Source: a phage
Length of the DNA: 64,000 bases
Sequence record: OZ346201.1
Reading direction: 5' to 3' (one strand)
Shown here: positions 1-64,000 of the stretch, one piece after another
How positions within the stretch are numbered: the stretch's first letter is position 1
How the letters are laid out: every line of letters begins with the position of its first letter
The notes under the pieces: model-generated
Databases searched by the model: none
What the model was told of the DNA's origin: nothing
The model's input: the letters and a program-made list of their open reading frames with translations, nothing else
Position numbers and translations under genes: made by a program

Positions 1-2
1 AG

Positions 3-1718
3 CAGACTGAAAGTACCTGTATTGTTGCAGATAACAACTGTTGTATTAACCGTTTAGTGTCAAGAACATATGGAGGTATGGCTGGGTGCATTTGGGAAAC
101 AGTTGACAAGTATGACCATTTCGGTATTGGGTTTGATGATCACTATGAGATGAGAAACACCAAGCTTTGGTTCAGAATGTCAATAACCAACGCCAGCAAC
201 TTCTCCACTCCTGAAAAGATGATTATGACTGTAGACCTTGTTGATGGCACAATCATCTATGTTCCTTTAGCTCAATATGCTGTCAGCATCTCAGAGGATA
301 AAAATGTTGCAGAAATTCATATTGATTTTGAGGACTGCGTCGGGATGGACCAGAACAACAACATGATGGGTGTTGATCCTCGGCAGGTGAGAAGGATTTT
401 AATACCACTTATGCCTAAAGACTGGGTAAGTAATAGCACAGATCCAAGAACGGAAAATGTAGAGTGTGAGTTGCGCCTAGATCTGCTTCAGCCAGACACA
501 GGCTGGAAAATGATGCAACTTAATAATATCCAGGTGAGAGAGCACGACGTTGGGATCTGCACCGCATATGACGATATGTGGAACGTGTCCCCTTTAAGGG
601 TGTTGAACAATATCAAGCGTCTGGGCTATACCGGAACCATAAACCATTATGTTGGTATGAGTCATTATTATGACTACACATGGTCAGGAACCCAATGGTC
701 TATAAACAGAACAGGAGCGCTAAACGCTGCAGCTTATAAATGGCATGATGATTTTATGTACAATGCCAAACGACATAACTTCGACGTTATGCAATCTGTA
801 AGTTTTGAGCTTTTCAGCGATGCCTGCCCGTTGGAATGGACCCAAAGAGACTGGAACGATAACTACGCTAAAACAGGGTATACACCTTGTAGCTACCTCC
901 TGTCTCCAACCATTGAAGAGGGTATGAATTTCCTTACTGCAGTATTTAAGAATTTTGCATCAGCCGCTATGAGAAACAACCTGCCAGTGATTATGCAGGT
1001 TGGTGAACCGTGGTGGTGGTACAATACCGATACTCGTAGACCTTGTATTTATGATTACCCTACAAAACAGGCGTTTTATGATGAGACAGGCGAGTATGCA
1101 TTAGATATTGGGACTATTGACGATCCTAAAACTGGCGGTGTTTACGATAAGTATGTAGCATTTTGTCGTGGTAAGCTTGGCGCTCGTATTGCGGCTATTT
1201 CAAAGGCAATAAAGGCACACGCTGCATCAGCTCAGATGACAGCTCTGCTGTTTTTCCCAACCATTATGGAAACCGAGCTTACGCAAAAGCTTAACCTTGC
1301 TGACCAATATAAAAAGGAAGCAGGTGCTCTTGATTTCTTCTGCACCGAGTGCTACGATTGGGTGATGCAGGGAGGTATTGAAAAGGCAAAAGAGTCTGTA
1401 AACATACCTATCGTTAAGTTAGGTTGGCAACCGTCTGAAATACAATACCTTGCAGGGTTCGTTCCTAGTAAAGAGCTTGCTCCGGTATATGGTTACGACC
1501 CAACCAGGAATTACCAAGAATTTTTATGGAGATGTATTTGCGGAAACATGGCAACTATAGAGTATAGATATCCTGAGGTAAAACAGTATGTGTGGGCATA
1601 CCCGCAAGTAATGTCTGACAGCATCACTGTTACCGCTAGAGATTCTACCGTGCTTCATATGGGGCAGGTTGCTCTGAAAGGGTATGTAGAAGATGTTGTC
1701 CCGCCAGACTTCTCATAA
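3..1718 (+). CDS. hypothetical virion-associated protein (5' end cut by window edge)
   Basis: Frame is open back to position 3 with no upstream stop; lies directly upstream of tail-fibre genes; no catalytic motif recognised. Confidence 0.55.
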   Translation, partial: QTESTCIVADNNCCINRLVSRTYGGMAGCIWETVDKYDHFGIGFDDHYEMRNTKLWFRMSITNASNFSTPEKMIMTVDLVDGTIIYVPLAQYAVSISEDKNVAEIHIDFEDCVGMDQNNNMMGVDPRQVRRILIPLMPKDWVSNSTDPRTENVECELRLDLLQPDTGWKMMQLNNIQVREHDVGICTAYDDMWNVSPLRVLNNIKRLGYTGTINHYVGMSHYYDYTWSGTQWSINRTGALNAAAYKWHDDFMYNAKRHNFDVMQSVSFELFSDACPLEWTQRDWNDNYAKTGYTPCSYLLSPTIEEGMNFLTAVFKNFASAAMRNNLPVIMQVGEPWWWYNTDTRRPCIYDYPTKQAFYDETGEYALDIGTIDDPKTGGVYDKYVAFCRGKLGARIAAISKAIKAHAASAQMTALLFFPTIMETELTQKLNLADQYKKEAGALDFFCTECYDWVMQGGIEKAKESVNIPIVKLGWQPSEIQYLAGFVPSKELAPVYGYDPTRNYQEFLWRCICGNMATIEYRYPEVKQYVWAYPQVMSDSITVTARDSTVLHMGQVALKGYVEDVVPPDFS

Positions 1719-1730
1719 TCAGGAGATAAA

Positions 1731-2771
1731 ATGTCAAAACCTAGTTTTCCATTAGAGATTTGGGCAGAGGAGGATCAGGTTCTGCCTAACACCCACAGAC
1801 AGAACAGGCTACGCCCGATTGATGATTTGTGGAGAAAAGGTTGGGATCTTGGTCAAAAGCCCTCATGTGAAGAACTTAACTATATTTTCAATATGCTCGG
1901 GACTTGGGCAAAATACATCGCTGACGAGCAGATCCCCGCTCAAGAAGGCCGTTATCTGGTACGTGATAATAACTTGAGTGATCTTTTGAACATTCCTGTT
2001 GCCCGTAGAAACCTTGGGATTATTACTAAGGAAGAGGCAGACGCCAGGTATGTAAAAGTTACAGGTGATACAATGACAGGCCCATTGGGTTTGCAACGTA
2101 TCAACTTTAAAGCTGCCGAGTCAGATAAGGCTTGGATAGAGACAACTATTGGCCCAGATAAGACAACTCTCGACTTTGGGTTAAGTGATAATACCGGGTC
2201 GTTTGATGATGGTGGTACATCTACAGTGGATGCGTTCCGTTGGAGATTCCAGCCAACTCAGCCGGATATTAATCCAGAGTTCACTTTGATGTACCTTAAC
2301 GCGATCACGGCTAACCGTGCGCTGTTGAAAGTGGTAGGCAATGTTGAAGTTGTCGATAACATGAGGTGCAATAACCTTACTATCAGCAATACAGCGACAT
2401 TCACCAACTGTAATGTGGCTAGTCAGTTGACGGCTGGGTCAGTGTATGTTAATGGTGGTGCAAGTTGTGACAGTATGGTTGTAAGAAGCCAGCACTGTGT
2501 TGTCGGTAACAGAAATGTGGTTCGCTCTGTGAACGGAGTGACGGCTAACGGTAACGGTGATGTAACGATCACTATCCCGCAGACAGGTGTGCAAGACATC
2601 AGAATCGGTGCAAGACTTGTGGACGGAGTTTCTGAATCTCCAATCCGCAACGGCTACGTTGTCACAGGCTGGCATTTCGGTGACAAAAAAGAGATGCGTG
2701 GTTCAACCTACTGGGCAGGACCTTTACAAAAACTTGTAAATGGTCAATGGATCACTGTTAATTATGCATAG
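1731..2771 (+). CDS. tail fibre protein, paralog 1
   Basis: SD AGGAGA upstream of ATG; shares N-terminus (P-x-[ED]-IWA..QD-VL-NT), central RWRFQP / NAITANRA and C-terminal QKLVNGQWIT-x-YA with the ORF at 3786..4829; central region divergent. Confidence 0.75.
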   Translation: MSKPSFPLEIWAEEDQVLPNTHRQNRLRPIDDLWRKGWDLGQKPSCEELNYIFNMLGTWAKYIADEQIPAQEGRYLVRDNNLSDLLNIPVARRNLGIITKEEADARYVKVTGDTMTGPLGLQRINFKAAESDKAWIETTIGPDKTTLDFGLSDNTGSFDDGGTSTVDAFRWRFQPTQPDINPEFTLMYLNAITANRALLKVVGNVEVVDNMRCNNLTISNTATFTNCNVASQLTAGSVYVNGGASCDSMVVRSQHCVVGNRNVVRSVNGVTANGNGDVTITIPQTGVQDIRIGARLVDGVSESPIRNGYVVTGWHFGDKKEMRGSTYWAGPLQKLVNGQWITVNYA

Positions 2772-2785
2772 ATCGGAGGACTAGC

Positions 2786-3370
2786 ATGAAAATACTTCAA
2801 GAGTTTAAACTTTACCAACCGGGATCTGGCGAATACCGCACCAACAAGGAAACCAAGGAGCTGACCCCTCAAGAGGTTGAGGATTACACAGCATACACTG
2901 GGTATTTTTTACGTAATGATGATGGCGATTGGTATGTGCAGTCACGAACATTACGACAAGAAAATCCGGGGTGTATCTTCCTACTTGTTGACGAGAAGGG
3001 AATTCTTAAGACATCTACAGAAGAACCTGATGCCTTATGGCCTGCTCCAGGTCTTCGTGTGGTTATCGCCAAAAAAGAAGAGGTACCAGAAAACATTATG
3101 CTTCACCACGACGCTTTGCGTTTAGTTGGTGATGAATTTGTCACAGACAATGAATTCTTTGTTCAACAGGCAGAGGGTGTCATAGAGACAGAACTTGCTT
3201 GGGCTACTGCTAGAATTGGTGCCTATCAAGACATGATTGACCTTGAATATGATCTTACTGATGACCAGAAACGTAACATCAGAGATTTGAAAATGTACAG
3301 GGTAAAACTTCTTGAAATAGATACATCTAAAGCCCCTGACATTTTCTTCCCGGAGCGACCTACCCTCTAA
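2786..3370 (+). CDS. hypothetical protein (tail-fibre associated)
   Basis: SD GGAGGA 6 nt before ATG; sits between the two fibre paralogs. Confidence 0.55.
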   Translation: MKILQEFKLYQPGSGEYRTNKETKELTPQEVEDYTAYTGYFLRNDDGDWYVQSRTLRQENPGCIFLLVDEKGILKTSTEEPDALWPAPGLRVVIAKKEEVPENIMLHHDALRLVGDEFVTDNEFFVQQAEGVIETELAWATARIGAYQDMIDLEYDLTDDQKRNIRDLKMYRVKLLEIDTSKAPDIFFPERPTL

Positions 3371-3381
3371 GAGGAGGTGTT

Positions 3382-3696
3382 GTGGAGTTGGATTTGGCGG
3401 CATTGTACGGTATCTGCATGGGTACCGTTGTCCCGATCTGTGTATGGGCTTTCAACCAGTGGCACACCAAATGGAAAGGCATTTCCAAGAGGTTGGATGA
3501 ACTGGAGAAAGACCTCATCTTAGTGAAAAACAGTATGGTTACAAAAGATAAACTTGATTCCGTTATCGAGACCCGGTTAAGTAAGCTAGAGGCCGATATT
3601 AACGACCTTAAGCAGGATGTCAGGACAGATGTCTCCGGTATCCGAGCTGATGTACAAAAGATTTTGCACATGCTCGTAGAGCATAGTAAAAGGTAA
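3382..3696 (+). CDS. membrane-anchored coiled-coil protein
   Basis: GTG start preceded by GAGGAGG; hydrophobic N-terminal segment followed by heptad-like charged region. Confidence 0.5.
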   Translation: MELDLAALYGICMGTVVPICVWAFNQWHTKWKGISKRLDELEKDLILVKNSMVTKDKLDSVIETRLSKLEADINDLKQDVRTDVSGIRADVQKILHMLVEHSKR

Positions 3697-3785
3697 ACAA
3701 AGGTCAGAACGGAAAGGACTCTGTTCTTGCATTTTGTTCCCTAAAGTGTTAAAATAGTCCTAAGGAATTTTCTCAGGAGAACGTG

Positions 3786-4829
3786 ATGACTAAACCAGTT
3801 ATCCCTCTTGATATTTGGGCCAATCAGGATGTTGTGCTTGAAAATACGGGAGAGTTGAATAAGTCTCAACCAAAAAAAGAAGAGAGATTGAAAGGTTGGG
3901 ATATGACACAAAGAGTGGCATGTGAAGTTGTTAACTTTGAACTTCACATGCTTTCTGCGTGGTTGAAGCATTTAACAGAAGATGTTGTCCCAGGATGGGA
4001 TAATAGATTCTTAAGGGTCACTAATAATCTAGCAGACGTTCCAGACAAAGCTGCTGCACGTCAAGTTCTCAATGTATACTCACCTGAAGAAATGGACGAT
4101 CTATATGTTGACAAGTCTGGAGACATAATGACTCAGACTCAAACTTTAGGTCTTCAAAGAATCGAGTTTGCATCTGCGTCAACAGACAGTGCGGCAATAT
4201 ATACCACCATAACTCCAGACAAGACGACGATGGATTTCTGGATTATGGACAACATCGGTGGTGCTGACGGCACAGACCTTGATGATCCTTCTCACCAAAT
4301 AGATGGGTTCCGTTGGAGATTTCAACCTTCTGGTGGGCAGCCTGTGTTTTCAGCTATGAAGCTCAATGCTATAACTGCCAACCGTGCAAGACTGGCTATC
4401 CAAGGAAATCTTGAATGCAACGATGCAAAAAGTTCCTCTGCAAATGCCAATGCGGTCACGATACCAAGAGCCACTGTTAATGGACAACAATCCTGCGGAA
4501 GCGCTCAAATAGGTGGAAGAGTTGATTGTAACGATGAAACCGTCAGGGGCCAATATGCAACAGTTGGTGGAAGAAACGTGGTCCGCAGGGTAAATGGTAA
4601 CGGCGCAGACAGTAGTGGTAACCTTACTATTCCTATGCCTAGCAGAGGGGTTGATGATGTAAGGATAGCAAACCGTTTCAAAACCACCTACAGAGAGTCA
4701 AGAGTCTACCCTGGACATGTGATGTGCTCTGGTAACTACGCTTATAAACACCCTTATCAAGGTGATTACTGGACAGGTGCTATCCAAAAACTTGTAAATG
4801 GTCAATGGATCACTATATCTTATGCTTAA
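3786..4829 (+). CDS. tail fibre protein, paralog 2
   Basis: SD AGGAGA; conserved N- and C-terminal ends shared with 1731..2771, different central domain; ATG at 3786 preferred over GTG at 3783. Confidence 0.75.
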   Translation: MTKPVIPLDIWANQDVVLENTGELNKSQPKKEERLKGWDMTQRVACEVVNFELHMLSAWLKHLTEDVVPGWDNRFLRVTNNLADVPDKAAARQVLNVYSPEEMDDLYVDKSGDIMTQTQTLGLQRIEFASASTDSAAIYTTITPDKTTMDFWIMDNIGGADGTDLDDPSHQIDGFRWRFQPSGGQPVFSAMKLNAITANRARLAIQGNLECNDAKSSSANANAVTIPRATVNGQQSCGSAQIGGRVDCNDETVRGQYATVGGRNVVRRVNGNGADSSGNLTIPMPSRGVDDVRIANRFKTTYRESRVYPGHVMCSGNYAYKHPYQGDYWTGAIQKLVNGQWITISYA

Positions 4830-4840
4830 AAAGAGGGTAA

Positions 4841-5107
4841 ATGAAACTAACTCAGTTTTTATGGGGACTGGTTGCGGCATCTGATGACCCTACGAAAGTA
4901 TCCCAAACTAAGCTATGGTCGAACATAGGCATGGCGGTGATGACTGGGGTGTTTATTCATATGGGGTATAATGATACGCTTCCTGAATGGTATGCGTGGA
5001 TATACGCGCCTTCAGTAGCTTGCCCCCAGCTTATTAGCAAATTCATCTCGCTCCGGTGGGGTTGCCAGCACCCTGACCACGTTAAAAACGAAGAGCAAAA
5101 AGCTTAA
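4841..5107 (+). CDS. small membrane protein (holin-like candidate, unproven)
   Basis: 88 aa with hydrophobic segments, SD GAGGG; embedded in fibre module. Confidence 0.45.
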   Translation: MKLTQFLWGLVAASDDPTKVSQTKLWSNIGMAVMTGVFIHMGYNDTLPEWYAWIYAPSVACPQLISKFISLRWGCQHPDHVKNEEQKA

Positions 5108-5116
5108 GGAGAAATC

Positions 5117-6862
5117 ATGGCGCAAGACATGACAAGCTTTGAGCAGGCGGTAGATCAAGTAATTGTTGATTCTGAACGTTTGCACCTGATTGTCAACGGT
5201 AACGCTGTGGATGAAGTTGTCGTAGAGGATGGGACCACCATCCCTACGGTACGAAAAGCCATGCTTGACACCCTTTATTTTAAAACGCCACCGATCCCTT
5301 GGGCGTATGGTGCATCCACAACAGTTTTTAACCAGCTGTACGAGTTTAAAGGGGACACAGGCCCTCAGTGGTGGTACGCTCCCGCAGCATCAAAATCTAA
5401 CCCGGTTAGAATGCCAGCAGATCCTTCACAATCTCCAAACTGGAGATTATATACCGATTCTGCAGTAATGGCAAAATACTACGCAAAACTTAACAGTCCG
5501 AGGTTCGAAGGTGACCCGCGAGTACCTACGCCTCCAATGGACGACAAATCCGAGTCTATAGCAAACACAGAGTTTGTTGTTGACTATGTGGATAGCATAT
5601 TTGAAGCCATGGAGGGAATGAAAGTTACTGTAGGGTCTTTGGTGGTAAAAGGTCTTACAGAACTTGCTAACACTATAGTTGGTGGCACACTCACCTTACA
5701 TGGGCCTGTTAATGGAGCAGATTCTACTGCACGCTTCAGGAACCTAATCCTCACGGCAAATACTTCTACACTTACTTTTGCGTGGAGTGATCCTAAGCAT
5801 GCAGACTGGAGAAGCACAGAGCTGCAACCTCATGAAGTGTCCACCCACAGGGTTATAGCTGACACTATAACTTCTGGGAAACCAGTGGCTAATAATAACG
5901 ATGTGCATTTTGATGGTCTAGGTAATAACTTTTTTGACTACGTGTACATTCGTGGTAATGCCATGAAGGCAGCAACCGAACCGACATTGCAGGTAGATGG
6001 AACCACCAGGGTTAAGAACCTTGAGGTGACAGGCACTGTTACAGGGATAACATACTCTGTCGATGGCACCATGATCTACCCTAGCTATATTGAAAGCACG
6101 GGTGATGCATTGATAAATGGCGATTTGGAGGTTGGCGGGTCTGTAGTTATTCGAGGTACAGCCTCTATCCAAAATATAGCTCTGAATACTCTAAGAGTCA
6201 ATGAGCGTGCAACTTTTGAAGGAGAAGGGCTTACAGCCAATAAAGGTACAATTACCGAGCTGACCACCACCACTTTAACTGCAACAACTGCAAACTCTGA
6301 AAACTGCAACATTACCAGAAACTTGCAGGTAAATGGAGATGTTAGTTTAAACGCCGCAGGGACTGGCACCACCTACCTTCACAATCTTGAAATATCCGGC
6401 ACAGTGACCGGATGGCTGCCAGACTTCTCTAATGTCAACTTTGTCTGTAATGGCATTAACTCCAGTGGTAAGATAACCACCTCTCAAGAAATTGAGGCTG
6501 GTAAAACCATCACTGCCCCTACTTTCCACGCAGGAAAGGTAGATTTTGACTTAGAGGAGGTTGACGCGTCCAGTGGGACATGGACACCTAACGGGCAGGC
6601 CAGTATGTATGTTGTCCACGCTAAAGGGGATTTTACAATAGGTCAGTGGCCTGGGACATCAGCGGAAGATAAACCTTATCCATTCACTGCAGTTATCTAT
6701 GTCATTCAGGATGCTGTAGGTCACAACGTGACTTTGCACGATAAGTATGCTATCCTGTCGGCAACACCTGTTATTAACAACAGGGCTAACAGTGTTACCT
6801 TGCTGCAATTAACGTATTGTGGTGTTGGTGATATTGTAGACGTAGTAATTGCACAACGTTAA
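5117..6862 (+). CDS. tail fibre / tail spike-like protein
   Basis: 581 aa, Thr/Gly/Asn-rich repetitive beta-type segments, SD AAGGAGA; followed by terminator. Confidence 0.65.
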   Translation: MAQDMTSFEQAVDQVIVDSERLHLIVNGNAVDEVVVEDGTTIPTVRKAMLDTLYFKTPPIPWAYGASTTVFNQLYEFKGDTGPQWWYAPAASKSNPVRMPADPSQSPNWRLYTDSAVMAKYYAKLNSPRFEGDPRVPTPPMDDKSESIANTEFVVDYVDSIFEAMEGMKVTVGSLVVKGLTELANTIVGGTLTLHGPVNGADSTARFRNLILTANTSTLTFAWSDPKHADWRSTELQPHEVSTHRVIADTITSGKPVANNNDVHFDGLGNNFFDYVYIRGNAMKAATEPTLQVDGTTRVKNLEVTGTVTGITYSVDGTMIYPSYIESTGDALINGDLEVGGSVVIRGTASIQNIALNTLRVNERATFEGEGLTANKGTITELTTTTLTATTANSENCNITRNLQVNGDVSLNAAGTGTTYLHNLEISGTVTGWLPDFSNVNFVCNGINSSGKITTSQEIEAGKTITAPTFHAGKVDFDLEEVDASSGTWTPNGQASMYVVHAKGDFTIGQWPGTSAEDKPYPFTAVIYVIQDAVGHNVTLHDKYAILSATPVINNRANSVTLLQLTYCGVGDIVDVVIAQR

Positions 6863-6871
6863 TATATCTAA

Positions 6872-6896
6872 CCGCTCCTGACGGGGCGGTTTTCTT
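6872..6896 (+). terminator. rho-independent terminator
   Basis: CCGCTCC..GGGGCGG hairpin followed by TTTTCTT. Confidence 0.6.
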
Positions 6897-6910
6897 ATCT
6901 GGAGAACACA

Positions 6911-9900
6911 ATGCTTCCAATCCCTTTGCTAAAACTTGGTCGTCATTTCCTCGATAAGAGGGGTGGAATTAAGGAACTTGCTGTTCTGTCATACCCAATA
7001 GACAACAGTGATGGTACAAGCAACACAGTATCCTATGTAAATAGCTTGGCTATACTTTTTGATGATGGTCAGCTTAATATTACGGGCTATAACAAGTTCG
7101 GGGAGTGTCGCACTGGGGATCGTAACCCTATAAACTACCCAAGCGAAACAGCCTGGAATGTTGATCATGTGTGGAGAGCAGACCGTGCGTTTGTGATCCG
7201 GACTTTTGATAACCAGTTTTTCTACATCGGCTGCACTGCAGGTCTTATCGGATCCACTGCGGCAGGCGGTAATGATGTTTGCGTAAACGAGTGGACACCT
7301 CTTCCGGAACAGATTGTTAAAGGGTTGCACCTTGACACCCACCCAGAGCGCCTTATTGAGGTGATGGGTGGTATTAACAACACTGTCTGGGTTATTGCAG
7401 AGGCAGAAGGCACTGGCATACTTAAACTATATGGATCTGGTAACAACACCTACGGATCTTTGCATGTAGATAAAAATCAGCATGCAACCCCTGTAAAGAT
7501 TGGTGAGACATCGGAAAATCCGGAAACAGGTCCTTGGAAAAACCCAAGCATCAACTGCGAGGTGCATGACAACTCTGTTATTTTCGGTGGTCCTAGAGGC
7601 TTCTGGATTGCTGGATACGACTTTCTAAGAAATAACAGTAGAAACGACCTTGTTTGGCCTCCTGTGCAGATTACTCGTAACGATTTGAGGGGCATTCCTG
7701 CAGATGAAGAGTGGAAAGGGTTTATGTGCGGTCCTAACGGGGCAATAATTGCCACACAGAGGATGCACAAACCAAATGACCAGCAGCTTGTTAACGTATT
7801 CTACGGGCAAGACGTTTGGGGAGATGACACGTGGCGTTCCTTAAATATCACCTACACCCATGAGGTGATAATGGCTCGTGGATACGGCACAAGTGGCATT
7901 TTCTTCAATAATGGCACTAAACAGTATCGTGGATTCTCTCGCAACTTGTGTAATGATATTGGTGCACAATCTGCAAACAATAGCCCTAGGGCTAATTTTA
8001 TCCACTATCAGGCTCTTGCTACAGCTAAATATGTTGAGCAACGCCTGCCAGTTAGCTGGACAGAGAGTGTTTATTTCCAAGGCATCCACAGGGAAGGTTT
8101 CTTAGGAACCTTTACTGTTGTTAATGGCAAACTTTGGTGGTCAGGCATCCCAAGGGGGAGTTTTGCAGGATCTAACAACCTCTTTGGCGGCAGACTTAAC
8201 AGCCAAGGGTTCACAGAGATTCCGGAGAATTGGTATAAAAATGTCCCGGTAGATAGCTGGGGTATCGAAGACATCTTTGATGTCAATGGTGTGAGCAATG
8301 TTAGCAACATTTACATCGGAGATACTGTCAAGATGAAATTGAAACCTCAGCCGGAGGGTGCTACGTTCATTATTGACAAGATTGAGTTGGTAAATGCTGC
8401 AGGCACTGTTGTTACAGATGCAAACTATCAGTTCTCCACTAACTGGAACCATGGTGGTGCTAACGAAGTTGTGGTCACCCAGTATAACCGTAACATCAAC
8501 AGACGTGGTTTGTATTCTATCAAGATCACCTACCATGACAAGCATGGCACTGGAAGAACCTATACGACAAGAACTTTGAACTGGAACACTATAGTTCCTG
8601 CGTATCCGTCCAACGGCAAGTGGCATACCGTTGGTAGAAACAAGCAGTTCCATGTTAACGATACTGTATACTTTGGGCTGAATGGGACCCAGCCTGCAGT
8701 AGAAGGGGATACATCGTATATGGTCAGACTCCACAGAATGGATGCTGGATCAGTCACTTATGATGTGACCCAAGAGATCTACGATCAAAGACGTGCCACG
8801 TATGACAATATTGTAAAAACACAAGCCTTGTGGGAGTTCAATCCTAATGGCAAGGGTGGTAAAATGTTGCAGGTTAATGAGCAGAACGGAACGTCGTTGA
8901 CTGTTCACGAACACCCAGACCCTTGGCCTGATCCTGGAAAACCTCGCCCGGGAGCTCGTACACTGAAAATTGTCAGCCATGATGCAGGATATTTCGGAAT
9001 ACGCTGGGAAGCTACAGTAAGATATGTCGACGGGACAACAAACAACATAGGGATTACACTTGGCGGCACTAGTGAAGATAACTCGCTGAAAATTGCCTAC
9101 ACGCCCAGAGGTATCTCTATTGATAGTATGGATGTTGTTCGCAATGGCTACGGCGATGTGAATGTCAAAGTTACTCTTGGCGAACATCTTGGTGGGGAAA
9201 GGATCATCATGTATACCTTTGATCATGATCCACGCACCAATGGAACTTATGCAAATCAGGCATGGAGTTACCTGATAAATGCACCTGAGCCGAATACTAA
9301 AGAGTTCTACTATGGTATGAAGCGAGATGTGTGCAAGAAAACAGGAACACATGACTGGATTGCTATCTGCGTTAAAGATGAGCGCACAGCTTGGGATGAG
9401 CCTGTTAACAGATGGTTCATAGGTATTCCTACCAGAAGTGATAAGTATGTCGCAGAATATATTGTATGCATGGGCGGTACCAACCTAAACATGTGTTGGA
9501 ACGAAGATGTAAACAAATACTCTGATTATGACTATATGAGGGATTACTCTTGTAATTTGTGGTTTAACCAAACTACAGGTTACCCTCCAAGACAGGCGAG
9601 AGTAAACCCTGCAATCTTCACAGACACGCAGGTTTTCTTGACAAAACAGGCCAACGAGGTTCAGACCTTCAAGAATAAATACGCTCCTAACAAGTGGTTC
9701 TACAACTGTTACGGCGCATTTTTCTGGGGACCTGGTGAGTTACCTGGTGGGGGATCTTGCTTGAATGAGGCAACTTACGCAAGTGACTACATCATGGGGC
9801 AGGTCAAGAAGTATAAGATAATCCCCGGTCCTGAGACTTTGGGCAATGCCGTTGACCCTTATATCATCATGACTGCACTGAGATCAAACATGGATGGGAC

Positions 9901-12547
9901 ATCCATGTCCATGCAAATTCCGGTAACAAACGGATACAAACGTGTTGTGATGATCATTAAGTGCGACCTGATAGGTAAACAAGTTCTTGCAGAAAACGGG
10001 ACATCCACACATCCTTTTGAGATCGCTCTGCACTATCAGTTTGCTGACTCACCTTTTGCAGGGGATAAGAGAATATCTGATACAGACGCACAGCGTTGTA
10101 AGAAAGTATTGTTGGGTGCAGGTTGGTGGTGGTATGAGTTTGATTTAACAGACAAATTCACCGACACGTCTAAAGTTGTAACAGGACTTCGTCTAGACCT
10201 TGGCGAGAACATGCACAAAGCTGTTTGTGATGGCACCTATGGTGACCCTACAATATACCTAAAATATGTTTCTTTTGAGCATCCGGAAGATGTTGTCTAC
10301 GGTCCAAAACTGAGATTGTTTGGCAGCTGGATTGCAAAAGATAGGGTAGGCATGGGTAAGAAGGTAAGAGGGCTCTTGGTTGATGCAGGAACAGAAGACA
10401 TGCTGGTTAATGCAGTGTGGCCTGAATTACCTGGGACTCAGTGGGACAACTCAGCCAAATCTATAAACTGGTTTAACATTCATAGGGCCATGTGGACCAC
10501 TAACTGCTACTTGTGGAGAGAGCTTAACGATCAGGCCTTTGGATTCAGCGATGGTAGAAGGATGGCGATCATTTGCTGGACAACACTGCAAAGATGTTAT
10601 GACCATGACTATGAGATTGGGGGCAGGGCATGGAAAAATATCAGGGATAGAATCATAACCAATTTTGCAGACGACAACGGTGGTGGAGCACATAACTTTG
10701 GCACAAGCCGACTCATCCATTTGAACGGATCCTCAGCCTACAAGAAAGAAGGTTACTCTGGGTCTATGATCGAGTGGGGTCTGGTGAAAGATGCTCGCGT
10801 ATTGATGGGCCAGCAACTTGCTGCCGCAATAGGTCCCAGCGCAGTGCAGTCGGTTAAACCAGCGTGGTTCGATATTCCATTGTGGTCACCCGGAACACCG
10901 GGAACTGCTGCAATCAACCCTACCACTGGGGATCTAGAAATCTCCTGGGAGGACTTGAAGCAGGTCGGTGGTTGGGACAAAACAGGGTACCAGGTTCAGT
11001 GGTGGAGAGCTGATGGATCTTTAGCTGCTGATGAGTTTGTTAAGGACAATTTCTACACTATGTCCTCTGCAAAAGCACAGCAATTATTTGGTCAGGCAAC
11101 TCCGTCAACGATCACCATGTCTATGTGCTGTAAAGACAACAGGACTGGAGCTTTGGGGCCAAGGGTTGCTAAAGTTTTCTCAGGTATTAAATGGAATCTA
11201 CCTGTCCAAAGTATTTCATGGAAGCAAATAGGTGATAACAAGCTGCTGGTTACCCCTGCCTGTCAGTTCAACGCAACTCTTAACGTTGATCCTGCTGTTG
11301 CGGCAAACTCAGCTAAAGCTTCTGACTTCTCTGTGTCTAACACTGCTATGGCAGATGTGAGGAAGATTGACACGCTGAACGCCAGAATTACCTGTAAAAA
11401 CACTTATGGCACATTCCAGATCATCAACAACTTCACAGATGCTGATTCTAAGGTAGTGAGGACAGCAAGCCAGACTTTGAGTTTAGGAACTCTGGCCTAT
11501 GCGGCCCTAATCACTGAACAGTCGGCAACACTCCAAGGAGGTGGTGTAGGCAAGTCCATTACAACACCTGTGTGGAAGCCAAATGAGTGGGTTGTGTTTG
11601 ATTTGACTGTGGACTTCTCCAGCGATAATAACTGGACATGGGTAAGGAATTGTTTGTCACAGTTGATGGGCGGTCCAAGCTCCGTTAGTGATAGTCACGA
11701 CTCTACTGACCCGAGTGTGTTCCAGGTAGGTAAAACTCACCCAGAGACTGGAGAAACGTTGCCTGACAGGAAGTATGCTTTGGTTTGCATCTCTTACGGG
11801 AAGGCAGATGTCACCTTCTCAGGGACACACACTTATAACGGAACCTACAACTTCTCAAGGAAGTATAGTCTCAAAGCAGGGAACATTATAGACGAGGTTG
11901 GTGTGCTGTATAATCCGGGCAACGGCATAGGGATTGTTGGTGGTAAACTGCAGATGCAGGAACCTTCTATTACCCCTTCCAACGTATCCGGGATTAGAAA
12001 GACTTGGGAAAGTAGTAATACCAACATTGCAACAGTGGATGCCACCACAGGACTGGTAACATTTAAAGCTACTGGGAATGTCACCATAAAGTTTGTAGTT
12101 ACAGATGATGCAGGGCGCAAAACGTCTTCAACATCTTTTACTGTCAAACAGATGGCACCACAGTGGAGAATGTGGATAGGTACAGCAACAAACGGGGCAT
12201 ACCCTAATCCGGCAGGTACTTCTGGTATGAAGACTTTCTCTACAAGCAAACCGATGGAGTACGGCAGCGGTCCTAAGGTAGGGCAGATGGTGTACTTTGG
12301 TGCGTATATTCCTGAAATTATAGGGCTTCCGAGAAGTCAGCTTCAGTTGCTGTTTGGGGCTGGTGTTGACGATCTTGCCACTTTCGGGTATAGCGACAAC
12401 ATCGAGGCTGCAAGGAGTTCAGGATGGGTAGGGTTCAGAATGGAGTCTGGAAAGGAAGGCAGGATTCTAGGGACAGCCTCTATAGGTGTTATGTTCCCTG
12501 GTGACCAGCAGTATCGTCTAGAAGCCTACGCAACCTTTTCTCGTTAA
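6911..12547 (+). CDS. large tail fibre / receptor-binding structural protein with Ig-like domain
   Basis: 1878-aa ORF; C-terminal region has a bacterial Ig-like (Big_2-type) stretch (..IATVDATTGLVTFKATGNVTIKFVVTDDAGR..); no polymerase motifs. Confidence 0.7.
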   Translation: MLPIPLLKLGRHFLDKRGGIKELAVLSYPIDNSDGTSNTVSYVNSLAILFDDGQLNITGYNKFGECRTGDRNPINYPSETAWNVDHVWRADRAFVIRTFDNQFFYIGCTAGLIGSTAAGGNDVCVNEWTPLPEQIVKGLHLDTHPERLIEVMGGINNTVWVIAEAEGTGILKLYGSGNNTYGSLHVDKNQHATPVKIGETSENPETGPWKNPSINCEVHDNSVIFGGPRGFWIAGYDFLRNNSRNDLVWPPVQITRNDLRGIPADEEWKGFMCGPNGAIIATQRMHKPNDQQLVNVFYGQDVWGDDTWRSLNITYTHEVIMARGYGTSGIFFNNGTKQYRGFSRNLCNDIGAQSANNSPRANFIHYQALATAKYVEQRLPVSWTESVYFQGIHREGFLGTFTVVNGKLWWSGIPRGSFAGSNNLFGGRLNSQGFTEIPENWYKNVPVDSWGIEDIFDVNGVSNVSNIYIGDTVKMKLKPQPEGATFIIDKIELVNAAGTVVTDANYQFSTNWNHGGANEVVVTQYNRNINRRGLYSIKITYHDKHGTGRTYTTRTLNWNTIVPAYPSNGKWHTVGRNKQFHVNDTVYFGLNGTQPAVEGDTSYMVRLHRMDAGSVTYDVTQEIYDQRRATYDNIVKTQALWEFNPNGKGGKMLQVNEQNGTSLTVHEHPDPWPDPGKPRPGARTLKIVSHDAGYFGIRWEATVRYVDGTTNNIGITLGGTSEDNSLKIAYTPRGISIDSMDVVRNGYGDVNVKVTLGEHLGGERIIMYTFDHDPRTNGTYANQAWSYLINAPEPNTKEFYYGMKRDVCKKTGTHDWIAICVKDERTAWDEPVNRWFIGIPTRSDKYVAEYIVCMGGTNLNMCWNEDVNKYSDYDYMRDYSCNLWFNQTTGYPPRQARVNPAIFTDTQVFLTKQANEVQTFKNKYAPNKWFYNCYGAFFWGPGELPGGGSCLNEATYASDYIMGQVKKYKIIPGPETLGNAVDPYIIMTALRSNMDGTSMSMQIPVTNGYKRVVMIIKCDLIGKQVLAENGTSTHPFEIALHYQFADSPFAGDKRISDTDAQRCKKVLLGAGWWWYEFDLTDKFTDTSKVVTGLRLDLGENMHKAVCDGTYGDPTIYLKYVSFEHPEDVVYGPKLRLFGSWIAKDRVGMGKKVRGLLVDAGTEDMLVNAVWPELPGTQWDNSAKSINWFNIHRAMWTTNCYLWRELNDQAFGFSDGRRMAIICWTTLQRCYDHDYEIGGRAWKNIRDRIITNFADDNGGGAHNFGTSRLIHLNGSSAYKKEGYSGSMIEWGLVKDARVLMGQQLAAAIGPSAVQSVKPAWFDIPLWSPGTPGTAAINPTTGDLEISWEDLKQVGGWDKTGYQVQWWRADGSLAADEFVKDNFYTMSSAKAQQLFGQATPSTITMSMCCKDNRTGALGPRVAKVFSGIKWNLPVQSISWKQIGDNKLLVTPACQFNATLNVDPAVAANSAKASDFSVSNTAMADVRKIDTLNARITCKNTYGTFQIINNFTDADSKVVRTASQTLSLGTLAYAALITEQSATLQGGGVGKSITTPVWKPNEWVVFDLTVDFSSDNNWTWVRNCLSQLMGGPSSVSDSHDSTDPSVFQVGKTHPETGETLPDRKYALVCISYGKADVTFSGTHTYNGTYNFSRKYSLKAGNIIDEVGVLYNPGNGIGIVGGKLQMQEPSITPSNVSGIRKTWESSNTNIATVDATTGLVTFKATGNVTIKFVVTDDAGRKTSSTSFTVKQMAPQWRMWIGTATNGAYPNPAGTSGMKTFSTSKPMEYGSGPKVGQMVYFGAYIPEIIGLPRSQLQLLFGAGVDDLATFGYSDNIEAARSSGWVGFRMESGKEGRILGTASIGVMFPGDQQYRLEAYATFSR

Positions 12548-12560
12548 CAAGGGGGTAAAT

Positions 12561-12590
12561 AAAAAGGGGCCAAACGGCCCCTTTCTTTTT
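12561..12590. terminator. bidirectional rho-independent terminator between convergent genes
   Basis: AGGGGCC-AAAC-GGCCCCT hairpin flanked by A-run and TTTCTTTTT. Confidence 0.85.
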
Positions 12591-12594
12591 ATAG

Positions 12595-12795
12595 TTAGTA
12601 ATACTCCCAACATGCCCCATCTTCAGACGGCTTGACGCGCTTACCTTTATGGTCAACATAGGTATAGCCACAACCTTCACAAATAACAGGTGCTGCATAG
12701 CCTTCCTTCCACTGATCCTCAGTGATCAATCCTTTCAGATCTCCGCAGTCACGACCAAACAACTCTTCAGAACAGTCTTTACAAAAATCAGCCAT
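12595..12795 (-). CDS. small Cys-rich zinc-ribbon-like protein
   Basis: 66 aa with CxxC ... CxxC pairs. Confidence 0.55.
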   Translation of the reverse strand: MADFCKDCSEELFGRDCGDLKGLITEDQWKEGYAAPVICEGCGYTYVDHKGKRVKPSEDGACWEYY

Positions 12796-12864
12796 CTCTA
12801 TCAGTCTCCATATTTAACCAATCTATATTACATATTGCCGAAGAAACAGTATTTCATTTCATCA

Positions 12865-13083
12865 TCACAGATCTCCAACAACTTCCCAAATACCCCAGTG
12901 AGCATCTATATCCTTGATAAAGTATCTTTCTCCACGGTTTGTCCACACACCTATCCCAACTTTACCATCTATCCCATTGTATACATCTGCCTCATACTCT
13001 TTGCCCGGTGTAAAGTGTACACCCATCATAAGGGCTGTTATTCCATTAGGATTTTTAAATTTAACAAATTTTACTTTGCTCAT
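12865..13083 (-). CDS. hypothetical protein
   Basis: 72-aa ORF in leftward block, tight spacing to neighbours. Confidence 0.5.
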   Translation of the reverse strand: MSKVKFVKFKNPNGITALMMGVHFTPGKEYEADVYNGIDGKVGIGVWTNRGERYFIKDIDAHWGIWEVVGDL

Positions 13084-13084
13084 A

Positions 13085-13414
13085 TTACTTAATCCTTGCA
13101 GTTACAGTAGCGCTATACCCCATGTAGTTATGAGACATAAAGAATGTAAGCCCTTTAAGTTCAGGATTCTTTCTAAGAAATCGTTTCAATTTTCGAATGC
13201 AATTAACACCATGATCATAGTTTGAGAAATTAAATTTAATACCCTGCTCCATCATAGTGCACACTTCTCCATGGGTATGCCATTGTCTATCGTGGTCACA
13301 AAACCAGTAACCAATACCTTCTTTTTCTTGGATATGCAATCCCCAAAATACTTTATGCATTGGATATTTTGGTTTTCTACCATGATAATGTAGTTTAATA
13401 TTCACATGTGCCAT
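13085..13414 (-). CDS. hypothetical His/Cys-rich protein
   Basis: 109-aa ORF; multiple His and Cys residues. Confidence 0.5.
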   Translation of the reverse strand: MAHVNIKLHYHGRKPKYPMHKVFWGLHIQEKEGIGYWFCDHDRQWHTHGEVCTMMEQGIKFNFSNYDHGVNCIRKLKRFLRKNPELKGLTFFMSHNYMGYSATVTARIK

Positions 13415-13583
13415 TTTTTTGTTACTCCGTTCTGTATCTGTGATAATGAGAATAGCAAACTGGGGTGTGTGCTGTCAACAACATTTTTAAGCGTTTTGGG
13501 GAAGTTTTTTGAAAGGTGGGTGTAATCACAAGAGAGGGTGGAGTTATTGAAGGCACAGGCCTCTTTTGAGGCCTTAAAATCGA

Positions 13584-13964
13584 TTATGACACTTTGACGT
13601 AGCGCTCTGACAGAGCTGGAAAGCCAAAAGCAGTACCTATACTACCGTATGCTACCCACCATTGAAGTTCATCGTGACACCATTTTCCGATCAGGAAGGT
13701 GCTGGAGTAGCGGGTCAGTATTTTGGCATAAGCTTTAGGGTCTGCATCTTCTGGGATAATGATACTTGGAACATCTTTGTTATGGCCACAGCAGCAGTTT
13801 AGAGTTTTCAATCCTGCCGCCCATAGACTCATGATAGGCTTAGCCATGCACTTATCAAGGCACACACGTTTTTTGCCGTCACGGAGCTTTTTAGGCACAT
13901 CAACGATAACATTTTGATGCTTGGCACCTTTCACTTTCCAATTATAGGATTTACACTTGCACAT
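13584..13964 (-). CDS. hypothetical Cys-rich protein
   Basis: 126 aa; CKCK...CxxxC...CCCGH cysteine clusters. Confidence 0.5.
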   Translation of the reverse strand: MCKCKSYNWKVKGAKHQNVIVDVPKKLRDGKKRVCLDKCMAKPIMSLWAAGLKTLNCCCGHNKDVPSIIIPEDADPKAYAKILTRYSSTFLIGKWCHDELQWWVAYGSIGTAFGFPALSERYVKVS

Positions 13965-13994
13965 TTAATCAGTCTCCATCTAGAAAGCAATACT

Positions 13995-14165
13995 TTACTT
14001 AAAATCTTTGTCACCTATTACGATTGCACGAATCCACTCATTGTGATGTTCAATGGCGGTAAGGTGTAACATAATGCAGTGATTGTCATTACCAAACACG
14101 GTGCGGTAAGCTTTAGCAGCACCATGATATAACTTCCACATCAGGTAATGATATCTTCGCCTCAT
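13995..14165 (-). CDS. small hypothetical protein (56 aa)
   Basis: ATG overlaps stop of upstream gene (ATGA); below the ORF-track length cut-off. Confidence 0.3.
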   Translation of the reverse strand: MRRRYHYLMWKLYHGAAKAYRTVFGNDNHCIMLHLTAIEHHNEWIRAIVIGDKDFK

Positions 14166-14641
14166 GGCTCTTTCTCCGGTTCAGGATCTGGGTAATCTTC
14201 AATAATAAAGGGCCATCCGTTCCGCTTAGCCTCAGACTTGTACTCAATCTCCTTCATTGCAAACTCTAACTGATTTTTAGCCGGAATACATGCCGGAGAA
14301 TCATCAACCCAGATATCTGGGTAGATATCAAACTGCGCCAGGTAGGATGCCTTCTGAACACCGCCAGTATAAAACACACCAACATCGAGCTCCTTGCGCC
14401 AATACTCAATGTCCACATTGTCTTGAGTAATGAATCGGAAAGTCACAAGGTATACTGTCCACCCCTCCTTCTTCAGGTCCCTGATCAGGCGGGAGAAGAT
14501 GAACGGACTCGCATTGAACGTTCCATCAAAGTCAATGGCAATGATGTGTGTGCCGTGGCGAGTCTCATATGGATTGCTTGTGGTAAGATTGCTGTAGTTA
14601 AAAGGAACTTCTTCCCCGCAGTAGCTGTAGTCCATATTCAC
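14162..14641 (-). CDS. HAD-superfamily phosphatase (nucleotidase-like)
   Basis: Motif I IAIDFDGTF (DxDGT) and C-terminal acidic WVDDSP motif. Confidence 0.7.
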   Translation of the reverse strand: MNMDYSYCGEEVPFNYSNLTTSNPYETRHGTHIIAIDFDGTFNASPFIFSRLIRDLKKEGWTVYLVTFRFITQDNVDIEYWRKELDVGVFYTGGVQKASYLAQFDIYPDIWVDDSPACIPAKNQLEFAMKEIEYKSEAKRNGWPFIIEDYPDPEPEKEP

Positions 14642-14913
14642 ACCTTCTCGTTGATAAATTTACGGGCGGTTTGGTGAGTTGTTTCTGCTGTCTTCAGAAT
14701 GATATTAATTTTATTGTCAAGATCATTCATCTCTGCAGTTAATTCAGGAATCTCTCCGGCATGCATAGTGAAATCATACATAGACATGCCCAGAATCTCA
14801 TTGATGCGGCGGTTGCATTCTGCAGCACGCTGGTTCATTTTCCAAGCTAACACCAAAGCCTCCTGCGTAGCCTCTAGTGCAAAATCTAATACATCGGCCT
14901 CTTCTTTCGTCAT
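14638..14913 (-). CDS. hypothetical protein
   Basis: 91-aa ORF, stop/start overlap with neighbour. Confidence 0.5.
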   Translation of the reverse strand: MTKEEADVLDFALEATQEALVLAWKMNQRAAECNRRINEILGMSMYDFTMHAGEIPELTAEMNDLDNKINIILKTAETTHQTARKFINEKV

Positions 14914-14968
14914 CTCAGTCTCTCCTGTTGTATTGTTGGTAGGTGCATGAACACCTTATATCTCACTT

Positions 14969-15535
14969 TTATTCAAACTGCAATAGTAAGTCCACCACCG
15001 CGCTAGGTCTGTCAACAAATTCCCCAGGTCCACATGCCCACAGAGGGTATCCGTCTACATACCGCCAAATCCAACCTGCAGTGTGGAGTTCGAGCAGGGC
15101 AGTACCGTCCTTACTGTCAACCACTCTTTCCCACAGTGTTGGGCAGCGAAGCTTGAGAATCGGATCACCTCCCTTATACCCGTCCATGTAGATACCCATT
15201 GCAAAGTTCAGCATCATCTTTTTGTGCACTGATCTCTTACTGAGGGTGCTCATCACTTCCTCTTTGTGAATGTTTGTAAGCTTCTCTTTGGCTACCCGCA
15301 GATCGTTGCAACCATTGTTCAGCAGATCTTCCAGACACTTGATCCGGAGGTCGTGAATGTCTTTGTCGTGTACCGTTGGCACAGGGTCGTAGCGGTATAG
15401 CACTGTTGATACAAGGTTGCTCGGGTGTGGGTCTGACAGCAACCCATAACCCCAATACTCTTCTGTATCTGAAAGGACAAGACACCCAATGTCTCTGTCA
15501 AGCTTTCCTGTGTTGTAAGCCACATTGACCGCCAT
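14969..15535 (-). CDS. hypothetical protein
   Basis: 188-aa ORF. Confidence 0.55.
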   Translation of the reverse strand: MAVNVAYNTGKLDRDIGCLVLSDTEEYWGYGLLSDPHPSNLVSTVLYRYDPVPTVHDKDIHDLRIKCLEDLLNNGCNDLRVAKEKLTNIHKEEVMSTLSKRSVHKKMMLNFAMGIYMDGYKGGDPILKLRCPTLWERVVDSKDGTALLELHTAGWIWRYVDGYPLWACGPGEFVDRPSAVVDLLLQFE

Positions 15536-15537
15536 GA

Positions 15538-15783
15538 CTATAGCTCCACTAGCAAAGTGCTTTCAAAGTGCCGTTCATGCAGACCGTTGTAAGGGACCAC
15601 TTCCACAACACCATCACGGACATACGGGGCCATCATAGTGGTATAATCTCCAAACGGGTTGGTATTGTCACTAACCACAACCACCTTCTGCCCTTCCTTG
15701 GCAGAGTGCCAAATAGATCTACACTTCATCAGGTGTTCGAGAGCTCCAGGTAAAATTTTGTTACGTTCTTTACGGGTCTTCAT
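15538..15783 (-). CDS. hypothetical protein
   Basis: 81-aa ORF, overlapping stop/start with next gene. Confidence 0.5.
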   Translation of the reverse strand: MKTRKERNKILPGALEHLMKCRSIWHSAKEGQKVVVVSDNTNPFGDYTTMMAPYVRDGVVEVVPYNGLHERHFESTLLVEL

Positions 15784-16229
15784 AACAGATATAGCTCCTT
15801 ATGAAAGTGGTCTTTTAATTTCTCACTGAGAAACTTCTTGATACCTTCCTCTAAAGTGTTTTCGATGTAGTCCAGCTTAACTGCTTCGATGGACATATCA
15901 TAGATTGCCAGCTCTAAGCTGTCAAGTCCCATCATAGCATGAACCATAAGATTTTCATCTTCAGATACATTCAGGGGACTTCCTATAACATCTGGAGGCA
16001 GAATAGTTTCCCAATTATTCTGGGTGGTAGTTCTCCCGCCATCTACTTTACGGCGCAGTTCGAATGTGTTCTTAGTGTAGAACACTTCATAAGAAACGAT
16101 ACGACTGTCACTCTCATAATAAACGAAGTTCAGGTAGGAGCCTAGCCGCAGTCGGCAAACTTCCACCCCAAACCATTGTTTCTTATAAGAATTCAGGCTA
16201 ATGCTGTCGCATTCACGTTTGCTCAACAC
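15780..16229 (-). CDS. hypothetical protein
   Basis: 149-aa ORF with GTG start. Confidence 0.5.
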   Translation of the reverse strand: MLSKRECDSISLNSYKKQWFGVEVCRLRLGSYLNFVYYESDSRIVSYEVFYTKNTFELRRKVDGGRTTTQNNWETILPPDVIGSPLNVSEDENLMVHAMMGLDSLELAIYDMSIEAVKLDYIENTLEEGIKKFLSEKLKDHFHKELYLL

Positions 16230-16245
16230 GGCTATCTCCTTTTTG

Positions 16246-16480
16246 TTAATCTTCGTAAATCAGGATTTCTGCTTTAGGTTTTCGTGCTTTCAGGTCCAGC
16301 TCTATCCAGTGCACCATAGCTGTTTCAAGAAAAACAGCTTGGATGCATCCGTCCTCAGCGTGCCCCCACCAACATAACGAGATCTTCACCTTCGTCATCT
16401 GCATCACGAACATAAAGAATCTCTCCAGATTCGAAGTCTTTCACAACCTGATTGCTAGATAATTTTCGAATTTTTGCCAT
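16246..16480 (-). pseudogene. fourth member of the 87-aa tandem paralog family, split by a frameshift
   Basis: ATG at 16480 gives MAKIRKLSSNQVVKDFESGEILYVRDADDEGEDLVMLVGAR*; the next frame continues ..AEDGCIQAVFLETAMVHWIELDLKARKPKAEILIYED*, matching the family C-terminus (TE-[LM]-D..I.ILGE); break is at a C5/G5 run near 16363-16367. Confidence 0.45.
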
Positions 16481-16481
16481 A

Positions 16482-16745
16482 TCAGAAACCCTCTAAAAAG
16501 CTCTTGTAGAAAACAATCTCAGTATCCACACCAGTCACAATCTTGTCGTTCCTGATTTCATCGGTAAGATAGGTGTCAAAACGCAGAACCTGTGTGGTGT
16601 TGTCACACATCCACTCAGCTGTGACCATTGCGAAAATCTTAGCATCTTCATTATCTGGTGTGAATGTTACCACCTCACCGCACTTAAACTTTTCGATAGG
16701 CTGAGTGTTAGCTTTCGGTTCTGCGATAGTGATTTTTGTGGTCAT
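16482..16745 (-). CDS. small protein, tandem paralog family member
   Basis: 87 aa; same length and pattern as the two following ORFs; 1-nt stop/start overlap. Confidence 0.6.
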   Translation of the reverse strand: MTTKITIAEPKANTQPIEKFKCGEVVTFTPDNEDAKIFAMVTAEWMCDNTTQVLRFDTYLTDEIRNDKIVTGVDTEIVFYKSFLEGF

Positions 16746-17008
16746 TATTCTCCTCCTTCTTTTGAATAGCTTGTCTCTCCAAGGATGGTAATTTTGGTGT
16801 CAAGCTCTGTAACTTTCATGTTTGGCGGCAGATCGTACAACTCATTATTTTCTAAATCGAACCCCCACACACAATGTTCTCCTGTTTTGACAATCATAAC
16901 TATGTTTTGAATGCCGTCTCCGTCGCAACTTACCACGGTCCCACACGGAAAACTGTCTGCACGCTTTTTGTTCTTCACCTTAGAATTGAATACAATGCTG
17001 GTAGCCAT
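16745..17008 (-). CDS. small protein, tandem paralog family member
   Basis: 87 aa; MAT.. N-terminus, G-T-VV core, TELD..ITILGE C-terminal motif. Confidence 0.6.
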   Translation of the reverse strand: MATSIVFNSKVKNKKRADSFPCGTVVSCDGDGIQNIVMIVKTGEHCVWGFDLENNELYDLPPNMKVTELDTKITILGETSYSKEGGE

Positions 17009-17271
17009 TATTGTTCCTCCACCATAACTTCGCCAAGAATTTCTATGCAGGCATCCATTTCTGTAACAACCAAACTGTGAGGTAGTTCTACAAACACCTT
17101 TCTGAACAGGTCAAATACCCCAACATATATGTTTGCAGGATGTGATTTTACAACAAGTGCTGTATTCACATCCCCAAGTTCATCAACAAACATCACCACA
17201 GTGCCCGGAGCTACTGAGGACAGATACTTCTTAGTTTTACGGTTTGATGCAAATTTTAACTCTGTTGCCAT
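17008..17271 (-). CDS. small protein, tandem paralog family member
   Basis: 87 aa; MATELKF.., ..TEMDACIEILGE..; head-to-tail with 16745..17008. Confidence 0.6.
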   Translation of the reverse strand: MATELKFASNRKTKKYLSSVAPGTVVMFVDELGDVNTALVVKSHPANIYVGVFDLFRKVFVELPHSLVVTEMDACIEILGEVMVEEQ

Positions 17272-17286
17272 AAATAACCTCCTCTC

Positions 17287-18768
17287 TTACTTAGCGTACT
17301 CGATTAATTCCACAGTTTTCCCAAAGCTCGGGATATAATTTTTATTATACCCCTCAGTGAGGACCCATAGAGTATCGTACTTTTTCCACTTGTTGTCAAC
17401 AACCTTTTGTTCAAAGTTATGCTCAAAGTATAGGTCGGTCAGGACGATGACATCTTTTGCATTAGGTATGTTGGCATCCAGATACTCGAACACGCAAGCA
17501 GCTGTTGTGCCCCATGTTGAGTGGACCTCATAGTTGATCATCTCGTCTATGTTGCCGCGAGTGTATACTTTAACCTCTCCAACCTCAGTTGACCAACAGA
17601 ACATTGTAACCTTAAACTCTTTATACAGATTGCACAATCCGGTGATTTCATTGAACATTTTCTTTAAAGTTCTTTGAGAGATCGAGCCAGAAACGTCTAA
17701 AGCCACCACAATATCTATAGTGTTTTCCGGATTACGACCAGGAACAATAACGTGCTGGTTCTTGTTTATAGCCCCAACTTTTCGCATTGTGCTGGTCAAA
17801 GACCCAGATCGGCGACCAGGTTTTCTGTAGGTCAGTTCGGCCTTTCTTTTAGACAACATACGTTGCTTAATGATGTCTATATAGTTGATTACAGGCTTAC
17901 CTCTGTTCTTGACAAACTCACGCACCGCCTCAGGGCAACGGCCTCCGGACGCTTGCATTGCTGCCTCCAGCATATCACCAGAGTCCTGCATGGCCTGATC
18001 TTTATCAGATTGGCTGATTACAGGTTGTGGCTGATCATACCCCATAGCCTTTCCAAGATTATCACTGGTGCCACCGTTCCCACTCATGTGATCATCGGTT
18101 TGTCGCTTATCACTTTGAGAGTTCTCACCTTTACCGTTCTTACTTTTACCGTTATTCTGATCTCTTTGCTTATCAAGAACTGCATAAACGTTCTCAGCAA
18201 TCCATCCATGAAACTTCATGTCGCAGTAGCAGCTGGCTAAGAAGCCAAAAGGCTTACCTTTCATGAACGTAGTGCTTTTCCCCTTCGGGAAGAAAACACA
18301 AGGAGGTTTGCTAAAGTCAACCACAAGGCCTGTGTTGATAACGTGATCACAAGCAATATTGAACAGTTCCGGCTCAAAGCTTTTACCACGGACTAGGTGA
18401 TCACAGATAATATGCCCCACCTCATGTGACAGAAGGAAGGCCACCTCTTTCACAGATTTTGGGGAATAGAAAACTTCAGCCATCTCAAACTGCTCGTCAG
18501 TTAGAGAAGCCTTAAGAATAGCCTTGCGTTCATCAGCCAATCCCATAATGAACTCAGGACTGTAATAGATGCGTTTATGGTCGGTTGCCATGGTGGAGCA
18601 CCATGTGTGGTTTTCTACGAACTGCAACCCTGACAGTAGTGTGCCATAAAACGGCAGCTTTTCAAGGAGATACATACGTGCAGCCTGCAACATTCTCAGG
18701 GCATCATCTTTCTGCGAGGCAATGATTTCTGAACTTCTGCTATCCATTAAAACTCCAGAAGGGGCCAT
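17287..18768 (-). CDS. vWA-domain protein with N-terminal HExxH metallopeptidase-like domain
   Basis: HEVGH motif (..AFLLSHEVGHIICDH..) in N-terminal half; MIDAS-like VVALDVSGSI (DxSxS) in C-terminal half. Confidence 0.75.
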   Translation of the reverse strand: MAPSGVLMDSRSSEIIASQKDDALRMLQAARMYLLEKLPFYGTLLSGLQFVENHTWCSTMATDHKRIYYSPEFIMGLADERKAILKASLTDEQFEMAEVFYSPKSVKEVAFLLSHEVGHIICDHLVRGKSFEPELFNIACDHVINTGLVVDFSKPPCVFFPKGKSTTFMKGKPFGFLASCYCDMKFHGWIAENVYAVLDKQRDQNNGKSKNGKGENSQSDKRQTDDHMSGNGGTSDNLGKAMGYDQPQPVISQSDKDQAMQDSGDMLEAAMQASGGRCPEAVREFVKNRGKPVINYIDIIKQRMLSKRKAELTYRKPGRRSGSLTSTMRKVGAINKNQHVIVPGRNPENTIDIVVALDVSGSISQRTLKKMFNEITGLCNLYKEFKVTMFCWSTEVGEVKVYTRGNIDEMINYEVHSTWGTTAACVFEYLDANIPNAKDVIVLTDLYFEHNFEQKVVDNKWKKYDTLWVLTEGYNKNYIPSFGKTVELIEYAK

Positions 18769-18780
18769 TGGCCCCTGTCA

Positions 18781-19575
18781 TTATTTAACGTGTTTGAAAA
18801 TACCTGCCAACTCGGTCATTGTCATGCGGGTGGTCTTCATAAGATCTGTCATAGCTTTCTCCATAATTGGAGATACTACCATAAAGTTTCCTTTAGTGAA
18901 ACCTTTATTCCAGTCGGTCACCAACAGGGGTTTAAGTCCAGCTCCAAGACGTTCACCAGTTAAAGCACAGCATTTGCGAATATACGAACTCTTAAATTGG
19001 CTGAACGACAGATCAACTTTCATACCTACATCGTAGAACGTTTGACAATAGAAAGTGTAAGCTTTGGCAATCTCAACATCATCAGGTAGTGCAGGAACCT
19101 CTTCTGTAAGCTCCTCTTCGACCTCCTGAGTCTCTTTTTCCTCTTCATGCACCTGTTGCGTCATTTCTTCAATCTCTTCTGTGATAGGCTCGTTTACAAT
19201 GTCGGAAATGTGCTTCTTGGGTGCACGATAAGTAACTTTAGACATCGGTAGCATATCTTCCTCCTCTTCTTCGTCAAAGAGTGCTAGTTTATCCTCTTCC
19301 GTTCCATATTGCAAGATGAAATCTTCAAAAGTATAATCACCTTTCAATTTCTCCATACGCTCTTCGCTCAGGTGGAGCATCATCTGCTGGACAATTTTTC
19401 GATCAGTTTCGTCTTTAATCAAGACTGCAGTCTTTTTATCTACCAGACAGTCCTTTAGAGAGTTGCATCTCAATCCCACCACACAACAGTTATCAACCGC
19501 ATAAGGACCTTCATCATCTATCCGCTCCAGAGATGGGTAGAAAGGATTCCCCAGCCCGTTTTCATCTGTGTGCAT
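18781..19575 (-). CDS. hypothetical acidic protein
   Basis: 264 aa with Glu-rich centre; first 23 codons lie inside the left arm of the 254-bp palindrome; has an internal LPMSKVTYRAP segment duplicated at the start of the ORF at 20791. Confidence 0.5.
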   Translation of the reverse strand: MHTDENGLGNPFYPSLERIDDEGPYAVDNCCVVGLRCNSLKDCLVDKKTAVLIKDETDRKIVQQMMLHLSEERMEKLKGDYTFEDFILQYGTEEDKLALFDEEEEEDMLPMSKVTYRAPKKHISDIVNEPITEEIEEMTQQVHEEEKETQEVEEELTEEVPALPDDVEIAKAYTFYCQTFYDVGMKVDLSFSQFKSSYIRKCCALTGERLGAGLKPLLVTDWNKGFTKGNFMVVSPIMEKAMTDLMKTTRMTMTELAGIFKHVK

Positions 19576-19760
19576 GTCAAAAGGTATAAGGGTATAGTCG
19601 CATACTCCATCTCCTAAAAGTTTTTTACCAAATATTTGGTAAAAAACTTTTAGGAGATGGAGTATGCGACTATACCCTTATACCTTTTGACATGCACACA
19701 GATGAAAACGGGCTGGGGAATCCTTTCTACCCATCTCTGGAGCGGATAGATGATGAAGGT
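19507..19760. repeat. perfect 254-bp palindrome (two 127-bp inverted arms, no spacer)
   Basis: Right arm 19634-19760 is the exact reverse complement of left arm 19507-19633, checked block by block; centre ACCAAAT|ATTTGGT. Confidence 0.9.
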
Positions 19761-20502
19761 TATTGAGCGTAGATTGGTATCTGGGTCTGATAAGTGGACA
19801 TATTTAGATAATGAAGGACACACCTATTCCAATGGGTATGTCGATATAAAAGTAGAATACGCGGTATCATACCGCCGGAGCGGTTCTGTAACTTTCAACT
19901 TCTCTGGAGGTTTTCGATCTCTGGCTACCTCACCTTTTGTTTCCTCAGAGGAGAAGTATGAGCTGCCATTTCTTTGGATGATGGCTAACGCGACAGGAAA
20001 AACCCCCGTTAGCATCCGAGTAAAATACAACTACAACGGATCTAGTAAGATCTATGCCGAAAGTGTCTCAGCAAGTTTTTATTTTGTGATGGGGGATGGA
20101 ATCCTCAAACATATAAAGATGTGCGATATGCATGATGTTATAAATGAAGTGACTGATAAGAATGTTCTAGTGAAAGACCTCAACAATTTTTATACACCCG
20201 GAGACTATTACGTCAGCCGTCCACTGTGCATCTTTAATGCCGCACACCCTCTAGGTGAGTATTTGATCGCCAATAGCGATATTGCCAATAACCGCTTCGA
20301 GGTAGCAAGAGTTCAGAATGAGGTATTGACATCTTGCAAGAGCGGTGATAAGTTTACCGAAGAAGAGATGGGTGTTTTAGAAATGATGGGATATAAGTGT
20401 AGCCTTTGGGTAGATGAGGTGTTCAATGATTGCATCTATGGACAGGATATTTACCCATTAAAGAAGTATACTGATTCCAGTTTAATTTACGCGGAGATTT
20501 GA
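19750..20502 (+). CDS. hypothetical protein
   Basis: 250-aa ORF; start codon lies in the last 11 nt of the palindrome right arm. Confidence 0.55.
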   Translation: MMKVIERRLVSGSDKWTYLDNEGHTYSNGYVDIKVEYAVSYRRSGSVTFNFSGGFRSLATSPFVSSEEKYELPFLWMMANATGKTPVSIRVKYNYNGSSKIYAESVSASFYFVMGDGILKHIKMCDMHDVINEVTDKNVLVKDLNNFYTPGDYYVSRPLCIFNAAHPLGEYLIANSDIANNRFEVARVQNEVLTSCKSGDKFTEEEMGVLEMMGYKCSLWVDEVFNDCIYGQDIYPLKKYTDSSLIYAEI

Positions 20503-20777
20503 CTATGATGAAGTCATGTGGTAGTGTATATTATGTTGGTGAGAATGTTCAGGCAGATAGTGTGTGGAAATCCATTAAGTCCACCACCGATGATGCCTTT
20601 CTGAGCGGGTTATGTTTTCCCAGCCCAGGGGACACTCTCCCTTACCCTGGAGATTTTGTTGTCAACAAGATGGACGGTTATACCGTGTGCCTGATGGTTG
20701 AAAAAATCTTTTTAGACACTAGACACAATCACCGTCTTGTGTTAAAATTTCAAGAATGTAAAATGACAATTGCCTAA
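20499..20777 (+). CDS. hypothetical protein
   Basis: 92-aa ORF overlapping stop of upstream gene. Confidence 0.5.
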   Translation: MTMMKSCGSVYYVGENVQADSVWKSIKSTTDDAFLSGLCFPSPGDTLPYPGDFVVNKMDGYTVCLMVEKIFLDTRHNHRLVLKFQECKMTIA

Positions 20778-20790
20778 GGAGACCTTGCCG

Positions 20791-21147
20791 ATGTCTAAAG
20801 TTACTTATCGTGCAGCTATTTACTGCAATGAACACCCAATCAATAATGATGGTCACTGCCTTTTTAAAGAAAATCAATTGGGCTGTATTGTCCTCCCTGA
20901 TGAAGGGGAAGGTTATCTGATTGCGTTGACAGGGTTTGAACCTGAAGCTCTGGAAGCCAATCTTGACTACCTGGTAGAGGAGGGTGCTGCAGACCTGGTT
21001 GCCAATGGCCTCTCCATAAGCCTTGACGAAGTGGAGCGCTTCATGGGCAATTACCGTGTAGTGCGTGAGTTTACTATCGAGGTGGAAACTCCCGAGTGGG
21101 GTAGCCATGAAACTAATGCCGAAGAAAAAGAAGAGGAGGTAGAATAA
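20791..21147 (+). CDS. hypothetical acidic protein
   Basis: ATG at 20791 with AAGGAGA 8 nt upstream preferred over track start 20770; N-terminus MSKVTYRA is encoded by a 27-bp segment also present inverted at 19222-19248. Confidence 0.5.
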   Translation: MSKVTYRAAIYCNEHPINNDGHCLFKENQLGCIVLPDEGEGYLIALTGFEPEALEANLDYLVEEGAADLVANGLSISLDEVERFMGNYRVVREFTIEVETPEWGSHETNAEEKEEEVE

Positions 21148-21404
21148 TGAAAGTGCAGATCTTGACTAATGCCGAGAAGATGTTTATTGAAGATACACCT
21201 TTTGAAGCTGGTGAGCTACAGTTCGTTTATTTTGTTGACTTAGATAAGGTGTTTCCTGCACTGAATCTAGGTTTGGATGAAGTTCCTCATAAGGTTTTGT
21301 GCCAAGTTGTTCGTGCCTTAGCGGCAGAGGGGGAGTTCCACACCCTTCAAGATATCCAGACCTACGGGTATCTTGAACTACAACGAGAAGAAGAGGTGGA
21401 CTGA
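21147..21404 (+). CDS. hypothetical protein
   Basis: 85-aa ORF, ATGA-type overlap with upstream gene. Confidence 0.5.
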   Translation: MKVQILTNAEKMFIEDTPFEAGELQFVYFVDLDKVFPALNLGLDEVPHKVLCQVVRALAAEGEFHTLQDIQTYGYLELQREEEVD

Positions 21405-21406
21405 TA

Positions 21407-21787
21407 ATGGCTCAGTGGAAGACAACAGTTGACCTTCATGATCAGTGGTTAGGACGCATCACTGAAGACGGGAAGCTAGTGGAGTGGGACAATAAGCATG
21501 TTAGCGAGTTGGCAAGTATTGTGGCTGGCAAGTTACGCTCCAAGTTCCCTGAACAACTGGATCCTGATAGTTCAAAGTTCGATCCTGAGTTAGAGGATGT
21601 TGTATACTACTTCGACACCGTTGATGACTACGACGCGTGGTTTGCAGCACGGGAGCTTTACCCACAAGGCTCTGCTATGCGCCAGATGGAAGAAGATTAT
21701 CCTCCGTGTGAGCAATTCAATAGTGCAATGACTTGCCTCTATGATTGGGCAGATAAGAACCTTGTCTGGATTCGGACTGCATTTTAG
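21407..21787 (+). CDS. hypothetical protein
   Basis: 126-aa ORF. Confidence 0.5.
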   Translation: MAQWKTTVDLHDQWLGRITEDGKLVEWDNKHVSELASIVAGKLRSKFPEQLDPDSSKFDPELEDVVYYFDTVDDYDAWFAARELYPQGSAMRQMEEDYPPCEQFNSAMTCLYDWADKNLVWIRTAF

Positions 21788-21831
21788 TGGGCAGGAATGG
21801 CGGCAAGGATGCTGCTTAAGGAGTAGTAGAG

Positions 21832-22101
21832 ATGTTATACCAGCAATATGAACTTCGTGCAGAAAAAGAGTTAAATTTTGACAAAGATATTCACAGATAT
21901 TATTATGGGAAAGTTAGAGGGCAAGCAAGAAAGTGTACTCCAACACTCTTTTATGCCAGCAGACGACTAGCGCCAGAAGAGGCAACAGCAGAAAGGGTTG
22001 CGTACAACTGGAGAGTCACGTATGATATTGACAGATTCGATGTGATATCTGTTTTGGAAAACTTTGAAAACACTTACACACAAGTAGAGGACTTTTACTA
22101 A
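21832..22101 (+). CDS. hypothetical protein
   Basis: 89-aa ORF. Confidence 0.5.
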   Translation: MLYQQYELRAEKELNFDKDIHRYYYGKVRGQARKCTPTLFYASRRLAPEEATAERVAYNWRVTYDIDRFDVISVLENFENTYTQVEDFY

Positions 22102-23285
22102 TGTCAAGAAACGTATTCGAAAGTGGTCAAATCACTGTCCGTGAGTTGCCAGCTATTATTCAGTTTGCCCAACGTCATAGCCGATCTGTCCTAATTTTGG
22201 GACCAATGGGTGTGGGTAAAAGCCAGGTGATGAAGCAGATCGCTGATAATATGTTCGGTGAGCGAGATGACAACCTTGTTGACGTGCGACTGTCAGATAA
22301 AGATCCTGCCGACTTATCTGGGCTACCTATCCCTGTAGAAGCGGATGGAACTACACGTACAGTGTTTGCAATTCCAGAATTTTGGCCTGCGGATCCTGAC
22401 TGGAGCGGAATTATCTTTCTGGATGAGCTCACTCATGCAGATAACTACCTGCAAAAGGTTGCAATGCAAATTATGCTTGACCACAAGTGCGGCACCTATG
22501 CATTCCCTAAGGGTTCTGTTTTTGTGGCTGCGGGTAACCGTTCTACAGATGGTGCGGTTCTTTCGGCGCTCGAAGCCCCTCTGGCTAACCGTTTTATCAT
22601 TGTAGAGGTTACAAGCAATGCAGAGGTGTTTATTGAGGACTACGCATTCCTCAACGGGGTTCACTCCTCTGTAATTGGGTATCTGAAAAGAGTTCCATCA
22701 GCTATTGATAATTATGAGGCTATGGCTGAGATTAATTGTCCATCTTTTGCCACACCACGATCTTGGGTTGCTGCATCTGACATCTTGCACGATTTTGACA
22801 GCGGTATTATTTCTGACGCTATGGCCCGTGTTCTTCTACAAGGTGCTATTGGTCACACTGCAGCGGTAGAGATCTGGACTTACCACACCAAGAAACGTAA
22901 TTTACCGGAAATCGGTCGGATTATGGCAGGTGGCTGCAAAGAATACGTAGGTCCTAAGCAGCCAGACATTTTGTGGATTCTTGGATCTGAAGGTTGTATC
23001 GCTATTCGCAATATGATGGAAAATGCAAGTATCTCCGACGAAGATCTTGTTAGCTGTGTGGCAAACTTCCTCGATTTCCTTTGGGAAAATTTCAAGGACG
23101 AGAACCGAGATTTTGTATTCTCAGTCTTTATGGCGATGATGAAACCTAACGCCTTAGGAAATGCCTTGCTTATCGGTAAAGGGCGTGACAAGATTGTTGC
23201 TCAGTTGATCAAAGCATATCCAAACCTGATGAAGATTGTAAAAGAGTTTGGTGAAGAGTTTAGCGCCATTTTGGCTAAAGCTTAA
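22101..23285 (+). CDS. MoxR/CobS-like AAA+ ATPase
   Basis: Walker A GPMGVGKSQ, Walker B IIFLDELTHAD, MoxR-type PLANRF segment. Confidence 0.8.
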   Translation: MSRNVFESGQITVRELPAIIQFAQRHSRSVLILGPMGVGKSQVMKQIADNMFGERDDNLVDVRLSDKDPADLSGLPIPVEADGTTRTVFAIPEFWPADPDWSGIIFLDELTHADNYLQKVAMQIMLDHKCGTYAFPKGSVFVAAGNRSTDGAVLSALEAPLANRFIIVEVTSNAEVFIEDYAFLNGVHSSVIGYLKRVPSAIDNYEAMAEINCPSFATPRSWVAASDILHDFDSGIISDAMARVLLQGAIGHTAAVEIWTYHTKKRNLPEIGRIMAGGCKEYVGPKQPDILWILGSEGCIAIRNMMENASISDEDLVSCVANFLDFLWENFKDENRDFVFSVFMAMMKPNALGNALLIGKGRDKIVAQLIKAYPNLMKIVKEFGEEFSAILAKA

Positions 23286-23294
23286 GGGGGTTGT

Positions 23295-23675
23295 ATGGCT
23301 AAAGTAGGTAAGCGGGGAAACTACCTGGTGGTATTGACCGAGGAGCCGGAGAAGGAGTACGAGTGCAGCTCCACTTGCGTGATCGATATCCGAGAAAAGG
23401 ATGTGGATGAAATCTGGTTTGAAATATTAGACGCTTGCGACAGCAGTGATTATTTCTTCATCTATGTCAACGATAAGGCTGGATTCTTCCATGACGACGG
23501 AGAGTTGCCGTATGAAATCTATGAACTTGTAGAGGCTTGCCATCGTGGAGATGCGGAGTTGTTTGGCCTACGGCTGAAAAGCGGTAAATTCTTCTATCAA
23601 GATGAGTGCATGAATCTTCATAACTTTGTAGAGGGAACTTGCAACGATGGAGAGATTTTGGCACACTACGATTAA
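23295..23675 (+). CDS. hypothetical protein
   Basis: 126-aa acidic ORF, SD GGGGG; followed by terminator. Confidence 0.5.
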   Translation: MAKVGKRGNYLVVLTEEPEKEYECSSTCVIDIREKDVDEIWFEILDACDSSDYFFIYVNDKAGFFHDDGELPYEIYELVEACHRGDAELFGLRLKSGKFFYQDECMNLHNFVEGTCNDGEILAHYD

Positions 23676-23688
23676 TTTCTAAGACCTC

Positions 23689-23712
23689 CCCCGCTTCGGC
23701 GGGGATTTTCTA
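23689..23712 (+). terminator. rho-independent terminator
   Basis: CCCCGC-TTCG-GCGGGG hairpin followed by ATTTTCTATTT. Confidence 0.75.
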
Positions 23713-23724
23713 TTTGGAGTCATT

Positions 23725-24225
23725 GTGAAAATTAAGATCTTTGCTATTATTTTGAGCGCACTTTTATCGCTGCCTGTTGTTGCAGCACCAAAACAAAAAG
23801 TATATCATACTTGCAAGCCATCAGATACTAAGGAAAACATTCTGGCATGCAATATCTACAGGGAAGCTAGAGGAGATGGCACGATGGGTATGCTGGCATC
23901 TGGGTTTGCCACACTAAACAGGAAATCCCACCCTAAATACCCAGACACTATAAGAAAGATTGTCTACCAACCTAACCAGTTTTCGTGGACAAACCACGGC
24001 AAAACTTTTAAGGTGACAGAAAAAGATTCATGGGATCACGCTAAAAGTCTTGCAAAGATGCTTCTAAAGGTCTATAATAACAACCATGTTGCATACATGG
24101 CTATGGACATAACAGGTGGAGCAACACACTACCATACAACCAAAGTACGACCGAAATGGGCAAAAAAGATGCAGAGGACAGCTCAATTCGGGAGCCATAT
24201 CTACTACAAGGAGCGCAATAAATGA
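23725..24225 (+). CDS. secreted SleB-like cell-wall hydrolase (lysis-enzyme candidate)
   Basis: GTG start; N-terminal signal peptide MKIKIFAIILSALLSLPVVAAP; ..CNIYREARGDG..YQPNQFSWT.. resembles the SleB / hydrolase_2 family. Confidence 0.65.
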   Translation: MKIKIFAIILSALLSLPVVAAPKQKVYHTCKPSDTKENILACNIYREARGDGTMGMLASGFATLNRKSHPKYPDTIRKIVYQPNQFSWTNHGKTFKVTEKDSWDHAKSLAKMLLKVYNNNHVAYMAMDITGGATHYHTTKVRPKWAKKMQRTAQFGSHIYYKERNK

Positions 24226-26204
24226 TCGTAAACAGTAATGAAACTAAAGCGGTACTAACCGGGAATATGGAGGTCACCAGGGGCTCAATTTCTCTGAACA
24301 AAGAGACTTTTGGGCTAATCATTAAAGGGATTTACGAAGATAAGGTGCTGGCAAGCTGCCGTGAACCAATCTTCAATGCCGTGGACTCCCATGTTGAGTC
24401 TGGACGGGGTGATGTACCGATCATTATTCACTCTCCTACAGACCTTGAACCATACTTCTTTGTGCAGGACGTTGGATTGGGCATGTCAGAAGAGATGGTC
24501 CGCAACACTTTCATGAACCTCGGGGAGTCAACCAAGCGCAACAGCAACGCTCTGGTAGGTAATAAAGGTGTTGGTTCAAAGGCTCCGTTCAGCATGGTGG
24601 ACACTTTCGATGTTATCAGTGTGCACAATGGTGTTGAAAGCACATATCTATTGTTCTTGGATCAGGGTATCCCAAACGTTACCAAGATCCGTGAGCGGAA
24701 GACTGAAGAGCACAACGGGGTAAAAGTTCAGTTCCATGTTAAGAAAGAGCATGTCCTGAAATATCGCACTGCTATTGCATCGTGCTTACGCTATGCGAAG
24801 TTTCCGTTCATCGTCACCGATCCTATGACCAGTAAGATGTTAGAAGGTGACAAGGTTGAGGCACAGTATCATTACGAGAAGGATGGCTGGAAAATGACCA
24901 TCCTGAAAGGTTATACCAGTTCTGATGAGAGCCGTGTTGTGATGGGTCACCAACCTTACCGCTCCAAGTTCCTGGAGACATTGACCGATTACCCTGCAAT
25001 CTGCGTGGAAATTCCTATTGGGGATTGCAATATTAACCCTGGGCGTGAATGGACCATAGAGGGCCATGACGACGGTGGATTCCAGGATCGCCTGGAGGCC
25101 TTTGTCAAAGAAGGTATACGTCTTCGCGGGGCAGAAGTTGTTGCAGAACTGGAGACGGCAAAAACCTCCGCAGAAGCACGTGAAATGATGAAGAATAGTG
25201 GAGTGTTCGGACACATCTTCGGCAAAAACTTTATGTGGAACCGTTGGGAAGAAACAGGGCTTGGCGACTTAGGCGATTGTGAAATTTTCGCTGGCGGCTT
25301 AAATAAAGGCCGCATAGGCTATGCTCGTTACGGAAAGTCGGAGTTCTTACGAGGTGTATACCTTGTATTTAACGACGGAGACGGCAAATATAACCGGAAT
25401 AAGTGTAACTACTTAAGCGAGATCACCGGACGCAACGTTTTCTATTGCCGGAACACGGATCTGGTGAAAGAGTTTAAAGAGGCGGCACACCATCCGTTCT
25501 TTGCAGATACGGTCAAATTGTTATCGGAGCTTCCACGCCGACCTGCGAAGAAAGGTGAAACCAAAACTCGATACGAGCCAGGCTACTGGGTTAAGAAGCT
25601 TAGAGAGGATGGCTACTTCCATCGTGAGCGCCTCACGAAGGCAGAGTTCAAGAAGATTAAGCATTGCATCCCTTATGAGGGGGATATCCAACGGGGAAGC
25701 TGCTGGCTGGGCCAGATGAGTAACATCTACCAGCAAAATTATGACCGTGTGCGTGCGGCACTCCAGATTCCTGAAGGGGAAGACCTGTACCTGGTATCAG
25801 AATCCCGTCTGCTTTGGACTGATCCTGATTGCCAGTATGTTACAGAGAAAAATGTGGAACATTTGTTGAAAGAGGACGCCTGGAAATTCTTACTGACTCG
25901 CGCAGCAAATGAAACTTCATATGACAACCTGTATAGACAATTAGGGAAAATTATCCCCATGCAGGATTTTGGAAATTATCGGCCACATTTCCACAAGTGG
26001 GAAGGTAACACCGCGTGGAAGCACAGTGAGCTAAATCATCGTGCCAAAATCTTAATCGCCAACCGGGTTAAGTGCGGGAAGGCCTATATTGCAAGATTGG
26101 AAAAGAAATATCCACTTTTGAAGCATGTGGGCTTGAAATATTGGGACACTTCTGCTATGATTGAATACCGTGAACTGATCGATACAAAGAATAACATCAA
26201 ATAA
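24222..26204 (+). CDS. rIIA: rIIA-like protein (GHKL ATPase fold)
   Basis: N-terminal region aligns with T4 rIIA: ..VQDVGLGMSEEM.. and GVGSKAPFSMVDTFDVISVH versus T4 [20 protein letters not shown]. Confidence 0.8.
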   Translation: MIVNSNETKAVLTGNMEVTRGSISLNKETFGLIIKGIYEDKVLASCREPIFNAVDSHVESGRGDVPIIIHSPTDLEPYFFVQDVGLGMSEEMVRNTFMNLGESTKRNSNALVGNKGVGSKAPFSMVDTFDVISVHNGVESTYLLFLDQGIPNVTKIRERKTEEHNGVKVQFHVKKEHVLKYRTAIASCLRYAKFPFIVTDPMTSKMLEGDKVEAQYHYEKDGWKMTILKGYTSSDESRVVMGHQPYRSKFLETLTDYPAICVEIPIGDCNINPGREWTIEGHDDGGFQDRLEAFVKEGIRLRGAEVVAELETAKTSAEAREMMKNSGVFGHIFGKNFMWNRWEETGLGDLGDCEIFAGGLNKGRIGYARYGKSEFLRGVYLVFNDGDGKYNRNKCNYLSEITGRNVFYCRNTDLVKEFKEAAHHPFFADTVKLLSELPRRPAKKGETKTRYEPGYWVKKLREDGYFHRERLTKAEFKKIKHCIPYEGDIQRGSCWLGQMSNIYQQNYDRVRAALQIPEGEDLYLVSESRLLWTDPDCQYVTEKNVEHLLKEDAWKFLLTRAANETSYDNLYRQLGKIIPMQDFGNYRPHFHKWEGNTAWKHSELNHRAKILIANRVKCGKAYIARLEKKYPLLKHVGLKYWDTSAMIEYRELIDTKNNIK

Positions 26205-26214
26205 GGAGACCAAG

Positions 26215-27420
26215 ATGATTTTCATCTACGAACATTTCAAAACCCGTAAAGAAGCACGAGACCGCCGTGCAGAACTTGAGAAGAAGGGTTTCACATGTGC
26301 CATTGAGAAAGGCGACACAACCTGGACACTGGCAGTGGGTGCCCCAGAGTTGTTCGATCCTGACCGTGACAGCGTCTGCTACACCCGTGAGGATTTTGAA
26401 ACCCGCGAAGAGGCCCGTTTATCCCGCTATGGATTGGAAGATAATGGTAAGTACGCCATGATCTTAGACTTAGGCGAAGGTTCCGTTAAACGTTGGGGCG
26501 TGGTATACCCACTGTGTGTTGTTCACGGTGTGGGGTTCACTGGGGTGGCAATCAAGTCAGAAGAACCTTTAGTAGAAGTTAAAGATCCGGTGCTGGAGGT
26601 GGTGAGCAGTGTGTCTCAGCAACAAACTCGAAGCATCGAGCCTTTGGTAGTTATTTGTGGGGAACTCCTCCAGATCACCTGCAACGAAGGCATTTTTGAA
26701 ATTCGCCGCAGCGAAAGTGAGGAAGTTTACCAGAAAGTCTTCGACCATATCTCTGTTCAGGAATATGACGAGGCAATTGGTGAAATCCTTGTCTGGCTGG
26801 AACGCAAGAATGAGTTCACCACACTTGCAGACAACCTGATCATGAAAGATGGTAAGCTCTACTACTACGGTGTAGAGATGCGATCCACCATTGCAAAGAA
26901 AATTGAGAAAGATTATGCAGACGGAACGCTGGATGACCGCTATGTGAAATTCCTCGTTCGCCTGCTACGCAATCCTTCTGCAAAATCTGTAAACATGCTC
27001 TACGATTTTATGCAGGCCAATGATATTCAGATTGCAGAAGATGGTCGAATCATTTGCTACAAAGGGGTTCAGTTTAACGGTAGCAAGTGGGTGGATTGGC
27101 ACAGTGGTAAAGTCCCACAATACCAAGGTGCTTTTGTATCCATGCCTCGTAACTTTGTAGAGGATGATCCTGAAGCTGCGTGCTCCTATGGCTTACACTG
27201 CGCCAGCAAAGAGTATGCGAAGAGCTACGGCACTGTAATGCCTGTCATGGTTGACCCTGCAGATGTGGTTAGTGTGCCATACCAACACAATAGCGCTAAG
27301 TGCCGTGCATGCCGCTATGAGATTGTGGTAGCTCCGGAAGCACGCAAGGACGGAGACCCGATTGAATACGTGGTTGACCGAGACGGTAACACTATCGACA
27401 TTCTTTACGAGGAGGCGTAA
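26215..27420 (+). CDS. rIIB: rIIB-like protein
   Basis: C-terminal block SYGLHCASKEY..ADVVSVPYQHNSAKCRACRYEIV matches T4 rIIB SYGLHVCSKSY..RDVVSIPIDYNDAKMRTCQYEVV; directly downstream of rIIA. Confidence 0.8.
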   Translation: MIFIYEHFKTRKEARDRRAELEKKGFTCAIEKGDTTWTLAVGAPELFDPDRDSVCYTREDFETREEARLSRYGLEDNGKYAMILDLGEGSVKRWGVVYPLCVVHGVGFTGVAIKSEEPLVEVKDPVLEVVSSVSQQQTRSIEPLVVICGELLQITCNEGIFEIRRSESEEVYQKVFDHISVQEYDEAIGEILVWLERKNEFTTLADNLIMKDGKLYYYGVEMRSTIAKKIEKDYADGTLDDRYVKFLVRLLRNPSAKSVNMLYDFMQANDIQIAEDGRIICYKGVQFNGSKWVDWHSGKVPQYQGAFVSMPRNFVEDDPEAACSYGLHCASKEYAKSYGTVMPVMVDPADVVSVPYQHNSAKCRACRYEIVVAPEARKDGDPIEYVVDRDGNTIDILYEEA

Positions 27421-28790
27421 TGGAAAAAGGGCAGTATGATGTAGGCACAGATGCTGCCCTCGTTGCAATCATGAGCGGTGAGAATGTCTTCGTTTCAGGA
27501 CCAGCAGGTTGTGGGAAGACGTACCTCATCAACATGATCCAGTCAATGTATGGAGACTCTTGCATAACGGTTGCCCCGACAGGGGTAGCCGCTTTAAACG
27601 TTAATGGAGCAACAGCACACCGAACCTTCGATCTTGCAGCAGGTGTGAGCATGGAGTCAGACTGGACCGCAATAAGGGCAAAAACAGCAAAGCCTTTGAA
27701 AAGCAAGGCATTTACCATCCTGATTATCGATGAAATCTCTATGATCCGTGCTGATAAGTTTATAGAGATGGATAGGAAACTTCGCTTCCTTCGAAAAAAT
27801 GACAAACCTTTCGGAGGCATACAGGTCATATTGTTTGGCGATTTTTACCAGGCACCTCCTGTTGTCTCTTCTATGGAGAAGGAAGCCTACTTCAACTTCT
27901 ACCATACAGACCTGTGTTGCTATACCGAATCTTGGAAAGAGCTTGACCTCCACAACATAGCCCTAATAGATCAGTTCCGACAGGAGTCTATTCGATTTGC
28001 CACAATGCTCAACTGTGTTCGTGAGGGTCGTCGCATAAAAGAGGTTGTAGCAGAACTTAATGCTCGCTGTTACAAAGGCGGTGTACCAACAGACGCTCTC
28101 ACAATTTGCGCCACCAACAAACAAGCAGAGGAAGTGAACAGAAGGTTCTATGATGCCATCAACGCCCCGGAGAAGGTATACACTGGGGAAATGAAGGGTA
28201 AGTTTCCCTCCACCCTGCCAGTTGAGCAGGAGATGAAGTTGAAAATTGGCATGAAAGTTATGATAACCGCCAACGATGTTGACCCGACGCACAAAGTACC
28301 TTATTATGTTAACGGAACACGTGCCACAATTGTTAAATTTAAGAACAAGGCGGTGGTGGTAGAGCTTGAAGATGGAACACAGGTTGACATAGAGCAGAGG
28401 TTGTGGGAGAATAACGAGTATAAGCCATCTCAGAGATACAACATTGCAGAAAGGAAGATGGAGAAGTTTATAGAGAGGGTAGTGATTGGGTCATACAAGC
28501 AACTTCCTCTGAAATCTGGGTACGCCGTAACATCTCATAAAAGTCAAGGACTTACGCTAGATTGTTACAACCTAGACCTTGGAAAGAACGGAGCTTTCTC
28601 TCCTGGGATGACGTATGTCGCTTTGAGCAGAGTTAAGACAATACAAGGAATAAACTTGTTGCGTCCACTAAGAGAAGTTGACATTATTGTTGACCCGCGA
28701 GTCGTAGAGTTTTACAATACAACATTCCCTGACTTAGACAAAATTGTCAGGAAAGATTTTGAAACCAGAGCCGAAGAGGGGGGCGTATGA
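27420..28790 (+). CDS. dda: Dda-like SF1 DNA helicase
   Basis: Walker A GPAGCGKT, Walker B IIDEISM, C-terminal VTSHKSQGLTLD and MTYVALSRVKT motifs as in T4 Dda. Confidence 0.75.
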   Translation: MEKGQYDVGTDAALVAIMSGENVFVSGPAGCGKTYLINMIQSMYGDSCITVAPTGVAALNVNGATAHRTFDLAAGVSMESDWTAIRAKTAKPLKSKAFTILIIDEISMIRADKFIEMDRKLRFLRKNDKPFGGIQVILFGDFYQAPPVVSSMEKEAYFNFYHTDLCCYTESWKELDLHNIALIDQFRQESIRFATMLNCVREGRRIKEVVAELNARCYKGGVPTDALTICATNKQAEEVNRRFYDAINAPEKVYTGEMKGKFPSTLPVEQEMKLKIGMKVMITANDVDPTHKVPYYVNGTRATIVKFKNKAVVVELEDGTQVDIEQRLWENNEYKPSQRYNIAERKMEKFIERVVIGSYKQLPLKSGYAVTSHKSQGLTLDCYNLDLGKNGAFSPGMTYVALSRVKTIQGINLLRPLREVDIIVDPRVVEFYNTTFPDLDKIVRKDFETRAEEGGV

Positions 28791-29128
28791 GTTTGTGGAG
28801 AAATATCGTTAACTACGTGTGTGGCAATCCAACTCCTGAAGAGAAGGATGTTGTGATTCACGATTTTACTAAAAGATCTCGTGAAAAAGATCTACTGCTA
28901 ACAAAGGTGACTGATAAAGATCCTGCAGTAGGGGACTGGGCAGGTTTTGCATTCACATCGGACAAATACACCTTTAACAAAGGTGACTACCTTGTTGTGG
29001 ATTTTAACGAAGACATCGAGGGTGCTGAACCTTACTATCAGACCCTTATTGTTGCAGGGTGTGTTGATCTCTCTGCAGGCATGCACAGTTTGATTCTTTT
29101 TGAGCTTGACTCTGAAGACCTTGAGTAG
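28787..29128 (+). CDS. hypothetical protein
   Basis: 113-aa ORF overlapping helicase stop. Confidence 0.5.
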   Translation: MSLWRNIVNYVCGNPTPEEKDVVIHDFTKRSREKDLLLTKVTDKDPAVGDWAGFAFTSDKYTFNKGDYLVVDFNEDIEGAEPYYQTLIVAGCVDLSAGMHSLILFELDSEDLE

Positions 29129-29189
29129 TAAGATGTGAGTATAAAGGGGAGGCCTCCTCCCCACAAAAAACTAAGGAGAGCACCAAACG

Positions 29190-30518
29190 ATGAGCAAAAC
29201 CAAATTAGAACTTACCTGGATAGGTAAAAACGAGCGCAAAAAATTAGAGCCACACATTTTGTTAGAAGACCCGAGCAAGTCTTATCACGCCAGCCAAAAA
29301 GTGACCGAAAACGATATTTTTGATAATAAACTGATTTTTGGCGATAACTTATTAGCATTGAAGGCGCTAGAGCAAGAATATGCAGGCAAAGTGAAGTGTG
29401 TTTACATAGACCCACCATTCAACACCGGGAGGGCTTTTGAGCACTACGATGATAGTCTGGAGCATTCCATTTGGCTGGGCTTAATGAGGGATAGGTTAGA
29501 AATAATTCGTAATCTTCTAAGTGATGACGGGGTAATATTCGTTCACTTAGATGATTGCGAAATGGCGTATTTAAAAGTTTTGATGGACGAGATTTTTGGT
29601 CGTGCAAATCAGTTAAATACCATATCGATGACCACAAATTCCCCTTCGGGATTTAAGGCAACAGGAGCCACAGTTTTCTCCACAGCAAACTTTTTGCTTG
29701 TATATGCAAAAGATCGCACCCAGAAACCGCTTAACAAAATCTATATACCTAAAGGGTATGATACCGGATATAACAAATACCTATTAAACCCGGATGATCA
29801 TTATAAAAATTGGACGTGGTGCGGTATTGCCGATGCGTTTGCAAAGGCCAATGGCTATAAAGATGCAAAAGAAGCCAAGAAAAAACTGCCTGACACATTC
29901 GATGATGAATTAGCACAATTTGCAATTGATAATGCAGAACGTGTATTTCAATCTGTTGCAATTGGTGGTGGTGCTAAAATAAAGAGAAAAGAAACTATAG
30001 AGAAGTCAAAGAAAGATAGGGATAAGGTTTATGTACATCCAAATGAGGATGTTGAAGGATTTTATATCGCAAATGGTAGGCAAATGGTCTTTTACTCCAA
30101 CAGGCTTTTGGAAATTGACGGTGATATGCAACCTGCGGAACTAATAACTGATGTTTGGACAGACATTAGTTGGAATGGAATAGCAAATGAAGGCGGCGTT
30201 AGTTTCAAAAATGGGAAAAAACCAGAAGCGCTTTTGAAGCGGATTTTCGAAATGTGTACGCGAGAAGGTGATTTGGTATTGGATTCATTCGGTGGTTCGG
30301 GAACTACTGCCGCTGTAGCTCACAAGATGAAAAGACGTTGGATCTCCATCGAGATTGGTGATCATTGCCATACCCATATTATTCCGCGCTTGGAAAAAGT
30401 GATCGATGGGGAAGATCAAGGTGGTATTTCTAAGTCTGTAAACTGGCAAGGTGGTGGTGGCTTCCGTTATTACAAACTTGCCCCGACCTTAATTGCGAAA
30501 GATAAGTCTGATCAATAA
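29190..30518 (+). CDS. DNA methyltransferase, beta-class amino-MTase (N6-adenine or N4-cytosine)
   Basis: Catalytic DPPF (..VYIDPPFNTG..) precedes AdoMet motif FGGSGTT; SD AAGGAGA. Confidence 0.8.
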   Translation: MSKTKLELTWIGKNERKKLEPHILLEDPSKSYHASQKVTENDIFDNKLIFGDNLLALKALEQEYAGKVKCVYIDPPFNTGRAFEHYDDSLEHSIWLGLMRDRLEIIRNLLSDDGVIFVHLDDCEMAYLKVLMDEIFGRANQLNTISMTTNSPSGFKATGATVFSTANFLLVYAKDRTQKPLNKIYIPKGYDTGYNKYLLNPDDHYKNWTWCGIADAFAKANGYKDAKEAKKKLPDTFDDELAQFAIDNAERVFQSVAIGGGAKIKRKETIEKSKKDRDKVYVHPNEDVEGFYIANGRQMVFYSNRLLEIDGDMQPAELITDVWTDISWNGIANEGGVSFKNGKKPEALLKRIFEMCTREGDLVLDSFGGSGTTAAVAHKMKRRWISIEIGDHCHTHIIPRLEKVIDGEDQGGISKSVNWQGGGGFRYYKLAPTLIAKDKSDQ

Positions 30519-30531
30519 AGAGTACAATCAA

Positions 30532-30837
30532 ATGATGAAACGTTATAAACCATACACTTTTGAAATCGATTTCGAACTTGACGATATGTTCACTGTAGAA
30601 GCTCAGGCAGTTGTCCAGTTGCCAGACCCGGAGTGCCGTGATTCTGATGTTGACTATTACGGATTTAGACAGATCACTGATGTGCATGTTTACCACAACG
30701 GTGAAGAGGTGGACTTCCACCAACTGCCAAACGATATTCGCCACTCAATTTACAAACGTGCAGCCCGTGAACTAGAGTCCTATCTGGATGCAGCGACGAC
30801 AGCAGCTGCATTTGCCGAAGAAGTGGGAGGTTTCTGA
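30532..30837 (+). CDS. hypothetical protein
   Basis: ATG at 30532 after the MTase stop preferred to track start 30493. Confidence 0.5.
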   Translation: MMKRYKPYTFEIDFELDDMFTVEAQAVVQLPDPECRDSDVDYYGFRQITDVHVYHNGEEVDFHQLPNDIRHSIYKRAARELESYLDAATTAAAFAEEVGGF

Positions 30838-31235
30838 TGATTACAGGTGTGAAGATTCTCCAATACCACTTAACCAAATTGGAAGATGCTGAAAAAGAGC
30901 TTGCAGAAGTTCTGAATAGTGGATATACTTTGCTATCATGCGCCTGCTCAGACACCTACGTTGTGTGGACACTTATCCGGAAGGAAGAGCCTGCAGGGAT
31001 CTTGGTGCCAAACCCTAAGATTATTAGTGAGGTGGATGACTATTCCCAGGACGGCCTGCCAGAAGGCTGGGAAGTATGGGAAGGTGGTGAAAACCCTGCA
31101 CCAGGTAAGTGGGTAAAATATAAACTACGTAGTGGTGCACAGTACGCTGACTACTCTGATGACCTAGACTGGAGTCATTCTTCACCAGGATCGTCTGCAA
31201 GTTCATATGATATCGTTGCTTTTCAGGAAGAATAA
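30837..31235 (+). CDS. hypothetical protein
   Basis: 132-aa ORF, ATGA overlap. Confidence 0.5.
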   Translation: MITGVKILQYHLTKLEDAEKELAEVLNSGYTLLSCACSDTYVVWTLIRKEEPAGILVPNPKIISEVDDYSQDGLPEGWEVWEGGENPAPGKWVKYKLRSGAQYADYSDDLDWSHSSPGSSASSYDIVAFQEE

Positions 31236-31247
31236 GGAGATAGTGTT

Positions 31248-31730
31248 ATGTCAGCTTTTATGTGGAAAGTAGGTTACGCAGCTCCTGAAATGTGTGAGGC
31301 TTGCTTTGTGAAAATAGGCCGCGAGGATATCGACAAAGTGATCCTTAAGTTTCGTGATGTGGCTGTGATCGGCAACCGAGTGCTTAAGCACTTAAAGAAT
31401 TTGAAGCTCACCAAAAAGAAATTCTTCGGGCTTTTCGAAGAGAAAGTTGATGCTTGGACCCATTGCATTCAGGAAGCTAAATCTCACTACAGCGCTATCG
31501 TTACCCCAGAACGGGTAGCCAAGATGGAAGGATTCATCAACAGCACAGAGTTTGAGTGCCTGAAAGCTGCACTTGATAGTTATCCGAAATGCCTCAAGCA
31601 CTTGGACAAGTATGTAGAAAAGGATGGGGAAATGTACCTAACCCTGGACGCATATTATGAGATGCAAGAAATTTTAAATTTAGATTTGACATTGGTATCC
31701 ACCGAGTATACAATAGGTATCCGGGTTTAA
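31248..31730 (+). CDS. hypothetical protein
   Basis: 160-aa ORF, SD AAGGAGA. Confidence 0.55.
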   Translation: MSAFMWKVGYAAPEMCEACFVKIGREDIDKVILKFRDVAVIGNRVLKHLKNLKLTKKKFFGLFEEKVDAWTHCIQEAKSHYSAIVTPERVAKMEGFINSTEFECLKAALDSYPKCLKHLDKYVEKDGEMYLTLDAYYEMQEILNLDLTLVSTEYTIGIRV

Positions 31731-31736
31731 CACTAG

Positions 31737-31763
31737 GCCCTGCCCGAAAGGGTGGGGCTTTTT
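31737..31763 (+). terminator. rho-independent terminator (same sequence family as 42127-42155)
   Basis: GCCCTGCCC-GAAA-GGGTGGGGC hairpin followed by TTTTT. Confidence 0.8.
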
Positions 31764-31781
31764 GCATTAGGAGACAGCAAA

Positions 31782-32546
31782 TTGAAATTTATCTACAAAG
31801 AACACTACCACAAAGGTGTTGTGTGGAGCCTGTTTGACGGATCTGGTGGTGCAGTCATTGACTGGGCAAAAGCTGGGTATCTGTGCCTGTGCTTTAATGC
31901 AGAAGGTGCTGATCACGGCAGTTATGCAGAGGTGATAACCGATCATCCCAACATTCACTATGTGGATTATTGGATTGACCCATGGTTCCCTCAGGAAACT
32001 TTTTGCATGTACCCAGCTCCAGACTTTATTCTTGCATTTCCTCCGTGCACGCATTTAGCGGTATCAGGTGCTGCACATTTTAAGAAAAAGCTGGCTAAGG
32101 ATCCTTTGATCCAAATTAATGCTGTAAAGGATGCTCGGGTTGCGGAAGAGTTGGGAGAGATTTACGATTGCCCGTGGCATGTAGAGAATCCTGTAGGGGT
32201 TATGTCCACACTGTGGCGAAAACCTGATTACCGTTTTCATCCTTCGGATTATGGTGGGTATTTACCGGAGGATGATGTAAACCCCTGGTTTCCTGAATTT
32301 ATAGCTCCACGTGATGCCTATCCAAAAATAACTTGCGGCTGGATAGGCAATGGATTTATAATCCCGGCCACAAAACCTGTCCCGCAAATAGTTGACGCGG
32401 TTAGCGGGTATTCCATGCAACACGCCAAGCTGGGTGGAAAGAGTGCAAGAACGAAGATGATCCGAAGCCTCACGCCACGTGGCTGGGCAAAAGCCGTATT
32501 CTTAGCAAACGAGCCTGTAGTAAGGAGCAGAATTAATGGGAAGTAA
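31782..32546 (+). CDS. short DNA cytosine-C5 methyltransferase-like protein
   Basis: Motif I-like LFDGSGG, motif IV-like FPPC (catalytic Cys), motif VI-like HVENPVG; TTG start at 31782 with AGGAGA 7 nt upstream preferred over track GTG at 31752, which lies inside the terminator hairpin. Confidence 0.6.
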   Translation: MKFIYKEHYHKGVVWSLFDGSGGAVIDWAKAGYLCLCFNAEGADHGSYAEVITDHPNIHYVDYWIDPWFPQETFCMYPAPDFILAFPPCTHLAVSGAAHFKKKLAKDPLIQINAVKDARVAEELGEIYDCPWHVENPVGVMSTLWRKPDYRFHPSDYGGYLPEDDVNPWFPEFIAPRDAYPKITCGWIGNGFIIPATKPVPQIVDAVSGYSMQHAKLGGKSARTKMIRSLTPRGWAKAVFLANEPVVRSRINGK

Positions 32547-34614
32547 ATTTATGGCATCTGCATACAACCGTTTCGGTGAGCCAAACCCGAAAGCAACTAA
32601 GTATAAAAGTGGGGGAAGTGTGAAACGAGACTATCGTGATGAAAAAGAGGTTGAAACTGTAGAGACTGTTTTAGAAAATACTAAAATCGTCCCTGTCCCA
32701 CAACAAAATATCGGTCTGATGGCTGCACAATATTTTGGTGTGCGATCAGCATTATCCCAAGAAGATGGTGTGACAGTCACTGCAACATATTTCCCATATT
32801 ACGACCGCTACGGAAATCTGTCCGGTTTCAAAAAGCGTGACTGGACGATTCCTAAAGAGCAAAGAGGCCATTTCTCCGTTGTTGGCATAGTAAAGGCTAA
32901 CTCTCAGATGTTTGGTCAAAAGCTGTGTGCATCTTCCAACAACCGTAAGCAGATTAACGTTTGTGAGGGAGAAGGTGATGTTATTGCAGCATGGCAGGCT
33001 GCATATCAGATACAAGTAAAAGGGATTCTCACCAACGCTAAAGCCCCGGCAAAGGTGAAACAGTGGGCTAAAGAGGTCCAGGACGGGATCGATGCAGTTA
33101 TCAACGGTGGCGATCTGGCAGGAAAACCATGCCTGCCTTTTGTTGGAATTAACTGTGGATGTGCAAACGCAGTAGATACTTTTGCAAACAATGAGAAGTT
33201 TATCCGTAGCTATGGAACAGTTGTGCTGGCAATGGATAACGATGCAGCTAACGAGGTAGAGAAGCAAAAACACGTCATTAAAGGTGTTGAGGCCACGCAC
33301 AATATCGCAGCATTTTTGATGGCTGATAACGTTTACCACGTAGAATACCCTGGTGAAGTAAATGACCCTGACGGGGTAAAAGATATCCGTGACATGCTGA
33401 AGGCTAAAAAGCTGGAAGATATTGTCAACATGTTCCGGCACCCTGTTAAATATGTGCCTGATGCTGTGTCGGATTTAGAAGACTTCTCTATCGAGTCTTT
33501 GCGGAAAAAGACTTCCAACGGGGTAGATATCAGCGCAGAGTTCCCAAAACTGCAAAAAATGCTAAAAGGCTTGCACAAAGGGACACTCGTAATGCTTACA
33601 GGGCCATCAGGGGGCGGTAAAACAACTGTAGCTAAAAAACTGGAACATTGTATTGCAAGATACCTAATGGACCCGACATGCCCGAAGGCTGATGACTATG
33701 AAGAGGATGATCGTCTATGTATGATCCATCTTGAGGAGGACCCGGAGGAAGCAATTAACTCCTTGTATGCAAACCAGTTAGGGTTTGATGTTAAAGAGTT
33801 TGTTGAAGATCCTAGCCAGTTTTTAACTGATCAAGAACACGCAGAGATTCACCAATCATGGGCAAAAGCTGGAAAAATCAAAGTGTTCAAACATTTCGGA
33901 TCTATTCCGGTGGACGAGTTGATTACCAAGCTTAAGCAAATGGTTTGCCTGTACCATTGCCGTTATATTGTGCTGGATCACCTGTCCATGGTAATTTCAG
34001 GGCTTAATGTTAAGGATGAGCGAAAAGAACTGGACATGGCTATGACTCAGCTGGCTGCGTTTTGTAAGCAGTTTAACGTGTTTATCTTAGTGATCGCTCA
34101 CCTCAAACGTACAGAGATTGTGCCTCCTAAGGACAAGGATGGTAACCCGTTACCTTTCTGGTATCCTGTGCGAAAAGAGAATTTGCGAGGATCGGCGGGG
34201 CTTGAACAGTTGAGTTGGGTAGTCATAGGTGTCGAGGCCGAAGAAATGGTGGATCGTTCTCGTGGACGTGTCCGTCTGGTAGGTCTTAAAAACCGTCCAG
34301 CAAAAACTTTAGGTATTGCTGACACTTTGGTTATGGACCCGCACACAGGTAAGTTCCATGATGCCAGTAATTGGTACTGGGACAAAGAAATGCAAATGTT
34401 TACAGACGGAGAAGGTGGGGAGGTTGTTTGGAGACCTCAGGCTATGTTTGAGGATCAGGAGCATGCAGTTGTAGAAACACCTATGGGCAAGGTTGTGGCT
34501 GATAAGGTTGTAACTCCTACTGTTAAGCCTGTTGACACGCAGGAAGACCTCCAGTACGATGATCCATCCTCTGACCCGGTCCCTGGTTTTGAGGATGATG
34601 AAACGCCTTTTTAA
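32536..34614 (+). CDS. bifunctional primase-helicase (T7 gp4-like: TOPRIM plus DnaB-type helicase)
   Basis: TOPRIM acidic motif VVLAMDNDAANE; helicase Walker A LTGPSGGGKTT and DnaB-like C-terminal motifs. Confidence 0.8.
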   Translation: MGSKFMASAYNRFGEPNPKATKYKSGGSVKRDYRDEKEVETVETVLENTKIVPVPQQNIGLMAAQYFGVRSALSQEDGVTVTATYFPYYDRYGNLSGFKKRDWTIPKEQRGHFSVVGIVKANSQMFGQKLCASSNNRKQINVCEGEGDVIAAWQAAYQIQVKGILTNAKAPAKVKQWAKEVQDGIDAVINGGDLAGKPCLPFVGINCGCANAVDTFANNEKFIRSYGTVVLAMDNDAANEVEKQKHVIKGVEATHNIAAFLMADNVYHVEYPGEVNDPDGVKDIRDMLKAKKLEDIVNMFRHPVKYVPDAVSDLEDFSIESLRKKTSNGVDISAEFPKLQKMLKGLHKGTLVMLTGPSGGGKTTVAKKLEHCIARYLMDPTCPKADDYEEDDRLCMIHLEEDPEEAINSLYANQLGFDVKEFVEDPSQFLTDQEHAEIHQSWAKAGKIKVFKHFGSIPVDELITKLKQMVCLYHCRYIVLDHLSMVISGLNVKDERKELDMAMTQLAAFCKQFNVFILVIAHLKRTEIVPPKDKDGNPLPFWYPVRKENLRGSAGLEQLSWVVIGVEAEEMVDRSRGRVRLVGLKNRPAKTLGIADTLVMDPHTGKFHDASNWYWDKEMQMFTDGEGGEVVWRPQAMFEDQEHAVVETPMGKVVADKVVTPTVKPVDTQEDLQYDDPSSDPVPGFEDDETPF

Positions 34615-34672
34615 TGTTTAACAAAGAGTGGGAGGGGTAGTACAACCGCCTCCCCTTTAAGGAGAACTGTAT

Positions 34673-37012
34673 ATGAGTATGTGGTCTTTCGATTTTGAGT
34701 CATCCGGTTTGCTGGAAGACCCAGATCTTTATTATCACTGCGGTCTGTTTAAAGAGCTGAATAAGAACCGTTTTATGCTGTTCCTTCCTCTAAATGACCG
34801 CACACACTACTCCGAGGAGGATATAGAAAAGGCTAAGAACTTCATTCTGTCAAAGAAAACTCTTTATAAAGATTTTGAAGTTCGCATAGCAGATTTTTCG
34901 GAGTTGGAAGGTTGGCTTACAGGCAATTCTGACTGGTCACCAACAGCTTTGAACTGCCATAACTGCTACAGTTATGACTTTATGCTAATGGAAAGATTAT
35001 CCGGTATTCATTTTGATATGTTCCGTGATCCTAAATGCATGGGGACTATCAACGACCACCAGGTTAACCTGTTTGATACGTTGGCTATGAGCCGAATCTT
35101 GTGGCCTGATCGCCCTTTACCAAAAGGTTGTCCGGACGCTGTATTCAACCCGGTTACTAAGAAAATGCAACCTGTTGGTCCTCACGGCCTTATGGCATGG
35201 GGCTACGCCCTTGGTAACCAGAAAGTTCAAATTGATGACTGGCGCGATCTTCCGTTGTGGAAGTATGTGGATCGTGTATTCGAGGACGTTATCATCCAGG
35301 AGCTGCTCTGGAAAGAGCTGGTAGCGGAATCAAAAGGTGTATTCTACGGCAAATCTGACATGCAGAACTTTATGTACGATCCAGCCAAAGAGAAGCCGAA
35401 AGGGTTCAAGAAGATCACCTGGAAGAACGCATTACGTCGAGGCATGCTGCAGCACTTCCTGATGGAGCTGCAGGCCCGTCAGGGTGTATACTTCGACATA
35501 GATGGAGCTATTGCTTTACGTGACCGTTGCGATGCGTGGATGAAAGAAATCGCTGATCGTGTTGAACCACAACTACCTTTAAAAGAGCTGTCAATGTCTC
35601 AGCGGCCCAAGTTCCCTGAAAAGCCGTTTAACCAAGACGGGACAATCTCTAATAATGGTTGGAAATGGTTAAAAGATAAGCTTGGCTATCCTGTAGACAT
35701 GAGTGCTTTAGAGTTCAAAGCCCCGCCTAAGCGAGCATTTACCTCTACAGGAGATGTCAGCAAGATGGGGATAAAATGGTGTGAAGAGATGGGCTGCAAA
35801 GACCCCGATAAGATGGCTGATTTCTTGAGAGGCTATATTAAGGGCACCTCCACACCACAACCCTTACCTAAAGAGCTGATGGATCAGGCAATAAGTGATC
35901 TGCAGCAGAAGCGAATGCCTGACTGCAAGATACCTATGAAAATCAGCAATCAGGACGACATCAAGCGATACCTAATCAGTGCTGGTTGGCTCCCAACAAT
36001 GTGGAGAACTAAAGATGTAACTAAAGACAGCAAGAAGAAAGCTTTACCTGATGCAGATGTTGATGCACGAGTATATGCATATATGGACGAGCTTTTGGAG
36101 TCAGAGTATTGTGACCTAATTATCAACTTCTGGAACAAAACTGATGCTAAGTTCCAGACAACCGTGCACAAGTTCCGAAGCTTTCCTAACTCCGAAAGGA
36201 TTAAAAAGGAAGTATTCGGGAAAATACGTAGAAAAGCCAGGGCACTTATTACTTCTCCGCAACTGAAAGATACGTTTGGACACCTATGCCCAAATCTTGA
36301 AAAATTGAACGGAGAGATGGCTAAAGATATCGTCTTGTGGTTATCATTGCGAAACCGCAGATCGGTCCTTGATCCAATCAAGGAGGATAAGGTTGATACT
36401 GGTCTTCTTAATCACCCACGTTTGAAGATTGACCATAAGCTTCCTGCTAAAAGCTCTGGATTAACAAACACTTCCAGACAGAAACACAGTATTTGTGCAA
36501 ACATGCCTAAACCATCTCCTAAAGTGGTTATGGGTAAAGAGATGCGTAGTCTGTGGGGTGTTCCTCCGGGATACTTTGAGATTGGTATTGACGGGTCCAA
36601 CTTAGAACAGCTTATCGGGGCTTGGGGTGCCTTTGAGTTCGACAACGGCCTGTATTATGATGTTGTAAGTAACGGAGACGCACACCAAAACAATGCTGAG
36701 GCATATACAAAAGTGGCAGGCAGAGAGGTGTCCCGTAACGACGGTAAACCTATCACGTATGGGGTTATGTACGGGGCACAAAAAGATAAAGTTGCAGATA
36801 TGTTGGACATCTCCCCAGAGTTACAGGTGTTTGATGGACTCTGGGATGCCAACCCAGGTCTTAAGGGGCGCAAAGAGGATCTGGAGAAATTCTGGAAGCA
36901 ACAGGTAAGAAGTTTATCTACTCTTTTGATGGTCATGCTATCTGGACCCGATCTAAACACTCTTTACTTAATGCATACCAACAAAATGGCGGTGCATCGT
37001 TGTGTGACTTAG
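34673..37012 (+). CDS. DNA polymerase, family A, with 3'-5' exonuclease (reading frame breaks near 36900)
   Basis: Exo I FDFESSGL; Pol A motif A DGSNLEQ and motif B REVSRNDGKPITYGVMYGAQ; polymerase similarity continues in another frame from about 36901 to the stop at 37093-37095 (..FDGHAIW..NAYQQNGGASLCD..WYDEGV..). Confidence 0.75.
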   Translation: MSMWSFDFESSGLLEDPDLYYHCGLFKELNKNRFMLFLPLNDRTHYSEEDIEKAKNFILSKKTLYKDFEVRIADFSELEGWLTGNSDWSPTALNCHNCYSYDFMLMERLSGIHFDMFRDPKCMGTINDHQVNLFDTLAMSRILWPDRPLPKGCPDAVFNPVTKKMQPVGPHGLMAWGYALGNQKVQIDDWRDLPLWKYVDRVFEDVIIQELLWKELVAESKGVFYGKSDMQNFMYDPAKEKPKGFKKITWKNALRRGMLQHFLMELQARQGVYFDIDGAIALRDRCDAWMKEIADRVEPQLPLKELSMSQRPKFPEKPFNQDGTISNNGWKWLKDKLGYPVDMSALEFKAPPKRAFTSTGDVSKMGIKWCEEMGCKDPDKMADFLRGYIKGTSTPQPLPKELMDQAISDLQQKRMPDCKIPMKISNQDDIKRYLISAGWLPTMWRTKDVTKDSKKKALPDADVDARVYAYMDELLESEYCDLIINFWNKTDAKFQTTVHKFRSFPNSERIKKEVFGKIRRKARALITSPQLKDTFGHLCPNLEKLNGEMAKDIVLWLSLRNRRSVLDPIKEDKVDTGLLNHPRLKIDHKLPAKSSGLTNTSRQKHSICANMPKPSPKVVMGKEMRSLWGVPPGYFEIGIDGSNLEQLIGAWGAFEFDNGLYYDVVSNGDAHQNNAEAYTKVAGREVSRNDGKPITYGVMYGAQKDKVADMLDISPELQVFDGLWDANPGLKGRKEDLEKFWKQQVRSLSTLLMVMLSGPDLNTLYLMHTNKMAVHRCVT

Positions 37013-37095
37013 TTGGAATACTCATGCACCACCAGATGGTGAAGCGTGGGTGGTACGATGAAGGTGTTCGTCGTATTATTTATTACCATAAATAA

Positions 37096-37361
37096 CATTG
37101 TGGCTTCATAGAGTAATCTATGTCGAATAACCTCTTTAACTGCGGGAAGCCTAAACCTTATGGCAAGGTAATCCGCAACGAAGCGCTCAAAAGAGCGAAC
37201 GCTCAGAGGCCATTCCGAAAGGAAGTAGACCAGCAAGTGCGGTCGAAATGGGAGGATTCCTGTGGTTGCTTATCATAGGAATATGAGATGGTCCGATCCT
37301 ACGTGAAAACGTATGGCTATGCACGTAATGGTGCGGGTAGCTTAACGACCTACCTGAACTA
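37096..37361 (+). other. intervening segment inside the split DNA polymerase gene (intron or insertion candidate)
   Basis: Lies between the polymerase body and the ORF carrying the Pol A C-terminus; stops in the relevant frames; contains a ~52-codon ORF (MSNNLFNCGKPKPYG..). Confidence 0.4.
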
Positions 37362-37718
37362 TTGGATGAGTACCAACTTCAAGTGCCTGACACACCGAAG
37401 TATAAGACTGTGTACACCTTCGACACAATTGAAGAACTGGAAGCATTTAAGGCAGAGCAGGAAGCCAAACTTCATGTGTTCGACGGTCATAAGTACAAAA
37501 AGGCACGCAAGGATGAGGACGGAAACGAAGTGGTTGACAGAGACGGAAACACGGTGTACGATCCTATCCTGAACGATGACGGAAAGCTTGAACTTATCTG
37601 GAGCCCTGTGGGTGAAATGGTGGTACATTGCTTCTGGCAAGCTTCTAAAATGATGGGAGTCCCGTTCCAGATCACAGGTGAATACTTGTGTGGTCGTAAT
37701 TGGGGTGATTGTCACTAA
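37362..37718 (+). CDS. ORF carrying the DNA polymerase A C-terminal segment
   Basis: Ends ..MMGVPFQITGEYLCGRNWGDCH, matching the Pol I family C-terminus (..VEVGSGENWDQAH); third reading frame relative to the polymerase body. Confidence 0.55.
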   Translation: MDEYQLQVPDTPKYKTVYTFDTIEELEAFKAEQEAKLHVFDGHKYKKARKDEDGNEVVDRDGNTVYDPILNDDGKLELIWSPVGEMVVHCFWQASKMMGVPFQITGEYLCGRNWGDCH

Positions 37719-37767
37719 TGTAAACTATCAACACATGGAAGTGTTGTTGAGCAAAGAGGAGACTTTT

Positions 37768-38052
37768 ATGGTAGTAGAACCAACAAAAACATTTACATCC
37801 ATGACTATCCCTGTTATTATGCAGGTGGAGTGTGTTCAGGTATCTCAAGTGTGGCCTGGCACCAAAATCCCAACAGGGCCTGATTTCTTTCAGGTTGGGA
37901 AAGTGTACAATGTCTGGAAGGCACCAGATTGTTACCCTTTCATTAAAGATGACCGTGGGATGCTGTGGTATCTTGGAAATGACTTGACACTGCACCTTGG
38001 GAATGCTATTATTGCAGTATTCAGACTTAACAAGAAGGAGACCGATCAATGA
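37768..38052 (+). CDS. small protein, paralog family B
   Basis: ATG at 37768 with AAAGAGGAG upstream; shares F..GK.Y.V...D..G..WY motif with the next two ORFs. Confidence 0.55.
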   Translation: MVVEPTKTFTSMTIPVIMQVECVQVSQVWPGTKIPTGPDFFQVGKVYNVWKAPDCYPFIKDDRGMLWYLGNDLTLHLGNAIIAVFRLNKKETDQ

Positions 38053-38276
38053 CGACTTTGGTTAAAGCCACCTTTGTAGAAGAAAAGATGACAGACATGT
38101 CATTCTTTAAAGAAGGAAAGACCTACGAGGTTTATTACGATAAAGCTCGTGCAAACAAAATGATTAAAGACGAGGAAGGGGTTGACTGGTATATCTCTCA
38201 CCTGGCAAACGGTGAGTATCATATCTACGGAACCACTTTGCTTGCCAAGTTTGTAGTTGTTGAAGAGGACCTATGA
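38049..38276 (+). CDS. small protein, paralog family B
   Basis: 75 aa; ..FFKEGKTYEVYYDKA..DEEGVDWYISHLANGEYHIYG.. Confidence 0.55.
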   Translation: MTTLVKATFVEEKMTDMSFFKEGKTYEVYYDKARANKMIKDEEGVDWYISHLANGEYHIYGTTLLAKFVVVEEDL

Positions 38277-38467
38277 AAGTAAAGTATCTTGCTGAAGGTA
38301 TGAATAGGTATTTTACCCTTGGTGAAGAATATTGGCCCTTTACAAACAACGGCGATGTCTACGTGAAAGATAATTTCGGCACGCCGTGGTTTCTGCACTC
38401 TAATGGGCTGGGATACTCCATTTACTGCGGTGCAGTGAACAACACAACTCTTGCAGAGTTCGTTTAG
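38273..38467 (+). CDS. small protein, paralog family B
   Basis: 64 aa; ..FTLGEEYWPF..DNFGTPWFLHSNGLGYSIY.. Confidence 0.55.
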   Translation: MKVKYLAEGMNRYFTLGEEYWPFTNNGDVYVKDNFGTPWFLHSNGLGYSIYCGAVNNTTLAEFV

Positions 38468-38477
38468 AGGAGGTAGG

Positions 38478-38849
38478 ATGTTAGTAAAAGGTACCCACAC
38501 AGTCAAACAACGTATTGAAGTTGAGATTGATGATTGTGAGCTGAAGCATATTTTACGGTCATGCTCCAACGTTTTGCTCCTTAGTATTCTTCAGGAGCGA
38601 GCGGAGAACGAGTTCTTAAATGCATTGGCAGGCCGTCCCGGTGACTTCTGTGTGCGTAAGCGTGGTGACAACAAGTCGTGGTTGTGGGAGATCGATGCCG
38701 ACTGGGATTACCACAAAAATGAGGGTATAGATGAGCCTATTCGTGAACTGACGGACAAAGAGATTCAGATGTACAATGAAGTTTGTCATTGGGCAACACG
38801 CCAACAAATTTACCTAGACCCTGTGTGGCTGATTGAAAATAGTCGTTGA
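38478..38849 (+). CDS. hypothetical protein
   Basis: ATG 38478 after GAGGAGG; stop codon lies inside the -35 of the next promoter. Confidence 0.5.
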   Translation: MLVKGTHTVKQRIEVEIDDCELKHILRSCSNVLLLSILQERAENEFLNALAGRPGDFCVRKRGDNKSWLWEIDADWDYHKNEGIDEPIRELTDKEIQMYNEVCHWATRQQIYLDPVWLIENSR

Positions 38850-38874
38850 CAAGAAGTAAGGTTAGATGTAAGAT
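38846..38874 (+). promoter_or_regulatory. sigma70-type promoter
   Basis: TTGACA-N17-TAAGAT with upstream AAAATAGTCG. Confidence 0.6.
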
Positions 38875-38925
38875 ACTCCTCACAAACAGAGTATTGATTG
38901 TTAAATAATTAAGGAGACCTCTAAG

Positions 38926-39180
38926 ATGAAAATCATGTTGAAACCAGAATGCGTTGCAAACGACCGAGCTTTTAAAGATTGCACACTTGGCGCTACTTAT
39001 GAAGCAGAGTTTTGTGAGAACCCTTTGGTAAAAGCCCTTTTGGAAGAAGGGGCCCCTCTATCACAAGAAGAGCTTGATGAGCTGGAAAACTCAGCACAGT
39101 GCCTTACCTTTAAAGATGATGAAGGAGACTCTGTCTGGTGCACTGTTAACGAAGTAGTTTTTGTAAAAACTGAACATTAA
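38926..39180 (+). CDS. small protein, paralog family C
   Basis: 84 aa; SD AAGGAGA; shares K..D.AF.DCT...Y..DD.GD.V.CT..E pattern with 39244..39504. Confidence 0.55.
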   Translation: MKIMLKPECVANDRAFKDCTLGATYEAEFCENPLVKALLEEGAPLSQEELDELENSAQCLTFKDDEGDSVWCTVNEVVFVKTEH

Positions 39181-39183
39181 TAC

Positions 39184-39212
39184 TTGACAACAGCGATAGG
39201 ACCTAATACAAT
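39184..39212 (+). promoter_or_regulatory. sigma70-type promoter
   Basis: TTGACA-N17-TACAAT. Confidence 0.65.
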
Positions 39213-39243
39213 GGTCCTATCAAAACGAAAGGGGACCACAGCA

Positions 39244-39504
39244 ATGACCAAACAATATCAACGAATTAAAGCCAAGGTTAAGCCAGACTATCTAGAGAAG
39301 GACTCTGCTTTTCGGGACTGCACAGCTGACAAAGTTTACACAGGGGCCGTCCTGTTGAACGATAAACTTGAAGTAGATGTGCTGGGTAAAGAGGCCGTTA
39401 TCGAGGATGACAACGGTGACTGTGTTTTCTGCACCACACGAGAGCTAGAAGTCTTAGAATATTTCGGTGAAATCTTCAACTCCTTAGACGACGAGGAAGC
39501 GTGA
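39244..39504 (+). CDS. small protein, paralog family C
   Basis: ATG 39244 downstream of promoter; track start 39184 would overlap the promoter. Confidence 0.55.
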   Translation: MTKQYQRIKAKVKPDYLEKDSAFRDCTADKVYTGAVLLNDKLEVDVLGKEAVIEDDNGDCVFCTTRELEVLEYFGEIFNSLDDEEA

Positions 39505-39893
39505 TGAAAAATATTTGGGATATCGATATCTTTGAAGCCTCTAAGCTTGACGGTGCTGATGGAGTGATTATGGTGTCTGATGGCAAGGCAACACTAACTT
39601 CCGGAGATATCATCTATGCCTTGGACGAGCTGGCGCTTCTGAAATCTACCGGTAACACTTTGGAGGAGCGTCTTCAAGGATTCGCTTTCAAAGAAGGTAC
39701 AAATACAGCCATGATGTGCACCACACGGACAGTCCAGGTTGGTAACGGTGTCTATATGATTATTGCTGTGTGTCCTAAATTCAGCAACGTCAACAAAGAT
39801 GATGCTGACGCGGTCAACGATGTGGTTGTTCTCTTCGTGGGTGACGCTATGGCAGATCTGATGAATGCAGGAGAAGCAGCAAATGAAGACTGA
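39501..39893 (+). CDS. hypothetical protein
   Basis: 130-aa ORF. Confidence 0.5.
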   Translation: MMKNIWDIDIFEASKLDGADGVIMVSDGKATLTSGDIIYALDELALLKSTGNTLEERLQGFAFKEGTNTAMMCTTRTVQVGNGVYMIIAVCPKFSNVNKDDADAVNDVVVLFVGDAMADLMNAGEAANED

Positions 39894-40185
39894 AAACATC
39901 ACCCCAGCAGGGTTCTTAAAAGTATACCGTGAACTGCTATATACTACAGAGGACAGTGTTCTAGAGTATCCAGAATATCTTTTGCTGTATAAGTATCTGC
40001 AGGAGGCTGGTGAAAATCTGCCAGTTAGTGCAGAAGGTGGTCCAAACTGGATATACAGCGCATGGAGAAAGGTTGACATTCTCCCAAACCCAGGTAAAGA
40101 TATGGTAGTTTGGCAGCTTATCAACAACATCGGGATTCCAATCTTTGATGAAGCTGTTAAAATCTATTTTGAACTTGACGATTAA
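39883..40185 (+). CDS. hypothetical protein
   Basis: ATG 39883 with AGGAGA 9 nt upstream preferred over track start 39865. Confidence 0.5.
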   Translation: MKTENITPAGFLKVYRELLYTTEDSVLEYPEYLLLYKYLQEAGENLPVSAEGGPNWIYSAWRKVDILPNPGKDMVVWQLINNIGIPIFDEAVKIYFELDD

Positions 40186-40202
40186 TATCAGGAGACCTTA
40201 AG

Positions 40203-40448
40203 ATGACTGAAGCAGTTGCTCGCGCAGGACAGAAAGTACGTTGTGTTGAAGTAGGTTTTGGTGGCAAAGGGTGTCAAAACTTGACTCAAGGCAAGGAATA
40301 TGCTGTTATCTCTGGTGGTGGCGACGAAAGTATTGTGTTCGAGGGTCACATCCTGGATGCTGAAAACTTTGAAATCTTTGACGACGATGGGGATCCGATC
40401 ACCTGCCTGCTGGACGGGAATTGGGGAACTTTCGAAGTGATTGGCTAA
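40203..40448 (+). CDS. hypothetical small protein
   Basis: 81 aa, SD CAGGAGA. Confidence 0.5.
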   Translation: MTEAVARAGQKVRCVEVGFGGKGCQNLTQGKEYAVISGGGDESIVFEGHILDAENFEIFDDDGDPITCLLDGNWGTFEVIG

Positions 40449-40531
40449 CAAATACCTATTGTAATTTACAGAAGGGGATGCTAAAATAGTGTCTCCTTCT
40501 ATGTTGTTCAAATAAAATCGGAGATTCCATA

Positions 40532-40900
40532 ATGGAACAAATGAACGATCAAGAGTCGGTTGCGATGAACGAGCAAGAACAACCTCAAGAATTTTTCTTA
40601 GGGTTAAGTAAAGATCAAGTGTCTCTTTTGCTAGTGCTTTCTTCTTTCATGGGAAGACTTCAGGAGCTCACACAACAACCGGAGGCTGAACAATTATTTC
40701 AGGCTCTGCGTGAAGAAGAAAAATATCGTCGTTTGGACTATGCCTTAGGTTGGGTAGCTCAACAACGAGATATGCTGATGGCCCTCTCTGGGACCACAAG
40801 TTTTGCAATGGGCCTGTTGGCTCAAGTTCAGGACAAATTAATTCAAGCAGGGTTTGCACACACGGCAAACACTAACGAAGAACAAGGAGACAAAGAATGA
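40532..40900 (+). CDS. hypothetical protein
   Basis: 122-aa ORF, SD GGAGA, immediately upstream of SSB gene. Confidence 0.5.
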   Translation: MEQMNDQESVAMNEQEQPQEFFLGLSKDQVSLLLVLSSFMGRLQELTQQPEAEQLFQALREEEKYRRLDYALGWVAQQRDMLMALSGTTSFAMGLLAQVQDKLIQAGFAHTANTNEEQGDKE

Positions 40901-42111
40901 GCGTTATTCAACAATTCGCTAACCCGATGAATCCGCGTGAAACTGTTTTACTGGCTCACGGCATGATTAAACGCGTCAGCATCAAGCCTATCAAAGGTGC
41001 TGATCCTACAACAGGTATTAAAACCACTGTGTGGCAAGGTAAGAAAATTGAATCCAGCCACACCATCTCTTTACTGATTTCTGAACTGGATTCCTCTGAT
41101 AACCTACTTCAAGGTGGTGAAGAAGTTTGGATCAGTATGGGCGATAAGCTGCTTAAACCGGGTCATCAAGACTCTGTCTCTGTTAAAATTGATGACAAGT
41201 GGGAAACCGTAACGCCAGGATGGATCGTAAATATTCCTTTGAAGGCAAACGAGCATAACGGTAAGACCTATTACAAAGGCTCACTGGCTAAGATGGTTAA
41301 GCTGGGTGTAGGAGAGGCTCCAGCAGCGACTCAGCAGCAAAAACAGCAACAAGGTGTACAATCACAAGGCCAGAAGCAGAATGCCAATCAGGACGTTTTA
41401 CGCATCTATGGCGATGTGACTCAGATTGTTGGCAACGTGGTTACTGTCAATGACCACAAGATTGGCGAAGGTGCTATGGTTGTCACCGATGAGCAGCTTA
41501 AAGATCTGGTGGTAGGTGGTCGTGTTGCAGCCATTGTTGACAAAGACACCGGAAACATTATCAGTGGTTTCAAAGCCTACCCCCCTAAGGCAGAGAACGG
41601 CACTCAAGGCTCCGGTGGCAAGCGTAAATCCTCTTACGACCCTATCGGTGTGGAAACGGGGCATAGCATCAATGCGTTGCAGATCATCCTGGATCGCGGG
41701 TTTAAGGTAGACGACCCACTGGGCGTGGCTAAAACACTGCACGTAGTCACCATTGAGCTTAAGAAAGAGTATGCTCAGGCCACCAACCGAACTGAAGATG
41801 AAGTAGGTGCCAGTGTCGGTAATGCGGTGTTGAACGCTTGTCGCCGTATTGACAAGAAAACGAAAGTTGATGATTTTGCAGCGGCAATTACTGCAGAAGC
41901 AAAAGATGTCTTGACTAATCTGGCTGAGCCGTTGTACGATTGGATCAAGAACGGTGCTGGGTCAACTGACCATCAAGAACCTCAGGCTACCAAACAGGAA
42001 GCAGCTCCACAGCAAAACACTGTAGACGCTCCTCCTGTAAATGATGAGGAAGATGACCCAATGGATCAGAATCCAGCACAGTACTCCTTTGATGATGACA
42101 TCCCTTTTTAA
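40897..42111 (+). CDS. ssb: single-stranded DNA-binding protein with host-SSB-like acidic tail
   Basis: C-terminus ..YSFDDDIPF* matches the E. coli SSB tail DDDIPF; Gln/Gly-rich linker before it. Confidence 0.7.
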   Translation: MSVIQQFANPMNPRETVLLAHGMIKRVSIKPIKGADPTTGIKTTVWQGKKIESSHTISLLISELDSSDNLLQGGEEVWISMGDKLLKPGHQDSVSVKIDDKWETVTPGWIVNIPLKANEHNGKTYYKGSLAKMVKLGVGEAPAATQQQKQQQGVQSQGQKQNANQDVLRIYGDVTQIVGNVVTVNDHKIGEGAMVVTDEQLKDLVVGGRVAAIVDKDTGNIISGFKAYPPKAENGTQGSGGKRKSSYDPIGVETGHSINALQIILDRGFKVDDPLGVAKTLHVVTIELKKEYAQATNRTEDEVGASVGNAVLNACRRIDKKTKVDDFAAAITAEAKDVLTNLAEPLYDWIKNGAGSTDHQEPQATKQEAAPQQNTVDAPPVNDEEDDPMDQNPAQYSFDDDIPF

Positions 42112-42126
42112 CAATTAGTTAACATA

Positions 42127-42155
42127 GCCCTGCCCGAAAGGGTGGGGCATTTTTA
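42127..42155 (+). terminator. rho-independent terminator (near-identical to 31737-31763)
   Basis: GCCCTGCCC-GAAA-GGGTGGGGC followed by ATTTTTAT. Confidence 0.8.
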
Positions 42156-42173
42156 TATAAGGAGATCTGAAAA

Positions 42174-42590
42174 ATGACATTAGAAGATATCATTGTTAAA
42201 CCTGAGAACTATGACCAATACAACCTGTCAACTCAATCTGTAGACCTTGGATGCGCCACGGTCAGTGCGTGGCCGGTTAACGGAAAAGAGCTAGATAAAT
42301 GCTTAGAAGCTCACATGTCTATTAACAAGTTTCTGGATGAAAATACTCACTGGCTTGAGGGTGCAGGAGTATATGCTTCATGGTTGGAGAGTATGGGATT
42401 CGACTACCAATCTGAAGAAGGGTGGTGGAGCTATTTAGCTATCTGTCCAGAGACGCTACAATGCTTCATGAAATACTCTGAAGATTTAGAGTACCGGGCG
42501 GTGGTTGATAGTGCTATTGCCCGTTATAGCCGTAAACCTTTTTCCCACGACATTAAAACTGTGGAAGAGTTTGTTGAAGTTTTCTGTTGA
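42174..42590 (+). CDS. hypothetical protein
   Basis: 138-aa ORF, SD AAGGAGA. Confidence 0.55.
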   Translation: MTLEDIIVKPENYDQYNLSTQSVDLGCATVSAWPVNGKELDKCLEAHMSINKFLDENTHWLEGAGVYASWLESMGFDYQSEEGWWSYLAICPETLQCFMKYSEDLEYRAVVDSAIARYSRKPFSHDIKTVEEFVEVFC

Positions 42591-42686
42591 CACAGGTTGA
42601 AAGGTGTGCAATTATAACTTCATATGACTGGAGGACGTGATGAACGAAGAAAACTGGGATGTATAACTAACAGGAGGCCACTGCCC

Positions 42687-42884
42687 ATGATTTATCGAAT
42701 CCGTGTAAGAGAAGATGCACCAGGCTGTTACTTTGACTGGCGTGGGTGGTGGTTTCTCCACCCAATGGATGGACTCACAGATAGAATGCTGGATGCTGCC
42801 CTTTATACAGATACCGACATAGAGTATAATCTCTATCTGAAGGACGGTATAGATAACGGCCTGTTTGAAGCAATTCCTGTGTAA
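42687..42884 (+). CDS. hypothetical small protein
   Basis: ATG 42687 with CAGGAGG upstream preferred over track start 42624. Confidence 0.5.
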   Translation: MIYRIRVREDAPGCYFDWRGWWFLHPMDGLTDRMLDAALYTDTDIEYNLYLKDGIDNGLFEAIPV

Positions 42885-42952
42885 GAGACTGTGATAGCTA
42901 TGTTTTATGATCTTCCTGTAGCGCCACCACCTGTTGAACCCGGAGAACTAAG

Positions 42953-43378
42953 ATGATCTATGAAATGCCAAAACTGATTCGTGACGATGCCCAAAACGCT
43001 CACACCATTATTATGGGCAAACGCATGGATATTATTTGTCATAAAGATTTCTGGGAAGGAAGTTACTTCACAGAGTATTTTGGTAAACTGGATAATGGTC
43101 TGCTGATCCAGTTCTACACCGATGCGGAAAACAACATTCCCTGGGAGTTCGAAACTGAAGATATTCATAAACTTTTCACCTTCCTCGATATTAAGGTTAA
43201 GGCCAAGTTTGAAGAGGGTGAGTGCGACGATTGTGGATTTTATGAGGTAACAGATTTCTATCTTCCAAGTGGTAAGAACCTTTACTATGAAAGCCACTTC
43301 GGTAACTCAAATATGCCACAGTGCTGGACTGAGTTTTTTGAAATTGTGGAAGAGGAGCTGGCATATCGTGATTATTGA
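42953..43378 (+). CDS. hypothetical protein
   Basis: 141-aa ORF, SD GGAGAA. Confidence 0.55.
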   Translation: MIYEMPKLIRDDAQNAHTIIMGKRMDIICHKDFWEGSYFTEYFGKLDNGLLIQFYTDAENNIPWEFETEDIHKLFTFLDIKVKAKFEEGECDDCGFYEVTDFYLPSGKNLYYESHFGNSNMPQCWTEFFEIVEEELAYRDY

Positions 43379-43826
43379 TACTGTAGAGGGAGATTTAATC
43401 TCCCTTTTTAAGAGCGGTGCTGGTCACCTGATCCACGGTTGTAACTGCTTCCACACAATGGGTAAGGGTGTAGCAAAACAGATTGCCCGTGAGTTCCCTC
43501 AAGCATTGGAAGCTGATAAAATGACTATGCACGGTTGCCTAAGTAAACTGGGCGCGTTCTCCCGCTGGGAGCACTTATCTCCGAGAGGTATTGTCTACGG
43601 AATAAATCTGTATACTCAGTTCTACCCAGGGCCTAATGCTGAATATTTCTCAATACTGAAAGGCTTTGAGCGAGTCAATGAAGTATTTGAGGGGTCGATT
43701 TTACCATTCTACATCCCTAAGATCGGGTGCGGCATAGGTGGTTTGAAGTGGGAACATGTAGAGGACATTATTAACCTTGCCACTTTTGATATAGATATTA
43801 TCGTGGTGGAGTACAAAGAGTGTTGA
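43368..43826 (+). CDS. macro-domain protein (ADP-ribose binding / hydrolase candidate)
   Basis: ..IHGCNCFHTMGKGVAKQIAREFP.. matches the macro-domain nucleotide-binding motif (N-x-V-N..G-x-MGKG-[LV]-A..FP); GTG start at 43368 with GAGGAG upstream. Confidence 0.6.
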   Translation: MIIDTVEGDLISLFKSGAGHLIHGCNCFHTMGKGVAKQIAREFPQALEADKMTMHGCLSKLGAFSRWEHLSPRGIVYGINLYTQFYPGPNAEYFSILKGFERVNEVFEGSILPFYIPKIGCGIGGLKWEHVEDIINLATFDIDIIVVEYKEC

Positions 43827-43851
43827 CAGCTATATTTTAAGATGGTATAGT
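43823..43851 (+). promoter_or_regulatory. sigma70-type promoter
   Basis: TTGACA-N17-TATAGT; stop codon of the macro gene lies inside the -35. Confidence 0.65.
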
Positions 43852-43880
43852 CGCCACAACGATTAAGACAGAGGAGCACT

Positions 43881-44075
43881 ATGGAGACTAAAATCTTAAT
43901 TCTAGCTGTGATAGATACAACAGAAGGAGCCATGTTTGAATCTGCAGGAGGGTATTTCTACCTGCCCTATGGAAAAAGAACTTCCGAGCCGAGTAAAGAT
44001 TCAATCCTTAAAGTGTTCCCGTGTGCTTTCTGGCTGGAGATCTTGGTAGAAGATTGCAGAGGACTAGGGAGATAA
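43881..44075 (+). CDS. hypothetical small protein
   Basis: 64 aa, SD AGAGGAG. Confidence 0.5.
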   Translation: METKILILAVIDTTEGAMFESAGGYFYLPYGKRTSEPSKDSILKVFPCAFWLEILVEDCRGLGR

Positions 44076-44077
44076 TT

Positions 44078-44272
44078 ATGAGAAACAAGAAAGAGCTTTA
44101 CTCTGGTGAGTGGATAAACGATCAACAGGTAGGAGAGGTAACCTGCTTCCGGTGCTTTACTAGGTACAATCTTAAAACTGCACCAAAAAGTGTTCCAAAG
44201 ACTGACGGTTATTACATAAAAGAACCTCATTGCCCAAAATGCAAATGCCGATTATACTGGAGTAACCTGTAA
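44078..44272 (+). CDS. small zinc-ribbon protein
   Basis: CFRC ... CPKCKC pairs; ATG 44078 preferred to track start 44021. Confidence 0.5.
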   Translation: MRNKKELYSGEWINDQQVGEVTCFRCFTRYNLKTAPKSVPKTDGYYIKEPHCPKCKCRLYWSNL

Positions 44273-44276
44273 AAGA

Positions 44277-44304
44277 TTGACATCTGAAAACTGCGGTGTA
44301 TAAT
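44277..44304 (+). promoter_or_regulatory. sigma70-type promoter, consensus hexamers
   Basis: TTGACA-N16-TATAAT. Confidence 0.75.
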
Positions 44305-44335
44305 ATAAACATAAACTAGCAGAGAGTGATATATT

Positions 44336-44527
44336 ATGGTAATTTTTAATCGAGACGGTATCATAGTTAGACAGCACCCATTCCTTGAATACTATCAAAT
44401 TGAGCAATGGTGCTACGGGGATTGCAGTCACTCCTATGGGCAAAGTTGGGGATATCGCACAGTTTTTGAATCAACAGATCTTGATAAGGTAAGACAGAAA
44501 GTTTTAGAACTTATTAACAACAAGTGA
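44336..44527 (+). CDS. hypothetical small protein
   Basis: 63-aa ORF downstream of consensus promoter. Confidence 0.5.
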   Translation: MVIFNRDGIIVRQHPFLEYYQIEQWCYGDCSHSYGQSWGYRTVFESTDLDKVRQKVLELINNK

Positions 44528-44534
44528 GTATGAT

Positions 44535-44870
44535 ATGGTAACATTAGAAAGACGTAAAGCTATCGCCGCCACACTGGCAGACATCTTTTGGGAGTGCAAT
44601 TTAAAAGATACCCGATATTGTGGCGCATCTGTAGATGCATTATTCCCACGGCCCACTATTGTTGCAATGGGAAACCTGTCAAACGTGGTGTATGGAGCAT
44701 GGGACAAAGAAGGTGGATTTTATATCTGGCAACCTGACTACGGGACCTGGAAAGAGGTAAGGGGTGCGGATGACTTTGGGCCTGCAGTTGCCAAAACGAT
44801 GGATGGCTGGAAAATCTATGTCGGTAACGACATGAAGCTGAAAGGCGAGATTGTTTACTGGTTACCTTAA
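44535..44870 (+). CDS. hypothetical protein
   Basis: 111-aa ORF. Confidence 0.5.
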   Translation: MVTLERRKAIAATLADIFWECNLKDTRYCGASVDALFPRPTIVAMGNLSNVVYGAWDKEGGFYIWQPDYGTWKEVRGADDFGPAVAKTMDGWKIYVGNDMKLKGEIVYWLP

Positions 44871-44891
44871 TAAAACGCAGGAGATAAAGTT

Positions 44892-45137
44892 ATGAACAAA
44901 GGGTGGACATTTGTAGACGGCGTTAAAAACATGCCTCTAGGAAAGTATATTGTAGCCATGGCAGATGAGAATGGCAAGGTGGATTTCGGAGTTTGCGAGG
45001 TTGTTCTTGCAGGATCTGGTGACTATGCTCACAAAACTGGGATAATTAACGGTCATTTCTACTTTGATTACAACCCTGTTGTGGCGTATATGGCTATGCC
45101 AGAGTTCGAGCTCCCAAAGGAGGGTGCGGATGTTTAA
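44892..45137 (+). CDS. hypothetical small protein
   Basis: 81 aa, SD CAGGAGA. Confidence 0.5.
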   Translation: MNKGWTFVDGVKNMPLGKYIVAMADENGKVDFGVCEVVLAGSGDYAHKTGIINGHFYFDYNPVVAYMAMPEFELPKEGADV

Positions 45138-45327
45138 GCTTAAATCTGCATGGAACATCGCTGTGGGGGACGAGATCCGCATCCCAGGTGGAAAGACCAT
45201 TATGAAGATATCTCGTATCGAGTACGAAGGTGATCGTGTATTTCATATCTTTGCAGAAGATGGTCGAGAAATTTATATACAGGCAGGCTCTCACATCTAT
45301 ATTCGTAAGAAAGGGGACGACAAATGA
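45130..45327 (+). CDS. hypothetical small protein
   Basis: ATG 45130 with AAGGAGGG upstream. Confidence 0.45.
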   Translation: MFKLKSAWNIAVGDEIRIPGGKTIMKISRIEYEGDRVFHIFAEDGREIYIQAGSHIYIRKKGDDK

Positions 45328-45653
45328 CAGAGATCATCATTTCAACTGCAGGGTATGTGTTCCTGACAATCATTGCACTGACCATTCTGGTGGTGGTATA
45401 TGGAATTGTTATTCTCCCTATTCTTGAGACAATTAGTTTGTGTCGGTGTTGGAGAAAGGCTTACGGTCCACAGCCGTGGAAGGACTGGCCCCACCTGGTG
45501 CACATAGCGTTCTCTTATGCTTATGATCACGCCAGCAGTGCATGCATAACCGGGTATCACGCCCACAACTGGAGCTGGGAAGGGTTGAGGAAATGGAATG
45601 TTACAAAGACCATACCTCTGCGCATGTACAAACCTAAAAACAAAGACAGCTGA
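45324..45653 (+). CDS. membrane protein
   Basis: N-terminal hydrophobic helix TAGYVFLTIIALTILVVVYGIVILPIL. Confidence 0.5.
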   Translation: MTEIIISTAGYVFLTIIALTILVVVYGIVILPILETISLCRCWRKAYGPQPWKDWPHLVHIAFSYAYDHASSACITGYHAHNWSWEGLRKWNVTKTIPLRMYKPKNKDS

Positions 45654-45966
45654 TACTTGAAAATCCCTGGCATATCAAGTGTAAGGAGGATTTCTAAAAT
45701 GGATTTCCTCCTTTTGATATTTCACCGGGCCAGATATTTTAAAATTCTTAGAAAATCAGAAAATGGATCGAAAACTAAAATGGATTTTTCAAGACAGGCA
45801 CGATAAGATGTGCTGCTCATTCTATCGTTCGCACCGTACTTTAAGTCACTATTCCAGATTTTTCCGCACATACTCTCACCCTTCTACCAGAACTTTCCCA
45901 GCTTACCTCTGACCTTTTATAACAATAAGTCCATTATTATCAGAAAGTTTCGGCACATCTCTTTCG

Positions 45967-46140
45967 GTACTCGATCTGTTTTTCATTTCAAAGACCTGAT
46001 TTTCTGAAAATTTTTCTCGATAAATTTCTTAGTACTCGATCTGTTTTTCATTTCAAAGACCTGATTTTCTGAAAATTTTTCTCGATAAATTTCTTAGTAC
46101 TCGATCTGTTTTTCGTTTTCTGAATCGGATTTTCTGGAAA
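45967..46140. repeat. tandem 65-bp direct repeats (two exact copies plus degenerate copies), iteron-like
   Basis: Unit GTACTCGATCTGTTTTTCATTTCAAAGACCTGATTTTCTGAAAATTTTTCTCGATAAATTTCTTA at 45967-46031 and 46032-46096, then diverged copies with GATTTTCTGG / AAATGGATTTT submotifs. Confidence 0.85.
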
Positions 46141-46321
46141 TCGTTCCAGCTCTCGACCTGAAATTTTTGGGGACGAAATCGATTTTTCGTTTTCAGAAAT
46201 GGATTTTTAAAATTTCTATATGGGAATATTTTATGGGATACTGTTTTATAGGAAATTGTTACGGAGGGTAATTAGCATGCTAATTAAATTTATTAAATGC
46301 GAGGAGTTCTCATTTAGAATT

Positions 46322-46535
46322 TTGAATGATAATCATTCTCGTTTGCAGAATAACGGGCAGGCCCGGTGATTGTCTCCCGGCCCCTACTGCCCCGGCTTGT
46401 TATTATAGTATCACACAGGACAAAGAAAGCAAGGATTTTTTGCATAAATTTTTAAATGATAATGATAACCGTTCTCATTTTATGCAGCGCCCATCCCCGG
46501 TGGTTGTCTCCCCCGTCACCGGTGCCTGCCGTCCT
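46322..46535 (+). other. two copies of a conserved GC-rich structured element (candidate RNA structure or protein-binding site)
   Basis: AATGATAAT..GCAG..GGGCAGGCCCGGTGATTGTCTCCCGGCCCC at 46322-46395 and a diverged copy at 46452-46535; nested hairpin GGGCAG..CCGG-loop-CCGG..CTGCCC; third copy inverted at 56134-56162. Confidence 0.45.
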
Positions 46536-46735
46536 TTCGATAGGTATATCGTGCCACCTGGCGGGGCCGCTGTCAACACTTTTCAAAAAATTTTTCTAAC
46601 CTGATGCGCTAACCGCTGCAACCTGGCGGGGTCAGCCTGGCAGGACCTAACTGACCGGGTAGGAGAGAATGAAGGCTTGTAAACCTGGTGGGCCTATGCT
46701 ACAGGATAGGTAACAATTGAAGAGGAGGTACAAAA

Positions 46736-46903
46736 ATGAAAGGTAATATGATCCCCCTAGAAAATGTAGCTATTAATGACGCTGAGGCTATCGCCCTGGT
46801 TGAAAAGGCTATGGCGGGAGCGTTGGAACATAAAGAAGAGTACGAAAAATGGTGGTTAACCTGGCGGGGGCGGCAGGTGGATTCTATCATAAAAATAATT
46901 TAA
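46736..46903 (+). CDS. hypothetical small protein (55 aa)
   Basis: ATG preceded by GAAGAGGAGG; below track length cut-off. Confidence 0.4.
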   Translation: MKGNMIPLENVAINDAEAIALVEKAMAGALEHKEEYEKWWLTWRGRQVDSIIKII

Positions 46904-46911
46904 AATAGTCG

Positions 46912-46939
46912 TTGACAACAAGGTTAATCATGGTATTAT
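46912..46939 (+). promoter_or_regulatory. sigma70-type promoter
   Basis: AAAATAGTCG-TTGACA-N16-TATTAT. Confidence 0.6.
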
Positions 46940-46989
46940 TACCCTACAAGGTGAACAACACCGCACTAACCAGTAAAGAGGATAAATTT

Positions 46990-47187
46990 ATGAACGCATA
47001 CGGGATCAAAGTACGTCGCAACACTCGCCAGGTGGTCACCAATCAAGTGATTTGCCGGGTGGATGTAACCATCAACAACGGGCAAGGCCTTTATAAATTT
47101 CGTCGCGGTCATAGCTATACCCTGCAACAGCTTAATCGTTGCGCCCTGACAAAAGGTCAGATCAACCATTGGTTTAATAAAAAATAA
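46990..47187 (+). CDS. hypothetical small basic protein
   Basis: ATG 46990 with AAGAGGA upstream; track start 46912 would overlap the promoter. Confidence 0.5.
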   Translation: MNAYGIKVRRNTRQVVTNQVICRVDVTINNGQGLYKFRRGHSYTLQQLNRCALTKGQINHWFNKK

Positions 47188-47190
47188 GTA

Positions 47191-47219
47191 TTGACATACA
47201 GTCCGACACCAAATACACT
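47191..47219 (+). promoter_or_regulatory. sigma70-type promoter
   Basis: TTGACA-N17-TACACT. Confidence 0.55.
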
Positions 47220-47251
47220 AAAAGCACAAAAGACACTAAGAGGATAAAATC

Positions 47252-47650
47252 ATGAAAACCACTACCTTTAATTTTGATAATGCAGACTTTTCTTTTTCTG
47301 ATGTCAAGAACTGCCGCCGTGATCGTGGATTTTACAAGGCTTATAATCTGGTGGGCCTGGACGATGACAATAATTTGCACGAAGTAGCTGAGATCCGGTA
47401 TTATGCCGCCGCCAGCGGTAACACTAACTACTGCGTTTTTTGGATACACGACAACAAGAACAATAAGTACGGTTATACTGGTGGCAAGGCGAGCGGTCAC
47501 GGTTACGATAAAGCTAATGCAGCACTTGAGAGCGCATTAAATGCTATGGGGATCACTGCCAACGGCTGGATCTATGAAGAAGAGTTTTTGTCGGCACTTG
47601 CTGACCACCTGGGCTATAAAAAGCACATTGTAACATGCGCCCACGAATAA
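47252..47650 (+). CDS. hypothetical protein
   Basis: 132-aa ORF, SD AAGAGGA. Confidence 0.55.
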   Translation: MKTTTFNFDNADFSFSDVKNCRRDRGFYKAYNLVGLDDDNNLHEVAEIRYYAAASGNTNYCVFWIHDNKNNKYGYTGGKASGHGYDKANAALESALNAMGITANGWIYEEEFLSALADHLGYKKHIVTCAHE

Positions 47651-47656
47651 AAATTG

Positions 47657-47684
47657 TTGACACGCTGCAAAATTCAAGTAAACT
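47657..47684 (+). promoter_or_regulatory. sigma70-type promoter
   Basis: TTGACA-N16-TAAACT. Confidence 0.55.
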
Positions 47685-47732
47685 AGTCACAAAAGGCGGG
47701 AATGTTTCCCGCCAACACAAAGGAAAAAGATC

Positions 47733-48137
47733 ATGAATAAGAACGTACGCCGCATCATGAACGAACTGGCAAACGATGAAAAAATTATTGACATGCATTT
47801 GATCAACATTTGCCGCCGTTGTGTAACATACAACAACCGCGCCGCAAAAGCGCGTGAGATGAACGCAAAAGGCACCTTAAAGCCATTCCAGGTGGTGGTA
47901 AAGGCCATTAAAGATGTAACTAATACGGCAAACCAGGTACAGGGGAACACCAACGAGAGTACCAATATTGATCCGGCTTACATCATGAAACGGATCCGGA
48001 CCTGCAAGAACAAAGAGCAAGTGTATAATGTCATAGACTGGTTGGATTCTATGGGCGATGTGGTGTACAATAGATTCTCGGCAGCTATTGAGATCCAGCT
48101 TGACAGGTTAGACGGTAAAGTACTTAAAACTTACTAA
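47733..48137 (+). CDS. hypothetical protein
   Basis: 134-aa ORF, SD AAGGAAA. Confidence 0.55.
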   Translation: MNKNVRRIMNELANDEKIIDMHLINICRRCVTYNNRAAKAREMNAKGTLKPFQVVVKAIKDVTNTANQVQGNTNESTNIDPAYIMKRIRTCKNKEQVYNVIDWLDSMGDVVYNRFSAAIEIQLDRLDGKVLKTY

Positions 48138-48138
48138 A

Positions 48139-48185
48139 TTTATTTTTAGATGGCCTTGACTCCAGGGCCATCAATAAAGTAAATT
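48139..48185 (+). repeat. repeated intergenic element, copy 1 (promoter-like hairpin)
   Basis: TTATTTTTAGATGGCCTTGACTCCAGGGCCATCAATAAAGTAAATT; stem ATGGCC/GGCCAT with TTGACT in loop. Confidence 0.8.
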
Positions 48186-48217
48186 AATCTCAGCTAAGCG
48201 AAAAAGGGGGCTTTAAG

Positions 48218-48337
48218 ATGAGCACTACACGCCAATACACAAAGGTAACTATTATCGCCTGCGTTGTCGGTTACATCCTGGCGCAAATGTTAATGAGTAG
48301 CGCTAACAGTTTTGCAAAATTTTTCTTAAATTTTTAA
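48218..48337 (+). CDS. small hydrophobic peptide (39 aa)
   Basis: ATG after AAAAGGGGG; single predicted TM segment. Confidence 0.35.
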   Translation: MSTTRQYTKVTIIACVVGYILAQMLMSSANSFAKFFLNF

Positions 48338-48365
48338 TTGACAAGCTAACTTAGATTGATATACT
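48338..48365 (+). promoter_or_regulatory. sigma70-type promoter
   Basis: TTGACA-N16-TATACT. Confidence 0.65.
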
Positions 48366-48416
48366 TAAACACGTAAACGGGAAAACTTCCCAGAACACAC
48401 AAAAGGAGAAAACACC

Positions 48417-48758
48417 ATGACTACTATGGCCGCCGCAGAAAAAGCTATTCAGATCGCCGCACTGAAAAAACAGATCGCAGACCTTGAGAACAAGATCGAT
48501 AACTTTGAAATCGACGAGGACAAGTACGACGAAAACTATGATGAATGGTTAGACGAGATCTACGGCGAAATTATGATCGGAAACATTTCTTTTCTTCCGT
48601 CGCGTATCCTCAAGGAGCTAGATCCTATCGCTTACCGCTGCGGATTTAGCGACTACATCGACAGCCTGGATATTGAGGACGATGAAGAATACCAGGAATT
48701 ACAGACAGAGTTAGAAGAAGCAAAAGAAGAGCTTGCAGAACTGGAAGAAAACGAGTAA
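48417..48758 (+). CDS. highly acidic coiled-coil protein (DNA-mimic candidate)
   Basis: 113 aa with dense Asp/Glu runs (..DIEDDEEYQELQTELEEAKEELAELEENE*). Confidence 0.55.
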   Translation: MTTMAAAEKAIQIAALKKQIADLENKIDNFEIDEDKYDENYDEWLDEIYGEIMIGNISFLPSRILKELDPIAYRCGFSDYIDSLDIEDDEEYQELQTELEEAKEELAELEENE

Positions 48759-48760
48759 GA

Positions 48761-48805
48761 TTATTTTTAGATGGCCTTGACTCCAGGGCCATCAATAAAG
48801 TAAAC
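48761..48805 (+). repeat. repeated intergenic element, copy 2
   Basis: Identical core to copy 1: TTATTTTTAGATGGCCTTGACTCCAGGGCCATCAATAAAGTAAA. Confidence 0.8.
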
Positions 48806-48847
48806 TTTATACTGTTAACACTGAACTAATGCATAGGAGTTAAAACC

Positions 48848-49093
48848 ATGGCAGCACTAATCACCAAATATTATGCCCCTACCAACACCAAAAGCGCCCG
48901 TATCATGGTAAAAGGCTTCGGACGTAAAAAGGTGTACACCTGGGATTATGCCTTAGACACGGAAGACAACTACACCAACGCGATGACCGATTTTATTAAT
49001 GATCTGAACACGCGGATCTTGACAAATTATAAAATTACCGATATTGCCTATATAGGGGAAGGCGGGATCTGTTTTGTCGGTATCGTCAAATAA
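48848..49093 (+). CDS. hypothetical small protein
   Basis: 81-aa ORF. Confidence 0.5.
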   Translation: MAALITKYYAPTNTKSARIMVKGFGRKKVYTWDYALDTEDNYTNAMTDFINDLNTRILTNYKITDIAYIGEGGICFVGIVK

Positions 49094-49140
49094 GCTGTTT
49101 TTTCGGTGGTCCTGGTAGCAGGGCCATCTATAAAGATAGT
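49094..49140 (+). repeat. repeated intergenic element, diverged copy
   Basis: ..GGTGGTCCTGGTAGCAGGGCCATCTATAAAGATAGTTTA.. keeps CAGGGCCATC-ATAAAG core. Confidence 0.5.
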
Positions 49141-49168
49141 TTATCAATACAATGAAAGGAGAAAGTAC

Positions 49169-49522
49169 ATGATCAGCGGGGCAAGTTTTATTATTGGCGC
49201 TATTGCTACGGCTTTAATTGTAAACAAGATCCAATCTAAAAACGAAAAAGATAGCAACGCCCTTACAGAATACCCGTTTTGGGTATTCAACGACAATGAA
49301 GACTATATTATCAAGTACAAGAATGAGAAGGGCGACCAGGTAACACCGCGACCGATCCCGGCTTACAAGATGCAAGAAACACTATACCGCCTAAAGGCTG
49401 GAGGCGCAAAAATCGTAGACTTTTGGGGATACGATCACACAGATCAGGAAGTTATAAAGCGCCGTATCCGGGCTATTCAGGCCAATATTGAAGTTAGCAA
49501 GGGGGGAATATATGAAGATTAA
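49169..49522 (+). CDS. membrane-anchored protein
   Basis: ATG 49169 with AAAGGAGAAAG upstream; N-terminal TM helix. Confidence 0.5.
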   Translation: MISGASFIIGAIATALIVNKIQSKNEKDSNALTEYPFWVFNDNEDYIIKYKNEKGDQVTPRPIPAYKMQETLYRLKAGGAKIVDFWGYDHTDQEVIKRRIRAIQANIEVSKGGIYED

Positions 49523-49709
49523 TTTTGAGAAGATTGTAAAGCGATCTCATGCTTCCGAAGAGCTGCCGGAACGCCGCCAGCGCAACAATAAACTGAATAA
49601 GCCAAAAAGATTTGGGAAGATCTGGCGGAATCATTATGATCGCAAATTACCGGGCCTGCTTTTGGAACGTGAACGACAGGCGGAACGATACCGCCACAAA
49701 GGCAAATAA
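49512..49709 (+). CDS. small basic protein
   Basis: 65 aa, Arg/Lys-rich; ATG 49512. Confidence 0.45.
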   Translation: MKINFEKIVKRSHASEELPERRQRNNKLNKPKRFGKIWRNHYDRKLPGLLLERERQAERYRHKGK

Positions 49710-49717
49710 CAACCAAC

Positions 49718-49745
49718 GCCCCGCCATTGTGCGGGGCTTTTTATT
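49718..49745 (+). terminator. rho-independent terminator
   Basis: GCCCCGC-CATTGT-GCGGGGC hairpin followed by TTTTTATTT. Confidence 0.85.
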
Positions 49746-49890
49746 TCTATCCTACGAATAGCGCCCCTGGTTGGCCCTGTAAGCGCCAAAAAGGCCCCAC
49801 CTATGCAATCGCCCACCTTTAACCTGAAAACATCGCTTAGGGCCGTTTTATGGCGTTAAAAATATCATTGACAGTGATTTTATTTAAAGC

Positions 49891-49918
49891 TTGACATCTT
49901 AAACAGGTTAGCTATACT
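49891..49918 (+). promoter_or_regulatory. sigma70-type promoter
   Basis: TTGACA-N16-TATACT; second TTGACA 23 nt upstream. Confidence 0.65.
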
Positions 49919-49952
49919 AACCACATCAAAGAGAGAGAAAGGAGTAAACGCC

Positions 49953-50213
49953 ATGCGTAAATTAAAAAATTTTGATAAAGTTGATGTTGTCCTGAATAAT
50001 TTTTACTACTGCAACAACAAGGCCATTTGGTGGCGTGATAGTTCCACCGATAAAGTCAAGGCGCGCTTTCTCCAGGGGCACTGGCAAGGCCGCCCAGTGA
50101 TTAAAATCATGGGGCAATTGGTAGCGTTTAAAAATTGCCGCCGTGTTGATGACGTTGAAGAGATCTTGAATATTTTACGCCACAATAATTTAAAAAATAG
50201 TGTTGACAAGTAA
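49953..50213 (+). CDS. hypothetical small protein
   Basis: 86 aa, SD AAAGGAG. Confidence 0.5.
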   Translation: MRKLKNFDKVDVVLNNFYYCNNKAIWWRDSSTDKVKARFLQGHWQGRPVIKIMGQLVAFKNCRRVDDVEEILNILRHNNLKNSVDK

Positions 50214-50230
50214 ATCTCAATAAGTATACT
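50203..50230 (+). promoter_or_regulatory. sigma70-type promoter
   Basis: AAAATAGTG-TTGACA-N16-TATACT; overlaps stop of upstream gene. Confidence 0.65.
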
Positions 50231-50287
50231 TAAGCACACAGGCGGGAAGTTTTCCCGCCACTAACAAAGAAAATAGGAGAAAATATC

Positions 50288-50911
50288 ATGACCACCGTTA
50301 ACATTACCACAGGTTGCAATTTATCTTTCGACGTGCTGACCGACGAACAAAAAGAAAAAGCTGTTGAAATGGTCCGCGAAAGAGAAGAACACAGCGGGGA
50401 TAACTTTTTTGCAGAAAGTGTAATTGAATACTATAAAGAATATGTTTTTCCAGAGTACGGGCTTGAAGATACCAAGGTACAGTGGTCCGGCTTTTGGTGT
50501 CAAGGCGACGGCGCATCAATTAGCGCTGAAAATGTAAACTTAGAAAAATTCTTGCGTAAGGTTAAAGCGCTTACAAAATTTCGCTCAATTAGACACTTGT
50601 TCGGCACAATGCACGATGGCGAACTATCAGCCAGCGTTGAACGTATCCCGTTTAGCCATTATCATCACGAAAACACAATAGGCGGGTGCATCGATACCAA
50701 CTGGCTAGACCTGACCACCAAGCAAGAGGATAAAATTGAAGAGCTGGAAGAGCTGATCACCGAGACGGTACGGGAGCTATCCCGCAAGGTTTACGTAGAC
50801 CTGGAGCAGGCCTATCTTGAACAATTCACTACCGAAAACCTGATCGGCCTTATCGAGGCCAATGATTGGCGGTTTGATGTGGATGAGTATGGCGAGATGA
50901 CTTTTTCATAA
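50288..50911 (+). CDS. acidic hypothetical protein
   Basis: 207 aa, Glu/Asp-rich, SD AGGAGA. Confidence 0.55.
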   Translation: MTTVNITTGCNLSFDVLTDEQKEKAVEMVREREEHSGDNFFAESVIEYYKEYVFPEYGLEDTKVQWSGFWCQGDGASISAENVNLEKFLRKVKALTKFRSIRHLFGTMHDGELSASVERIPFSHYHHENTIGGCIDTNWLDLTTKQEDKIEELEELITETVRELSRKVYVDLEQAYLEQFTTENLIGLIEANDWRFDVDEYGEMTFS

Positions 50912-50918
50912 ATAAAGT

Positions 50919-50946
50919 GTTGCAATAACCTAAAAACCTGCTATAT
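50919..50946 (+). promoter_or_regulatory. sigma70-type promoter (weaker -35)
   Basis: TTGCAA-N16-TATATT. Confidence 0.45.
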
Positions 50947-51000
50947 TAAAACTCAAGGGGCAAGACGTTTGCCCCCACACAAAACAAAGAGGAAAACATC

Positions 51001-51381
51001 ATGAAAAACACTACTAAAGCTATTGACACCGTTATGTTTAACCTGGTTACCTTTCGCGAGGATATGAAAGATCTTCCACGTGAAACAGTGTGCGATCACA
51101 TTGAAAACTATCGCAAACTAATCAAAGAGTTGCCTTTAAAACGTGACCAGTATGCGGCTAACGCCATGCTTAATGCCATGATCAAAAAGATGATTCAGTG
51201 TGATTTAACTCTGGCCTATGACTATGCGGGTGGTCGTTTTGCAGTATACAATCAGCCCGTGCCCGGTATGGGCACCACCGAAGAATTGCACGCGCTCAAT
51301 CTAAAACAAGACGTATGGGATAACATGCCCCGCGTGGTGGTGTGGGCAGAAAGCGGAAAGATTTACGGCGATAATTTTTAA
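51001..51381 (+). CDS. hypothetical protein
   Basis: 126-aa ORF, SD AAGAGGA. Confidence 0.55.
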   Translation: MKNTTKAIDTVMFNLVTFREDMKDLPRETVCDHIENYRKLIKELPLKRDQYAANAMLNAMIKKMIQCDLTLAYDYAGGRFAVYNQPVPGMGTTEELHALNLKQDVWDNMPRVVVWAESGKIYGDNF

Positions 51382-51390
51382 TCAGGTAAC

Positions 51391-51417
51391 AGGCGGCATA
51401 TTTGCCGCCTTATTGTT
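51391..51417 (+). terminator. hairpin terminator
   Basis: AGGCGGCA-TATT-TGCCGCCT followed by TATTGTT. Confidence 0.55.
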
Positions 51418-51445
51418 AAACAGAGTTGCAAAAGAGGTACATAGA

Positions 51446-51817
51446 ATGGAATTTATTATTTTGGCTGTAGTAGTTGCCTTGTTCAACGCCTGGATCGCTG
51501 GCAAGATGGGTAGATCCGCCTTTTTATGGTTTATTATATCTATTTTCCTGGGGGTGGTTGCAACTATTGTACTTGTTATCCTTGCAATTGTTGACAAGGG
51601 GAATAATAGAAAGGGTAAAGTATTTTCAGACCTGTACGACGCTCAAACGTTTGTCAACGCCTATTATAGTGATCTTCCAGTCTCCCTACGCTGCAGCCTG
51701 GCACAACAAGTTTTCGATGAGGCTAAAACCAGAGATCAAGCCCATGAGATATGTTTAACTGAGGCGGATCGCCTATTTGAGAGGAATAGAAAATATGTGG
51801 GCCAACCGTTTAAATAA
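51446..51817 (+). CDS. membrane protein (two predicted TM helices)
   Basis: MEFIILAVVVALFNAWIAG.. and FLWFIISIFLGVVATIVLVILAIV; ATG 51446 with AAGAGG upstream. Confidence 0.5.
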   Translation: MEFIILAVVVALFNAWIAGKMGRSAFLWFIISIFLGVVATIVLVILAIVDKGNNRKGKVFSDLYDAQTFVNAYYSDLPVSLRCSLAQQVFDEAKTRDQAHEICLTEADRLFERNRKYVGQPFK

Positions 51818-52040
51818 TGCCACGTTAATTAATCCCTTTAGTGAAGATTTGAAGCCAGCCGCCTGGCGTGATGGATTCAATAACGAACGCTTTATTTTCA
51901 AGCCTGATCTTGAGGAATTTTATAACAATGGATCGAACAACAGCGGAGATAATTTTTCTTGGGATGTGCGTGGTGATGGTACTCCTGGGGGCCATTGTAA
52001 ACCACGTCACTACTACCAGGAGGAAAGAGGGAGACGATGA
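51795..52040 (+). CDS. hypothetical small protein
   Basis: ATG 51795 with GAGAGGAA upstream; overlaps end of previous ORF. Confidence 0.4.
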   Translation: MWANRLNNATLINPFSEDLKPAAWRDGFNNERFIFKPDLEEFYNNGSNNSGDNFSWDVRGDGTPGGHCKPRHYYQEERGRR

Positions 52041-52156
52041 CAACCAAGGATAAGCCCCGTACCGATAAGGCGCGCCGGGTTATGGTATGGCTTGAGATCA
52101 TCGCCCTTGAAATATTGCTAGGCGTAGGGATGTACTTTATCGCTGTAAGTAACTAA
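52037..52156 (+). CDS. small hydrophobic peptide (39 aa)
   Basis: ATGA overlap with upstream ORF; C-terminal TM segment; followed by terminator. Confidence 0.35.
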   Translation: MTTKDKPRTDKARRVMVWLEIIALEILLGVGMYFIAVSN

Positions 52157-52160
52157 GAGC

Positions 52161-52188
52161 GGCCCCCGATCATGGGGGCCTATCTTTT
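52161..52188 (+). terminator. rho-independent terminator
   Basis: GGCCCCC-GATCAT-GGGGGCC followed by TATCTTTT. Confidence 0.75.
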
Positions 52189-52209
52189 AAAAAATTTTTC
52201 TTCCGGGGT

Positions 52210-52238
52210 GTTGCAATCCGGTCCGGAATGTGGATAAT
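52210..52238 (+). promoter_or_regulatory. sigma70-type promoter (weaker -35)
   Basis: TTGCAA-N16/17-GATAAT. Confidence 0.45.
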
Positions 52239-52294
52239 AACAATCAACGGGGAGCTAATCCCCACCACCACAAAAACCAGAAAGGAGAAACAAA

Positions 52295-52495
52295 ATGAGC
52301 AACAATATCCGCGTTATTAACTTCAAAAAAGAAGAAAAAATTGCCGTGCTGATTGACGGTCAAGAAATCTTCAAGGGCGACTATGAAGATCATCAAACGG
52401 CGATTAGTATCACTCGCGTGATTGGTTATCATAATTTCTACCCCCAAGGCGCTGAGGCAGCAGTTAAACGAATCAAAGAGATTGTAGGCCTGTAA
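52295..52495 (+). CDS. hypothetical small protein
   Basis: 66 aa, SD AAAGGAGAAA. Confidence 0.5.
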   Translation: MSNNIRVINFKKEEKIAVLIDGQEIFKGDYEDHQTAISITRVIGYHNFYPQGAEAAVKRIKEIVGL

Positions 52496-52548
52496 AATTT
52501 ATTTTTAGATGGCCTTGACTTCAGGGCCATCGATAAAGTAAATTTAAA
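52496..52548 (+). repeat. repeated intergenic element, copy 3
   Basis: AATTTATTTTTAGATGGCCTTGACTTCAGGGCCATCGATAAAGTAAATTT; two substitutions relative to copies 1 and 2. Confidence 0.8.
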
Positions 52549-52588
52549 CCCTGTTAAAATACCACGCAGTTAACAAGGAGTGATAGAC

Positions 52589-52888
52589 ATGTTTATCCAG
52601 GCTAATAATCTTTATTTCTTTGATGGTCAGATCGTAGATGGTGTGGAAGTGGAGATCACCGGGTGCCCTGGCGGTCAGGCTATGACTTTTCGGAATAATG
52701 CCTTTGATGATTCTCATATCGTTATGAGAATGGAAGTTACGAAGCTGGACGACAAGAAAACACTTATTGACTATTCTGTGAAAGATCATCCAGACTACCG
52801 CATGATCCATGGTGATTTGTGCATTGTTGACCGTGACAAGGTGGGCGGCATTGTGATCGCTATTGTGAACGATGTTTTCTCAAACTAA
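52589..52888 (+). CDS. hypothetical protein
   Basis: ATG 52589 with AAGGAG upstream. Confidence 0.5.
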   Translation: MFIQANNLYFFDGQIVDGVEVEITGCPGGQAMTFRNNAFDDSHIVMRMEVTKLDDKKTLIDYSVKDHPDYRMIHGDLCIVDRDKVGGIVIAIVNDVFSN

Positions 52889-52905
52889 TTTCAGCAGGCG
52901 ATTTT

Positions 52906-53256
52906 ATGAAAGTCAAACTATATTACCTTAATGAGCTTAACCCCCTTGCCCAGGTCCGCGCCCTAGCTAATACCTTGATTTGTGAGAAATCTGTATATTG
53001 TGTTGAGCTTAACGCCATGCGTGAACGTCTCAAAGGTGGTTACTTTGACATCCATGCTGCAATCAACGGCCTGAATATGGAATTTATACGCTTACGTAAC
53101 AGCCGCCGGAATCTGGCAAGAATGGAACAAGATCCGGCCCACCTTCGTAAGCTGGTTATTGAAAATCATCTGATGTTTAATGCCGAGGGTGATTATTACC
53201 ATTTTCACCGCAAACGCTGGTACCGTGGCGGCAATACAGGCAAGAATGCAAAATAA
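52906..53256 (+). CDS. hypothetical protein
   Basis: 116-aa ORF; followed by AGGCCC..GGGCCT hairpin and a strong terminator. Confidence 0.5.
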   Translation: MKVKLYYLNELNPLAQVRALANTLICEKSVYCVELNAMRERLKGGYFDIHAAINGLNMEFIRLRNSRRNLARMEQDPAHLRKLVIENHLMFNAEGDYYHFHRKRWYRGGNTGKNAK

Positions 53257-53291
53257 GGCCCCTAGCAGGGCCTGCAGCAATATAATCACAT

Positions 53292-53326
53292 AAAGGCCAT
53301 GCGGTTGCATGGCCTTTATTATTTTG
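53292..53326 (+). terminator. rho-independent terminator
   Basis: AAAGGCCATGC-GGTT-GCATGGCCTTT hairpin followed by ATTATTTT. Confidence 0.85.
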
Positions 53327-53373
53327 GCGTTACAACGGCATACGGGGCGCTTAAAAAATTTTTAAAGAAGTAC

Positions 53374-53401
53374 TTGCATCATTCCCGACAATATGGATAA
53401 T
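53374..53401 (+). promoter_or_regulatory. sigma70-type promoter (weaker)
   Basis: TTGCAT-N16-GATAAT. Confidence 0.4.
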
Positions 53402-53458
53402 AAGAGTTGTCGAGGGGGAGGCCCCCAATCGTTGACCAGATAGATAGGAGTTAAAATC

Positions 53459-53743
53459 ATGGCTATTGTTACCGCTGGCGATGTAGTAGAAATGGAAGCA
53501 AAATACTTAAAAGCGGGTATGCACATCCTACGGAATGATCAAGAGCTATTATTAACGATGGTTGACTATAATCACGGCCAGGATTATCCAAGCATCGACT
53601 ACTTTTTTGAGTATGTTGATGAAGAGTTGAAAGAGGATGAGGCCTATTGCGGTGAGTTCTGCAACTTCTTTTGTCCTGATGAGGTTGTAAAGGTTATTTA
53701 TCAACCTGGCGTAGCTTTCCCGCTGCACGCTATCAATAAATAA
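53459..53743 (+). CDS. hypothetical acidic small protein
   Basis: 94 aa; followed by ACCTGGCGGGGCC-GAAAA-GGCCCC hairpin. Confidence 0.5.
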   Translation: MAIVTAGDVVEMEAKYLKAGMHILRNDQELLLTMVDYNHGQDYPSIDYFFEYVDEELKEDEAYCGEFCNFFCPDEVVKVIYQPGVAFPLHAINK

Positions 53744-53798
53744 ACCTGGCGGGGCCGAAAAGGCCCCCAATTATGAAAATAAAGAGAGGCAAATCATC

Positions 53799-54032
53799 AT
53801 GATGGAACAAATTAAACGCGCCGAGGCTATTAATGGCAACGTGATCTATTTTGTCAGCAAAAACGAAAAAGGCGTACCATATGCGGCAGTAATAGTACAA
53901 CCTGACGGCGATTATTGGTTTACTGTGTACGGCGCTTATTCTTTTGGGCGTCCAGTGCATGATAAAATTTTGAAAGTAGCGAACCCTACCGGGAAGAATA
54001 TCACAGCAGAAAAATTTTTTGAAAATAGTTGA
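53799..54032 (+). CDS. hypothetical small protein
   Basis: 77 aa; stop codon TGA embedded in the -35 TTGACA of the next promoter. Confidence 0.5.
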   Translation: MMEQIKRAEAINGNVIYFVSKNEKGVPYAAVIVQPDGDYWFTVYGAYSFGRPVHDKILKVANPTGKNITAEKFFENS

Positions 54033-54056
54033 CATGACCATATAAGACTGTAATAT
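54029..54056 (+). promoter_or_regulatory. sigma70-type promoter
   Basis: AAAATAGT-TGACA-N16-TAATAT. Confidence 0.6.
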
Positions 54057-54107
54057 ATAAATCAAAGGGGGCAACGAACCCCACCAACTACAAAGAGGAT
54101 AAAAATC

Positions 54108-54287
54108 ATGGCTATTATTGCAAAGACTGAGATCATAGGCTTAGATTCTATTCTCCTCGCATATGAGGAAGCTATAGAAATGTATGTGGTTTCCTATGGT
54201 GAGTATATCCGTGAATATAAATCTATTGATCTGGCTTTTGAATGTTATATCCGCCAGGTTAATAAAGCGTACGATGATTATCGTTAA
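54108..54287 (+). CDS. hypothetical small protein (59 aa)
   Basis: ATG after AAAGAGGATAAAAATC; just below track cut-off. Confidence 0.45.
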   Translation: MAIIAKTEIIGLDSILLAYEEAIEMYVVSYGEYIREYKSIDLAFECYIRQVNKAYDDYR

Positions 54288-54294
54288 AATAGTT

Positions 54295-54323
54295 TGACAA
54301 CAGCCATCTTACAAAGCATAATA
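54295..54323 (+). promoter_or_regulatory. sigma70-type promoter
   Basis: AAAATAGT-TTGACA-N17-CATAAT. Confidence 0.6.
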
Positions 54324-54374
54324 CATAAGGCGGTGGAATGGTCCGCCACCTGGAACAAAGAAGAGGTAAACACC

Positions 54375-54620
54375 ATGAAAAGCAATAAAGGTTATAACGG
54401 TTACAAAAACAAAACTCATTGGAATGTAAGCCTTTGGATTAATAACGATGAGTCATTGTACCGGTTGGCCCAAGGCTTTATTAACGCCAATGCTAATCGT
54501 AATGATGCGGCGCGGGATATGATGCTTTTTCTGGAGCTAACCGGACAAGATAAGACCCTGGACGGCTTCAAGTACAGCACTACGGCGATCCGTGCCGCGA
54601 TGGTTGGAATGAAACACTAA
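54375..54620 (+). CDS. hypothetical small protein
   Basis: ATG 54375 with AAGAGGTAAA upstream; track start 54294 would overlap the promoter. Confidence 0.5.
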   Translation: MKSNKGYNGYKNKTHWNVSLWINNDESLYRLAQGFINANANRNDAARDMMLFLELTGQDKTLDGFKYSTTAIRAAMVGMKH

Positions 54621-54697
54621 AAGCACATAGCTGCCTTACCCTGGGGCTGTGGTAGCGGCCCCATGAATAAGGTTACTAACAGAAGAGAATAAACACC

Positions 54698-54802
54698 ATG
54701 AAACAGAAATTAATCGATGCAGTGATCTTGGTTATTGCCCTGGGTATTGGCCTGATTGCAACCATGTCTAATATGATCTTGTCTTCCAACGGTATCGGGT
54801 GA
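54698..54802 (+). CDS. small hydrophobic peptide (34 aa)
   Basis: Single TM-like segment; weak SD. Confidence 0.3.
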   Translation: MKQKLIDAVILVIALGIGLIATMSNMILSSNGIG

Positions 54803-54811
54803 GGTTGGCAA

Positions 54812-55027
54812 ATGATCACTAACAAAACAGGCAAAACGGAATTTTTACGCAACTTACAGATCGGCAAGCCTGAGATCTGGTACTGCACTAAAACACCGCG
54901 TGACGAAATGAAAGACTTCACCGCCACGCTGCAACGGGTAAAGATATCTATCACGCAGAAAAAGGCCTTACTAGTGGTGGAAGGGGAGATCCCCCAAACC
55001 GTTGTTATAGTTGATCGTACAGCATAG
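54812..55027 (+). CDS. hypothetical small protein
   Basis: 71-aa ORF. Confidence 0.45.
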   Translation: MITNKTGKTEFLRNLQIGKPEIWYCTKTPRDEMKDFTATLQRVKISITQKKALLVVEGEIPQTVVIVDRTA

Positions 55028-55118
55028 TTTAATTTATACAGATACCTGAAAATTAACCAACAAAGCATAAACAGGCGGTTACCGCCGCCTTAAACGTAGC
55101 AGAAAGAGGATAGGCACA

Positions 55119-55403
55119 ATGAAAAAGATGATCGCAGTGGTTACCCTGGTTGTTGGACTTAATGCGCCTGTAATGGCTAAAGAGCTGGCAAAAGAGGTTA
55201 ATCTAACGGATATTCATGCCGTCAATCAAATCGGGGTTACTTATCGCTTATGCCTTGCCGCTAAAACTTTTAAGGACGGCACAACAGAGTACTACGGATT
55301 CGAGGGTATCCGGTGCGGTGAGCTTGCTCGCGACCTTAAGGAAGATCCAGACCTGGAGGATCTGCCCATAACCGTGAACGGGAAAACTTACGTGAACCGT
55401 TAA
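55119..55403 (+). CDS. secreted small protein (signal peptide)
   Basis: N-terminus MKKMIAVVTLVVGLNAPVMA followed by polar mature region; SD AAAGAGGA. Confidence 0.55.
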   Translation: MKKMIAVVTLVVGLNAPVMAKELAKEVNLTDIHAVNQIGVTYRLCLAAKTFKDGTTEYYGFEGIRCGELARDLKEDPDLEDLPITVNGKTYVNR

Positions 55404-55405
55404 CC

Positions 55406-55540
55406 ATGAGAAAGATAATTATTACCATGGGGATCGTGGCGGCAATGTTGGCGATCTTTCCCTTTATGGTTAGGTATGTGCTGATTAATGTTGTCCTGGT
55501 AGTCAGCGATCTGGTGTTATATATTAACTCATTGTTTTAG
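55406..55540 (+). CDS. small hydrophobic peptide (44 aa)
   Basis: Overlaps stop of upstream gene; two hydrophobic stretches; no clear SD. Confidence 0.3.
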   Translation: MRKIIITMGIVAAMLAIFPFMVRYVLINVVLVVSDLVLYINSLF

Positions 55541-55548
55541 GCGCGATA

Positions 55549-55740
55549 ATGACAGCGGAAGAAGTTAAAAAAGTACTGGCGGTACTGCGTTATCATAATC
55601 ATTGCAAGGTGAAGAATGATCCTGATTATCTTGATTCATCCCTTGAAGAGGATACACTACAAGCCATAAGCAACATGCAAGAATTGCTTAAGCGTATGAC
55701 AGAGAAAAACCGACCGGACTACATAGGGGGTAAAATATGA
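55549..55740 (+). CDS. hypothetical small protein
   Basis: 63-aa ORF. Confidence 0.45.
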   Translation: MTAEEVKKVLAVLRYHNHCKVKNDPDYLDSSLEEDTLQAISNMQELLKRMTEKNRPDYIGGKI

Positions 55741-56048
55741 TCGCTATTACGCCAACCGTTTTAGATTGGTATCGGCAACGCATAGCGCCTCCGCTGGCTA
55801 TCTTCAAAGATGCGGAAGCAAAACAACGCCGGATCTCAATACATGAGATCATCAACCTTAACGCTGGAGGCACACCATACCGCCCAGGACCTGGCCGTGA
55901 GATGGACAATACATTGGCGATCCTGAAGATACGCCGTAAACGGTCCTCCCTTACGCTGGATTCATTACACACAATGCAGTCTCCGTTCCAGGTGACTGGG
56001 AAACGGATCGCCAGGTCCTGGACAAAGGCCAATGACCGGACCGTATAA
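55737..56048 (+). CDS. hypothetical protein
   Basis: 103-aa ORF, ATGA overlap. Confidence 0.5.
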   Translation: MIAITPTVLDWYRQRIAPPLAIFKDAEAKQRRISIHEIINLNAGGTPYRPGPGREMDNTLAILKIRRKRSSLTLDSLHTMQSPFQVTGKRIARSWTKANDRTV

Positions 56049-56183
56049 ATAAAAAGTGTTTTGGTACTGATTTTGGGGTTGACTTGTTCGGCCCCTTTTG
56101 CTATTCTTATTAAACGGGCGGCACTTGGGAACAGGGGGAGACAATCACCAGGCCTGCCTGTCATATAAGAACTATAAAAACCG

Positions 56184-56212
56184 TTGACATCTGCCAGGGG
56201 GTGGGGTAACAT
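56184..56212 (+). promoter_or_regulatory. sigma70-type promoter
   Basis: TTGACA-N17-TAACAT. Confidence 0.5.
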
Positions 56213-56266
56213 TTATCTTGAAGGGGCAAAGGTGCCCACACAACAACCAGAAGAGAGGAAAACACT

Positions 56267-56539
56267 ATGTCAAGCTGGATTAATCAAGAAGTCGAATCAC
56301 GTTTTAATGCTATTTGGGATCTCATCGAAAAAGAAGACGGCACATCAAGCCCCTACCTCAACAATTTGGAATTCCATTTTGTGGAAGCGATGAACGCAGA
56401 ACATGATCACGAAGGTGGTGCGGACGAGTTCGCTAAAGGGTATGGCTTCAACAATGCCAACGAAATGATCGAGGCGGTTGTACTCCAGGCTGAGGAAGAT
56501 TATCAATTAAAAACGCTTGAATTCTGCCGCCGCAAGTAA
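56267..56539 (+). CDS. hypothetical acidic small protein
   Basis: 90 aa, SD AGAGAGGAAAA. Confidence 0.5.
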   Translation: MSSWINQEVESRFNAIWDLIEKEDGTSSPYLNNLEFHFVEAMNAEHDHEGGADEFAKGYGFNNANEMIEAVVLQAEEDYQLKTLEFCRRK

Positions 56540-56599
56540 TAAGATAATGACACGGGCCGGGAGGCCCACTAATCAGAACCACACAAAGAGGTAAACATC

Positions 56600-56863
56600 A
56601 TGAAACGTCTTGATCAGCTTAAACTAGTTCAGTACATGGCCTACAAAGTTCTTGAAGTCCAAAAAGGTAGCAAAAAAGAGGTTTGCGAGAAAGCGTACAA
56701 GATCTTTACCCGTAAAAAAGATGATTGGATGTTACGCCAGACCAAAAAAGCCGATATCTTGGGGTACCTGGAAGAAGAGATCCGACTTGAAGAGCAAGAA
56801 GAGATCCGCCGCAGTGAGGCAGATTATCAGGCAGCCTGGGAAAACTGGATGAGCAACAAATAA
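56600..56863 (+). CDS. hypothetical small protein
   Basis: 87 aa, SD AAAGAGG. Confidence 0.5.
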   Translation: MKRLDQLKLVQYMAYKVLEVQKGSKKEVCEKAYKIFTRKKDDWMLRQTKKADILGYLEEEIRLEEQEEIRRSEADYQAAWENWMSNK

Positions 56864-56930
56864 TACAACAAGTTGCACGATCAGGGGGCAATAAAGCCCC
56901 TTGATCACATAAAAATTATGCTATCCTTGG

Positions 56931-56959
56931 TTGACAAGGATCGGCAGTTTTGCTATATT
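56931..56959 (+). promoter_or_regulatory. sigma70-type promoter
   Basis: TTGACA-N17-TATATT. Confidence 0.65.
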
Positions 56960-57007
56960 CTTTTTGAAGGGAAGTTGTAAGAAAATTAACTAAGAGGTAA
57001 AAACACC

Positions 57008-57427
57008 ATGAACATTAAATCTAATAATCCGGCATATAGCTTTGATAACGCTTTTTGTCACGGTCCGGCGGCGAAAGGATTCGAAATCGATGGTAAACTA
57101 ATTATTGTCAATGTTGACGGGGAAGAGGTTGCAGTATATCCGGTGGCAGACGTAAAAAGCCGTTTACAATGCCGCATGGATGTTACCGCCTATCAGCTTG
57201 ATCCGGTCCGCATAGTTGCCCTGGTCCTGGAAGAAGAAATTAAAGCCATGCACCATAGCAACAGATTTATTGGTGACGCGCAGGATAATATGAAAGTATG
57301 CCGCCATAAAGTTAATGAAGTGCTTAAAGAGTACGGCTATAAAGATCTTATGATCAAACGTGAGGAAAAATTCCGCTACCGTAACGACCTGGCAAATCGG
57401 ATTTTTGAAATATACGAATCATTATAA
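57008..57427 (+). CDS. hypothetical protein
   Basis: 139 aa, SD AAGAGG; last rightward gene before the 2.4-kb non-coding region. Confidence 0.55.
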   Translation: MNIKSNNPAYSFDNAFCHGPAAKGFEIDGKLIIVNVDGEEVAVYPVADVKSRLQCRMDVTAYQLDPVRIVALVLEEEIKAMHHSNRFIGDAQDNMKVCRHKVNEVLKEYGYKDLMIKREEKFRYRNDLANRIFEIYESL

Positions 57428-57446
57428 TTTTTTAACTGAATTATCA

Positions 57447-57470
57447 AGGGGCTTAGGCCCCTTTCTTTTT
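57447..57470 (+). terminator. rho-independent terminator
   Basis: AGGGGC-TTAG-GCCCCT followed by TTCTTTTT. Confidence 0.85.
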
Positions 57471-57479
57471 GTCTGCTCT

Positions 57480-59880
57480 TCCCCCTACCATAAACGGCCC
57501 TACCTGGCAAGTGGAATAATTGACGAGCCATCAATCCCACACACTGTACAAATATACATGTAAAATAACTATTGCATAACCTTTCATTGTGTGGTAGCGG
57601 TGCTATTTTTTACCTGTTTTCCTTCCAAAATTGCACGTAATGCAGCTATTGCACAAAATTTAACCTGATGCACATCTCCAATATCCTGTCAACAACTAAA
57701 AATCTTTATAAGTCATACACTTACACAGCATCGAAAGCGTGTTCTACGCGAAAAATCGAGTATAACTATAGCCGCCAGATCTCAGAATTCACGTACGCAC
57801 GCCATTCTATAGCCTGCAAAGTATTTATTCCAACCACAGAATAACGGAATAGTCAATACCTGAATAAAATAATTATTCGTTTAAACTGCATAACATAAAT
57901 CAGCTCAGGTGTCAACATTTTTCGTAAACAGTCTGAAATTGTCACTGTGAGTTATCATAAACAGAGAAATCTTTAGTCGTATAATGTTTACTGTACGTTA
58001 CTATACTGACTGGAATCATTAGATGACTAATAGAAAGATAAGAAATAATTAACAATACAATTATTTTACCTGTAACAATAAGACAACTATGCAAACGAAT
58101 GGCATGGCGCGACGGAGTCGCGACATAATATAAAAGCAGTAACCATCACCCCCGTGATGGTTTGTCTGCAATCTATTAATCAGATCATAGTTGCCTTGTA
58201 TTCAGTTAATCATGACATAATAAGCAAGGCAACTATAGATCTGCTAATAGTTGCCCTGCTTTTATATTATGTCATATATTATTAACTTGTTAATTGTTAA
58301 CTTGCTAATTGTTTTCATGCAAACGAATGTCATGGCTTATCCTATCTGTGTAAACAGTTAAGGTGTAAACTATCCAGGCGTAAACAGTCTATGCGGGAAC
58401 AATCTATACGTGAACAGTGAAACATGAAATAATAACAGTCGTTATTGTGTCGAAAGTGTATAAGGTGTCAGACAAGTTTTTCTCCTCTTTGTCAAGTGCT
58501 GCATGAAAAATTTACAAGCTTGTATGGTAGCATTTTTGCGGCCCTGTTTACATTCAGCGATGTATGTATAATCCTTGTTGTGTGGGCGTTTAGACGTCTA
58601 GACGGTCAGAAGTCTGCAGGTTAATACCTAATCTATCGGCTGCTAACTATATCCCACACAAATAGTAAGAAATATAATTGTTATGTGCGTAAACAGTAAC
58701 TCATGTTATCAATCCCTGTATGTATCGCCAGTGGTGCGCATAATGGGTATTATGTTAAATTGCCCGTAATGATAACTATTCTCACAATGATAGGTATTCT
58801 CATTCACTCCCACAAGATAGGTTGCAAATGTTGTGCCACTGTGTGAACGGCCTAACCTATTAATTTGCCTCACTGCCTCGATATTTGAGAATTGTTATAA
58901 GAATGAGAAGTATTCCCATTTCGTCCGCCTGGCAGCACTCCAGTCGCTACCGCTCATGACAGGGCAGAACTAGACCCTCTTCAGATATTTCTGGCTGACT
59001 CTTCAGGTCTGTGTGGGAAAAGCCAACCTCTCCGGCGGCGGGGAGGGGGTCAATTAAAAAAAATTACGTGGTGCATGAAGCGCTCTTCAGGTAAGGCATG
59101 TGTTATGGGATGAAACCCTCTTCAGGCAATGATATTTGTGGGTGTGATATTTGCTGGAAAGCCAGATATGACGGGACTCCTGGCGGGGCAGGGGTAGTAC
59201 AGACAGGGAAAATATGGGGGATGTAGTTGGGGAAATTGATCAGACAGGTAGAGTATGGAATATGTTACAAGTATGTTAAATAGGGAGGATGAATATCTGC
59301 AGGATTTGTGTGTAAAATCAAAGACTTAAGTGGTGTTGTGGTATTTTCTATAAATAATTCAAGTTTAATAGGTAATATTTGTCTCTATCCACTTTGTGTG
59401 GTAAACAGATTCAGATGAAATTGGTTTACAAGTGTATACATAATATACAAATTAAAGATACAAGAAACCCCCCTCCCCCTTCGGCTACCATTCACCTTTT
59501 CCTCTGACTGGTACTTAAACACTTATTCAGACTCTTCAGGTTATCACCCATATATCATATGGCAGTGACTGGTGTCCTCCGGCCCCTCTTTCGTCACCCG
59601 TCCGCTTCGCCATGCTAATGCCATAGCCAATGGTTCGGTTGTTCACTCTGTTCACTCAGGTGTATCTCCATACCCCTTCAAACCGAAGAGACAAAATCCT
59701 AATTACTCGGTAAAAGAAAAGAGAAGAACTTAATTTTATCAGGATAGGCAAGAATGTCAAGGCATGACTGCTCACTAAACAAGCAAACAGTCATGTGTGG
59801 AAGGTAAGTGATTGTGGTGGTGGGAAATTTAGTTGAAAGATGTGTTATAGGTGCGCTTCCAGCACTTTGGCCGGGCAGCT
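57480..59880. other. 2.4-kb ORF-free, repeat-rich region between convergent gene blocks (candidate origin / packaging / control region)
   Basis: No ORF of 60 aa or more on either strand; six CTCTTCAG(G) copies (58.97-60.18 kb); about nine GTAAACAG-like copies (57.9-59.4 kb); inverted TAGTTGCC and GACATAATA motifs at 58.1-58.3 kb. Confidence 0.6.
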
Positions 59881-59889
59881 AATTGTGTG

Positions 59890-60105
59890 TCAGTCCAGCG
59901 GTTCATCCTCTACTTCACTGAAATCAATGTTCATGGTCTCCTCCCAACCATCGATCTCAGCACAAGAGTGGAGTTCTTTAGGGTTTACTCCCAAAGCCTC
60001 AGCAACAGAGTCTATATTTAACACCTCTGGCAGGTATGATTCATCGAATTCAAGGTAAATCAGGCCACGAGTGTTGTCAGCTCCACCAAATATCTCTATC
60101 TTCAT
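59890..60105 (-). CDS. hypothetical acidic small protein
   Basis: 71 aa, SD GAGGAG upstream on minus strand. Confidence 0.5.
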   Translation of the reverse strand: MKIEIFGGADNTRGLIYLEFDESYLPEVLNIDSVAEALGVNPKELHSCAEIDGWEETMNIDFSEVEDEPLD

Positions 60106-60224
60106 GAAATCTCCTCTGGAAATGAGAGTGTGAACAGGGTTTTATACGTTCTAATGCACAGGAATTATACACGTTTGCCTCTTCAGGCCATGCTTTAGCA
60201 TGAGGAACTTGTGGGCTCGGTGCT

Positions 60225-60437
60225 TCATAGTCTACCACCTCTGAACTCTTCGTGCTCAGGCATAATAGAGAACCAGATATCTACGATGTCCTCCCACGTC
60301 AGGTCATCAGCCTCAGGATCTGTCTGGGACGAAGATGAAGAGTCCTCAGAATCTAAGTTTTCCTCTTTAACTGGCTCATCCAAGGGACATATGGTCACTC
60401 CTTCGGATGTCTCTTCAGATGCATGTGTGTTGATCAT
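60225..60437 (-). CDS. highly acidic small protein
   Basis: 70 aa, Asp/Glu/Ser-rich. Confidence 0.45.
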   Translation of the reverse strand: MINTHASEETSEGVTICPLDEPVKEENLDSEDSSSSSQTDPEADDLTWEDIVDIWFSIMPEHEEFRGGRL

Positions 60438-60744
60438 GTTCCCCCCGTGAGTATTCCGGCAACAGCCGCTATGGAAGTAATGATCATCAGGATCACCACT
60501 AAAACTTCAGACAATGTTCTCATTGTGTATTCCATATTCTCCAAACTGTGTGTGGATACTATCACGGGAGCGGTAATGTGTCAACAGCAACGCCGCGAGG
60601 GTTTGGTTAAAATCCGAGCGTATGGTGATTTGGGTCAAAACGGACGTGCGTTCTCGCTACGCTCGAAAGAGAGACTTGTTTGTAGAAAGCTCTTAAACGC
60701 TCTGTAACGAGATTATCTGTCCAAGGTATGCAATCGTGCACCAG

Positions 60745-60773
60745 ATAAAGAAAAGGACGCCACAGAGCGTCCT
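60745..60773 (-). terminator. minus-strand hairpin terminator
   Basis: AGGACGC-CACAGAG-GCGTCCT stem with T-rich tract on the minus strand. Confidence 0.5.
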
Positions 60774-60797
60774 AGGTGTCTTAAATTTGATATTTTG

Positions 60798-61109
60798 CTA
60801 TACCCATGAGGGCTTATCAAGGTTGGAGTAGCTGAAAGGTGTCAAAAGGTGACTGTCAAAATCCCTCAAACTATCCAAATCTTTTTCCTCGTCCTGACAC
60901 CATCTGTGCCTACATTTATTGTTGTAGTGCATAGAATGCATAGCGTTCTGCAACTTAACAGGTACAAGTGATTCAGGAGTAGATAGTATTGTTGGGTATG
61001 CCAGAATCACCTCAAACAGTGGAAACACATCGAAACTAAAGTCTATCTCTGCAGAGGTTGATGGCATATAGGAGTATTTAGCCGCCTTTGTAGACATAAT
61101 CCACCTCAC
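60798..61109 (-). CDS. hypothetical protein
   Basis: 103-aa ORF. Confidence 0.5.
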   Translation of the reverse strand: MRWIMSTKAAKYSYMPSTSAEIDFSFDVFPLFEVILAYPTILSTPESLVPVKLQNAMHSMHYNNKCRHRWCQDEEKDLDSLRDFDSHLLTPFSYSNLDKPSWV

Positions 61110-61432
61110 ACAGGTTTGATAATACCTTTACCGAATAATTCTTCGTATCTAATCTTATCCGGATCCCACTCTTGGATAATTTCGAAGACAATATCCAACC
61201 CAGGGATAATCACTTCTCCAGTGTCAAGTTTGGCAAGAACAAAACCAGAAGGCTGAATGGTTTCCCAGTTGCGCCGATTGGAATAGAAGACCTCGAAAAT
61301 ATCGCCGACCTTTATCTGTTGATCAAGATGTTCAAGATTCTCTTTCATATAGACGCAGCGGATTTTTCGTGCAGGCCAGAGACCACCTGCATCACGTTCA
61401 TTTAGCTCTTTTACAGTAATCGGTATACCCAT
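61106..61432 (-). CDS. hypothetical protein
   Basis: 108-aa ORF, overlapping stop/start. Confidence 0.5.
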   Translation of the reverse strand: MGIPITVKELNERDAGGLWPARKIRCVYMKENLEHLDQQIKVGDIFEVFYSNRRNWETIQPSGFVLAKLDTGEVIIPGLDIVFEIIQEWDPDKIRYEELFGKGIIKPV

Positions 61433-61454
61433 CTCAAATCTCCTTCATAGATAG

Positions 61455-61480
61455 AAAAAAGAGGGGCCCAAGCCCCCTCT
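61455..61480 (-). terminator. minus-strand rho-independent terminator
   Basis: GAGGGG..CCCCTC hairpin with A6 on plus strand (T6 on minus) downstream of 61487..61792. Confidence 0.7.
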
Positions 61481-61486
61481 TTGTCA

Positions 61487-61792
61487 TTATTCTACAGAGC
61501 GTTTGAACAGAATGTCTGCCTCAGACATGTGCTCAACCTCTTCTTCGATTTTAGCGCGACGTTTTTCAGCCTCATAGCGAATATCGAACTCGGTAGCCAC
61601 CAGAGATTTGATGAATTTAGGAGAATACAGGTGATCCTGCTTCTCAACGAGAATGATATCCTTAATGGCATCTTTCAGATCTTTAATCTGAAGTTGGAGT
61701 TCTACCAGTTCTTCGATTGTTTTGCGAAGGCGATCACGCTCTGCAGTGTCAGAAGGAAGAGAGGTGAACAGTTCAACTTTAGATTTAGCCAT
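61487..61792 (-). CDS. hypothetical coiled-coil protein
   Basis: 101 aa, charged heptad-like sequence. Confidence 0.5.
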   Translation of the reverse strand: MAKSKVELFTSLPSDTAERDRLRKTIEELVELQLQIKDLKDAIKDIILVEKQDHLYSPKFIKSLVATEFDIRYEAEKRRAKIEEEVEHMSEADILFKRSVE

Positions 61793-61820
61793 AGTAAGAG
61801 TCTCCTTATGTTGTTTTAAA

Positions 61821-62072
61821 TTAACGTTCTACAAAAATACCGTTCAGTTCAATAACCAGGAATTTCTGGTCTTCACTATCGTCTCGTGCCAGCACCTCAC
61901 AGACGTATCGGTCATCCCCATCATCATCGCAGTCAAATACAAGACTGAGGACTTTATCATGGTAAACCTTCGCCACTACCGCCTCGTAAGTATTGCCGAT
62001 TGTGAATCCAAGATAATCTCCGATGCATTTGACAACAACATGGTCTCCAGCATTTAAGTCAATCTTCGTCAT
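61821..62072 (-). CDS. hypothetical small protein
   Basis: ATG at 62072 with AAGGAG 7 nt upstream preferred over longer track ORF (to 62138). Confidence 0.45.
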   Translation of the reverse strand: MTKIDLNAGDHVVVKCIGDYLGFTIGNTYEAVVAKVYHDKVLSLVFDCDDDGDDRYVCEVLARDDSEDQKFLVIELNGIFVER

Positions 62073-62199
62073 TACTGCGCTCCTTGGGTAATAATACTGT
62101 ATGTAAAACTTTAACCAGAGATGTGAATAACGCCCCAAAACACACCGATAGCGCTAAAACAGACAAGGCCATCATTAAAGCTTCAGTAAAATCAGTCAT
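62059..62199 (-). CDS. small hydrophobic peptide (46 aa)
   Basis: GAGGTGAGGA before ATG; one TM-like segment. Confidence 0.35.
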   Translation of the reverse strand: MTDFTEALMMALSVLALSVCFGALFTSLVKVLHTVLLPKERSNDED

Positions 62200-62227
62200 T
62201 CCTCACCTCTTGTTAGTCACTGTACTA

Positions 62228-62491
62228 TCATTTATCCTTGTCGTCAAGAACTTTTTTAAATCTTTCAGGGATATCTCCCGTTCTTAGATAGTTCATGACC
62301 TCGCAAGGTTCCCACTTGAATTTCTTACAGAGCAGGGCGGCTGAGATTGTTTCATTGCGAAAAGAAAGGATATTAATATCCCACTCTGAGAACCCCAACT
62401 TCCGAAGGGTAGCTACAGAAATCCTCACCGCAACCCAGCAGCAAAAACATGCAACAAACGCCACTGCTACAACCCACATCAGGATGTTCAT
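62228..62491 (-). CDS. membrane-anchored small protein
   Basis: 87 aa; N-terminal hydrophobic helix; SD AAGGTG. Confidence 0.5.
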   Translation of the reverse strand: MNILMWVVAVAFVACFCCWVAVRISVATLRKLGFSEWDINILSFRNETISAALLCKKFKWEPCEVMNYLRTGDIPERFKKVLDDKDK

Positions 62492-62580
62492 ATAAGCACC
62501 TTACTGAAATACAAGACACAGTGTTAAGGTTACTGACCAGCAAATAATTAACAGTGCCGTTGCAACCTTTGCAAGATTTA

Positions 62581-62868
62581 TCATAGTGCCTCTAAGATTT
62601 CATATCCTTCGGGTCGGAATACAAGCCACTCCGTGGCTCCGTTTGGTCGATACGCTTTATACAGAACAACCTGGTCTCGGCACATGCACATGGCTACATA
62701 GTTTTCATCCACACCTGCAGCCTGCATTGCATCTTCTTCTCCGGCAACTGCTTTGCTTACAACTTCCTTGGTAGGCAGGTGTGCGATCAGCTCGTCACCA
62801 TCATTAATTCCAAAATGGCTGAGTTCGCCGTTGGTATCTTTAATCTTAATCTTAACCAGATCTTTCAT
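62581..62868 (-). CDS. hypothetical small protein
   Basis: 95-aa ORF. Confidence 0.5.
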   Translation of the reverse strand: MKDLVKIKIKDTNGELSHFGINDGDELIAHLPTKEVVSKAVAGEEDAMQAAGVDENYVAMCMCRDQVVLYKAYRPNGATEWLVFRPEGYEILEAL

Positions 62869-63197
62869 TAGTCTTCCCCCAGGTTCAAAGGTCCTAAGAT
62901 TTCATATGCCAGATTAGAAGTTACAAGAGGGTCTTCTGCGTCTTTAGTATTATACCACCCGTGAATAACCAGAGTCCCACTTTGTTTCATGTCCAACTGG
63001 AACTCTTCTGCCGTTTCCTCATCCAGCTCCAAGATTTCCATAAGGTATTTGATGTTAGGGAGGTATGCAGCTGTTACAGTCCCCTCTACCAGACCTTCAG
63101 GCCAACCTACATCTGGATGACAAGTAGGAACCAGGTTGGTCAGCTTAATGGTGTACGCTTTTTCTGCACGAGCCTTCAGTAACGGGTCAATCTTCAT
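62868..63197 (-). CDS. hypothetical protein
   Basis: 109-aa ORF, 1-nt stop/start overlap. Confidence 0.5.
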   Translation of the reverse strand: MKIDPLLKARAEKAYTIKLTNLVPTCHPDVGWPEGLVEGTVTAAYLPNIKYLMEILELDEETAEEFQLDMKQSGTLVIHGWYNTKDAEDPLVTSNLAYEILGPLNLGED

Positions 63198-63547
63198 TAT
63201 TCGTCCTCCTCTTCGGTACCTGCTTCCAGTAATAAGTTAAGAATATCTTCTGCACAAGGTTCATAGAACTCTTGGCCTTCATTATCGATGATTTTGTAGT
63301 CATCTCCACGAATAATCAGGGGATCACTATCAAAATTATCGAGACCTTTAACAACGACAACACGATCGATTGCCATCATTGTAAGAACTTTATCGACATC
63401 TTCCTCTGCTACACCATACTGCAGCAGAATGTCTTTGGTAGGAGGAACAGCATCCACCACAACGCCGTTACCAAAACCTTCTGGAAGTTTAGCTAAAATA
63501 TCTTCCGGAACCACATTCACATCAAAACCGGTAATTTCTACTTTCAT
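63197..63547 (-). CDS. small acidic protein, paralog family D
   Basis: 116 aa; shares ..EED[VI]...L.M[ML]..D..V.V.G.. pattern with 63548..63808. Confidence 0.5.
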   Translation of the reverse strand: MKVEITGFDVNVVPEDILAKLPEGFGNGVVVDAVPPTKDILLQYGVAEEDVDKVLTMMAIDRVVVVKGLDNFDSDPLIIRGDDYKIIDNEGQEFYEPCAEDILNLLLEAGTEEEDE

Positions 63548-63808
63548 TTACAGCACCTCTTCGTCAACTACTTCATAAAAATGGCCTGGGATTGCAATAG
63601 CGTTCTCACCTTCACCTACAAACACAGTTCCGTCAAGAATCAACATCATAAGAATTTCTGTAATATCCTCTTCCGGAACGTTGCCAAAACCTTTAATCAG
63701 CTCGTAGGTTGGAATATTTACCTCTAAGATGTCACCATCTTTAGAACGGAAATCAACACCGTCCTGAATCTCTGCCGTTTCAAGGTTTTTCAATTTAATC
63801 TTCATCAA
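63548..63808 (-). CDS. small acidic protein, paralog family D
   Basis: 86 aa; tandem with 63197..63547. Confidence 0.5.
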   Translation of the reverse strand: MMKIKLKNLETAEIQDGVDFRSKDGDILEVNIPTYELIKGFGNVPEEDITEILMMLILDGTVFVGEGENAIAIPGHFYEVVDEEVL

Positions 63809-63837
63809 TCGGTCCCCTGTCTTGTTAAGATGAAGGT

Positions 63838-63866
63838 ATTATTTCACACAGGGTTGGCGTTGTCAA
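63838..63866 (-). promoter_or_regulatory. minus-strand sigma70-type promoter
   Basis: Minus strand reads TTGACA-N17-AATAAT upstream of the gene at 63548..63808. Confidence 0.5.
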
Positions 63867-64000
63867 CACCTGTGTGCAAGAAAATTACTGAAACAGTGCG
63901 GATAAATTACCTTCTGGTGGGAACTTATCTGCCAAAAACGGTGTTAGCACAGTAGCCTTCTGAAGATCTGGGGTCCACTCGTTGTTCAGAACATCCCAGT

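Follow-up and report, generated by a model that had tools for sequence, protein, structure and literature searches.

The gp014–gp016 block of rV5-like coliphages: an array of small genes restricted to Vequintavirus, and an extra G in its fourth member

Introduction

The array of small genes described here is the gp014–gp016 block of rV5-like E. coli phages, a locus already catalogued and sequenced yet uncharacterised, which occurs in a four-gene, Murica-type version in the 64,000-nt stretch of phage DNA that we analysed (the window). Small early 'ORFan' paralogs in tandem arrays occur in large lytic phages, and this block is an array of that ordinary kind. We place the probability of the whole explanation at around 70%, namely that the block would have arisen by insertion and duplication, that its products would be early binders, and that the single extra G which breaks the fourth gene in the window would be an error or a rare null allele. 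Here, we set out the layout of the locus, the relationship between its members and their distribution, conservation and predicted fold, before weighing the possible origins of the extra G.

Location and layout of the array

The window derives from a Vequintavirus coliphage of the rV5/Murica-like type, with the array region being 99.7% identical to Murica-type Vequintavirus genomes (HdK5, CM1, CarlMeissner and Murica). The four genes, which we call c1 to c4 after their order in the array, all lie on the minus strand. The first, c1 (17008..17271; 87 aa), is the extra member found in the Murica-type version, belongs to the c1/c2/gp014 family (phrog_10698) and is preceded by a strong GAGGAGG Shine–Dalgarno sequence. 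Its paralog c2 (16745..17008; 87 aa; 37–41% identity) has a start codon that overlaps the c1 stop in TAATG and a Shine–Dalgarno sequence, GGAGGA, that sits within the C-terminal codons of c1. The third gene, c3 (16482..16745; 87 aa), corresponds by orthology to rV5 gp015 (phrog_12861), is very highly conserved and is distantly paralogous to c1 and c2, while c4 (16246..16480; 77 aa if intact) is the ortholog of rV5 gp016 (phrog_12046) and is split in the window. All four have a good Shine–Dalgarno sequence, those of c2 and c3 being embedded in the acidic C-terminal codons of the gene ahead of each. The matches of c1 (E 7.6e-43) and c2 (E 4.8e-41) to phrog_10698 both cover positions 1–87 of 87, and those of c3 to phrog_12861 (E 8.8e-62) and of repaired c4 to phrog_12046 (E 5.1e-55) are likewise full length.

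An earlier, sequence-only reading of this DNA had described a tandem array of four 87-aa paralogs linked by 1-nt stop/start overlaps, the fourth copy being broken at a C5/G5 run. Its coordinates for the three head-to-tail 87-codon ORFs (17008–17271, 16745–17008 and 16482–16745) are exact, and the fourth gene at 16246–16480 is indeed broken at such a run at 16363–16367. The overlaps exist at the c1/c2 and c2/c3 junctions (TAATG), with c3 and c4 being separated by a one-base gap (TGA-T-ATG). The common length of 87 residues does not extend to the fourth gene, since CarlMeissner and HdK5 encode an intact c4 protein of 77 residues and the repaired copy is therefore 77 codons long.

In rV5 the block comprises ORFs 14–16, every one annotated as a hypothetical protein (YP_002003516-518), and orthologs of gp014, gp015 and gp016 stand in the same order and context in Murica, BASEL Bas48–52 and others. 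Relative to rV5, the window c3 and c4 proteins are 99% and 100% identical, respectively, and relative to CarlMeissner and HdK5 all four proteins are 100% identical, the extra G aside. The main difference is in the first slot, where rV5-type phages have one gp014-type gene and the window has two (c1 and c2).

The array is bounded upstream by a DUF2201 metallopeptidase/VWA-like protein (17287..18768, minus strand) and downstream by a 149-aa homolog of rV5 gp017 (15780..16229, minus strand; phrog_6790), which marks the far, conserved edge of the array insertion. The corresponding rV5 neighbourhood has the Srd-like gp011 and the DUF2201 metallopeptidase/VWA protein on the upstream side and gp017–gp019 downstream. 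Some annotations of these neighbours in relatives look unreliable, notably the PHROG-derived labels, which call gp017 a 'tail protein' and the DUF2201 metallopeptidase an 'HNH endonuclease' or 'anti-sigma factor'. For the metallopeptidase (window 17287–18768), Pfam support consists only of DUF2201_N and the VWA-like DUF2201 domain. The same metallopeptidase is one gene of 486–493 aa in the window and most relatives and is annotated as two overlapping ORFs, gp012 and gp013, in the rV5 reference (NC_011041, 1757–3218), a split that probably stems from a frameshift in this older record.

Relationship between the four genes

The degree of relatedness falls from the first gene to the last. For c1 and c2 it is clear, the two being 37% identical by blastp (E 2e-11) and both matching phrog_10698. 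For c3 it emerges from profile comparison: hhalign aligns it with the c1/c2/gp014 profile over its full length (probability 91%, E 1e-6), and its HMM score against the c1/c2 profile, 18.5 bits, was reached by 0 of 2000 shuffled sequences. The case for c4 is transitive, passing through c3. Against the c1/c2 profile it scores 5.3 bits, a value reached by 12 of 2000 shuffles (p ~0.006), with an hhalign probability of 3.5%; once c3 is included in the profile it scores 15.9 bits in a collinear match across residues 9–76, which none of 2000 shuffles attained.

These values leave some room for a reading in which paralogy is limited to c1, c2 and c3, and c4 (gp016) is a small gene of unrelated origin that lies beside them by chance. 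In keeping with this, c4 is placed in a separate PHROGs family, has no significant blastp match, reaches E 0.027 with c3 by hhalign in addition to the low probability against c1/c2, is shorter by 10 residues, does not have the C-terminal motif, and yields an AF2 model of low confidence (pLDDT 56). The same c1/c2/c3 profile that detects c4, however, gives only background scores with the neighbouring proteins gp017, gp018 and gp019, and the predicted strands of c4 (residues 21–25, 33–42, 45–50 and 55–60) run in parallel order to those of c1 (25–29, 35–43, 49–54 and 59–64). We therefore regard a chance neighbour as improbable; on these profile scores, the four genes likely form a single family, which c4 would join only transitively. 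The two motifs by which the array had been recognised, GTVV and TE[LM]D..I.ILGE, characterise c1 and c2, are loose in c3 and are absent from c4.

Distribution and copy number

The family is narrowly distributed. An exhaustive HMMER profile search of 1.84 billion representatives recovered only three true family members, and tblastn placed the family in 118 phage records, all of them Vequintavirus. Both c1 and c2 occur in 44 phage records and the remaining 74 carry a single gp014-type copy, which is ~40% identical to both c1 and c2. Profile, tblastn, Pfam, NCBIfam and PDB searches found no homologs outside Vequintavirus-like phage sequences; IMG/VR contributed only two related loci, and a word-indexed search with c1 alone returned only relatives that are at least 93% identical. 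A more divergent relative retains the architecture, with proteins of 88, 85, 87 and 77 aa.

A comparison of array size across relatives, which had been proposed as a check, shows that Murica-type phages carry four copies and rV5-type phages three, and that Seunavirus, Mydovirus and Certrevirus carry none. The metallopeptidase of Seunavirus and Mydovirus is directly followed by the gp017 homolog with no array between them, and no family member is detectable at the array position in these two genera or in Certrevirus CR8. From this genus-limited distribution we infer that the array is a genus-level insertion, which would then have been expanded by tandem duplication.

A different arrangement is seen on two small ENA metagenome contigs (L019 and L020, 1355–1606), where a gp014-like protein of 83 aa (P0024) is present in single copy without c3 or c4 and is flanked by unrelated ORFs of 211 and 143 aa. 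This protein may represent an ancestral or a transferred single-copy state.

Selection and conservation

The sequence-only reading had called the family rapidly diversifying, a description that fits the first slot alone. The c1/c2/gp014 slot is occupied by three types at 35–42% identity, in one or two copies, whereas the adjacent c3 and c4 are 88–100% identical; across the genus, identity is 93–100% for c3 and 88–100% for c4, with dN/dS values of ~0.01 and 0–0.12, respectively. The difference is sharpest against the divergent relative L016, where c1, c2, gp017 and gp019 are 56–70% identical (dN 0.26–0.38) and c3 and c4 (L016 3258–3756) are 98% and 95% identical (dN 0.015–0.022). Judged by these substitution rates, purifying selection on c3 and c4 is very strong; the two are the most conserved genes of the block and its constrained core, with fast evolution confined to the first slot. 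Their dS against L016 (~0.63) is also lower than that of the saturated flanks, which could mean that the constraint is exceptional or that a c3–c4 module was exchanged more recently.

In several respects the locus resembles ORFan arrays of other large lytic phages, its genes being short, back-to-back, translationally coupled and downstream of host-type promoters, and the family being genus-restricted and variable in copy number with one hypervariable slot. It differs from them in c3 and c4, which, far from being fast-evolving, rank with the region's most conserved proteins.

Predicted fold and protein properties

All four proteins are acidic (pI 4.5–5.0). Using an 18-sequence alignment of the c1/c2/gp014 family, AF2 predicts a six-strand small barrel (pLDDT 80), so that c1, the sole member modelled with confidence, models as a generic SH3/Tudor-like small beta-barrel: a closed small barrel of five to six antiparallel strands that can be superposed on solved members of the fold. 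A model of c4 from a shallow alignment had low confidence (pLDDT 56), and its search against BFVD matched only its own family; structure prediction of the copies thus succeeded for c1 and gave little for c4. Searched against BFVD, the barrel model matches many uncharacterised phage proteins of 70–90 aa.

Similarity to the wider SH3-like superfold, which includes Tudor and KOW domains, the C-terminal domain of ribosomal protein L2 and the C-terminal Tudor domain of UvrD/PcrA, is at only 7–20% sequence identity for c1 (7–17% for Tudor domains). The modelled resemblance is at the level of the fold and assigns no function. Pfam, NCBIfam and PDB sequence searches gave sub-threshold noise only and no profile match; with regard to a role as a virion structural protein, no structural family was matched, and the predicted fold is the generic small barrel.

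The extra G in the fourth gene

The lesion in c4 is a C5 run on the plus strand at 16363..16367, G5 in the coding sense (GTG GGG G CAC), which exceeds the G4 of relatives by a single base and would cut the protein off after 41 residues. What remains in the window is a 41-aa ORF (16355–16480, minus strand) and an out-of-frame 55-aa ORF that begins at an internal ATG (16246–16413, minus strand). At this site the sole difference between the window and CarlMeissner or HdK5 is that these two have G4 in place of G5. A probe of 81 bp that spans the site found G5 in none of 77 GenBank phage records, the gene being intact with G4 in all 77, and in a collection of 15 billion proteins the exact intact c4 protein is present on 652 contigs against 2 for the 41-aa fragment. 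In other lineages the run is replaced by GTAGGT, GTAGGA or GTGGGT with Val-Gly-His kept, the tripeptide being encoded as GTAGGTCAC, GTAGGACAC or GTGGGTCAC. Exact-pattern scans for the site with G4 to G6 had no match in IMG/VR, JGI metagenomes or GTDB genomes, because the few relatives in those sets use synonymous codons.

Three origins had been suggested for the break, namely a sequencing error, a decaying copy and a slippage-prone switch, and the comparative data separate them. In nearly all genomes the tract is G4 within a single open frame, rather than a slippery tract with both frames maintained. As the run is not conserved and c4 is under strong purifying selection, neither a conserved slippage switch nor a pseudogene at the level of the lineage is supported, and the extra G is not a conserved regulatory device. 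The more specific proposal that the run regulates c4 output, either as a contingency switch or by programmed +1 ribosomal frameshifting at GUGGGGGCA, draws on the recurrence of the lesion at an identical site in three assemblies and on the G GGG G context, which may let tRNA-Gly re-pair in the +1 frame (quadruplet or +1 slippage). Against it, c4 normally has G4 and an uninterrupted ORF, the run has been lost by synonymous substitution elsewhere, 4–5 bases fall far below the length of known contingency tracts, and the run is followed neither by a stimulatory slow codon nor by a stop, the next 0-frame codon being GCA. These sequence comparisons largely refute the proposal already, and we consider it extremely unlikely.

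An error is the best fit for the window, where other lesions of the same kind are present. Compared with RudolfGeigy (98% identical), the only frame-disrupting 1-nt indels in the window are the c4 site and two private 1-nt G-run deletions on the plus strand, at ~36902 (TCTGGGAAG to TCTGGAAG; shared by 0 of 104 phage records) and ~37344 (GCGGGGTAG to GCGGGTAG; shared by 0 of 48). Both fall within the DNA polymerase gene or beside it, and the one at ~36902 frameshifts exon 1 upstream of motif C, a lesion that would be lethal if real. Being private and in or near an essential gene, the two deletions are best taken as homopolymer-length errors of the window assembly. In addition, a zero-spacer 136-nt inverted repeat (19498–19769, centred on 19633/19634; directly matching arm ~127–128 nt) replaces ~410 bp that in CarlMeissner, RudolfGeigy and rV5 hold the 5' end of an Srd-like 'anti-sigma' gene, divergent sigma70 promoters and the start of a fucosyltransferase gene; it looks like an assembly fold-back of k-mer size (~127 nt). 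Together, the polymerase deletions and the fold-back junction point to assembly error for the extra G in c4 as well.

Rfam searches touched both regions. The 'miRNA' matches at 19.6 kb reflect only the artefactual hairpin, and no RNA family was found in the array. The family-A DNA polymerase gene contains a group I catalytic intron (37080–37315, plus strand; RF00028, gathering score 50) that scores 64.7 bits and lies immediately ahead of the motif-C 'HDE', and relatives annotate the gene as a two-piece join.

Against the error reading, G5 recurs in two independent Logan assemblies, and the variant may therefore be a real, recurrent or recombining allele. One, ERR3378739_12037, is an 82-kb contig from a distinct strain with flanks 96–97% identical and no fold-back; the other, ERR12350084_2886548, is a 1-kb contig whose haplotype differs at 8–11 sites in the shared kilobase. 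If the G5 variant were a genuine circulating allele, a loss-of-function or strong hypomorph of c4, it would have arisen once and spread by recombination or arisen repeatedly by polymerase slippage, and c4 would be conditionally dispensable. Its presence on two or more haplotypes, spread over three separate sequence sets, argues for this, as does the ERR3378739 contig, in which the c4 site is the only 1-nt indel relative to RudolfGeigy within the conserved genes of the block and all other genes in 20 kb are intact. A different c4 frameshift, a few bases downstream (GHA-RTDASK...), is also found in two further assemblies. A CGA codon is common to all three G5 carriers and is frequent in G4 isolates too, so this marker does not set the carriers apart as a distinct clade.

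Weighing against a genuine allele, G5 is carried by none of the 77 curated isolate genomes, and the constraint on c4 (dN/dS 0–0.12; 95% identity in a relative whose neighbouring genes are ~60% identical) means that null alleles should be selected against. Raw public assemblies contain truncated variants of c1, c2, gp014 and c4, all at low frequency, those of the first three about as commonly as those of c4, which looks like background noise, and G5 thus also fits a background of sporadic frameshifts at homopolymers and simple repeats. The window, moreover, has its other G-run length errors in an essential gene. On balance a genuine allele seems unlikely, and the extra G in the window would most probably be a homopolymer-length assembly error or, failing that, a rare null allele; for the window we put the odds of an assembly or sequencing error against a real allele at about three to one.

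One raw assembly has two lesions in the array: on the related Logan contig SRR19891748_1854 (2060–2677) the gp014-type gene and c4 are both truncated to 58 aa, the c4 frameshift falling just after Gly-His-Ala, and c3 is intact. Either this assembly is error-prone or the array has two broken members.

Expression and proposed history

In rV5 the array lies in transcription unit 11–26, driven by sigma70-type promoters and outside the block of genes 27–66 that is treated as late, although the paper is silent on the gp014–gp016 ORFs, their paralogy and fold (PMC3606486). The rV5 record annotates one such promoter, P11, at the head of the transcription unit. As members of this unit the genes are presumably made early, and their location fits the guess that they are early host-interaction genes. 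A scan of the locus for promoter and terminator consensus sequences gave nothing above shuffle expectation, and the literature searched by locus tag, protein accession and Vequintavirus transcriptomics has nothing on the array genes.

The history that we propose begins in the Vequintavirus lineage, where, as the distribution suggests, a single small gene was inserted at a site between the DUF2201 metallopeptidase and gp017. Tandem duplication would then have produced the translationally coupled acidic proteins of ~80–87 aa, probably expressed early from host-type promoters, and their most likely role would be to bind host or phage proteins, or nucleic acids, stoichiometrically. A bolder version casts c3 and c4 as acidic, SH3-like and near-invariant proteins directed at one particular host target, and the recurrent c4 knock-outs as escape or relaxed-selection alleles. 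Such a protein would be, for example, an anti-defence factor or one that is sensed by the host immune system, with knock-outs arising at a slippage-prone site when the host factor is absent or senses c4. The knock-outs in raw assemblies (G5 in three datasets, the second, downstream frameshift in two others) are the events that it would account for; we hold it to be very improbable and retain early binders, with an extra G that is an error or a rare null allele, as the preferred account.

Implications

The finding has little importance for biology at large. What is documented is that rV5 gp014–gp016 are one genus-restricted paralog family, with a predicted SH3-like fold and a copy number of 0, 3 or 4 across Vequintavirinae, to which c4 would likely belong through c3. 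For users of the sequence, the window assembly holds further errors, a broken DNA polymerase and a fold-back junction among them, and the c4 frameshift should be annotated as a pseudogene or a switch only with read-level support. Because they are unusually conserved, gp015 and gp016 are sensible genes with which to begin functional studies of therapeutic rV5-like phages.

Follow-up and report, generated by a model that had tools for sequence, protein, structure and literature searches.

The DNA analysed here (the window, a stretch of 64,000 nucleotides from sequence record OZ346201.1) is that of an rV5-like Vequintavirus. A sequence-only reading had drawn attention to two ORFs, at 17287-18768 on the minus strand and at 22101-23285 on the plus strand, and both are present at these positions, with 3.3 kb and seven ORFs between them. 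The five motifs quoted for them are likewise real: GPMGVGKSQ (residues 34-42), IIFLDELTHAD (104-114) and PLANRF (160-165) in one protein and HEVGH and VVALDVSGSI (354-363) in the other were all found, and their key residues are invariant in family alignments. The locus comprises the following features.

17287..18768, minus strand: zincin-vWA partner protein, 493 amino acids (N4 gp25 family; phrog_1314, E 5.3e-123)
17290..17733, minus strand: C-terminal vWA domain of the partner with a complete MIDAS, about residues 346-493
17683-17697, minus strand: DVSGS of the MIDAS
18154..18741, minus strand: N-terminal zincin-like metallopeptidase domain of the partner, about residues 10-205 (DUF2201_N match)
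18412-18426, minus strand: HEVGH, residues 115-119
18781..19575, minus strand: phrog_3118 gene of the leftward unit, directly upstream of the partner gene
19498..19769, no strand: inverted duplication of 136 nt without a spacer (the 'palindrome')
21832..22101, plus strand: ORF of 89 amino acids (phrog_13164), the stop of which overlaps the ATPase start (TAATG)
22101..23285, plus strand: MoxR-class AAA+ ATPase, 394 amino acids (N4 gp24 family; phrog_1297, E 2.2e-110)
22200..22223, plus strand: Walker A, GPMGVGKS, residues 34-41 (G37, G39, K40 and S41 invariant)
22410..22427, plus strand: Walker B, IIFLDE, residues 104-109 (D108 and E109 invariant)
22578..22595, plus strand: PLANRF segment, residues 160-165 (P160, L161, N163 and R164 invariant)
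22749..22766, plus strand: ATPRSW, residues 217-222 (A217, P219, R220 and W222 invariant)

ORF 22101-23285 encodes a MoxR-class AAA+ ATPase, as had been proposed. The invariance calls for this protein derive from a family alignment of 26 sequences, in which N146 and R147 are likewise invariant. We regard R164 of the PLANRF segment as a candidate arginine finger and R220 of ATPRSW as a candidate sensor-2 arginine of the lid. All 169 ATPase homologues from the loci analysed keep K40, S41 and R164, and 168 keep R220; the motifs are retained in each of the 80 viral homologues. Taken alone, the window ATPase stays under every Pfam AAA threshold (best 20.7 bits with a cut-off of 27; AAA_5 16.7 bits with a cut-off of 22); the AAA_3, AAA_5 and bpMoxR domains are found on its homologues at E~1e-44. 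By sequence profile, the best match of the family to a solved structure is midasin (7.5e-11), and the top 14 PDB matches that Foldseek returned for the AF2 model (pLDDT 84.7) are all NorQ or CbbQ.

ORF 17287-18768 is a protein with a DUF2201_N zincin and a DUF2201 vWA domain (99.1 bits with a cut-off of 23.2 and 43 bits with a cut-off of 26.4, respectively), which bears out the HExxH and vWA/MIDAS assignment and matches the family that had been suggested for checking. In an alignment of 30 sequences with identities down to about 20%, the zincin residues H115, E116, H119, H124 and D141 and the MIDAS residues D358, S360, G361, S362, G420, T421, T444 and D445 are invariant, and both sets are retained in 61 of 61 full-length viral partners. 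The zincin domain, modelled with a pLDDT above 90 across most of its length, displays weak profile similarity to the minigluzincin MJ1213 and to M48 peptidases. In a Campylobacterota chromosomal clade, however, the catalytic Glu of the partner is lost; the core activity of MoxR-vWA pairs therefore does not depend on proteolysis, which might also be secondary in phages. For the partner, the second ATG (18747) is the most likely start codon and yields a protein of 486 amino acids: a GGAG lies 7 nt upstream of it, the first ATG is inside a hairpin, and annotated relatives are 486 amino acids long.

The ATPase heads a block that continues with rIIA, rIIB, a Dda-like helicase, a methyltransferase, a primase-helicase and DNA polymerase, and it is probably translationally coupled to the 89-amino acid ORF, for which the PHROG label 'ATPase' found no support in a Pfam search. 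The phrog_3118 gene, called 'anti-sigma factor' or 'HNH endonuclease' in the records, is cut at its 5′ end in the window compared to the 325-amino acid reading frame of a relative and shows no Pfam domain, the full-length LL12 version included. The two genes of interest had been described as divergent around the palindrome. They do flank it on opposite strands, but neither adjoins it, as one ORF stands between the repeat and the partner and six between the repeat and the ATPase. In intact relatives, the units of both genes begin at one common region of back-to-back promoters, which are sigma-70-like, and the duplication takes the place of about 430 bp of this divergent junction. A search for the duplication in the loci and in the 50,697 phage records found it in none of them. 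The palindrome is a fold-back rearrangement that deleted the normal promoter junction, is private to the window sequence, and constitutes context outside the ATPase/partner module.

Gene neighbourhood provides very strong grounds for predicting that the ATPase and the zincin-vWA protein are obligate partners and form a functional pair, in agreement with the pairing of MoxR and vWA proteins that had been invoked for them. Among 80 viral loci centred on ATPase homologues, 70 had enough flanking DNA to be counted, and the partner is present in all 70, directly downstream on the same strand in 65. Cellular loci behave in the same way (partner present in 74 of 75, adjacent on the same strand in 64). 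The pair is adjacent in N4, RPP1, a Sulfitobacter N4-like phage, GAP32 and the Sulfurivermis chromosome. The identities of the two proteins to those of the window drop together (0.51/0.45, 0.34/0.35, 0.24/0.23; r = 0.95 over 154 loci), as is expected of any two genes with a common genome history. The placement of the two genes on opposite strands is peculiar to rV5-like phages, a derived rearrangement of that lineage.

The pair had been considered not to be a standard phage module, which does not hold: among the 50,697 phage records, ATPase homologues occur in 813 and partner homologues in 621, and N4 gp24 and gp25 belong to the set of 14 core genes that N4-like phages share (PMC4193335). Several GenBank records of the rV5 group already carry the names 'MoxR ATPase', 'VWA-like domain containing protein' or 'metallopeptidase' (the ATPase of rV5 itself is annotated 'MoxR ATPase'), and the architecture of a MoxR protein with a metallopeptidase-vWA cochaperone was published for jumbo phages in 2021 (PMC7824862). 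The pair is thus common and already annotated in phages, and only its split, divergent layout is lineage-specific.

The N4 proteins of the Schitoviridae, gp24 (ATPase) and gp25 (vWFA protein), share the domain architecture of the rV5-type pair and are homologous to the window ATPase (tblastn 7e-21; 27% identical across 88% of the query) and partner (BLASTP 2e-20), respectively. They too lie among middle and replication genes with rIIA/rIIB downstream, although they are adjacent and co-directional, unlike the separated genes of the window, and gp25 is about 100 amino acids shorter than the rV5 partner, whose zincin domain is enlarged by an extra stretch of about 40 residues (alignment columns 125-170). 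The group 2.2 jumbo phages described by Iyer et al. (2021, Viruses 13:63; PMC7824862) encode, as the window does, a MoxR protein and a vWA cochaperone with an N-terminal metallopeptidase; our homologue searches recover GAP32, G17 and CBB. That study reported the pair in jumbo phages only, whereas the window belongs to a 137-kb myovirus and has the pair in a replication-gene context.

More distant systems resemble the pair in part. The NorQ/CbbQ structures match the ATPase with Foldseek E values of 5e-8 to 1e-6 and target-normalised TM scores of 0.59-0.66 at 16-23% sequence identity, NorD vWA domains are among the matches of the partner, and NorQ-NorD and CbbQ-CbbO likewise each have a vWA protein with a MIDAS site as their dedicated adaptor. 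However, a peptidase domain is missing from NorD and CbbO, these systems target enzymes of respiration or carbon fixation that are not present in the window, and the phage ATPase has an additional C-terminal helical region (about residues 240-394) outside the part covered by the NorQ and CbbQ structures. Midasin (Rea1) is an AAA_5 ring of eukaryotes and carries its own MIDAS domain, which is among the structural matches of the partner. It follows the same logic in that the MIDAS holds a substrate carboxylate while the AAA ring provides force, but it is a single giant polypeptide of six fused AAA modules that lacks a peptidase and serves the biogenesis of ribosomes. Among virus-encoded MoxR-vWA pairs, experimental data exist for one alone, which comes from the Acidianus two-tailed virus (ATV); there, p618 (MoxR) and p892 (vWA) interact and p892 stimulates the ATPase (PMC4124505). 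ATV infects archaea; p618, one of its major virion proteins, acts in extracellular tail growth; and p892, unlike the phage partner, has no peptidase domain.

Our preferred reading, to which we assign a probability of about 0.55, is that the two genes are the rV5 copies of an N4 gp24/gp25-type module that would act in trans on a protein in the early-to-middle phase of infection and not serve morphogenesis. As indicators of function, gene position and early/middle timing are weak, and a literature search found no experiments on the gp24/gp25 family in any phage.

Less probable, though the foremost of the alternatives, is the proposal by Iyer et al. for the group 2.2 jumbo phages that the pair acts as a chaperone in virion assembly and processes structural proteins peptidolytically. 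This published comparative-genomics proposal draws on the analogy with p618/p892 of ATV tail development (PMC7824862), where p618 is a virion component that binds p892 and tail proteins (PMC4124505); in addition, the GAP32 pair has a head-completion gene about 5 kb upstream and the RPP1 pair a 'second structural module' a few genes downstream. The structural annotations of RPP1, however, are orf25 and orf28, while the ATPase is orf19 and the partner orf21, and the tail-fibre block of the window ends about 5 kb off, beyond a leftward gene cluster. The pair sits within early/middle replication or nucleotide-metabolism blocks in N4-like and rV5-like phages, in GAP32 and in a large metagenomic phage clade, with dCTP/dCMP deaminase, ThyA/ThyX, 5′-3′ exonuclease and radical-SAM enzyme genes as neighbours in other lineages, and N4 gp24/gp25 transcripts are of the middle class (PMC4193335). 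This context and timing argue against a role in virion assembly.

A role in counter-defence or host takeover, in which a host protein, for instance a sensor or effector of immunity or a factor of the nucleoid or of transcription, would be captured early in infection and cleaved or inactivated, appears unlikely. It is suggested by the early/middle position next to rIIA/rIIB, which counter Rex exclusion (PMC11879866), by the use of vWA-MoxR modules in bacterial conflict systems (PMC7159879), and by the strict retention in viral copies of an active-looking peptidase that the chromosomal clade has lost. Yet PADLOC defence models gave no matches, no VMAP or beta-propeller, the third component conserved in the conflict systems, stands beside the viral pairs, and the pair is core to all N4-like phages, which infect Alpha- and Gammaproteobacterial hosts, a status more in keeping with a housekeeping role in the phage than with an arms-race gene specific to particular hosts. 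Somewhat more doubtful still is the classical part of MoxR proteins, that of a chaperone of the NorQD, CoxDE, CbbQO or CobST type that would insert a metal cofactor into, or mature, a phage or host metalloenzyme of nucleotide metabolism. The closest solved folds of the ATPase are NorQ and CbbQ, a NifQ-family gene adjoins the cellular relatives in about 25 Campylobacterota loci, the Sulfurivermis relatives lie near ferrochelatase and thioredoxin, and ThyX/ThyA, deaminases and a radical-SAM enzyme are among the phage neighbours; but no metalloenzyme neighbour is common to all phage lineages or lies within 5 kb in the window, Pfam matches to CobS/CobT/CbbQ_C-type families were not found, and strict conservation of the peptidase site in viral copies is left unexplained. 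That the two genes are functionally unrelated and merely co-occur is very unlikely despite their separation in the window, given the near-universal pairing and parallel divergence in other genomes, the retention of both at 95% identity or higher in about 118 Vequintavirus records, and the sister lineage Certrevirus, where the P7_Pc pair is still co-directional with only a homing endonuclease between the genes.

Returning to the trans-acting module, we propose by analogy the following model of its action. The module comprises the MoxR-class ATPase and its predicted dedicated adaptor, in which an HExxH zincin is joined through a flexible linker to a vWA domain with a complete MIDAS. A hexamer of the ATPase would engage the vWA partner, as in NorQ-NorD, CbbQ-CbbO, Rea1/midasin and ATV p618-p892, and the MIDAS site would hold a carboxylate of the target protein. 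In the NorQ-NorD system, NorQ, into the pore of which a finger of the NorD vWA domain reaches, remodels the linker of NorD (PMC13036017); in the phage pair, ATP hydrolysis may similarly remodel the partner linker, the target or both, with subsequent cleavage by the zincin domain. Working in trans, such a machine would 'grip, pull and clip'; we tentatively place its action in the early-to-middle (replication) phase, with a host or phage protein as target, rather than in virion morphogenesis.

The ATPase gene and the gene of its zincin-vWA partner lie in a 6.5-kb region that is 97-99.4% identical to that of >100 rV5-like coliphages (Vequintavirus), with 122 records matching the region and 115 covering ≥80% of it. 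Their surroundings in the window are ordered as follows.

Up to ~12.5 kb: tail-fibre genes.
− strand: leftward small-gene cluster, whose last members are the zincin-vWA gene (17287-18768) and a gene of no assigned role (18781-19575).
Between the leftward cluster and the rightward block: divergent junction.
+ strand: rightward block of six small genes, the ATPase gene (22101-23285), one unlabelled gene, a SleB-like hydrolase gene, rIIA and rIIB.
Within the same block, 21832-22101, + strand: 89-aa ORF (phrog_13164), whose PHROG label 'ATPase' has no domain support.
+ strand: rightward block, continued, with Dda-like helicase, methyltransferase, primase-helicase and DNA polymerase genes.

Directly downstream of the partner gene, three back-to-back 87-aa ORFs (16482-17271, − strand) are diverged tandem paralogues that display 18-28% identity and have the motifs G-x-V-V and V-T-x-x-D-x-x-I in common. 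The stop codon of the 89-aa ORF overlaps the ATPase start (TAATG), and this ORF contains an 11/12 sigma-70-like match (TTGACA, 17 nt, TATTAT) at 21878-21906, ~200 nt upstream of that start. Over this region, sixteen records named 'Campylobacter phage' (host C. jejuni; e.g. MG065635.1, MG065647.1, MG065655.1) share 98-99% identity with Escherichia rV5-like phages, which suggests mislabelled hosts or contaminating coliphages.

On its own, the window ATPase reaches no Pfam or NCBIfam threshold in direct searches. Its best Pfam AAA score is 20.7 bits for AAA_14 (cut-off 27), AAA_5 stands at 16.7 bits (cut-off 22), and its PDB sequence matches are sub-threshold and confined to the P-loop stretch (e.g. 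ClpB/ClpC at 1e-4), so that it could be placed in a family only through its homologues, a profile search and a predicted structure. Homologues run to thousands, those at E~1e-44 showing ~34% identity over ~85% of the length, and the ones found at E values of 1e-44 to 1e-41 (31-38% identity, 70-92% coverage) have AAA_3, AAA_5 and, in some cases, bpMoxR domains. Half of our 26-sequence ATPase alignment (13 members) matches AAA_3 and AAA_5 at E<=1e-3, with a best value of 2.4e-9; bpMoxR matches five of the 26, weakly, and none of the 13 rV5-like members individually matches AAA_3/AAA_5 in Pfam. Furthermore, the ATPase matches phrog_1297 at 2.2e-110, and a profile built from 26 family members has midasin/Rea1 as its best solved relative (7.5e-11).

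When the AlphaFold model of the ATPase (pLDDT 84.7, pTM 0.79) is compared with the PDB by Foldseek, the first 14 matches are all NorQ or CbbQ2, genuine MoxR ATPases that each have a vWA partner; RFC, Clp, MCM and dynein, which represent other AAA+ clades, rank lower. DSSP places a hairpin (E75-81/E84-90) between β2 and β3 of the predicted model and short strands (~129-134) ahead of β4; in a MoxR-type protein these prediction-derived elements would be the β-hairpin insert in helix 2 and the pre-sensor-1 β-hairpin. The motifs GxGKS, DE, AGNR, PLxNR and ATPRxW, which are invariant in the 26-sequence alignment and kept in 168-169 of the 169 locus homologues, supply Walker A, Walker B, a sensor-1 Asn, an arginine finger and a sensor-2 Arg, the roles of the individual arginines (finger, sensor-2) being putative assignments. 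Considering (i) the phrog_1297 match, (ii) the domains of the homologues, (iii) the midasin profile match, (iv) the 14 leading Foldseek matches and (v) the invariant motifs, we file the protein as a divergent MoxR-class AAA+ ATPase, though it fails the direct Pfam test. An earlier sequence-only reading, which had called ORF 22101-23285 a MoxR-like AAA+ ATPase, is thus borne out by homologues, profile, fold and motifs.

For the partner, the DUF2201-type search that the same reading had proposed returned both domains above threshold, DUF2201_N (PF13203) at 99.1 bits (cut-off 23.2) and DUF2201 (PF09967) at 43.0 bits (cut-off 26.4), in agreement with its description of the protein as joining an HExxH zinc-peptidase-like motif to a vWA MIDAS. 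Residues H115, E116 and H119, together with H124 and D141, are invariant in our 30-sequence partner alignment and in 61/61 viral partners, and the vWA fold has a complete MIDAS (DxSxS, T, D). Both the MIDAS and the zincin motifs fall on invariant columns of this divergent family alignment. The two ORFs and five motifs quoted in the sequence-only reading are all present in the window and are not chance strings, as the alignment columns under each motif do not vary even among divergent family members. The true start of the partner is probably the second ATG, which is preceded by GGAG at a distance of 7 nt and gives a protein of 486 aa, the length annotated in relatives; the first ATG is buried in a hairpin. 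By profile search, the partner family comprises 32,399 representative clusters. Its label in PHROGs and RefSeq (phrog_1314/N4 gp25; 6165-7307 in comparison locus L007) is 'HNH endonuclease', several GenBank records call it 'anti-sigma factor' and one calls it 'DNA repair ATPase'; domain searches support none of these three labels.

The existence and identity of the pair are already known and annotated. Homologues of the ATPase occur in 813 of 50,697 phage records and those of the partner in 621 of 50,697, N4-like podoviruses and jumbo phages among them. According to Chan et al. (2014), the 14 genes that form the core of all N4-like phages include gp24 and gp25 ('vWFA domain'), both of which they assigned to the middle transcripts, and Iyer et al. 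(2021) described a MoxR and metallopeptidase-vWA pair in group 2.2 jumbo phages. The rV5 record, DQ832317.1, already reads 'MoxR ATPase', and other records carry the labels 'VWA-like domain containing protein' or 'metallopeptidase'. To regard the pair as no standard module of phages was therefore wrong. Our literature searches found no experimental work on the phage MoxR/zincin-vWA family, nothing for 'Vequintavirus' with 'MoxR' and nothing relevant for 'DUF2201', and neither gene of the pair has data in the CRISPRi-ART and Cas13a studies of EdH4 and N4.

The ATPase and the vWA protein are a pair, as had been proposed from the sequence. Of 80 viral loci taken from IMG/VR around ATPase homologues, the 70 with at least 1.5 kb downstream all hold a DUF2201-type gene, in 65 cases directly downstream on the same strand. 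Similarly, 74 of the 75 bacterial loci with enough sequence (80 taken) hold the partner gene, 64 of them in an adjacent position on the same strand. Adjacency is found in N4 (gp24/gp25), RPP1, a Sulfitobacter phage, GAP32, metagenomic phages and the Sulfurivermis chromosome. The ATPase and its partner also diverge in step with each other (r = 0.95 over 154 loci, Mantel 0/999), a correlation of which a part is expected from shared ancestry alone.

Both window proteins are homologous to N4 gp24/gp25 (7e-21 for the ATPase and 2e-20 for the partner), but whereas the N4 genes are adjacent and co-directional, those of the window stand on opposite strands, 3,291 bp apart. Such a layout, with a distance of ~3.3-3.8 kb, is found only in rV5-like loci, namely the window, the relative LL12, L010 and the 53%-identical L011. 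Certrevirus, the sister genus, has the ATPase gene, an HNH_3 homing endonuclease gene (Pectobacterium phage P7_Pc, L008:6188-6685, Pfam 2.3e-21) and the partner gene in this order on one strand. The confinement of the split to rV5-like loci and the one-strand order in Certrevirus therefore make the split a derived rearrangement. We considered whether the HNH-like gene beside the rV5-like partner is the Certrevirus homing endonuclease and caused an inversion, and rejected this, as the two have zero similarity; no Pfam domain was found in the LL12 protein beside the partner.

The pair had also been described as encoded divergently around a palindrome. The opposite strands are real; the palindrome is private to the window sequence and is no part of the MoxR-vWA module. 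It consists of 19498-19633 and 19634-19769, which are reverse complements of 136 nt with 97% identity and no spacer. Compared to LL12, in which the junction is intact, the window is normal up to 19633, turns back on itself and resumes normal sequence from ~19750. About 430 bp are missing, and with them the 5′ ends that the LL12 annotation gives to the reading frames on either side, as well as the two predicted sigma-70-like promoters; in intact relatives, these predicted promoters, consensus matches of 10/12 each, stand back to back and would start the two transcription units. The palindrome centre is spanned by no comparison locus and by none of the 50,697 phage records, the palindrome is absent from a 98%-identical IMG/VR contig, and, of the products of the truncated ORFs, the 250-aa one was found on no record. 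OV101294.1, which has the 264-aa one, was rejected as an independent carrier, its junction being normal and its gene call simply shorter. The intact junction has natural short inverted microhomologies at the rejoining point, which fits template switching. Two origins fit the palindrome: a deletion mutant private to this sequence, or a fold-back chimera of assembly or library.

In phages, the context of the pair is consistently that of replication and nucleotide metabolism, and in four lineages it stands with early or middle genes. In the window, this context is the rightward block that runs on to the DNA polymerase gene. In N4, a dCTP deaminase gene is directly downstream and rIIA follows a few genes on; roseophages have a deaminase and ThyX or Thy1; GAP32 has ThyA; and a large metagenomic clade has a 5′-3′ exonuclease, a radical-SAM enzyme, ThyA and small genes.

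The peptidase site sets the viral copies apart from those of Campylobacterota. Every zincin residue is kept in each of the 61 full-length viral partners. The chromosomal partners of Campylobacterota (n = 70; loci L090-L169, e.g. L131:10990-12189) have intact MIDAS and ATPase motifs, but 59 of them have G, T, A or V in place of the catalytic Glu of HExxH and 39 have Asn at H115, the cellular sample being skewed towards the closest relatives of the query. Judged by these residues, the zincin domain of this clade is a peptidase-dead scaffold, and as partners that lack the Glu retain the MIDAS and the ATPase, the MoxR-vWA core can evidently work without proteolysis. An active-looking peptidase thus characterises the viral versions and part of the bacterial ones.

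By analogy to NorQD, CbbQO and Rea1, the MoxR ATPase and its partner may constitute an ATP-driven machine, in which the MIDAS would grip a carboxylate on a target and the zincin domain would then cut the gripped target. In NorQD, a vWA finger occupies the MoxR pore and the ATPase remodels the linker of its partner. We tentatively propose, with a probability of about 0.3, that the N4 gp24/gp25-type module serves in the replication phase, as a protease that acts in trans and is gated by ATP, and not as a virion-assembly chaperone: the ring would pull on the partner, as NorQ does on NorD, so that a MIDAS-captured host or phage protein would be exposed or delivered to the zincin site. Proteolysis would be a virus-specific addition, because viral copies always keep the site and the Campylobacterota chromosomal clade has lost it.

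A cofactor-insertion system is a possible alternative. A NifQ-family gene (Pfam 6e-17) is found just upstream of the cellular MoxR gene in ~25 Campylobacterota loci (e.g. L144:1591-1962) and an ArsC-family gene downstream in 27, which hints at a cofactor-maturation role for the cellular versions. The CobS search suggested earlier gave no match, and neither protein matches CobS, CobT or Mg-chelatase in Pfam or NCBIfam; the families specific to the ATP-dependent chelatase pairs (CobS/CobT, BchI/BchD) are thus unmatched, BchD being only one of many generic vWA fold matches of the partner. It is also possible that the pair is a counter-defence device. The ternary conflict systems built on vWA and MoxR proteins (Kaur et al. 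2020) have, beside the pair, a conserved third component (VMAP, a β-propeller or FtsH) and effector domains, whereas the genes conserved next to the viral pairs are those of a 5′-3′ exonuclease, a radical-SAM enzyme, ThyA and small proteins, and the Pfam annotations of neighbouring genes show no such component. PADLOC returned only P-loop-level matches for the ATPase (E>=0.0028) and no match for the partner. Iyer et al. (2021), by analogy with ATV p618/p892, proposed that their pair helps to assemble and process virions. In RPP1, the proteins annotated as structural are orf25 and orf28, and the pair is orf19 and orf21, so the virion proteins encoded near these homologues do not include it. On context and timing, we consider a replication-phase role more likely than virion assembly.

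The family deserves experiment, as few core gene pairs of N4-like phages lack a known role, and this one recurs in rV5-like and jumbo phages within a family of >30,000 sequence clusters. The module joins a MoxR motor, a MIDAS grip and a zincin blade, each of them well understood as a part; its target is a fair experimental question, and one that is sharpened by the replication context in four lineages, the unbroken viral peptidase site and the derived split layout.

Follow-up and report, generated by a model that had tools for sequence, protein, structure and literature searches.

A perfect 254-bp palindrome between divergent early genes of an rV5-like coliphage is probably an assembly artefact

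The sequence analysed here, a 64,000-nucleotide stretch of record OZ346201.1 (the window), contains a perfect 254-bp palindrome at the point where leftward and rightward gene blocks diverge. The centre of this palindrome is probably (at odds that we put near 85%) no real junction, and would be an artefact of short-read assembly or finishing. The phage itself would have, or mostly have, the same intact divergent-gene region as its relatives.

Results

Anatomy of the palindrome

The window derives from an rV5-like Vequintavirus coliphage and is 96-99.6% identical to PMBT16, A51.2, rV5_ev146, Murica, RudolfGeigy and about 115 others. Three relatives, brought into one register, served for BLAST searches against the window; positions denoted below as relative positions refer to them. 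The palindromic region features the following parts.

19507..19633, no strand: left arm, authentic phage sequence, collinear with relative positions 3508-3634
19633..19634, no strand: centre of symmetry, a blunt junction with 0 spacer and at most 1 nt of possible microhomology
19634..19760, no strand: right arm, found at this place in no relative

Base-by-base comparison of the arms revealed that the two are exact reverse complements of each other (127 + 127 nt), as the original prediction had stated: the spacer is absent, and pair 128 is the first mismatch. The 64-kb window contains zero N bases. A repeat search recovered the same pair of arms, extendable to 136 nt at 97%, and self-BLAST identified the palindrome as the longest inverted repeat of the window, the next being 27 nt long. 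In single-stranded form, the palindrome folds into a hairpin of -163 kcal/mol (shuffles, -26 ± 3.7; z = -37). As sequence text, a perfect palindrome of this kind is far beyond chance.

Gene coordinates on either side bear out the predicted location between divergent gene blocks, along with the vWA and MoxR genes said to flank it. The leftward block includes a vWA/DUF2201 metallopeptidase gene (17287-18768, minus strand), and the rightward block includes a MoxR ATPase gene (22101-23285, plus strand), rIIA/B and replication genes. Three tandem paralogous 87-aa genes (16482-17271, minus strand), also present in relatives, adjoin the vWA metallopeptidase gene.

Comparison with related phages

In BLAST alignments, window positions 17500-19634 correspond to relative positions 1501-3635 and window positions 19746-21800 to relative positions 4046-6099; the right arm aligns to the reverse complement of relative positions 3508-3635. 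The 415 bp at relative positions 3635-4049 are missing from the window; in their place, the 127 nt that precede them are repeated in inverted orientation, for a net change in length of -298 bp at the site. BLAST did not find the missing 415 bp elsewhere in the 64-kb window. This segment holds at least 62 codons of the 5' end of a 346-aa gene on the minus strand, about the first 50 codons of a 299-aa gene on the plus strand, and a 79-bp intergenic region with back-to-back promoter-like sites (in the relatives, TTGACA-17-TACGAT leftward and TTGACT-17-TATAGT rightward).

An 851-bp probe revealed the intact region in one piece in 118 of 118 related records, at 87-100% identity, and both palindrome arms occur together in 0 of 117 related records. 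Relatives hold one arm only, an outcome that the original prediction had itself taken as the mark of an assembly artefact. Over about 49 kb, the window and RudolfGeigy are otherwise collinear, the palindrome being the only rearrangement. Strings spanning the centre and the outer junction had no match in IMG/VR, JGI metagenome contigs or GTDB genome contigs; the intact string, used as a positive control, matched an IMG/VR contig. The 401-bp palindrome region had no second occurrence in phage, plasmid and complete E. coli collections. Judging from these comparisons, the palindrome appears to be private to this sequence and to disrupt conserved genes.

The possibility that the palindrome is a functional element, whether a bidirectional origin, an operator between divergent operons, a protelomerase or hairpin-telomere site, or genuine inverted terminal repeats, is close to nil. 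The hairpin is extremely stable, and the site is found both at the divergence of the gene blocks and at the GC-skew minimum, but the skew minimum simply mirrors divergent transcription. Moreover, the palindrome is built from coding sequence of a truncated gene, and is conserved in 0 of 118 relatives (87-100% identity), which carry ordinary promoters there. Being private and absent from relatives, it is therefore excluded as a conserved origin, operator or telomere site. Where the original prediction envisaged a bidirectional origin or control element, relatives without the palindrome have two intact genes and a promoter region. The hairpin-telomere site that it also envisaged is likewise absent from relatives, and the annotation of the 50-kb relative region includes no protelomerase. 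Genomes of this genus are circularly permuted, as a PhageTerm analysis reported for one Vequintavirus, and SPAdes assembly at very high depth is common for them, with 2261x as one example (PMC8407724).

A few other features of the related records are worth recording. A stretch of about 129 nt (12167-12295) does not align to RudolfGeigy, which has 120 nt there; it is found where the long tail-fibre gene and the leftward early block converge. Some 16-17 "Campylobacter phage" records (MG065635, MG065647, MG065654-MG065666 and others), with Campylobacter jejuni given as host, are 93-99% identical to E. coli rV5-like phages over the region examined here, and their host labels look doubtful. Record CP057073.1 (137,565 bp, E. 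coli, cattle faeces), filed as a non-mobilisable "plasmid", matches the phage region at 92%. Its size is that of an rV5-like genome, and the entry is probably a misfiled phage genome.

Genes at the site

Three reading frames are shaped by the rearrangement.

18781..19575, minus strand: 5'-truncated gene, Met83-Lys346 of a conserved 346-aa protein (relatives, PHROG 3118)
19692..19766, plus strand: mirrored mini-ORF MHTDENGLGNPFYPSLERIDDEGY*, 24 codons, a by-product of the duplication
19750..20502, plus strand: 5'-truncated copy of a conserved 299-aa gene, function unknown (PHROG 12338)

The 346-aa gene is annotated either as "anti-sigma factor" or as "anti-termination protein", and the N-terminal part of its product resembles Srd / sigma-70 decoy proteins. 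Compared with the relatives, the gene has lost at least 62 codons and its promoter. The ATG at 19575, read in the original prediction as a start codon within the left arm, corresponds to Met83, inside a protein that relatives encode at full length; the left arm consequently holds internal codons of a 5'-truncated gene. The mirrored, truncated frame expected in the right arm is present at 19692-19766, and is no gene.

In some records, the 299-aa gene bears the label "putative alpha 1-3 fucosyltransferase". About its first 50 codons are gone compared with relatives, and the apparent ATG at 19750 is a product of the junction, by which a GGAG-N7-ATG start was gained. Neither truncated gene matched any Pfam entry. 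An exact-sequence look-up returned no record for the junction-specific 250-aa product. The 264-aa product of the minus-strand gene has an exact match only in phage Alma, where the region is intact and the gene is called from an internal Met. In Alma (Escherichia phage vB_Eco_Alma, OV101294.1, 71552-78346), the Srd-like gene is called as the same 264 aa from Met83, and the region spans 698 nt versus 699 nt, suggesting a 1-nt indel or frameshift in the N-terminal part, or a sequencing error.

The two junctions

The outer end of the right arm constitutes a second junction, J2, at which the inverted copy meets the true right flank.

19507..19516, plus strand: ACCTTCATCA, natural inverted repeat partner of TGATGAAGGT
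19751..19760, plus strand: outer junction J2, 10-nt exact microhomology TGATGAAGGT between the inverted copy and the true right flank

The 10-mer TGATGAAGGT is common to the reverse complement of relative positions 3508-3517 and to the right flank at relative positions 4050-4059, and the match extends to 14/15 nt with a 1-nt bulge. In the intact genome, ACCTTCATCA (3508-3517) and TGATGAAGGT (4050-4059) are 543 nt apart. Per 50 kb, a relative has 55 inverted repeats that reach at least 10 nt with the copies no more than 1 kb apart (48 expected), and this pair is an ordinary chance repeat. The chance of finding at least 10 nt of homology at a random junction is about 1e-6; J2 was therefore made by base-pairing, either in a template switch or in the formation of a chimera. 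J2 lies in a natural inverted repeat of nearby opposite-strand sequence, as predicted for an inverted chimera of library preparation.

The centre looks different. Relatives read ...ACCAAAT/AGGAGG... at this position, with at most 1 nt of homology and no spacer, and no natural short palindrome with a half-length of at least 3, which might have seeded a hairpin, occurs there. The centre is thus not the usual product of polymerase fold-back, and its bluntness is as expected of a seam. When microhomology was assessed at both switch points of a template switch, J2 yielded 10 nt and the centre 1 nt with no spacer.

These data bear on the reading in which the sequence is literally true and an in-vivo fold-back template switch rearranged this isolate. 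At the 10-nt inverted repeat, the nascent strand would have left relative position 4050 for the opposite template, copied 117 nt and switched back, deleting 415 bp and creating a perfect palindrome. The 10-nt microhomology at J2 is typical of template switching, lytic phages are tolerant of much change and the large ones can often dispense with early genes, and the truncated rightward gene has fortuitously gained its GGAG-N7-ATG start. We nevertheless regard this reading as improbable. It does not predict an arm length of exactly 127, and it leaves the centre without spacer or microhomology. Two genes kept in 118 of 118 relatives would be destroyed together with both promoters, and a second occurrence was found neither by DNA string in the collections searched nor by look-up of the junction-specific protein. 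A perfect AT-centred palindrome would also be a strong target for SbcCD in the host, perfect long palindromes being lethal SbcCD substrates in E. coli (PMC4245961).

Even less probable is an in-vitro amplification chimera, formed by phi29 MDA or PCR template switching, that contained both junctions and dominated the library. Strand-displacement amplification classically gives rise to inverted chimeras that combine short microhomology with an intervening deletion, which counts in favour of this origin. Against it, arms of 127 nt would again have to be fortuitous, an individual chimera is rarely the consensus of a high-titre phage preparation, and lysates seldom need MDA.

Arm length and the assembly graph

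Each arm is exactly 127 nt long, which is the largest k-mer of SPAdes and metaSPAdes. SPAdes is documented to leave artefactual 127-bp repeats at the contig ends of phage genomes (PMC7372960, PMC12007190, PMC9331655), and SPAdes contigs abutting inverted repeats have been described with terminal inverted repeats (TIRs) of "at least 127" and "at least 77" bp (bioRxiv 10.1101/2025.10.13.682091). We estimate that an arm length of 127 would arise by coincidence in about 0.3-1% of cases for an arbitrary length, and in up to about 5% for any common k.

A de Bruijn graph was simulated from an intact relative to which one chimeric molecule with J2 had been added. At k = 127, the left unitig ended with relative positions 3508-3634, a vertex with two incoming edges, and the chimeric unitig leading into the right flank began with the reverse complement of the same 127-mer. 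Blunt concatenation of the two unitigs reproduced window positions 19234-20033 with 0 mismatches in 800 nt for rV5_ev146 and with 2 or 3 for the other two relatives. Only k = 127 reproduced the window. As expected of a branching vertex, the right arm stops, on its outer side, at the final base of the microhomology, and its inner end is exactly 127 nt away; as expected of an artefact, the true sequence lost at the seam (415 bp) can be recovered from the relatives. The k = 127 model explains the arm length, the absent spacer and the centre without homology. It also explains why the arm end coincides with the microhomology, and the loss of the unique interior of the 669-nt edge that connects the flanks in the true path.

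We infer the assembler, the origin of J2 and the joining step as follows. The read set would have contained J2, namely the reverse complement of relative position 3518 onwards joined via ACCTTCATCA/TGATGAAGGT to relative position 4060 onwards. J2 may have arisen as an opposite-strand chimera during library preparation or, less likely, as a real rearrangement in the phage stock. In a k = 127 graph, J2 would turn the 127-mer at relative positions 3508-3634 (X) into a branching vertex; the left-flank edge would end with X, the right-flank edge would start with the reverse complement of X, and the true 669-nt edge would become a separate small piece. The two ends of the long contig would then be the reverse complement of X and X itself, forming an artefactual inverted terminal repeat of length k. 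If these ends were joined bluntly and untrimmed, either while a circularly permuted genome was closed or re-oriented or while contigs were ordered against a reference, X would be followed by its reverse complement, the 415 unique bases would drop out, and the small true contig would be discarded. The left arm would thus be the terminal 127-mer of the assembly edge coming from the left, the right arm the first 127-mer of the edge leading into the right flank, and the centre (19633/19634) a contig-end to contig-end seam without read support.

The artefact explanation has its costs. An extra manual or scripted joining step must be assumed, because SPAdes itself makes no blunt edge joins, and J2 still requires real molecules. 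Furthermore, SPAdes faced with a low-coverage chimeric edge usually still walks the true path, which counts against this explanation. At thousands-fold depth, recurrent chimeric reads can survive graph cleaning, and contigs of circularly permuted genomes are rotated by finishers. Fragmentation and end repair are known to produce opposite-strand chimeric reads where short natural inverted repeats occur (PMC10908179).

One variant deserves separate mention. J2 might be a real in-vivo inverted duplication, with longer arms, a spacer or both, which the assembler collapsed to k-long stubs. As regards the centre, this is a sub-case of the artefact explanation, and the inverted repeat of the phage would not be the 254-bp palindrome seen here. 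We consider it a possibility with perhaps a minor share of the probability. It yields the same k = 127 signature and explains why the assembler left the true edge, and SPAdes contigs beside genuine inverted repeats do end in TIRs of exactly k (bioRxiv 10.1101/2025.10.13.682091). However, it needs a viable mutant in which two conserved genes are disrupted, and no similar structure is present in any relative.

Three further technical routes were rejected. The SPAdes gap closer, which has a minimal overlap of 10, was considered as the origin of the 10-nt overlap; for this, relative position 3508 would have to be a dead end, but the sequence is continuous there. A direct fold-back edge in the graph is ruled out by odd k, which forbids a self-complementary k-mer. 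Fold-back chimeras of long reads have arms on the kb scale, not of 127 nt.

The technical candidates in the original prediction, an assembly fold-back and inverted terminal repeats joined head-to-head, together come near to the origin indicated here, in which edge ends sharing the same 127-mer in opposite orientation would have been joined bluntly.

Other repeats in the window

A perfect 27-nt inverted repeat (19222-19248 / 20788-20814) flanks the divergent region and measures 29 nt in Murica and rV5_ev146. Both copies encode PMSKVTYRA, one inside the Srd-like gene (minus strand) and the other at the start of 20770-21147 (plus strand). This repeat is real, because it is conserved in relatives, and could either mediate inversion of the promoter segment or reflect a shared peptide or translation-start module.

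A 50-nt element occurs four times between small genes (48136-48185, 48757-48806, 49092-49141 and 52495-52544). A TTGACT hexamer occupies the loop of its GC-rich stem-loop (GATGGCC...GGCCATC), and a TAAAGT-like -10 follows downstream. We take these elements to be similar to the "promoter-early stem-loop" cassettes that T4-type phages carry.

An AT-rich 65-nt tandem repeat (45957-46207) consists of two perfect and two degenerate copies. Its copy number seems to differ from that in RudolfGeigy, as alignments overlap, and both GC and AT skew change there. This repeat is a more plausible candidate for an iteron or origin than the palindrome.

Discussion

Among known systems, the structure described here is close to the k-length terminal repeat artefact of SPAdes and metaSPAdes. 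In both cases, the repeat has the length of the final k (127) and adjacent edges share one k-mer vertex; the documented artefact affects circularly permuted phage genomes assembled at high depth, and has to be removed manually. In contrast, documented copies are direct and occur at contig ends, whereas here the copies are inverted and internal, and 415 bp are lost. The inverted copies imply that an inverted junction was needed in the graph, and the internal position implies that the ends were joined untrimmed. The literature searched describes direct repeats and TIRs of length k at contig ends, but no internal k + k palindrome.

Contigs of linear plasmids with k-long TIRs ("at least 127 / 77 bp") similarly begin with the reverse complement of X and end with X. 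Their inverted repeat is genuine and terminal, whereas the relatives of the present phage exhibit only a 10-nt chance match. Opposite-strand chimeric reads, described as the PDSM model or as fragmentation-induced dual-strand artefacts, likewise involve a short natural inverted repeat, here with 10 nt exact (14/15 in the extended match) and the partner 543 nt away. Such reads normally occur at low frequency and cause false variant calls, whereas in the present case they would reshape the assembly graph. Palindromes produced by template switching and processed by SbcCD in E. coli and phage lambda share with this one the inverted duplication, the adjacent deletion, the outer microhomology and a size that is attacked by SbcCD. 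They differ in that here the centre has neither microhomology nor spacer, and the arm length equals an assembler parameter.

A screen that can be reused on phage and metagenome assemblies follows from these observations. Its first sign is an inverted or direct repeat of a standard k length (127, 99, 77 or 55), and its second is a pair of junctions, one with microhomology and one without. A spurious palindrome of this kind invites interpretation as an origin or telomere.

If the palindrome were real, a fold-back template switch would have cost a viable rV5-like phage the 5' ends of two early genes that are conserved universally, along with the promoter region between them, and a perfect AT-centred 254-bp palindrome would be stably propagated in SbcCD-proficient E. 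coli. The phage would then neutralise or outrun the hairpin nucleases of the host, and both truncated genes would be dispensable. As biology, the palindrome is probably of no importance, and its value is one of quality control: the record would misreport two conserved early genes of this phage as truncated, and would lose 415 bp that include their divergent promoter pair.

Follow-up and report, generated by a model that had tools for sequence, protein, structure and literature searches.

The Methyltransferase Locus

The stretch of phage DNA analysed here (record OZ346201.1; 64,000 nucleotides, hereafter the window) belongs to a Vequintavirus, an rV5-like phage of E. coli, and is 98.9% identical to phage JES2013 across the whole region considered. 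It carries an adenine and a cytosine-C5 methyltransferase gene spaced by 1.2 kb, with ORFs B, C and D between them (Table 1). An earlier note on this DNA had pointed out the two genes, their motifs and the three ORFs, all of which were found where it placed them on rechecking, and had classed the first gene as a beta-class amino-methyltransferase and the second as C5-like. Both assignments hold, the former through a PF01555 match and the position of DPPF ahead of FGGSGTT, the latter through the motifs FDGSGG, FPPC and ENPVG and a C5-methyltransferase fold. Both genes are ordinary ones, already annotated in public genomes. The locus is very probably best read as two unrelated orphan methyltransferase genes, a captured, truncated Mod gene and a compact Dcm-like C5 gene, with unrelated phage ORFs lying between. 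The present analysis shows the relationships of the genes, the layout of the locus, the junctions of the insertion, the purifying selection, the fold and the spread among phages; the activity of the window's two methylases, the sequences they target and what the phage gains from them are inferred.

Table 1. Genes, motifs and signals of the methyltransferase locus (positions in the window).
Feature	Position	Strand	Details
ORF A	28787..29128	+	113 aa, pI 4.35; phrog_11869 (2e-78)
Left direct repeat CAAACGATGA	29184..29193	+	spans ATG of Mod-like gene
Mod-like gene	29190..30518	+	ATG start, 442 aa; orphan, C-terminally truncated Type III Mod-like N6-adenine methyltransferase, beta class
DPPF, Mod-like protein	29409-29420	+	aa 74-77
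FGGSGTT, Mod-like protein	30288-30308	+	aa 367-373
Right direct repeat CAAATGATGA	30529..30538	+	spans ATG ATG start of ORF B
ORF B	30535..30837	+	100 aa, pI 4.46; phrog_4240
ORF C	30837..31235	+	132 aa, pI 4.37; phrog_11995 (7e-90)
ORF D	31248..31730	+	160 aa; phrog_12900
Sigma-70-type promoter-like site	31686..31714	+	TTGACA-17-TACAAT, 11/12 consensus matches; inside 3' end of ORF D
Terminator-like GC-rich hairpin	31735..31760	+	between ORF D and C5 gene
Shine-Dalgarno AGGAGA	31769..31774	+	7 nt 5' of TTG of C5 gene
C5 gene	31782..32546	+	TTG start, 254 aa; compact 'Dcm-like' DNA cytosine-C5 methyltransferase
Motif I FDGSGG, C5 protein	31833-31850	+	aa 18-23
Motif IV FPPC, C5 protein	32037-32048	+	aa 86-89 (Cys89)
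Motif VI ENPVG, C5 protein	32184-32198	+	aa 135-139 (Glu135)
RSLTPRG, C5 protein	32463-32483	+	C-terminal
DNA primase/helicase gene	32536..34614	+	phrog_239, 6e-160

The observation that the C5 gene begins with a TTG just after a terminator is borne out, the hairpin being followed by AGGAGA and the TTG at 31782, in agreement with the relatives. The hairpin comprises 11 pairs, a GAAA loop and a T-run (-24.5 kcal/mol), and its z-score of -1.7 against shuffled sequences is only modestly unusual. The TTG start is supported because the representative of P0001, the 90%-identity cluster that holds the window's protein, is the 254-aa form, and because the N-terminus of P0002, an 80% identical relative, matches (MDFIYKD vs MKFIYKE in the window); an alternative GTG start at 31752 falls within the hairpin. 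In the ECML-10 record, the site equivalent to the promoter-like sequence is labelled 'Sigma70-type promoter'. Since the ATG of the primase/helicase gene overlaps the final 11 nt of the C5 gene, co-transcription and translational coupling of these two genes are suggested.

Origin of the Mod-Like Gene

The Mod-like protein has the beta-class motif order, and scores 146 bits against PF01555 in a Pfam profile search (cut-off 26.7). It matches the PADLOC model MTase_III PDLC03636 at 2e-207, only over model positions 2-444 of 575, and the Mod subunits 6k0w and 4zcf in the PDB (E 1e-23 to 2e-28). These two structures, the Mod of H. pylori and of EcoP15I/EcoP1I, respectively, are likewise beta-class N6-adenine enzymes in which motif IV comes ahead of motif I and the recognition region lies centrally; they are distant relatives of 618-644 aa, partnered with Res, and their specificities are not transferable. 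A much closer relative is the 568-aa Mod of E. coli (WP_024226319.1), which matches the same PADLOC model from end to end (944 bits) and to which the window's gene is 95.5% identical in nucleotides and 97% in amino acids over codons 2-440 of 568. The recognition region lies wholly inside this near-identical stretch, and hence the same specificity is expected. The E. coli gene is followed after 21 nt by a 912-aa ResIII/Type III REase gene, the pair sits in a defence island adjoining tRNA-Sec, and mod is found in 24-29 of 5,426 complete E. coli genomes. In contrast, the phage copy is located in the phage replication-gene region, has no res partner and lacks the C-terminal 128 aa, a domain that the bacterial relatives keep. 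Because full-length homologues of 570-600 aa are widespread in bacteria, the truncated phage form is taken to be derived.

The junctions of the phage gene are consistent with capture. An 11-bp deletion leads into a KDKSDQ-stop tail, and past this stop about 20 nt more of host-gene homology precede the phage backbone; the same short tail, KD(K/N)SDQ-stop, ends all nine copies compared, the window's included. The gene forms a 1.35-kb cassette flanked by the imperfect 10-bp direct repeats CAAACGATGA and CAAATGATGA, and Mod-less phages have one repeat copy only, with AAACGATGA directly followed by AACGTTATAAACC. The cassette is precisely absent in Bas57, Bas59 and ECML-10, and in Bas49 an apparent frameshift breaks the gene in two. 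About 88 records carry it at 90% identity or more, versus about 117 for the C5 gene. Part of mod was very probably captured by the phage from a chromosomal Type III R-M system of E. coli, the C-terminal residues being lost through partial capture and the deletion that created the stop codon. The retained core and recognition region would methylate adenine N6 in the host system's own site, and phage DNA marked in this way as self would escape the host Res endonuclease; the missing C-terminal part may also block assembly with host Res.

Role and Activity of the Methylases

Phage orphan methylases are thought to pre-empt host restriction, and retrons have since been found to sense them. T4 Dam, P1 Dmt and the GATC enzyme of phage Bas51 are, like the enzymes of this locus, phage methylases without a nuclease partner, their folds and classes being different. 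Self-protective DNA modification is most likely the role at least of the adenine enzyme. Alternatively, both methylases might serve phage physiology, namely replication, packaging, gene timing or mismatch-repair avoidance, which we regard as rather unlikely. Vequintavirus genomes consistently retain the C5 gene, which is apparently coupled to the primase/helicase gene, as would suit such a role, and conservation is as strong in its putative recognition segment as in the catalytic core, whereas the recognition domains of R-M methylases are hypervariable. In addition, the Vequintavirinae, described as exceptionally R-M-sensitive (PMC8594841), remain highly sensitive. In the BASEL plating data, the presence of Mod is unlinked to resistance to the six R-M systems tested, and Mod-positive and Mod-negative isolates differ in no consistent way. 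None of these six systems is known to be blocked by CCWGG-type 5mC. The Mod gene, however, is dispensable in nature and derived from an R-M system, and evasion of restriction therefore fits it better than physiology does.

A second alternative, that the truncated gene is an inactive remnant heading for loss and producing no methylation, is less probable still. Type III Mod enzymes work as dimers, and with some 128 C-terminal residues gone and an 11-bp frameshifting deletion in place, sequence alone allows for a loss of activity; the repeated loss or breakage of the gene (Bas49, Bas57, Bas59, ECML-10) points in the same direction. Published nanopore data for Bas51, whose Mod is 99% identical, list two m6A motifs, GATC and GTAC, and no third. 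GATC methylation belongs there to a separate 177-aa enzyme (bas51_0176, with D69, D79 and T83-NPPY; PMC12548924) encoded about 40 kb away from the Mod-like gene, and GTAC is a palindrome, unlike the usual target of a Type III Mod. Against the remnant, the catalytic motifs are all preserved, as is the recognition region, and homologues of about 440 aa occur elsewhere too. The same data also contain about 350-580 'other' m6A calls without an assigned motif, a 5-bp asymmetric site being expected, by our arithmetic, about 270 times in 140 kb. Finally, dN/dS is 0.07 relative to E. coli and 0.02-0.12 among the phage copies (dS up to 0.15), and the truncated tail shared by all nine copies means that this purifying selection has acted since the truncation.

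The Intervening ORFs

ORF A, whose start overlaps the stop of a PIF1/Dda-like helicase gene, and ORF C gave nothing in Pfam, NCBIfam and PADLOC profile searches. ORF B starts at the ATG at 30532/30535 rather than at the TTG at 30493 of the mechanical ORF list. Its occurrences comprise 116 Vequintavirus records, none below 95% identity, and four Erwinia phage records at less than 60% (35.5% in the two listed), and a search of 5.8 billion proteins returned nothing beyond these two groups. ORF D occurs only in Vequintavirus (116 records, again none below 95% identity), and an AlphaFold model built from its single sequence is too poor to use (pLDDT 40.7). In the profile searches that the earlier note had proposed, ORFs B, C and D matched only PHROGs without assigned function, apart from two weak matches of ORF B to PHROGs labelled 'DNA methyltransferase' (3.6e-5 and 0.009). 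The PHROG of ORF A likewise has no assigned function.

The weak ORF B matches are one reason for considering the anti-restriction module that had been suggested, in which both methylases and ORFs B to D act jointly, the acidic ORFs serving, for example, as DNA mimics or as specificity or accessory factors. The genes are tightly packed on the same strand 5' of replication genes, and the products of ORFs A, B and C resemble anti-restriction proteins of the Ocr/ArdA type in their small size and acidity (pI 4.35-4.46), but small acidic proteins are common among phage early genes, and no ORF matches defence or anti-defence profiles in Pfam, NCBIfam or PADLOC. The Mod gene, an accessory acquisition, is present or absent as one precise cassette, and where it is absent ORFs A to D and the C5 gene stay behind, with ORFs B to D, near-exclusive to Vequintavirus, unchanged in position. 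ORFs B and D are, moreover, absent from the C5-gene neighbourhoods examined in Bas06, phage nieznany and a Seunavirus, and ORF D is set apart from the C5 gene by the terminator-like hairpin and the promoter-like site. Joint action is thus very unlikely; ORFs B to D are phage genes unrelated to both methylases and nearly confined to the genus, and the proximity of the two methylase genes results solely from the insertion of one close to the other.

The Compact C5 Methyltransferase

Throughout Vequintavirus the C5 gene lies beside the primase/helicase gene, as it does in the single Seunavirus genome inspected, which lacks Mod and keeps the order helicase, C5 gene, primase/helicase. In a PHROG profile search its product matches phrog_757 'DNA methyltransferase' over the full length (5e-87), a family found in 1,504 phage records and comprising 3,546 clusters at 90% identity and 2,039 at 50%, across which motifs I, IV and VI are invariant. 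The protein had been called unusually short; its 254 aa are confirmed, are very few for a C5 enzyme, and are typical of a family whose full-length members mostly have 210-260 aa. A failure to match C5-methyltransferase profiles had been held to speak against the assignment, and the window's sequence itself has no match in Pfam (PF00145 included), NCBIfam or PADLOC. This is outweighed by two results: 21 of 30 relatives match PF00145 (best E 1.3e-6), and the top matches of fold searches are all C5 methyltransferases (DNMT3A/B, M.HhaI and M.HaeIII); a family profile reaches only E ~0.25 against C5 methyltransferases in the PDB. The catalytic domains of mammalian DNMT3A and DNMT3B share 12-15% sequence identity with the protein, which implies no evolutionary closeness, and the DNMT3 enzymes are oligomers with regulatory domains and CpG targets. 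Cys89 would attack C6 of a flipped-out cytosine, Glu135 would protonate N3, and the methyl group of AdoMet would pass to C5, with DNA probably recognised through a reduced target-recognition segment of some 70 residues, about as large as the one in DNMT3A/B. The enzyme would be expressed with the replication genes and place 5mC on newly made phage DNA.

A relative studied by experiment is the 236-aa Dcm of phage K42/KarlJaspers (Bas06), which is 54% identical over 235 aa (E 2e-86), and whose C82, E128 and K175 are the counterparts of C89, E135 and K182 with identical catalytic spacing, K176 being replaced by Ile183. K42 Dcm puts 5mC on retron msDNA, as shown by LC-MS with a synthetic 5mC standard, loses this activity in the C82A/E128A/K175A/K176A mutant, and triggers retron Ec86; its CCWGG specificity was assumed and tested only indirectly (bioRxiv 10.1101/2023.08.16.553469). 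Methylation activity and retron triggering are demonstrated for K42 Dcm only. Also very unlikely is the suggestion that the window's protein has a different substrate, acting on RNA as DNMT2 does or using carboxy-SAM, which CmoA provides in E. coli, as phage CmoX does: the lack of a Pfam match and an unrecognisable classical motif X (GNAV) would allow it, but K42 Dcm makes 5mC on DNA in vivo in dependence on the conserved Cys, Glu and Lys, the closest structural matches are DNA enzymes, and CmoX is longer (8yf3 chain, 333 residues). The specificity of K42 Dcm is not transferable, since the variable loop (residues 196-214) belongs to the 'GYSxQH' type in the window and to the 'NPGW' type in K42. 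The two proteins, both of about 240 aa, share PHROG 757, and neither has a large recognition domain or a Pfam match. K42 is a T1-like siphovirus in which dcm lies among small early genes and does not adjoin a primase/helicase gene, and the BASEL genomes label both enzymes 'Dcm-like C5 cytosine methyltransferase'.

Gene Order, Phage Identity and Existing Annotation

The 3.76-kb region under study (28787–32546) is 97–99% identical to the corresponding part of more than 80 rV5-like E. coli myophage genomes of the genus Vequintavirus, among which phage JES2013 is the best match (98.9% identity). Both methylase genes are of known kinds, already so named in public records, and one of them has a studied homologue. 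In the genomes of the BASEL collection they are labelled 'putative N6 adenine methyltransferase' (the Mod-like gene) and 'Dcm-like C5 cytosine methyltransferase' (the C5 gene), and further public records use 'type III restriction-modification system methylation subunit' or 'DNA methyltransferase'. The present analysis confirms these GenBank annotations, and its significance beyond such housekeeping is small; what it adds is where the Mod cassette, an insert of about 1.35 kb, came from, how it is joined to the phage genome and how its presence varies, together with evidence of ongoing selection on its gene and the separation of this gene from a retron-triggering GATC enzyme. The minus strand of the region holds only short ORFs without sign of being genes, and scans for Rfam families and repeats returned nothing meaningful.

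Gene order around the two methylase genes, from first to last
Feature	Coordinates	Strand	Position in order
rIIB-like gene	26215-27420	+	first
PIF1/Dda-like helicase	27420-28790	+	
ORF A	28787-29128	+	
Mod-like methylase	29190-30518	+	
ORF B	30535-30837	+	
ORF C	30837-31235	+	
ORF D	31248-31730	+	
C5 methylase	31782-32546	+	
primase/helicase	32536-34614	+	
DNA polymerase	34673-37012	+	last

Several minor features of this stretch deserve mention. The DNA polymerase ORF encodes 779 aa, against a gene of 2,778 bp (925 aa) in phage MaxBurger, and its last ~35 residues look out of frame, for which a sequencing error, a frameshift or the presence of an intervening element may be responsible. A small domain with a weak SPOR-like match (xFxTxxEAxxxxxxL...G) occurs twice at the start of the rIIB-like protein, and the N-terminal segment of ORF C looks similar to this domain. 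In some isolates the replication cluster carries insertions of putative homing endonuclease genes, the sites of which vary: directly 3' of the C5 gene in EmilHeitz (comparison locus L003:5842-6324) and HeinrichReichert (match H90), and 3' of the primase/helicase gene in WalterGehring (L017:7434-8001). At least 16 'Campylobacter phage' records (matches H7, H9-H18 and others; GenBank MG0656xx), which give Campylobacter jejuni as host, are 97–98% identical to E. coli Vequintavirus across the region; these are probably mislabelled, or derived from contaminating coliphages.

A Truncated Type III Mod Gene of Host Origin

The adenine methylase has the motif order of the beta class, as the earlier note had read from the sequence, with DPPF (aa 74–77) before FGGSGTT (aa 367–373). 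It matches PF01555 at 146 bits, against a cut-off of 26.7, retains the central recognition region, and matches solved Mod subunits (6k0w, and EcoP15I 4zcf). The PADLOC model for Type III methylases is matched at 2e-207 over only positions 2–444 of 575, so that, by coverage of this model, the full-length Mod architecture including the C-terminal region is absent from the phage protein; a full-length E. coli Mod spans positions 1–572. No ResIII gene adjoins the phage gene, the neighbors being the PIF1/Dda-like helicase, small ORFs and the primase/helicase.

Database searches yielded hundreds of bacterial homologues of 570–600 aa at 60–77% identity, and one E. coli chromosomal protein of 567 aa that is 97% identical across the whole of the phage protein; at the DNA level, the phage gene and this E. 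coli mod gene are 95.5% identical. The parent gene was found in 24–29 of 5,426 complete E. coli genomes. In strain SMN152SH1 it lies in an island adjoining tRNA-Sec, where a 912-aa ResIII-domain gene, whose product matches the model for Type III restriction enzymes (9e-191), starts 21 nt downstream, and a DrmD-like SNF2 gene, AbiD and an HTH gene stand upstream. The HTH gene of this island (locus L019:4115-8943) is annotated as a component of a methylation-associated defense system (MADS), and a 206-aa protein without family match is also encoded there. The mod-res locus of this strain may be more than a plain Type III system, namely a composite defense locus. It was also compared with the ARMADA II system of the EHEC island OI-172, an identification that was rejected as the composition differs, with neither the DUF1998 helicase nor the UvrD-like gene present.

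An 11-bp deletion after AAGATAAGT shifts the reading frame of the phage copy, which then ends in KDKSDQ and a stop; homology to the E. coli mod gene persists over ~20 further nt, beyond which the sequence is phage backbone again. The cassette is flanked by CAAACGATGA (29184–29193) and CAAATGATGA (30529–30538), which are a duplication of the segment from ribosome site to ATG that precedes ORF B in cassette-less phages. ORF B starts at the ATG at 30532/30535, not at an upstream TTG, and its TTG-extended reading is residual mod sequence from the capture, read in a different frame. Taken together, sequence comparison identifies the adenine methylase as a truncated Type III Mod of host origin, traceable to a specific E. 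coli restriction-modification (R-M) gene. A GC-rich hairpin, GGGGAGGCCTCCTCCCC, lies at 29146–29162 between ORF A and the cassette; it is kept in Mod-less phages, and its only terminator score is for the minus strand, on which there is no evident gene.

Distribution, Selection and Proposed Role of the Mod-like Gene

The Mod-like gene is a polymorphic component of these genomes. It is precisely absent from Bas59 EduardKellenberger, Bas57 MaxTheCat and ECML-10, and at an identity of at least 90% it occurs in ~88 phage records, compared with ~117 for the C5 gene. In Bas49 EmilHeitz (L003:2501-3827) its alignment is broken in two, and the annotation covers just the 1,035 bp from an internal start; this looks like a frameshifted copy and a further sign of dispensability. 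The gene is, nevertheless, probably not a dead remnant: dN/dS is 0.07 relative to the E. coli gene and 0.02–0.12 among nine phage copies, values that are evidence for continuing selection, and all nine copies end in the same type of short truncated tail, KD(K/N)SDQ and stop.

Since few residues of the recognition region differ between the phage and host proteins, we infer that the phage protein has the specificity of the host Type III system. Its most likely use would be pre-emptive self-methylation of the phage DNA, by which the parent Type III system, and that particular system, would be defeated. The truncation itself may be adaptive, leaving a methylase that would no longer be able to assemble with the host Res; a literature search yielded no account of the Res-binding part of Mod, and this step is our own inference. 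The natural presence or absence of Mod among otherwise near-identical BASEL phages constitutes a ready-made test of such 'stolen antidote' immunity evasion.

The Compact Cytosine-C5 Methylase

The second methylase starts, as had been suggested, at a TTG just behind a terminator-like element: an 11-bp GC-rich hairpin with a T-run occupies 31735–31760, and both the AGGAGA Shine-Dalgarno sequence and the TTG at 31782, 7 nt past it, lie 3' of this hairpin. The alternative GTG at 31752, used by some annotations, falls inside the hairpin, and the N-terminus M(K/D)FIYK is common to the relatives of the enzyme.

All three C5-like motifs that had been reported for this short ORF were recovered. Motif I (FDGSGG, aa 18–23) aligns with motif I of DNMT3B, S16, G20, S21 and G22 being at least 90% conserved in the family; motif IV (FPPC, aa 86–89), whose P87, P88 and putative catalytic C89 are invariant among 30 relatives, aligns with the PC of DNMT3B; and ENP (aa 135–137) of the motif VI sequence ENPVG, likewise invariant among the 30, corresponds to E128 of the K42 Dcm protein. 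The window protein has no Pfam, NCBIfam or PADLOC match. The earlier note counted a failure to match C5-MTase profiles among its refuting conditions, and for PF00145 the window protein indeed gives no match at E up to 1, while 21 of the 30 relatives do match at this threshold (best 1.3e-6). Sequence and profile searches against the PDB were not significant either (E 0.25 to 1), and for this reason a fold comparison was needed; the AlphaFold model built on the 30 relatives (pLDDT 90) predicts a C5-methyltransferase fold.

The suspicion that the ORF lacks room for a normal recognition domain was borne out. The stretch from the motif VIII-like DYGG segment to RSLTPRG and a C-terminal helix has only ~70 residues (161–232), and no sizeable recognition domain is present between motifs VIII and IX; a GNAV-type motif X is also absent, a C-terminal helix (233–253) standing in its place in the model. 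The putative recognition segment, which is about the size of its DNMT3A/B counterpart, is nearly as conserved as the catalytic core, even among phages of very different kinds, except for a variable stretch at 196–214.

The length of the enzyme is normal for its family. It matches phrog_757 at 5e-87 (residues 10–261 of the 264-aa reading, profile positions 3–226 of 247), most full-length members of which have 210–260 aa. Homologues form 3,546 clusters at 90% identity and 2,039 at 50%, and the family is present in 1,504 of 50,697 phage records, its carriers including T1-like phages, Dhillonvirus, Klebsiella phages, T4-like phages and phAPEC8-like phages.

This placement ties the short enzyme to a family with one experimentally studied member. 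Mutants of phage K42 that escape retron Ec86 map to a 711-bp 'dcm' gene, whose product puts 5mC on msDNA, as detected by LC-MS, whereas a C82A/E128A/K175A/K176A mutant does not; its resemblance to DNMT3A was noted by the preprint's authors (bioRxiv 10.1101/2023.08.16.553469). K42 is a relative of KarlJaspers/Bas06, and the Bas06 gene is exactly 711 bp long, its product being 54% identical to the window protein (E 2e-86). Residues C82, E128 and K175 of K42 Dcm are C89, E135 and K182 here, while K176 is replaced by Ile183, and the loop 196–214 differs between the two proteins. We conclude that the window protein should be a DNA cytosine-C5 methylase of the compact 'Dcm-like' family.

The main question raised is which sequence, and perhaps which form of DNA, is methylated by this compact family. 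E. coli K-12 MG1655, a strain that carries the host Dcm, bears on it. In the absence of the phage enzyme, msDNA from MG1655 was poor in 5mC, and expression of that enzyme was required for the retron to fire; CCWGG as the target of K42 Dcm was assumed by analogy with host Dcm, the sole support being a mutated motif in the msDNA (bioRxiv 10.1101/2023.08.16.553469). On account of these Ec86 data, the assumed nature of CCWGG, the conserved recognition segment and the coupling to the primase/helicase gene in Vequintavirinae, it is conceivable, if in our estimation rather unlikely, that the family is no simple copy of host Dcm, and has a distinct family-wide target and a role also beyond classical anti-restriction. 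Its members might then act on another or a degenerate motif, or on DNA in hairpin, single-stranded or replicating form.

Intervening Genes and the Proposed Module

The two methylases and the three ORFs between them had been proposed to form one module, a proposal that is not supported by comparison with related phages, in which the order A-B-C-D-C5 is the same with or without the Mod cassette. In a Seunavirus genome the C5 gene likewise lies between helicase and primase/helicase, with other small ORFs and without a Mod gene, and in a Phapecoctavirus genome and in Bas06 the neighbors of the C5-family gene are different again. A promoter-like site and a hairpin separate ORF D from the C5 gene, which overlaps the start of the primase/helicase gene by 11 nt.

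By tblastn, ORFs B and D occur in 116–120 records, almost only of Vequintavirus and nearly all at an identity of at least 95%, and a homology search of 5.8 billion proteins returned no relative of ORF B beyond itself. ORFs A–D have no Pfam, NCBIfam or PADLOC match, and their PHROG matches are to families without assigned function; some weak matches are to PHROGs that bear the label 'DNA ligase' or 'DNA methyltransferase'; the proteins concerned are very small, and these labels were judged unreliable. ORFs A–C are small and acidic, a property that would suit DNA-mimic anti-restriction proteins but does not count as evidence for them.

The interval 31686–31781 contains a strong sigma-70-like promoter (11 of 12 matches; an annotated promoter in ECML-10) upstream of the terminator-like hairpin, and transcripts from it would meet the hairpin and T-run ~15–40 nt on, before the C5 and primase/helicase genes. 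This unusual order could represent a leader or an attenuator; alternatively, the hairpin may just terminate the upstream genes.

Restriction Phenotypes

Vequintavirinae are exceptionally susceptible to R-M systems (BASEL paper, PMC8594841). The raw plating data of that study, covering six R-M systems, were taken as a natural experiment comparing phages with and without Mod.

Plating values of five BASEL phages on two of the six R-M systems (PMC8594841)
Phage	Mod	EcoCFT_II	EcoP1_I
Bas50	present	<1e-12 in most replicates (one 4e-6)	0.02-0.04
Bas51	present	1e-5 to 0.06 in most replicates (one <1e-12)	<1e-12
Bas52	present	<1e-12	0.02-0.04
Bas57	absent	<1e-12	0.1-0.4
Bas59	absent	<1e-12	0.001-0.004 in two replicates (one <1e-12)

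EcoRV blocks all five phages (<1e-12), and EcoRI reduces them ~1,000 to 10,000-fold. In these data, the presence of Mod tracks resistance to none of the six systems, and general protection from restriction is given by neither methylase. The proposed role of Mod is not contradicted by this outcome, because its parent system is not among the six R-M systems.

Retron Triggers and Adenine Marks

Phage methylases are relevant as triggers of retron defense, and a 2025 study (PMC12548924) showed that both the GATC m6A of Bas51 and the triggering of retrons Asa1 and Squ1 are due to an 'N6 adenine methyltransferase' of this phage. Bas51 is WalterGehring, whose Mod-like gene is 99% identical to that of the window and whose C5 protein is identical at 253 of 254 residues. 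The Mod-like protein was nonetheless rejected as the trigger, because its residues (D74-PPF, T79) do not agree with the escape mutations D69G, D79G and T83P, which correspond exactly to a 177-aa NPPY enzyme (bas51_0176/bas54_0170) encoded ~40 kb away, outside the window. The retron trigger and the Mod-like gene are different genes, and are not to be confused.

The nanopore data of the same study distinguish only three classes of m6A motif, namely GATC, GTAC and 'other', with 1,405, 509 and 576 methylated adenine positions in wild-type Bas51, and 35, 511 and 349 in the T83P mutant (PMC12548924). The GTAC counts of wild type and mutant (509 versus 511) therefore indicate that a second phage-dependent m6A activity exists in Bas51, acting at GTAC independently of the 177-aa enzyme. 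The window contains 317 GATC and 133 GTAC sites in 64 kb, which, scaled up, corresponds to methylation of about all sites.

The GTAC site is palindromic, and such targets are unusual for Type III Mod enzymes. Outside the window, a 272-aa gamma-class enzyme (bas54_0191; MaxBurger, L012:20757-21575) has GNPPF at residue 85, a layout resembling that of the GTAC methylase M.HpyAXII (NPPY at residue 87). For both of these reasons the GTAC mark is more likely to come from this enzyme, and the target of the Mod-like protein, if it has any, would lie within the class 'other'. With the 177-aa NPPY and the 272-aa GNPPF enzymes, Vequintavirus genomes have four methyltransferase genes, not two. In the 64 kb of the window, base composition predicts 241 sites each for GTAC and GATC and 82 for CCWGG, against 133, 317 and 133 observed, so that GTAC is under-represented and the other two are over-represented.
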